A stretch of 18,358 nucleotides of DNA from an uncultured archaeon (lineage in GTDB: Archaea; Altiarchaeota; Altiarchaeia; JAFGQM01): contig CAZQBY010000001.1 of the NCBI GenBank assembly GCA_964592405.1, forward strand, positions 1 to 18,358, written 5' to 3'. Made by a program: the position numbers and the translations under genes. The first letter of the stretch is position 1, and each line of letters starts with the position of its first letter. Below, piece after piece: positions 1 through 18,358 of this stretch. The notes beneath the pieces were generated by a model. The model was not told the DNA's origin. It ran no database searches and worked only from the letters and a program-made list of their open reading frames with translations.

Positions 1-62
1 GGAGGAGGCGGCTTTACCTCATTTATTTTGTGAGCGTGATAGATTCTATGTAGCGTGCACCC

Positions 63-305
63 GCGCTCTTCAAAGGCATATCCGCGCGCAGACTGTTCTA
101 GCGATTTCCTGAACTCAGCGTCAAGGTCTCGCGGAATCACGTCTGGTCTGCAGGCAAGTTCTACCGCTCGGTCGGCAACGTCACCGCCGACACGATCAAG
201 CATTACATCGCCTGCTCGCAGGGAATCTGGTGCGAAGAGCCAGTTGACTTAGCCAATGCATGTTCCGCACCAGGCCAAACAGCCATGAGCAATTTCATGG
301 CGTGA
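63..305 (+). pseudogene. tnpA: IS200/IS605-family Y1 (HUH) transposase TnpA, C-terminal remnant
   Basis: Frame 63-305 reads ALFKGISARRLF*RFPELSVKVSRNHVWSAGKFYRSVGNVTADTIKHYIACSQG...FMA*. It has the TnpA KG.S.R, W..G.FY.SVG and catalytic Y (YI...Q) motifs. In-frame TAG at 99-101; the N-terminal HUH half is absent (stop at 51-53). Not in the ORF track. Confidence 0.85.
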
Positions 306-318
306 GCCTGCTACGGAG

Positions 319-350
319 ATACCCCGGCATTCATGCCGGGGAGTATGTCA
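319..350 (+). mobile_element. IS200/IS605 right-end subterminal hairpin and terminus
   Basis: Perfect inverted repeat CCCCGGCAT (322-330) / ATGCCGGGG (333-341), then AGTATGTCA ending at 350, just after the tnpA stop. Typical IS200/IS605 right-end layout; sequence turns AT-rich after 350. Confidence 0.8.
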
Positions 351-434
351 TTTTGTAAGAATTTTCTTACTTTATTTTGTTGTCGGTTCTATAAAAAGCT
401 AACATTTTGGTGCTGTTAAGTTAAGCTGACGGCT

Positions 435-466
435 GTCAAGAACCCTCAGTCACAGACTGGGGCATG
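435..466 (-). mobile_element. Second IS200/IS605-like end hairpin (orphan)
   Basis: Minus strand CATGCCCCAGTC-TGT-GACTGAGGGTTCTTGAC: 8-bp stem with one G-T pair, ending TTGAC. Resembles the GCCCC..hairpin..GGGGTAGTTGAC ends of IS605/IscB-type elements. Confidence 0.5.
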
Positions 467-716
467 TTGATATTCCAATAGCAACTGTTGCCCGGGGTTT
501 CGCTTGACCTCGCGCGAAAAACCCTGCTTTCTGAACGCTCTCTCTATCGCAAGTATCTTCTCCTTCTAGGTGAGCTCGCCGTCCGGGCGCTCTGAGAGTC
601 TGGAGAGTCAGCCCGTTGGGTGCCTGCCTTTGGGGTCTTCAGAAAGCCCGCCTCTTATGCCGGGAGCCCCTGCAGGTTTTGAATTTATTGAATATTTCTG
701 AGAACTCTTGCGACAA

Positions 717-866
717 TCATGAAGGCTCAACAGCGTGTCGGATAATCCCCATGTTGCAGGACCTGGTTTTTGTGCACCAATCTTGGCATTTTTCCGCCCA
801 TTTTTTGTCCTTAAAGAACATCTTGCAAGCTTCGCACTGATAAAGTCCGTCAACCTCTTTTACCAT
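717..866 (-). CDS. 49-aa Cys-rich small protein, putative zinc finger
   Basis: MVKEVDGLYQCEACKMFFKDKKWAEKCQDWCTKTRSCNMGIIRHAVEPS*. ATG at 866, TGA at 717-719, 24 nt downstream of the helicase stop. Zinc-finger-like YxCxxCxxxF(x8)CxxxC pattern. Below the ORF-track length cut-off. Confidence 0.8.
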   Translation of the reverse strand: MVKEVDGLYQCEACKMFFKDKKWAEKCQDWCTKTRSCNMGIIRHAVEPS

Positions 867-890
867 TTCAGCTAATTGTAAGTGGTATGG

Positions 891-2096
891 CTACTTGTAA
901 GAGCGATTTCCACGGTAGTTCCGCCTTGGTTTTTTTCCGCGATAGCCCCTGCACTTTTCGTTTCTAGAGCGGCTGAGCTGCTTTATCCTCCTGACTTTGG
1001 GCGGTCGCTTCATGTGTATGTTCCCGCCATAGTCCCTGTTGATGTTGCGGTAGTTGTTGTGGTCGCGTGAAGTCAAGAGTGTGATAGCATCGCCCTTTTC
1101 TCCTGCGCGCGCTGTTCGGCCTATGCGGTGCAGATACTCCTTGGCGCTGCCGGGTACGTCATAGTTGTAGACATGAGTCACATTCTTGATGTCCAAACCG
1201 CGCGCGGCCACGTCCGTGGCCACCAGAACATCTATCTTCTCCTTCTTGAGCCGGTCCAGGGACTCAAGACGTTTGTTCTGCTTCATCCCGCCGTGTATCG
1301 AAGACGCGTTTATGCCCTGGTTTCGCAGGTTGCGCGCGACGAAATCGGACTCGGTCCTAGTCGCGCAGAATACCAGGGCCAGCCCGGGAGTCTCTTTCTT
1401 CAGCAGATGCACCAGTATCGATAGCTTGTCCTCGTTGTCATATATGTCGTAGCAGGTCTGCCTGAGCTTGTCCGGGTCCACTTGGGGCTTGGTCCTTATC
1501 AGCTCCGGGTTGTGCATGTGCCTCTCCATTATTTTGTAAACGTCGTCGGAGATGGTCGCGCTGAACATGGCGGCCTGTATGTCGCTGGGGGTGTGGCTGA
1601 TTATGCGTTCCACGTCCTCTATGAAACCCATGTCGAACATGCGGTCGGCCTCATCAAGGACGAGGAACTTGAGATCGTAAAAATCTATAGTCTTCCTGTC
1701 TATGTGGTCCAGTATGCGCCCAGGCGTTCCCACCACCACATTGGCTGTCTTCAACTCCCTAATCTGCGGACCTATGCTCACACCCCCGTATATCCTGGTG
1801 GTTTGTATGTCAAGCGGGTCGCCGAAGTCGGCGAAGACGTCCGCCACCTGGATGCACAGCTCCCGGGTCGGAGTCAAAACCAGAACCTGCAAACCGTCAT
1901 CGGGGTATACTTCGTTCATTATGGGGAGGACAAATGCCAAGGTCTTGCCGGAGCCGGTCTCGGCCTGGCCCACCACGTCCCTGCCTTCCAGCATCAGGGG
2001 TATGCACTCCTCCTGGATGGGAGTGAGCTCCTCAAAACCAAGCTCGTTGGCTATCTCCAAAAACTCCTTGTCTATGTCTAAATCCGAGAATTTCAT
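891..2096 (-). CDS. deaD: DEAD-box ATP-dependent RNA helicase (DeaD/CshA-like)
   Basis: Q motif (GFEELTPIQ), AETGSGKT, PTRELC, GG, TPGR, DEAD, SAT, ATDVAARGLD and HRIGRTAR; basic C-terminal tail. Confidence 0.97.
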   Translation of the reverse strand: MKFSDLDIDKEFLEIANELGFEELTPIQEECIPLMLEGRDVVGQAETGSGKTLAFVLPIMNEVYPDDGLQVLVLTPTRELCIQVADVFADFGDPLDIQTTRIYGGVSIGPQIRELKTANVVVGTPGRILDHIDRKTIDFYDLKFLVLDEADRMFDMGFIEDVERIISHTPSDIQAAMFSATISDDVYKIMERHMHNPELIRTKPQVDPDKLRQTCYDIYDNEDKLSILVHLLKKETPGLALVFCATRTESDFVARNLRNQGINASSIHGGMKQNKRLESLDRLKKEKIDVLVATDVAARGLDIKNVTHVYNYDVPGSAKEYLHRIGRTARAGEKGDAITLLTSRDHNNYRNINRDYGGNIHMKRPPKVRRIKQLSRSRNEKCRGYRGKKPRRNYRGNRSYK

Positions 2097-2140
2097 CTTG
2101 AAATGTCAAACATCGCGCGCAGGGGGCTCGACAGAATGAG

Positions 2141-2230
2141 GCGCAACCGCGCCCTTTCAGAGAGTTGCGCAAAGAAACATCCGAAGATGTTTGTCTTGCA
2201 GCTGACTTTTCTCAAGGTCCGCGGTTGCGC
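2141..2230 (-). ncRNA. Structured four-way-junction RNA in the helicase 5' leader
   Basis: P1 GCGCAACCGCG/CGCGGUUGCGC (11 bp, perfect); P2 GACCUU-GAGA-AAAGUC; P3 with AAACAUC-UUCG-GAUGUUU; P4 CUCU-CUGAA-AGGG. The UUCG and GNRA loops read correctly only on the helicase strand. Confidence 0.7.
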
Positions 2231-2249
2231 ATGTTTTATAGGTTGGAGG

Positions 2250-2256
2250 ATAAAAA
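2250..2256 (-). promoter_or_regulatory. Putative TATA box for the helicase leader
   Basis: Minus strand TTTTTAT, beginning about 26 nt upstream of the 5' end of P1 (2230), consistent with archaeal TATA-TSS spacing. Confidence 0.5.
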
Positions 2257-2452
2257 TCATTTCAGTCGCAAAAAAGCTTTTTCTGAAGCTAAGCTTTATT
2301 TAAGCATGAAAAGGCTAGCCGCCTTCATGGCCATAGAAGGCCCTGCTGCGGGGTTTCCTCACGCTGGCCCAGACCTGCGATACCCTCGTCGTCTATGCCC
2401 CTGCGGGAATGGGATGCTCTAGCCTTTTATCGGACTATCATCTAGAGAACGC

Positions 2453-2875
2453 ATGGTCGACATAGTGCGCGCATACAAGAACCCGGAGAAGCACGCGCAG
2501 GAGCTCGAAATCAGCAAGATAGTCGCGGATGAAAAGGTCTGTGAGGAGGGCGTCAGGCGATATGTCCAACTCATCAGAGAGGGTGCGGCCATCAAGCCTA
2601 TAATAGTGGTCAAGCATCCCAGTGTGGAGGAATACGCCGTGCTGAACGGCCATCATCGCTTTTGGGCCTACAAAGAGCTTGGGGTTGAAAAGATCAGGGC
2701 TGTGGTGGTGGAGGATCTGACAGGCCTAGGATTCCACATGACCAAGAACGGCCATCTCCAGCCGCCGGCCGGCTTCACGAGATACATCAGGATACCTGCC
2801 AAGGAATTCCAGAGCTATATTGAGAAGTTCTGGAAGGACCCGGGAGGTATGCTGAGAAGGCAGGTAAGGAGATGA
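2453..2875 (+). CDS. Stand-alone ParB/sulfiredoxin N-terminal-domain protein
   Basis: IKPIIVV...YAVLNGHHRFWAYKELGVEKIRAVV matches the ParB/Srx GxxR arginine patch; no HTH and no parA nearby. Confidence 0.8.
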   Translation: MVDIVRAYKNPEKHAQELEISKIVADEKVCEEGVRRYVQLIREGAAIKPIIVVKHPSVEEYAVLNGHHRFWAYKELGVEKIRAVVVEDLTGLGFHMTKNGHLQPPAGFTRYIRIPAKEFQSYIEKFWKDPGGMLRRQVRR

Positions 2876-2884
2876 TTTTAACTC

Positions 2885-3172
2885 CTAGGAGAGCTCCTCA
2901 AGCATGCCTTCCACGTCGCTCAGATAATCGCTTGACTGCAACTCGCCCTCCAGCTCGTCCAGATAGTCCTCGACGTCTTGGAGATGATCGTCCTCGTCCA
3001 GGGGCGGCAGCGCGGGAGGCTCCTGGCTGGGACTCTCCTGAGGCGACTCCTCTACTGGCGTTTCCGACTCAATGCCCCCCTCTGAAACAGGTTCCTTCGG
3101 AGGGAATATGGAGATGAACAAGGCCAGAACCGCTATGAGTACAATTATCACGGCTGCTGTCTTGGCGTCCAT
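2885..3172 (-). CDS. Small N-terminally anchored acidic protein
   Basis: Start reassigned to ATG 3172 (MDAKTAAVIIV...), which follows GGAGG and lies 1 nt after the upstream stop. TM helix, Pro/Glu linker, acidic helical tail. Confidence 0.7.
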   Translation of the reverse strand: MDAKTAAVIIVLIAVLALFISIFPPKEPVSEGGIESETPVEESPQESPSQEPPALPPLDEDDHLQDVEDYLDELEGELQSSDYLSDVEGMLEELS

Positions 3173-3173
3173 T

Positions 3174-3908
3174 TCAGACCTCCTCCTTCGCCGACTCGAC
3201 AAAGTCCTTCCACAACTCTCGTATGTCCAAGAGTATCGCCTTTTTCTCCTCTAACTCCTCTGCCGCGGTGAAAGAGTCTATGAGATCCTGCAGGTCCTGC
3301 ACGAAAGTGTCAACCGTCTCCGCGCTCACTCCCCGCTGGAGCATATCCTCGGCCCTCTCTGACAAACCCTGGAAGCGGAAGGTCGCATAATTGTATACTC
3401 TTTGCCTCACCTCTTGCGCGCAGCTCGAGTTGCCGGCGCAGTTTTCCATCTGCTCTCTCACTTGACTGCGGTTCCTTACGCCAAGGCGAGTCCTGGCACA
3501 TTCGGCCCTCTGCAGCCCGGGCGGCGTTCCCCAGCACTTGCTCAGACTCTGGACGTGCTCCCTGCATTTGTCCTGACCCTTGGGCAAATCCCCACATTTC
3601 GACATGAGTTTGTTTGTTATCCTCTCCCTGTTGCGCGCGCGCATCTGGGCTACGCACTCGCCGACTGACGCGTTCTGTACGCAGTCTCTAAGCCGTATCC
3701 TCGCAGTCTGCTTGAACTGCTGCCCAGGCGCAGTCTTATTGCTTGGGCCGGTTCCATTGCCACCACTATGGTTACTCATCTGCACGGGCGGAGCCCAGGT
3801 GCCATTCTTGTCCATGTTGTTGGTCCAGCTGGGCGGACCCCGAGCTGTCGTAATGACCGCGAATAATGCCAAGGCGATGACCATTGCCGCTATTGTAGTC
3901 CTGTCCAT
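3174..3908 (-). CDS. Secreted Cys-pair helical hypothetical protein
   Basis: Signal peptide (MDRTTIAAMVIALALFAVITTA), low-complexity linker with N-x-S/T sequons, 8 Cys in helical repeats; TATA-like TTTTTTAAA about 30 nt upstream. Confidence 0.8.
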   Translation of the reverse strand: MDRTTIAAMVIALALFAVITTARGPPSWTNNMDKNGTWAPPVQMSNHSGGNGTGPSNKTAPGQQFKQTARIRLRDCVQNASVGECVAQMRARNRERITNKLMSKCGDLPKGQDKCREHVQSLSKCWGTPPGLQRAECARTRLGVRNRSQVREQMENCAGNSSCAQEVRQRVYNYATFRFQGLSERAEDMLQRGVSAETVDTFVQDLQDLIDSFTAAEELEEKKAILLDIRELWKDFVESAKEEV

Positions 3909-4028
3909 TTTTATCCTGAATAAGATTAGGCGCCCAGTTTAAAAAAACCTTCACGCCTCCGGGCACCCCCTCAGTCCAGTAGGCCACTTCTCGTCCGTGC
4001 AGGCGAAGCATTATTAGGGTATATTAGC

Positions 4029-4283
4029 GACAAGTTCTGGAGCATCCACGACCCGACGCAGGTGGACCGGCAGGGGCCGGACGTCGGCACCCAGTACAGA
4101 TCCGTCATCTTTTACACTACGGAAGGGCAGAGAAAGGCAGCCGAGGAGTCGAAGAAGAGAGTTGAGCAAAATCTTGGCAGGCCGGTGGCAACTCAAATAG
4201 TCGAGGCGTCAAGGTTCTGGCGGGCCGAGGATTATCATCAGCGCTACTTCGAGAAGCGTGGTGGCGGGACCTGCCACATGTAG
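4029..4283 (+). pseudogene. msrA: Peptide-methionine (S)-S-oxide reductase, C-terminal fragment
   Basis: DKFWSIHDPTQVDRQGPDVGTQYRSVIFY...FWRAEDYHQRY...TCH. The N-terminal catalytic GCFWG motif is not found upstream, and there is no room for it before the divergent gene at 3908. Confidence 0.8.
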
Positions 4284-4331
4284 TATCCCCCGCGATAATT
4301 TTTAAAGGGCACGGTCTTAGATTATCCGAAA

Positions 4332-5879
4332 ATGGCCGAGGCCCCCGCACCCGACACACCCCAGGGCGGCAATCTCAATTCCTCAGACACCATAAAGAAC
4401 ATCATAATAGTCGTATGCGTTATAGCCCTCTTTATCATACCGACATTGGTCGTGTATGTAACTCTCCCATCATGCCCCGCTTCCTGCGACGACGGCAATC
4501 CCTGCACTGCCGATTTCTGTGATCAAGAGGCAAAGGACTGTCGGCACACACCACTGAGTGGAATGCAGGGCGTATGTGCAGGAAGTGCAGGCCTGTGCAG
4601 GGAGCGGAGCTGTGAATCCGGTATGTGCGTCGAGAGGATAGTGGAGAGCTGCTGCGGCAATGGGCTCTGTGAGGAAAATGAAACCTATGAAAACTGCATA
4701 GCTGATTGCAGGATTCCGCCGGAAGAGATATGCAGTGATGGCAAGGACAACGACTTTGATGCTCTTGTTGATTGTGAGGACCCGGACTGTGAGTGCATAG
4801 CCGGTGGAGAGGACGATGTGGATGAGGAAAAGGCTGGAAACGGAGAAGAAGAGGAGGTGGACTGCTGCGCACCGGGGGCGGAGTGCCAGGAGAACTGCGA
4901 GGACGGAGAAGACAACGATTGCGACGGCTTGGCAGACTGCGAAGATCCGGATTGCGAGGAGGAGTGCACCATAGACTGCACAGAGCTGATAATGATAACC
5001 GAATTCAGGAAAGAGTTTGGAGATGCTGTCATTGAAGAGGAGGAGGACAAATGTGAGGAAATTCCGGGGGACTGGAGGAGTAAGGTTAATGAGGTGGGGT
5101 GCTACACCGGAGACCTGGAAGAGTTTGACTGCGATGATCTGGAAGAGGAGGTCAGGTACTTCCAGTTTATGCAGTTCTGCAACTCCCTGAATGCCGAGTG
5201 GGAGTGCCAGAACAATTACTGGGGCTGCCTGTGCGACAAGGAGCCTCCGGAGGAGGCCTACAACGGCCCCTACTGCGACGACATCAGTTCCATGGATGCG
5301 GATCGGACCTGCCCTGATTATCCCTGCCAGGACCCGGACGAGAGCTGCAGGCCGGTCTACGGATTGGCTGGCCTGACATGCGAATGCGTCGCTGAGACCG
5401 AGGAGGGCAGCAACTGCGGAGACAAGATAGACAACGACAACGACGGCGCCATAGACTGCATGGACCCGGACTGCTGTCCGGGAAATGAACCATGCTGTTG
5501 TGAGGACTTCTTTGACTCTCCGGACTGGAGCCTCAGCTGGTGCTATCCTGACTGCGAGGACTGCTTCTGCTACGAGGGCGACTGCACCAACGTCAGAGGT
5601 GAGTGTAAGTGCATGGAGATGCCACCCTGTGAACTCATAGAGCCAACTAGTCCGGAAGACTGTGAGCTTGGCATCTGCCGCAACTCCGGCCAAAAGTGCG
5701 TCTATATCGGCCGAAATGGAGATGCCAAATGCTCCTGCCTGTATGACTGCTCCGGCGGGGAAAATCCAGATGCCAATAGCGATCCCAGAGCTTGCTTAGA
5801 AGACTCCTGGTGCGTGGATTTTGACGTGCCCTGTCAATGGTATGAGGATGGGCAACCAGTCTGTGGCTGTCCTATATAG
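4332..5879 (+). CDS. Membrane-anchored Cys-rich acidic surface protein
   Basis: N-terminal TM (IIIVVCVIALFIIPTLVVYV), a CDDGNPCT.D.C motif, a CGNG.CE..E...NC..DC motif and three C.D..DND.D...DC.DPDC repeats; TATA TTTTTAAA about 25 nt upstream. Confidence 0.9.
   Translation: MAEAPAPDTPQGGNLNSSDTIKNIIIVVCVIALFIIPTLVVYVTLPSCPASCDDGNPCTADFCDQEAKDCRHTPLSGMQGVCAGSAGLCRERSCESGMCVERIVESCCGNGLCEENETYENCIADCRIPPEEICSDGKDNDFDALVDCEDPDCECIAGGEDDVDEEKAGNGEEEEVDCCAPGAECQENCEDGEDNDCDGLADCEDPDCEEECTIDCTELIMITEFRKEFGDAVIEEEEDKCEEIPGDWRSKVNEVGCYTGDLEEFDCDDLEEEVRYFQFMQFCNSLNAEWECQNNYWGCLCDKEPPEEAYNGPYCDDISSMDADRTCPDYPCQDPDESCRPVYGLAGLTCECVAETEEGSNCGDKIDNDNDGAIDCMDPDCCPGNEPCCCEDFFDSPDWSLSWCYPDCEDCFCYEGDCTNVRGECKCMEMPPCELIEPTSPEDCELGICRNSGQKCVYIGRNGDAKCSCLYDCSGGENPDANSDPRACLEDSWCVDFDVPCQWYEDGQPVCGCPI
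4731..5477 (+). repeat. Three Asp/Cys metal-binding-type protein repeats
   Basis: CSDGKDNDFDALVDCEDPDC (4731-4790), CEDGEDNDCDGLADCEDPDC (4896-4955), CGDKIDNDNDGAIDCMDPDCC (5415-5477). Confidence 0.85.
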
Positions 5880-6005
5880 GAGTAGACAGCAGATATTCAT
5901 CAGCAGGAGGGAGTCGACTCAAACGCGCGGGTTGAGGCAGACAGGGTTTCGTTTGTGGTAGAGAGGCATTTGCTTTTTTATGCTTTGCGCATTTTATTTG
6001 TGGAA

Positions 6006-6326
6006 ATGGCGCGAAGAAGAAAAACTCCCCCAAAAGGCCTACATGTCCAGCGCCCAGAAGCCGATCTGAACAAGAGAAAGTTCAGAGAGAATCTTTTAAG
6101 GGATCATCCTGGCCTTCACGGGCGCGAGGGTCTGATAGAGAGACTTTATGCGCCCACTAGGGACCCGTGCCTCCACCCGCTGGAGATTCTTGAACGGCAG
6201 AGGTCTGCCATATTTGCTGAGGCCGATAGACCGGGCCTGACTGCAGAGCAGATGGAGGCACTTGAAAAGGTTCTTGCGAGTGTGAATGAGCGCATCAGAA
6301 GTATAACCTCTCGGCGTGGAAGGTAG
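6006..6326 (+). CDS. Hypothetical protein with Arg/Lys/Pro-rich N-terminus
   Basis: Start reassigned to ATG 6006 (MARRRKTPPKG...), with TTTTTTAT about 26 nt upstream. Helical C-terminus. Confidence 0.65.
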   Translation: MARRRKTPPKGLHVQRPEADLNKRKFRENLLRDHPGLHGREGLIERLYAPTRDPCLHPLEILERQRSAIFAEADRPGLTAEQMEALEKVLASVNERIRSITSRRGR

Positions 6327-6478
6327 GGCAACCTCTAGCCTTCTGCCGCCAGCAACACTGGGCGCAACATTGCTGGCTCGGCAGGCCGTAGAAAAAAGGG
6401 GCTCAGCCTGTCCGACTGCTCCAGACAGTAAAAAATCTTTGATTTTTATGCTTGGAGCCCTTAGAGAAAGGGCTGAAA

Positions 6479-7006
6479 ATGGACCAGAAGGTTTTTCTGG
6501 CTTTGATTCTTATTCTGGTTATACTGACTGTAGCACTTCTGCTGATGCAGGGAGGGGGGCCAGCTGTGAGGCCTTCTGCCAAGCCCTCTGAGGTCCGGTT
6601 CACTCAGACGGAATGCGACTCGATATGTAAGTCGGCTGAATACGACAGGGGGGAGTGCCTGTCTTCCGGACAGGCGACTTCAGACATGGTCAAAACCCAG
6701 CCGTGCGTTGGGTCAGGAAGCTGTTACTGCTACAACGAGCCGGAGGCGCCCGAGGCTCCCGAGGAGCCTACCATGGCTGAACTCTACTGTGTTGGCATGC
6801 CGCTGAGCGAGGCTGAACAGATAGCAGAGGGCAGTGAGTGCACAGCCAACAGCTCCCTTACCGACGATGTGTTCTGTAACAACATTACACGCACTTGGTG
6901 GATAAAACTCGACCTGCAGCGGGAGGGCTGCAATCCGGCCTGCGTAATCAGCGTTGACAACAGGACGGCGGAGATAAACTGGCGGTGCACCGGACTTCTG
7001 GTGTAA
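6479..7006 (+). CDS. Membrane-anchored protein with two Cys-rich domains
   Basis: Start reassigned to ATG 6479 (MDQKVFLALILILVIL...). First domain CxxxC..GxC..C..CxC; C-terminal domain CN..T.TWWI.LD...GCNPACV...AEINWRCTGL. Confidence 0.8.
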   Translation: MDQKVFLALILILVILTVALLLMQGGGPAVRPSAKPSEVRFTQTECDSICKSAEYDRGECLSSGQATSDMVKTQPCVGSGSCYCYNEPEAPEAPEEPTMAELYCVGMPLSEAEQIAEGSECTANSSLTDDVFCNNITRTWWIKLDLQREGCNPACVISVDNRTAEINWRCTGLLV

Positions 7007-7085
7007 GCGAGTAGTGGTTCTCAGGTGGAAGTGGCTTAATTTTTTAACTTAAATACCTAATTATCCTAGATTTTACAACCTGAAG

Positions 7086-7643
7086 ATGGTCGAACTCAGG
7101 CTTACGGATAACGAAAAGGGCGTCCTCAAATTCCTTATAAGGGATGGGCGTGCCTCATGTTCTGATATTGCCAGATTCCTTGGCATAACCCCGCAGGCTG
7201 TGGTAAAGATAAAAAGAAAGCTCGAGCAGATGGGCATCATAAAGGGCTACAGCGCCGAGGTGGACTGCGGCAAGCTCGGCGCGCAGGTCTTCGCCCTCAT
7301 CTGCTACAACATAAACATGGGTGGGTCGAAGGAGGGGCAGGAGCAGGTTCTAAGGGAGAGGATGAAGGCGGACCCGTTCATGCTGAGGCTCTATCGCATA
7401 CCGACGGGCACCGAGTGCACGCATGTTGGAATCTTCGCCTTCCGCAACATGGATGAGATGGGGGAGTATGTCAGCAGGGCCAGGAAGGCCATACGCAGGG
7501 ACCACCTGGAGGATAATTTCAGAATCCTGAAGATCCATATCATCCCGTTCAGAAGCCTGCTGAAGGACGACGCCAAGGGCTTCCTTCTCAAGATAGTCGG
7601 CGAGCTGGGCGGAAAGCCTGTGCTGGAGACCCCGTTCGACTGA
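7086..7643 (+). CDS. Lrp/AsnC family transcriptional regulator
   Basis: N-terminal HTH (DGRASCSDIARFLGITPQAV..IKRKLEQMGIIKGYSAEVD..KLG) followed by a RAM-like domain. Confidence 0.88.
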   Translation: MVELRLTDNEKGVLKFLIRDGRASCSDIARFLGITPQAVVKIKRKLEQMGIIKGYSAEVDCGKLGAQVFALICYNINMGGSKEGQEQVLRERMKADPFMLRLYRIPTGTECTHVGIFAFRNMDEMGEYVSRARKAIRRDHLEDNFRILKIHIIPFRSLLKDDAKGFLLKIVGELGGKPVLETPFD

Positions 7644-7688
7644 GGGTTCCCTGCCGCTGCTATGCCACAAAATAACAATGCTTGGGGG

Positions 7689-9041
<1,353 letters not shown>

Positions 9042-9154
9042 TTATTTATCAGGTACTAATTTAAATATAAGCCAGTATAAGCTGGACAGCGTTTAAGCTG
9101 CACTGGTTCAGGTGCCAGAGTTCTCCTTTTCTTAATCCTTCATCTAATTAATTC

Positions 9155-10258
9155 ATGTCCTCAAATACCTTTGGGAAGGAGTTCTGTATCACTACGTGGG
9201 GTGAGAGCCATGGACCAGCCGTAGGCTGTATAGTGGACGGATGCCCTGCGGGTCTAGAGATAACCATAAAAGACATCCAGAGGGATCTTGACCGGAGAAA
9301 GCCGGGTATGAGCAGTGTTTCCACTGCACGCATGGAGAGAGATATCGTCAGGATACTCTCTGGAATATTTGAGGGCAGGACCCTTGGGACGCCTGTATCA
9401 CTTCTGGTAGAGAATAAAGATGTCGATTCGTCAGTTTACAAATTGCTCAAAGACAAGCCCCGGCCGGGTCATGCCGACTACACTTGGCAGGCCAAGTTCG
9501 GCATCCGTGACTGGAGAGGGGGAGGGCGCGCAAGCGCACGCGAGACCGTTGGAAGAGTAGCCGGAGGAAGCATAGCAAAGCGTCTGCTGTCTGAAGCCTT
9601 GGGTGTGCGTGTAGCAGCCTATACCATTGAGATAGGCGGCATCCGGGCAGTGGAAGTAGCTTTGGGTGATGTGTGCAGGGCAAAGGATATCATATACTCA
9701 AACCCGGTGCGCGTTCTGGACGCGAAAGCAGCCAAAGCTATGGAAGATGCGGTTAAAGCTGCAAAGGAGAATGGTGACTCAGTGGGAGGCATCATTGAGT
9801 GTGTTGCGCTGAATGTGCCGGCAGGTCTGGGTGAACCAGTTTTCGACAAGCTCACTGCAGATCTGGCAAAAGCGGTCATGTCCATACCGGCTGTCAGGGG
9901 TGTGGAGTTCGGGGCTGGCTTTGCCATGGCGCGCATGAGAGGGAGTGAGGCCAATGACGAGATAGTAACCAGCGGCAAGAAGATCCGGACAAAGACCAAC
10001 AACTCGGGTGGAATAAATGGCGGGATATCCAATGGGATGCCCATAATTCTGCGTGCAGCCGTGAAGCCAACTTCCTCAATAGGTCGTGAGCAGAGGACTG
10101 TGGACCTAAAGACCGGGAAGTCTGCGAGGATAAGCATAAAAGGACGTCATGATCCCTGTGTGGTTCCGCGCGCCGTTCCCGTAATTGAAGCCATGGTCTC
10201 ACTGGTGCTGGCGGACCACGGGCTGAGGAGCGGACTCATACCACGTTCTTTAATATAA
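9155..10258 (+). CDS. aroC: Chorismate synthase
   Basis: [38 protein letters not shown] and GRHDPC motifs. Confidence 0.97.
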
Positions 10259-10290
10259 TTAAGCATTCTAAATCTGGATTAAATCTGAAA

Positions 10291-10869
10291 ATGATTCTGG
10301 GCATTTCAGCAGGGAAACCAAACGGCAACACAGATATTCTGGTCAAAGCCGCCCTTGGCGAGTGTGAGAAGGCAGGCCTTGAGACAATGTTTGTCAGTCT
10401 CTGGGACAAGAAGATAGGTCCGTGCGTTGATTGTGGCAGGTGCAGATCACAGGAAACCTGCTGGCAGGATGACTCCATGAAGGAGATACAGCCGCTGCTG
10501 GAAAGGGCTGAGGCCATGATAATAGGCTCACCAACCTACTTCGGCAATGTCTCATCGCGCATATCCCTGTTGTTTGAGCGCACCCTCCCGCTCAGACGCA
10601 ATGGCTTCAAGCTGAGGGGAAAAATAGGGGGTGCGGTCGCGGTTGGAGGCTCACGCAACGGCGGGCAGGAGTCAGTGATCAGGACAATCCAGAACTGGTT
10701 TACACTACACGGCATGATAGTAGTTGGCGACGATGCTCCCACTGCTCACTTTGGCGGGATAGGTGTTGGGCGCAGGCCGGGCGATGCGGCGAAGGACGAG
10801 ATTGGGCTGGCAACAGCGGTAAACCTTGGTAAGCACCTGGCTGAAGTAGTATCATCTTTCAAAAAGTAG
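10291..10869 (+). CDS. Iron-sulfur flavoprotein (Isf) / FMN reductase-family flavodoxin
   Basis: GIS...GNT FMN loop, CxxCxxCx5C (CVDCGRCRSQETC), GSPTYFG, and GGSRNGGQE. Confidence 0.9.
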   Translation: MILGISAGKPNGNTDILVKAALGECEKAGLETMFVSLWDKKIGPCVDCGRCRSQETCWQDDSMKEIQPLLERAEAMIIGSPTYFGNVSSRISLLFERTLPLRRNGFKLRGKIGGAVAVGGSRNGGQESVIRTIQNWFTLHGMIVVGDDAPTAHFGGIGVGRRPGDAAKDEIGLATAVNLGKHLAEVVSSFKK

Positions 10870-10870
10870 A

Positions 10871-11791
10871 ATGGTTTCTGCAACCGCTTTATGCCATGGG
10901 GCAGCGACTATAGTCAATGCCATAGCCGCCGGCAGGGGCGCAGCCTTCGGACTGGATCTGCCAGCTAGGGTCACGGTGGAGCTCAGAGACAGTGGCAGTG
11001 TGACAGCTGTGAATGTTGGAGAGCCCAAACTTGTAGAGATATGCGTGAGGAACGTGCTGAATCTGTTTGATTATGGTTACGGCGCGGCAATACATGTGGA
11101 GTCGGATATACCTGTGGCACGCGGACTTAAGAGTTCCAGTGCCGTTGCTAACGCAGCTGTATTGGCCACTTTCGGTGTGCTGGCCAAGAAGCATGGCGGG
11201 ATAAAAACCCTCAGGATAGATAAGGAGCTCAGCAGGCAACAGCTCGTGATAGGCAACGAGGAGATAAGGGACGAGACAATACTTGATATTAGCGTGCAGT
11301 CCGCCAAGGAAGCGGGTGTGACGATAACCGGTGCGCTGGATGATGCCGCAGCAGCCTATTTCGGCGGGTTTGTGGTGACGGATAACCTACAGAACAGGAT
11401 ACTCAGGAGAGGTGAGATGGAGAAGCTGTCTGCAGTCATTTTCGTCCCGGAGAAACAGACACATACTAGGGACTTTGATGTAGCGGGAGCCAGAATCTTT
11501 CGCAGAGAGGTAGAGGCAGTGTGGCAGCTGGCACTCTCCGGCGACATCTACACCGCCATGACGCTCAACGGGCTGATATATTCGGCGGCCATAGGGGATG
11601 GAAACTCTGCGCGCATAGCAGCCCTGGCAATGAGGGCAGGGGCGGTAGCAGCAGGATTGTCAGGCACCGGTCCGGCAGTGGTCGCCATAACGAAGGGCAA
11701 TGCAGATAAGATACTTGCCGCTTGGGACGGGCTCAACGGAAGGCTTATCGAGACTAGAGTTAACAACGAGAAGGCGAGGGTCATCCTGTAG
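10871..11791 (+). CDS. aroK: Archaeal shikimate kinase (GHMP family)
   Basis: GAATIVNAIA.G.GAAFG, IPVARGLKSSSA, TITGALDDA and AAGLSGTGP; in an operon with aroC. Confidence 0.93.
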   Translation: MVSATALCHGAATIVNAIAAGRGAAFGLDLPARVTVELRDSGSVTAVNVGEPKLVEICVRNVLNLFDYGYGAAIHVESDIPVARGLKSSSAVANAAVLATFGVLAKKHGGIKTLRIDKELSRQQLVIGNEEIRDETILDISVQSAKEAGVTITGALDDAAAAYFGGFVVTDNLQNRILRRGEMEKLSAVIFVPEKQTHTRDFDVAGARIFRREVEAVWQLALSGDIYTAMTLNGLIYSAAIGDGNSARIAALAMRAGAVAAGLSGTGPAVVAITKGNADKILAAWDGLNGRLIETRVNNEKARVIL

Positions 11792-11880
11792 TTTTGACAA
11801 TTGTTTTTATTGACATATACATAAGTTTAACGTCGCACTCGTGTTGTTCTGTTCTATAAAAACAAAAATACTTTAATAAA

Positions 11881-13038
11881 ATGGCTCTAGAAAAAAGGAA
11901 GGATAGTGAATATGGGAAAGATGATAGGGGAGCTGGGGAGATGACGGGAGAGGGGAAGTCAGCAGGAAACCGTTACATCCTGATAGCAGTTGCCATAATT
12001 GTGGCTGTTGTCATAGCAGGAGCAATATTCTACATTGCCTCGCAAACCACCTCCCAAAGCAAACCTTTGAAGACCGGCGTGGAGGAATCAGGGCAGGAGA
12101 GCATAGCCCAGGCTGAACTGCCTACAGGCGAACCCTCATTTGACGAGCTGCTAAGTAAGGCTTTTGAGGCAGGGATGAGGATTGAGAAGGGCTCTGCCGA
12201 TATGTCGGCCACCATGGAGATGGGAGGCGATGTTATGGCCGGGCAGGAGATGTCCATGAGAGTCGGCATGGAAGCAAAATATGATAAGGCGAACAATATT
12301 ATTTACAGCAGAGCCTCATCGAGTATCACAGGTGCCCAGCTGCCATTCAATGAGCAGGTTATCGAATCTTATATAGTGGATGATGTCGTCTACACCAAGC
12401 TTGCAGATCCCTATGGCGGGCAGGATTACTGGATCAAACAACCTTTGGGGTATGATTTTTGGGAAAGCCTTGAGAGCACAAACCTGTCCGAAATACTGGA
12501 TCTGGTACAGGGTCAGATAGTTGGCACTGAAACCAAAAACGGCAGGGAAGCCTATAAGCTGGTTGTTCAGCCGAACATAGGCAAACTTGTTGAGTATATG
12601 TACAGCATGGGGAATATGGGGATTAGTGTTGTGGAGATGGATGAACTGATCGGTCAAATTACCAACTCAGTAAAGAAGGCTGACTTCACAATCTGGATCT
12701 CAACGAATGATTATCTCCCAATAGCAATGGAGGGCAGTATAGAGGCCTCTCTAGATATCGGCGAACTGGTAGGTACGGCCGGGCAGGGCACTCTGGACCT
12801 GTCTATTGAACTTTTGGCGGATGCAGACTATGATTCTCCAGTGGATATACGGCTACCCGATGAGGCCCTTGATGCTGTTGAGTTTGCAGGCAATACTGCC
12901 TCATACTGCGGCGACGGATGGTGTGATGAGCTTTATGGAGAGGATGCATACAACTGTCAGGCAGACTGCTACTGTGGTAACTATATCTGTGAGACGACGG
13001 AGGATGAGGAATCATGTCCAGAGGACTGCTCCACATAA
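11881..13038 (+). CDS. Membrane-anchored LppX/LolA-like beta-rich protein with C-terminal Cys-rich repeats
   Basis: TM (YILIAVAIIVAVVIAGAIFYIA); E.YIV...VY.K...W.K; G.E..NG.E.Y.L; IWI...DYLP; DY..PV.I.LP.EA; CGDG.C/CGN..C tail. The start may be ATG 11941. Confidence 0.75.
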   Translation: MALEKRKDSEYGKDDRGAGEMTGEGKSAGNRYILIAVAIIVAVVIAGAIFYIASQTTSQSKPLKTGVEESGQESIAQAELPTGEPSFDELLSKAFEAGMRIEKGSADMSATMEMGGDVMAGQEMSMRVGMEAKYDKANNIIYSRASSSITGAQLPFNEQVIESYIVDDVVYTKLADPYGGQDYWIKQPLGYDFWESLESTNLSEILDLVQGQIVGTETKNGREAYKLVVQPNIGKLVEYMYSMGNMGISVVEMDELIGQITNSVKKADFTIWISTNDYLPIAMEGSIEASLDIGELVGTAGQGTLDLSIELLADADYDSPVDIRLPDEALDAVEFAGNTASYCGDGWCDELYGEDAYNCQADCYCGNYICETTEDEESCPEDCST

Positions 13039-13045
13039 GTCAATA

Positions 13046-13906
13046 ATGGCTAGGAGGAAGAGACATAGTATTGAGGGGCGTGAGGAGACCGGATATGGAG
13101 GGGGTTTTGCCCTGCTTGTGGTGTTAGTCCTCATTGGAGGGGTAATTTATTCCATGTTCTCCGGACCTCCGCCCAAACCACCCGCTGATGCGAGCAACCT
13201 GCTGGCCCAGAGCATTTTGGCTCTGGAATCAGTAAACAAGGAGAGCTTCACTTTCGACGGTACCTTGAGGATATCCAGTGGTGTTGACAATATGGAGCTT
13301 CCCATCTCAGGAGAGGGACGCATAGACCTAGCTAATCAAAGGATGAGCCTTAAGCTGAATATTGGGCCGGACCTTGGAACCGGGCCGGGAACTGATGATG
13401 TGCTGACCATAGAGACCTATACAATAGGTAATACTGTCTATAGCGGCATTATGGGCAAGTGGTCCAAATACCCCCTAGATACAGCCTGGAGCGGTAGCAA
13501 ATTTTCCAGAAAGATTATAGATATGGCACGGAACCTTGACACCTCCATAGGCAAAAGAGAGACAGTCAATGGAAAAGAAACCATAAGGGTTGATGTAGAT
13601 GCAACGGTGGAGGACCTCCTTGATCTGCTTGCTACTATGCAGGCAGCTCCCCTGGATGCCACAGCAGAAAAACTTGCTGCAGGTATTAGAAATATAGGAA
13701 TGGTCATCTGGATAGATGCCAATGATTTCCTGCCTGTTAAGACAAGCCTGAGCTTCACTATTGAAGGCAGGGAGATAAACCTGTTTGGTGGGGGTGTCAA
13801 CAAATCTGGGGTTTCCTTGGACATCAATATCAACTTTGATTTCAAGACCCCCTTCCATATAATCCTCCCTTCTGCAGCTCGAAGAGCAGAGAGCATCACA
13901 ATCTAG
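13046..13906 (+). CDS. Second membrane-anchored LppX/LolA-like protein (tandem paralog)
   Basis: Start reassigned to ATG 13046 (MARRKRHS...), 7 nt after the upstream stop. TM helix; ETYTIG..VY...W.K; ETVNGKE; IWIDANDFLP; DF.TP..I.LP.AA. Confidence 0.75.
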   Translation: MARRKRHSIEGREETGYGGGFALLVVLVLIGGVIYSMFSGPPPKPPADASNLLAQSILALESVNKESFTFDGTLRISSGVDNMELPISGEGRIDLANQRMSLKLNIGPDLGTGPGTDDVLTIETYTIGNTVYSGIMGKWSKYPLDTAWSGSKFSRKIIDMARNLDTSIGKRETVNGKETIRVDVDATVEDLLDLLATMQAAPLDATAEKLAAGIRNIGMVIWIDANDFLPVKTSLSFTIEGREINLFGGGVNKSGVSLDININFDFKTPFHIILPSAARRAESITI

Positions 13907-13971
13907 CCACTGCTCACTGCTCACACCCCAGTGATGTTTTTATATTGTAATCATGAAATTAGGTGGGGGAA

Positions 13972-15765
13972 ATGACATCAGATGCACGGATAAAGAAGAT
14001 TTCTGAGGCAAGCGGCCTCTCTGTGGATGAAGTCAAGGGATTAATCGAGAAGAAGAAGGAGGAGACTGCCGGTCTTCTGACTGATCATGGCGCTATCTAT
14101 GCCTTGGAAAAAGAGTACGGTATATCCCACGAAGAAGGTGGGCGAATGGATTTCACCAAGATATCTGATATAAAGCCCAATGAGAATAATATCAACATTG
14201 TGGGAGTTGTCAAGGAGGTACGCCCTATTAAAAAATTCCAAACAGACAAACGCTCAGGACAGTTGGCACGTGTAGTACTGGCTGATGACAAGGGAGAGAC
14301 AAATGTCATCCTCTGGGACAAACTTGCCGAGCTTGTCAATACGAGCAAACTGAGTCTTGGCAAAATTGTTATCATAAAGAACGGTTATACCCGGGAGGGT
14401 CTTGACAAGAAGCCTGAGGTCCACGTCGGAAATCTGGGAAGGATAATCATTGAACCCAAGAACATAGATCCTGAGCTGACAAAACAATTCCCTAAGATCG
14501 AAGAGAAGCTCACCAAAATAGGAGAACTCAAGGAAAATGAAGTCGCCTCCACACAGGGGAGAGTCCTCTACATTTATGACAAGTCGGAGTTTGACCGCCC
14601 CGATGGGCGCAAGGGTCAGCGTGCAAGCATGATAATTGAGGACGAGACAGGCAAGCTGAGGGTGGTTCTATGGGACTCTAATGCGGATTTGATAAGCCGC
14701 TTCAGTGAGGGAGATGTTGTCAAGATTGAAAATGGACAGGTTCGTCAGGGCAATCGAGGACTGGAGATACACATAGGCAATCGCGGTCGGGTGCTCCCAT
14801 CGGATGCCAAGTTAGATCTTCCGGAGATGGAAGAGGCCAAAATCTATAAACTGGCAGAGATGGAAGAGGGATTACAGAACGTGAACGTTGCTGGCAGGGT
14901 CATGAGAATACTGCCCATAAAGGAGTTCACCTCAGGCAACCGCACCGGCAAACTGGCATCGCTCATACTGATAGATGAAACAGGTATATTGCGTGCAGTC
15001 CTCTGGAATGAGAAGGCCGATCATGTCAAGAAGATAAAGCAGGGGGATACCGTGCTTATAAGGAGCGGGTATACCAAACCTAGCCTCACAGGAGAAATGG
15101 AGGTCCATGTTCCCAGCAGAGGGAGCATTCATATCAATCCGGAGAATGTGAAGGTAGCTGACATAACTACTCTGATAAACAAACATGCTGAGGAGAAGAA
15201 GATATCTGACATCAAGCCAGACGATCGCAATGTTAGGATAATCGGGACCATAGAGGATGTGGATGAGAGCCCAATAATGTTTGAGATATGCCGGGAATGT
15301 GGTTCGCGAATAGAAAATGTTGCAGGAGAGTGGCTCTGTGATATCTGCGGTGAGGCTGAACCAGCTTATGGCATGGTCATCAGCTGTGGGGTTTCGGATG
15401 GCAGTGGCGACATCAGGGCAGTTTTCTATCGTGACTTGGCAGAGCAGCTGACAGGCCTCAGCGTCACCGACGCTCTGAACCTTATCGGTGAAACGGGCGA
15501 TGAACTCGCACCGGTGAGGCAGGTCAGAGACGGAATAGTAGGCAAGAGCATAGCCATTACAGGTAACGCCCGCTACAATGACTATCAAGACAAGCTCGAG
15601 CTGGTAGTTTCTTCTCTTGAAATGTTACCTTCAACGTCCAAAACACCCAAGAAGTCCGTCTCCAAGAAGGGAACTCCACCCGATGACGTCCCTGAGGAGG
15701 TCCTACGGGATGCGGACCTGCCCGAGGGGGACATTGAGGTGGAGGAGATAAAACTGGATGAATGA
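13972..15765 (+). CDS. rpa: Replication protein A (multiple OB folds plus Zn finger)
   Basis: Repeated OB units (D.TG.LR.VLW), CRECG...CDICG zinc ribbon, acidic tail. SD-like AGGTGG at 13961 favours ATG 13972 over GTG 13963. Confidence 0.92.
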
Positions 15766-16709
15766 GAATGGCAAAAATAGAGAGTATAGATGACCTGCCC
15801 GGGGTTGGACCGGCAGTTGCTGACAGGCTGGTTGAGGCAGGATACAGGGACCTTATGGCGGTAGCTGCAGCATCCCCCGGCGAGCTTAAGGAGGCCATAG
15901 GTATGGGAGAGGCCACTGCAAAGCGCATAATATCTGCAGCTCAGGATGCCGTTGAGATGGGCTTTGAAACCGGGGTGGATATCATGAAGAAACGCGAGCA
16001 GATTGGCAAGCTCACAACCGGGAGCAGTGAACTGGACAAGATACTTGGCGGGGGCATAGAGTCGCAGGCGATAACAGAATTCTATGGTAAGTTTGCAGCC
16101 GGAAAAACCCAGATAACCCACCAGCTCTCGGTGAACGTCCAGTTGCCCAAGGAGAAGGGGGGGCTGGAGGGCAAAGCACTCTATATAGACACTGAGGGGA
16201 CGTTCCGCCCGGAAAGGATAAGCCAGATGGCCAAAATGCTTGAGCTGGATACCGAAGAGGTGCTGAAAAACATTATGGTGGGGAGGGCTTATAACAGCGA
16301 TCACCAGATGCTACTTGCTGAGAAAGCGGAGAAGATAATCCCGGAGAAGGGTGTACGACTGGTGATAGTTGATTCCCTGATGGGGCTCTTTCGGGCCGAG
16401 TATGTCGGGAGAGGGACTCTTGCCGACCGCCAGCAGAAACTTAACCGCCACTTGGCTGTCTTGGGGAAAATTGCCACTCAGAACAATCTGCCTGTAGTCG
16501 TGACCAACCAGGTCATGGCGCAGCCGGGAATGCTTTTTGGAGATCCAACTGCACCAATTGGGGGGCACATACTGGGCCACAAGAGCACGTTTAGGATATA
16601 TCTGCGAAAGGGCAAGGGTGAGAAGCGTGTGGCCAAGCTGGTGGATTCGCCACATCTTCCGGATGCTGAGTGCGTATTCTCGATAACCGAGGGGGGAGTG
16701 TCGGACTAG
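15762..16709 (+). CDS. radA: DNA repair and recombination protein RadA
   Basis: HhH (LPGVGP), [49 protein letters not shown], and GGHILGH. No intein. The start may be ATG 15768. Confidence 0.97.
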
Positions 16710-17389
16710 GCCTTTATCCTGAAGGTCTCAGGCTTGCCGGTTTTAGGGTCCACAGCCTCGATTATGTGGTACTTGTCCATATCATGGAGGACCGGGTCCT
16801 CGCCCAGCTGCGGGGTGCCGTCGTTGACCATGAGGACCTCCTGATAGGGCCCTGTACTCTCTCCCTTGCCGGGTATGATGGCATCAGCGGTCGACCGCCG
16901 GGCGACCTCTCGATAGCCGTTGCGCCTGAATACTGGGACAGATTTCTCATCGACCCATACCTCGAGCCTGCCTCCACGTCCCGCCCGGTATTCTGCCTCG
17001 GTCCTGGCAACCGCCCTCGTCCCCAGGCCCTGTCCCCTCAACCTGGGCGGTATCCTGACATGCCCCATGTGCTCGCCCCTGTAGGCGTAGCCCAGTTCCC
17101 TGTGAGGGCGCTCGACGCCGTCTTCGCCGACAGTGAAGAACCAGATGGAAGGCACGGAGGGGTTCAGGGGGGAGCTCCGGCATGCCCGCATGGTCAGGAT
17201 GCTGCCGTCTGCTAGTTTGTACACGCCCTGCAGCGTCGCCGGCTTTCCTTCCACATTAATCTTAAGCGGCAGCTCGATTCTCCTGCGGCCCTCATGCGGG
17301 TCATAGAAGGCTATCCTGCCCTTGGGCATGAGCCTTTGCCTCTCCCTCGGGCGGGCCATCTCCAGGTGCCTGACGCTAGGCCTTTTCAT
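16706..17389 (-). CDS. GNAT-fold acetyltransferase-like orphan
   Basis: [18 protein letters not shown] (acetyl-CoA motif A) and [10 protein letters not shown] (motif B-like); TATA-like TTTATAAG about 21 nt upstream; stop overlaps the radA stop (CTAG). Confidence 0.7.
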
Positions 17390-17417
17390 GTTAATATAAG
17401 GGGGAAAATCTTATAAA

Positions 17418-18062
17418 TCACCAGTCGGTAAGCCTGAGCTGCGCCCTGCGGTCCACTGTGGACCATTTCTTGCGCACGATGTCCGGAAAGCTGCGGTTCT
17501 TCTTCCAGTGCCCGTCCAGCCAGCGCTGCGTCACCGGGTCGCTTGGGTAGCCAGTCCCCAGCTCGCCGTGCTCTTTTGCCAGTTCGGCTATTGCCGCGTC
17601 GCGCGCAACCTTTGCGAGTATGGAGGCTGCGCCGGTGATGCAGTAGTTTAAATCGGCTTTATGTTCAGCGACTATCCTTACAGGCTTCTTGCAGAGGTTG
17701 CTTATATTCATACAGTAGCGGGCAGGAATGGTATCAGGACAATCAACATAGCATACGTCCGGCGTGATATTTAGAGAGTCGAGCAGCTCGGCGGTCTTGA
17801 TGGCTTCTATCTCATTGAGTGAGGCACTCTTCATCCATTCCGTTATATCGGCCGCGCTTAGGGAGAGGAGAGCATGTTCAACAGCCAGCTTTCTTATCTT
17901 GTGGGAGAGCTTTATGCGGGTTTCCGGATCCAACAGTTTGGAGTCTGTCACACCCAGCTTCTTGAGCCTAGACTCGTGCTTCCTTTCTATTACGACAGCT
18001 GCGAACACCATCGGACCTATGACCGGTCCGCGGCCGGCCTCGTCCACACCGCAGATTAGCAT
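17418..18062 (-). CDS. rnhB: Ribonuclease HII
   Basis: GVDEAGRGPVIGP, DSKLL, EHKAD, AASILAKV.RD, GTGYPSDP, and a C-terminal PIP-like QLRLTDW. Confidence 0.97.
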   Translation of the reverse strand: MLICGVDEAGRGPVIGPMVFAAVVIERKHESRLKKLGVTDSKLLDPETRIKLSHKIRKLAVEHALLSLSAADITEWMKSASLNEIEAIKTAELLDSLNITPDVCYVDCPDTIPARYCMNISNLCKKPVRIVAEHKADLNYCITGAASILAKVARDAAIAELAKEHGELGTGYPSDPVTQRWLDGHWKKNRSFPDIVRKKWSTVDRRAQLRLTDW

Positions 18063-18089
18063 GGATAGATTACCGGGGAAAGGATAAAA

Positions 18090-18358
18090 CTACTTCTGCA
18101 GCAGCCGGTTCAGCCCGTTCACGAAAGCGTAGATGGCCGCCATGTTCACGTTTTCATGAACCCCACGCGAGAAGACACCATGATGCCTTTCATCCGATAT
18201 CTTTAGTGTCACATCTGCAAGGGCATCGCTTCCTCCTGTTATGGCATCCAAATGGAACTCATCCAGGGATATCTTACGCTCATCTATGGCTGCCTTTATG
18301 GCATTCAGACTGGCATCAACCGGACCGACACCATCCGCCTCTGCTTCCTTCAATTCAC
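18090..18358 (-). CDS. 2-isopropylmalate/citramalate synthase, C-terminal allosteric domain (partial, runs off window)
   Basis: GVGPVDA..NAI, L.EFHLDAITGGSDALA.V, and A..A.VNGLN motifs of the LeuA/CimA regulatory domain. Confidence 0.88.
   Translation of the reverse strand, partial: ELKEAEADGVGPVDASLNAIKAAIDERKISLDEFHLDAITGGSDALADVTLKISDERHHGVFSRGVHENVNMAAIYAFVNGLNRLLQK

Follow-up and report, generated by a model that had tools for sequence, protein, structure and literature searches.

A predicted 5'-terminal hairpin ahead of a DEAD-box helicase gene in an uncultured Altiarchaeota archaeon

Regulation through 5' leaders is poorly charted in archaea. The leader of M. burtonii deaD is long, and in bacteria the leaders of ompA, ermC and aprE carry 5'-terminal stem-loops that act as stabilisers. 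In Thermococcus kodakarensis, the mRNA of the DEAD-box helicase TK0306 has a mapped 159-nt 5'-UTR that contains a tRNA-Lys, and the abundant sscA RNA lies within the 118-nt 5'-UTR of TK0308 (PMC4247193). Passages of PMC5499594 on Methanolobus psychrophilus report that removing a 5'-terminal stem-loop from a leader gives about 3-fold more translation. In bacteria, long 5'-UTRs stabilise cold-induced helicase and cspA mRNAs, according to passages of PMC1484253 in which M. burtonii deaD is also listed as cold-regulated.

Here we describe a candidate leader RNA from an uncultured Altiarchaeota archaeon (JAFGQM01). The window, that is, the whole 18,358-nt stretch of DNA that was analysed, corresponds to positions 1-18,358 of the forward strand of contig CAZQBY010000001.1 (GenBank GCA_964592405.1). 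The element occupies 90 nt of the minus strand (2141..2230) between a promoter and a DEAD-box helicase gene; when re-read from 2230 to 2141, its sequence is exactly the one for which the original prediction had drawn a cloverleaf. We find that the element most likely forms one long hairpin at the very start of the helicase mRNA, not a cloverleaf, and that it probably tunes the stability or the translation of this message. The features of the locus are:

2250..2256, minus strand: helicase promoter TATA box, TTTTTAT, with an A-rich BRE-like stretch ahead of it (read from the sequence)
2231..2249, minus strand: promoter spacer with A/T-rich TATAAAA (2240-2234) directly before the predicted start; poorly conserved in the alignment
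2141..2230, minus strand: rod-like hairpin of 33 consensus bp with small internal loops, predicted to start at, or a few bases from, the RNA 5' end
2220..2230, minus strand: P1 5' arm, GCGCAACCGCG, perfect 11-bp complement of 2141-2151, holding the predicted transcription start (2223-2230)
2169..2199, minus strand: apical hairpin (P3 of the original prediction) with a UUCG cap at 2185-2182, common to the rod and cloverleaf models
2141..2151, minus strand: P1 3' arm, CGCGGUUGCGC (sequence, fold and consensus)
2097..2140, minus strand: linker of 44 nt from the hairpin to the AUG, nearly invariant in the alignment
2093..2113, minus strand: short upstream ORF with its AUG at 2113-2111, MFDISR-stop, its UGA overlapping the helicase AUG (three-species comparison)
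891..2096, minus strand: gene for a 401-aa DEAD-box RNA helicase whose C-terminal tail is short and basic (Pfam DEAD 2.5e-54, Helicase_C 1.4e-32)

As in TK0306, an archaeal DEAD-box helicase message is preceded by an unusually long leader, the first part of which is, in TK0306, a compact structured RNA made from the helicase promoter (PMC4247193). There, however, the structured part is a genuine tRNA, which tRNA finders recognise and the tRNA machinery processes, whereas here it is a predicted, unbranched rod; the two leaders are unrelated in sequence and come from organisms of different lineages. Like sscA, the element would be a conserved, structured and lineage-restricted RNA of an archaeal 5'-UTR, but sscA is an Rfam family located upstream of a translation elongation factor gene, and no similarity between the two was detected. 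The architecture also recalls the ompA, ermC and aprE stabilisers: a stable hairpin at the (here predicted) 5' end of a long leader, a single-stranded stretch, then the start codon. The genome encodes RNase J-family and aCPSF2-like enzymes; archaeal RNase J has 5'-3' exonuclease activity, and the RNase J-family enzyme of this genome is the kind of 5'-end-dependent nuclease that stabiliser hairpins block. Yet the present hairpin is much longer (about 90 nt) than the bacterial ones and the archaeal decay machinery differs. In the passages of PMC5499594 on M. psychrophilus, which also deal with long archaeal 5'-UTRs, the 5'-terminal stem-loop lowers translation and its removal or processing raises both translation and stability; those leaders, in contrast to ours, belong to ribosomal-protein and chaperonin operons and have mapped processing sites. 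Finally, the extended leaders of Anabaena crhC, itself a helicase gene, and E. coli cspA are thought, in the passages of PMC1484253 that concern them, to act via transcript stability. The stability described there depends on temperature, whereas for the present rod no sensitivity to temperature is predicted in any mesophilic range.

The minimum free energy (MFE) fold of the element is a single interrupted hairpin of -41.8 kcal/mol (z -5.07; 0/200 shuffles as good). The hairpins of two sister species reach -36.9 kcal/mol (z -5.84) and -38.6 kcal/mol (z -6.13), and the RNAalifold consensus of the three species is again a single unbranched hairpin. Its base, P1, is a perfect 11-bp stem between 2220-2230 and 2141-2151, in agreement with the original prediction. 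By itself such a stem is not beyond chance: the genome contains 42 perfect 11-bp inverted repeats (spacer 3-100), versus 20-29 in five first-order random genomes. The stability of the rod ranks about 22nd among the distinct 90-nt windows of non-ORF DNA (16,554 windows). UNCG loops are known for their stability, and the C-UUCG-G loop expected on P3 is present in the window, but it reads CUCG in one of the three species. The same rod is the MFE fold across 20-70 C, with energies of -54.5 kcal/mol at 20 C, -41.8 at 37 C and -16.8 at 70 C. Because the opposite strand gives an equally good structure (-44.1, z -5.88), its fold being equal or better in two of three species with wobble pairs favouring neither strand, the strand assignment rests on context. 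A bulge-helix-bulge motif was considered and rejected: the 4-bp helix at columns 14-17/75-78, which is down to 3 bp in sister species, is flanked by 2x1 and 1x2 internal loops, not by 3-nt bulges. No K-turn was seen by eye in the MFE fold.

The context in question is that of a promoter. The TATA box announced at 2250-2256 is indeed there and is kept as TTTTTAT or TTTTTAA in the two sister species. From the TATA-to-ATG distances found in the genome, transcription is predicted to start at about 2223-2230, within the first bases of the stem. This position agrees with the conservation boundary of the three-species alignment, in which the spacer shows substitutions and 1-2 nt indels and conservation starts at the second base of the stem. 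The TATAAAA stretch, an A/T-rich promoter-proximal region, would be the region that is initially melted. Depending on the exact base used, the start could cost P1 0-7 of its 11 bp. Genome-wide, TATA-like hexamers peak 28-33 nt upstream of ATGs (one is found at -37..-25 in 222 of 941 crude ORFs, versus 37 in a control window) and the genome is, on this sequence measure, mostly leaderless; thus a leader of about 130 nt is unusual here, as had been suspected. Reading the sequence 25-35 nt upstream of the helicase AUG revealed no TATA-like box, and no promoter-like or terminator-like site was found between the hairpin and the AUG. In the orthologues of three other family species (genera g2 and g4), a similar TTTT(T)AT box lies 88-93 nt upstream of the ATG, which argues that the long leader is a family trait. 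A transcription attenuator or intrinsic terminator was rejected: the sequence after the stem is CTCATTCTGTCGAGCC, without an oligo-T tract, and the minus strand has no terminator-like site near 2141. A search of sequencing runs found six hydrothermal vent metagenome DNA runs, and no RNA run, that match part of the stretch. Four of the six were aligned, and pieces identical to the window cover 2100-2250 in one of them; since they contain no variants, these runs add no covariation, nor do they inform on the transcription start.

The downstream gene is a DEAD-box helicase, as originally stated. Its best NCBIfam matches, CshA, DbpA, SrmB and CsdA, all fall under their cut-offs, and its N-terminus, MKFSDL..., is conserved among orthologues. 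Across the phylum the element was found in only 3 of 61 genomes, all of one genus, and each time it lies between this TATA box and the DEAD-box helicase gene. Searching with a covariance model of the rod recovers the same number (the class and phylum scopes being the same 61 genomes), and BLAST with the intergenic region gives significant matches in the two sister species only, the rest having E >= 0.0082. A gapped-motif scan of species-representative genomes again returned only the two sister species, and a metagenome scan with a 22-nt invariant word of the linker returned one contig, identical to the window, which ends inside the hairpin. There was no match to the element in a pattern scan of viral contigs or in BLAST searches of phages and plasmids. 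The order TATA-hairpin-linker-helicase is common to the three species even though one has a different upstream neighbour; in that species, BLAST similarity begins at the first base of the stem. Upstream of orthologous helicases, the two sister species have the element, with compensatory changes, but in the four further genomes of the family that encode the helicase the leader lacks the hairpin, which means that it is dispensable for helicase expression as such. The element is single-copy in the 1.13-Mb assembly (87% complete), where its next-best match is 14 nt. A MITE or dispersed repeat, a concern raised from the start, is set aside by this single copy and by the sister species, which carry the element at the same locus only.

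Within the rod, the three-sequence alignment contains four compensatory pairs, 7:84, 25:67, 30:63 and 40:54, which may stem from as few as two or three events. In P1, C-G becomes U-A at 7:84 in both sister species; in the apical hairpin, A-U becomes G-C at 40:54, and in the sister species 2 nt are deleted on each strand at matching positions. One sister species has turned a bulge into six contiguous pairs by a C-to-U change and a 1-nt deletion. Overall, 97% of alignment cells are paired under the rod, with a covariation score that is reached by 23/500 shuffles. Variable columns fall preferentially in loops (12/66 paired versus 13/24 unpaired, Fisher p 0.0014, the structure being derived from the same alignment). 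Between species pairs, identity is 78-84% in the hairpin and 91-95% in the linker, versus 54-62% at fourfold-degenerate helicase sites. On these comparisons the element is under selection. In the closest pair, however, the flanking intergenic DNA that BLAST can align is also 78-80% identical, so that the excess of the hairpin over its flanks is modest there.

The linker shows 42/44, 42/44 and 40/44 identities between species pairs, about the conservation of second codon positions. It shows no significant structure: its folding z lies between +0.12 and +0.95, and linker and AUG region together are no more structured than shuffles. RNAalifold predicts a hairpin that would occlude the AUG, but its stability is no better than that of shuffles and we rejected it. 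The 16S 3' end is ...GGATCACCTCCT, and reading the linker reveals no Shine-Dalgarno complement to it. All three species keep the AUG of the short upstream ORF and stop the frame (MFDISR*, MFDI*, MFDVS*) at 0-3 nt from the AUG of the helicase. Because the third positions of the short ORF are nearly invariant, the constraint appears to act on nucleotides rather than on a peptide; the third positions of the linker are almost invariant too, against the 54-62% of the helicase fourfold sites. Longer frames were discarded: a coding ORF through the leader is shifted by hairpin indels of -5 and -7 nt and meets an in-frame stop in one species, and a 40-codon frame that is open through the window's leader is not conserved in the sisters.

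To explain these observations we propose the following mechanism, in which the transcription start, the formation of the RNA and each later step are what we infer. Transcription would start about 26-33 nt past the conserved TATA box, within the first bases of the stem. The initial 85-90 nt would then fold into a single, long, interrupted hairpin with the 5' end buried in its base; a 44-nt single-stranded and almost invariant linker would follow, and then the AUG, for a leader of about 130 nt. The hairpin would act in cis and post-transcriptionally, blocking 5'-to-3' decay at the 5' end and/or setting the translation of a leadered message that lacks a Shine-Dalgarno sequence, while the linker could be a sequence-specific site for the ribosome or a regulator. 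Its construction from short helices of 2-7 bp, set on a base of 11 bp, makes the rod a plausible substrate for this helicase, in which case the enzyme would feed back negatively on its own expression; helicase autoregulation is a possibility. A lineage-specific, cis-acting leader, made of a 5'-terminal hairpin and a conserved single-stranded linker that affect the stability or translation of the mRNA and may involve helicase feedback, is the reading that we favour with modest confidence. It is the best reading because conservation is above the neutral expectation and the stem has undergone compensatory changes. A bolder version seems unlikely to us: the leader would be a gauge of helicase activity in which the rod, whose helices are short enough to be opened by a DEAD-box enzyme, caps the 5' end of the message that encodes the helicase. 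With scarce helicase the cap would stay shut and the message would escape RNase J-type 5'-to-3' decay, and with excess helicase the cap would be opened and the message destroyed or silenced, the linker tethering the basic tail of the enzyme.

How do other explanations fare? Position in the leader, conservation and compensation all uphold the original proposal of a cis-regulatory RNA, but not the shapes given to it (a four-way junction, a thermosensor, a tRNA or rRNA mimic). The cloverleaf, a tRNA-like or ligand- or protein-binding junction in which P1 encloses P2, P3 and P4, is compatible with the alignment: 94.7% of cells are paired, four pairs show two-sided changes, including 12:27 in P2 (G-C to A-U), and 44/500 shuffles are as good, so covariation in three sequences does not by itself decide between the two folds. 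What separates them is energy and the pattern of variation. Folded as a cloverleaf, the element reaches -34.7/-35.3 kcal/mol against -41.8 for the rod, a deficit of about 7 kcal/mol at 10-70 C, and the pair probabilities of P2 and P4 are <=0.0005. Moreover, P4 is down to three invariant pairs in sister species, P2 pair 15:25 is broken in one, and variable columns do not avoid the cloverleaf stems (16/64 paired versus 9/26 unpaired, p 0.44). A tRNA has a 7-bp acceptor stem and D, anticodon and T arms with a conserved T-loop; a tRNA-like cloverleaf was rejected on these grounds, for the closing stem here is 11 bp and the P4 loop is UCUGAAA rather than UUCRANY. The searches agree: ARAGORN finds 0 tRNA genes in the window and the Rfam tRNA model (RF00005) gives no match at E up to 10 when 601 or 168 bases are searched. 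Of 26 helicase loci scanned by ARAGORN, among them that of the window, just one has a tRNA nearby, at a distance of about 480 nt. More broadly, Rfam 15 at gathering scores yields 0 matches over the whole window, and no relevant match at E up to 10 in the same 601 or 168 bases, so the element belongs to no known family there, as had been proposed. An rRNA mimic, or complementarity to rRNA, fails as well: the longest word shared with the contig that holds both rRNAs (C17) is 10 nt, which is chance level. Thus, even with a genuine cloverleaf, tRNA-Lys, in the T. kodakarensis helicase leader (PMC4247193), we consider a four-way junction quite unlikely. The tRNA-Lys of TK0306 and the sscA of TK0308 (PMC4247193) are also precedents for an independent, stable small RNA: transcription from the helicase promoter would yield an RNA that is either excised from the helicase message or terminated ahead of it, and the helicase would be expressed from a processed downstream fragment. 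A closed rod on a perfect 11-bp base has the shape of a stable, nuclease-resistant RNA, and the invariant linker could contain a processing site. But neither Rfam nor the tRNA searches give a match, the hairpin is followed by no oligo-T or terminator-like site, the single copy is confined to one genus, and no trans target appears, the best other matches in the genome being 12-17 nt long with E >= 0.59. We regard an independent small RNA as unlikely.

A role of the DNA itself would make the long palindrome next to the promoter a repressor operator, a cruciform or the functionless, fixed remnant of a palindromic insertion. Both strands do fold equally well, the element directly follows the TATA box, its lack in the leaders of other genera resembles an insertion of about 90 nt, and two other genera also have GC-rich palindromes (TTGCGC...GCGCAA, TTCGCGCGCGAA) close to their helicase promoters. 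However, the arms are 68 nt apart, unlike a dimeric operator, and the inner palindrome TTGCGCAA is found 9x in the genome where we estimate about 17 to be expected, so it is not enriched. An active mobile element is contradicted by single copy and synteny, and the viral, phage and plasmid collections gave no match. The compensatory changes, the indels that match between the two arms and the bias of variation towards loops speak for selection on pairing, and conservation well above that of fourfold sites speaks against a neutral remnant, leaving a DNA-level role little probability. Lastly, temperature-driven melting or refolding could switch helicase translation, as in a cold sensor or an RNA thermometer of the ROSE, fourU or cspA type. 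The G+C content of rRNA correlates with growth temperature, and its value here, 53-54%, suggests a non-hyperthermophile that could conceivably experience cold stress near vents; the AUG can also be placed in a weak hairpin whose pairing survives four purine transitions. Passages of PMC1484253, together with PMC4247193, show that cold-induced DEAD-box helicases and long leaders co-occur in several organisms. Nevertheless, the rod is far too stable for physiological temperatures to melt it; its MFE fold is the same from 20 to 70 C, and at 70 C it still holds -16.8 kcal/mol. It contains neither a Shine-Dalgarno site nor the AUG, which is 44 nt outside, and the AUG region folds no better than shuffles, its hairpin being broken in one species. 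A thermosensor is therefore very improbable indeed.

The cis-acting leader, as we read it, leaves the general picture unchanged unless helicase feedback is demonstrated, and its case rests on three sequences. The gauge, if true, would give an archaeal helicase a new feedback circuit encoded purely in RNA. Taken with the tRNA-bearing leader of Thermococcus, this leader hints that structured 5' ends may recur on archaeal helicase messages. A predicted leader of about 130 nt, retained on one gene by a small-genome, mostly leaderless, uncultured vent archaeon, offers a compact and testable candidate for a post-transcriptional control on an RNA helicase.

The element (2141..2230, minus strand) sits in a 356-nt intergenic gap between a DEAD-box helicase gene and a divergent ParB_N-like gene. 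Read on the minus strand from 2230 to 2141, it is identical to the sequence quoted in the original prediction; as predicted, its outer stem P1 is a perfect 11-bp helix, its inner hairpin (P3) is closed by C-UUCG-G, and a TATA box, TTTTTAT, lies at 2256-2250.

Genes flanking the element
891..2096, minus strand: DEAD-box RNA helicase gene (DEAD 2.5e-54, Helicase_C 1.4e-32)
2453..2875, plus strand: ParB_N-like gene, divergent from the helicase

The helicase itself, which ends in a short basic C-terminal tail, is of generic DEAD-box type, and its best NCBIfam matches (CshA, DbpA, SrmB and CsdA) all score below cut-off. A cysteine-rich 49-aa ORF (MVKEVDGLYQCEACKMFFKDKKWAEKCQDWC..., 717-866, minus strand) begins 24 nt past its stop on the same strand and may encode a small zinc-binding protein from a shared transcript. 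The GC-rich intergenic part on the other side of the element (2268-2452) is what remains of the beginning of a plus-strand gene. Its ATG at 2307 opens a frame, MKRLAAFMA..., that by our reading closes after 38 codons; in the sister species G002 (contig C36, locus L066), the homologous, signal-peptide-like start MKRVALLLAMSLLLFGTASA... opens a 157-aa ORF. G002 carries about 7.5 kb more genes between the points matching ~2350 and ~2334 of the window, and therefore it appears that this DNA was either lost from the window's genome at 2334-2350 or gained by G002.

How does the element fold? The original prediction was a cloverleaf, a four-way junction in which P1 encloses P2, P3 and P4. Instead, the minimum-free-energy structure is a single long interrupted hairpin, or rod, without branches: -41.8 kcal/mol, where 200 dinucleotide shuffles give -24.9 +/- 3.3 (z -5.07, none as stable) and the cloverleaf, under the same parameters, -34.7 to -35.3 kcal/mol. 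The versions of the two sister species are likewise rods (-36.9, z -5.84; -38.6, z -6.13), and the RNAalifold consensus of all three is unbranched, with 33 pairs, four of them compensatory (7:84, 25:67, 30:63 and 40:54). In the ensemble, P2 and P4 pairs reach a probability of at most 0.0005, versus 0.57-0.95 for the rod's cross-pairs. The two models share P1 and the apical hairpin, and pair counts in the three-species alignment do not tell them apart: 97.0% of cells paired for the rod (4 double changes, 23/500 shuffles as good) and 94.7% for the cloverleaf (4 double changes, 44/500). It is the distribution of variable columns that does so, in favor of the rod: 12/66 paired versus 13/24 unpaired columns vary (Fisher p 0.0014, with a rod structure taken from that same alignment), against 16/64 and 9/26 for the cloverleaf (p 0.44). 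Moreover, a rod bulge becomes six contiguous pairs in one sister species, through a C-to-U change together with a 1-nt deletion, and in the apical hairpin 2-nt deletions are matched on both strands, keeping the register. Energies, consensus, variable columns and matched indels together lead us to read the element as a predicted rod. By eye, the predicted fold shows no BHB or K-turn motif.

Stability by itself would not single the element out. Perfect inverted repeats of 11 bp or more (spacer 3-100 nt) number 42 in the genome, versus 20-29 in five first-order random genomes, and an 11-bp stem is unremarkable on its own. A scan of non-ORF DNA (107,833 bases, 16,554 windows of 90 nt) ranks the element about 22nd of the distinct places. 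The opposite strand folds equally well (-44.1, z -5.88), and the few wobble pairs pick neither strand. Conservation and context thus have to carry the case. The most stable of these 90-nt windows (-49.4 kcal/mol) belongs to another stretch, near the contig end, where an archaeal non-coding RNA may have escaped annotation: the stretch gives a full-length, sub-threshold match to the Rfam HgcC family (239-364, plus strand, also 215-360, minus strand; 27.3 bits, gathering 50, E 0.00038), and its 146 nt fold to -58.2 (z -4.24).

The element is single-copy in the 1.13-Mb assembly (87% complete), so that a dispersed repeat is rejected. BLAST of the intergenic region against 61 genomes (the same set at class and phylum scope) recovers the element from the genus's two other species (E 2.9e-49 and 5.9e-32) and from no further genome, all remaining matches having E of at least 0.0082, and a covariance model of the rod is positive in 3 of the 61. 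A pattern scan of species-representative genomes returned the two sister species and nothing else, one metagenome scan an identical but incomplete copy, and viral, phage and plasmid collections no match. As anticipated, Rfam offers no known family, either at gathering scores or, in searches of 601 or 168 bases, at E up to 10.

The original prediction also considered a thermosensor and a tRNA or rRNA mimic, and none of these finds support. The same fold is predicted from 20 to 70 C and is still worth -16.8 kcal/mol at 70 C. rRNA G+C correlates with growth temperature, and by this correlation the values here (rRNA 53-54%, genome 49%) do not suggest a hyperthermophile. No word longer than 10 nt is shared with the rRNA contig, and ARAGORN and Rfam detect no tRNA. 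A tRNA remnant is rejected as well: no detector responds, and of 26 helicase loci scanned just one has a tRNA nearby, at a distance of about 480 nt. In this locus, from G005 of the same family (contig C9, L038 842-1020), tRNA-Ala(UGC) and tRNA-Lys(UUU) are encoded upstream of the orthologous helicase; the tRNA-Lys is reminiscent of that in the Thermococcus kodakarensis helicase leader but differs in having other sequence between tRNA and helicase. An operator finds no favor either, as TTGCGCAA occurs nine times in the genome, not enriched over our own estimate of ~17.

TATA-like hexamers cluster 28-33 nt upstream of ATGs genome-wide (at -37..-25 in 222 of 941 crude ORFs, versus 37 in a control window), confirming that most genes have TATA close to the ATG; most messages accordingly have little or no leader. 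The helicase has no TATA-like box 25-35 nt before its AUG, and the predicted long leader stands: applied to TTTTTAT at 2256, the genome's spacing places the predicted start at ~2223-2230, within the first eight bases of the P1 5' arm, as originally proposed. Across the three species the box is kept, the next 19-21 nt diverge by substitutions and indels, and conservation resumes at stem base 2; in the species with a different, co-directional upstream neighbor, BLAST similarity starts at stem base 1. Downstream of the hairpin there is no terminator-like site. A search of sequencing runs found no RNA run that contains the stretch. Three other species of the family (two genomes of genus g2, one of g4; helicases 71-75% identical) carry a TTTT(T)AT box 88-93 nt before the ATG, with no homologous hairpin; in a neighboring family the box is at ~40 nt. 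In other genera (L036, L038), leaders or promoters of the helicase orthologue contain GC-rich palindromes ~50-90 nt before the ATG: G003 has TTGCGC...GCGCAA and G005 the perfect 12-mer TTCGCGCGCGAA, in a style resembling the GCGCAA/TTGCGC arms of the element.

Identity in three species pairs (hairpin gaps scored as differences)
Helicase protein: 84-92%
Helicase fourfold-degenerate third positions: 54-62% (103/174, 85/158, 100/161)
Hairpin: 78-84% (76/90, 70/90, 68/85)
44-nt linker, hairpin to AUG: 91-95% (42/44, 42/44, 40/44)

The hairpin excess has to be read knowing that, in the closest pair, BLAST-alignable upstream intergenic pieces are also 78-80% identical. The linker is conserved on a par with second codon positions. 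It is unstructured (z +0.12 to +0.95 against shuffles), and nothing in it reads as complementary to the 16S 3' end ...GGATCACCTCCT. A six-codon frame within it (2093-2113, minus strand) ends in a UGA overlapping the helicase AUG (AUGA). All three species retain its AUG, and the stop falls 0-3 nt from the helicase start codon (MFDISR*, MFDI*, MFDVS*); its third positions are almost constant, which places the constraint on nucleotides and not on a peptide. Termination-reinitiation coupling, in a leader without a Shine-Dalgarno site, is possible. A 40-codon frame open through the whole window leader is broken in the sister species by -5 and -7 nt indels and a stop.

The element is selected, structured, single-copy and promoter-proximal, and is followed by an invariant single-stranded linker. 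From three sequences, our best reading is a putative cis-acting leader RNA of no known family, so that the original proposal is partly right, its thermosensor and mimic versions finding no support. We envision that the element would form the 5' end of the helicase mRNA, that the hairpin would bury this end and modulate decay or translation, and that the linker could serve as a sequence-specific site. Archaeal RNase J degrades 5' to 3', and the genome encodes three beta-CASP proteins:

433 aa: RNase J-family protein (TIGR00649, 358.9 bits, below the cut-off of 400)
453 aa: aCPSF2-like protein
634 aa: beta-CASP protein of aCPSF1 size

Published work offers precedents. In T. kodakarensis, a DEAD-box helicase mRNA has a 159-nt 5'-UTR with a tRNA-Lys inside, and the sscA RNA is located in the 5'-UTR of TK0308 (PMC4247193); in M. 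psychrophilus, removing a 5'-terminal leader stem-loop raises translation ~3-fold (PMC5499594); and the cold-induced crhC and cspA messages are stabilized by long leaders (PMC1484253). Feedback by the helicase on its own rod would be attractive because the predicted rod consists of 2-7-bp helices. The element is new and genus-restricted, and of a kind already known, a structured 5' leader on a helicase message; the long leader would be a trait of the family, to which one genus appears to have added the rod.
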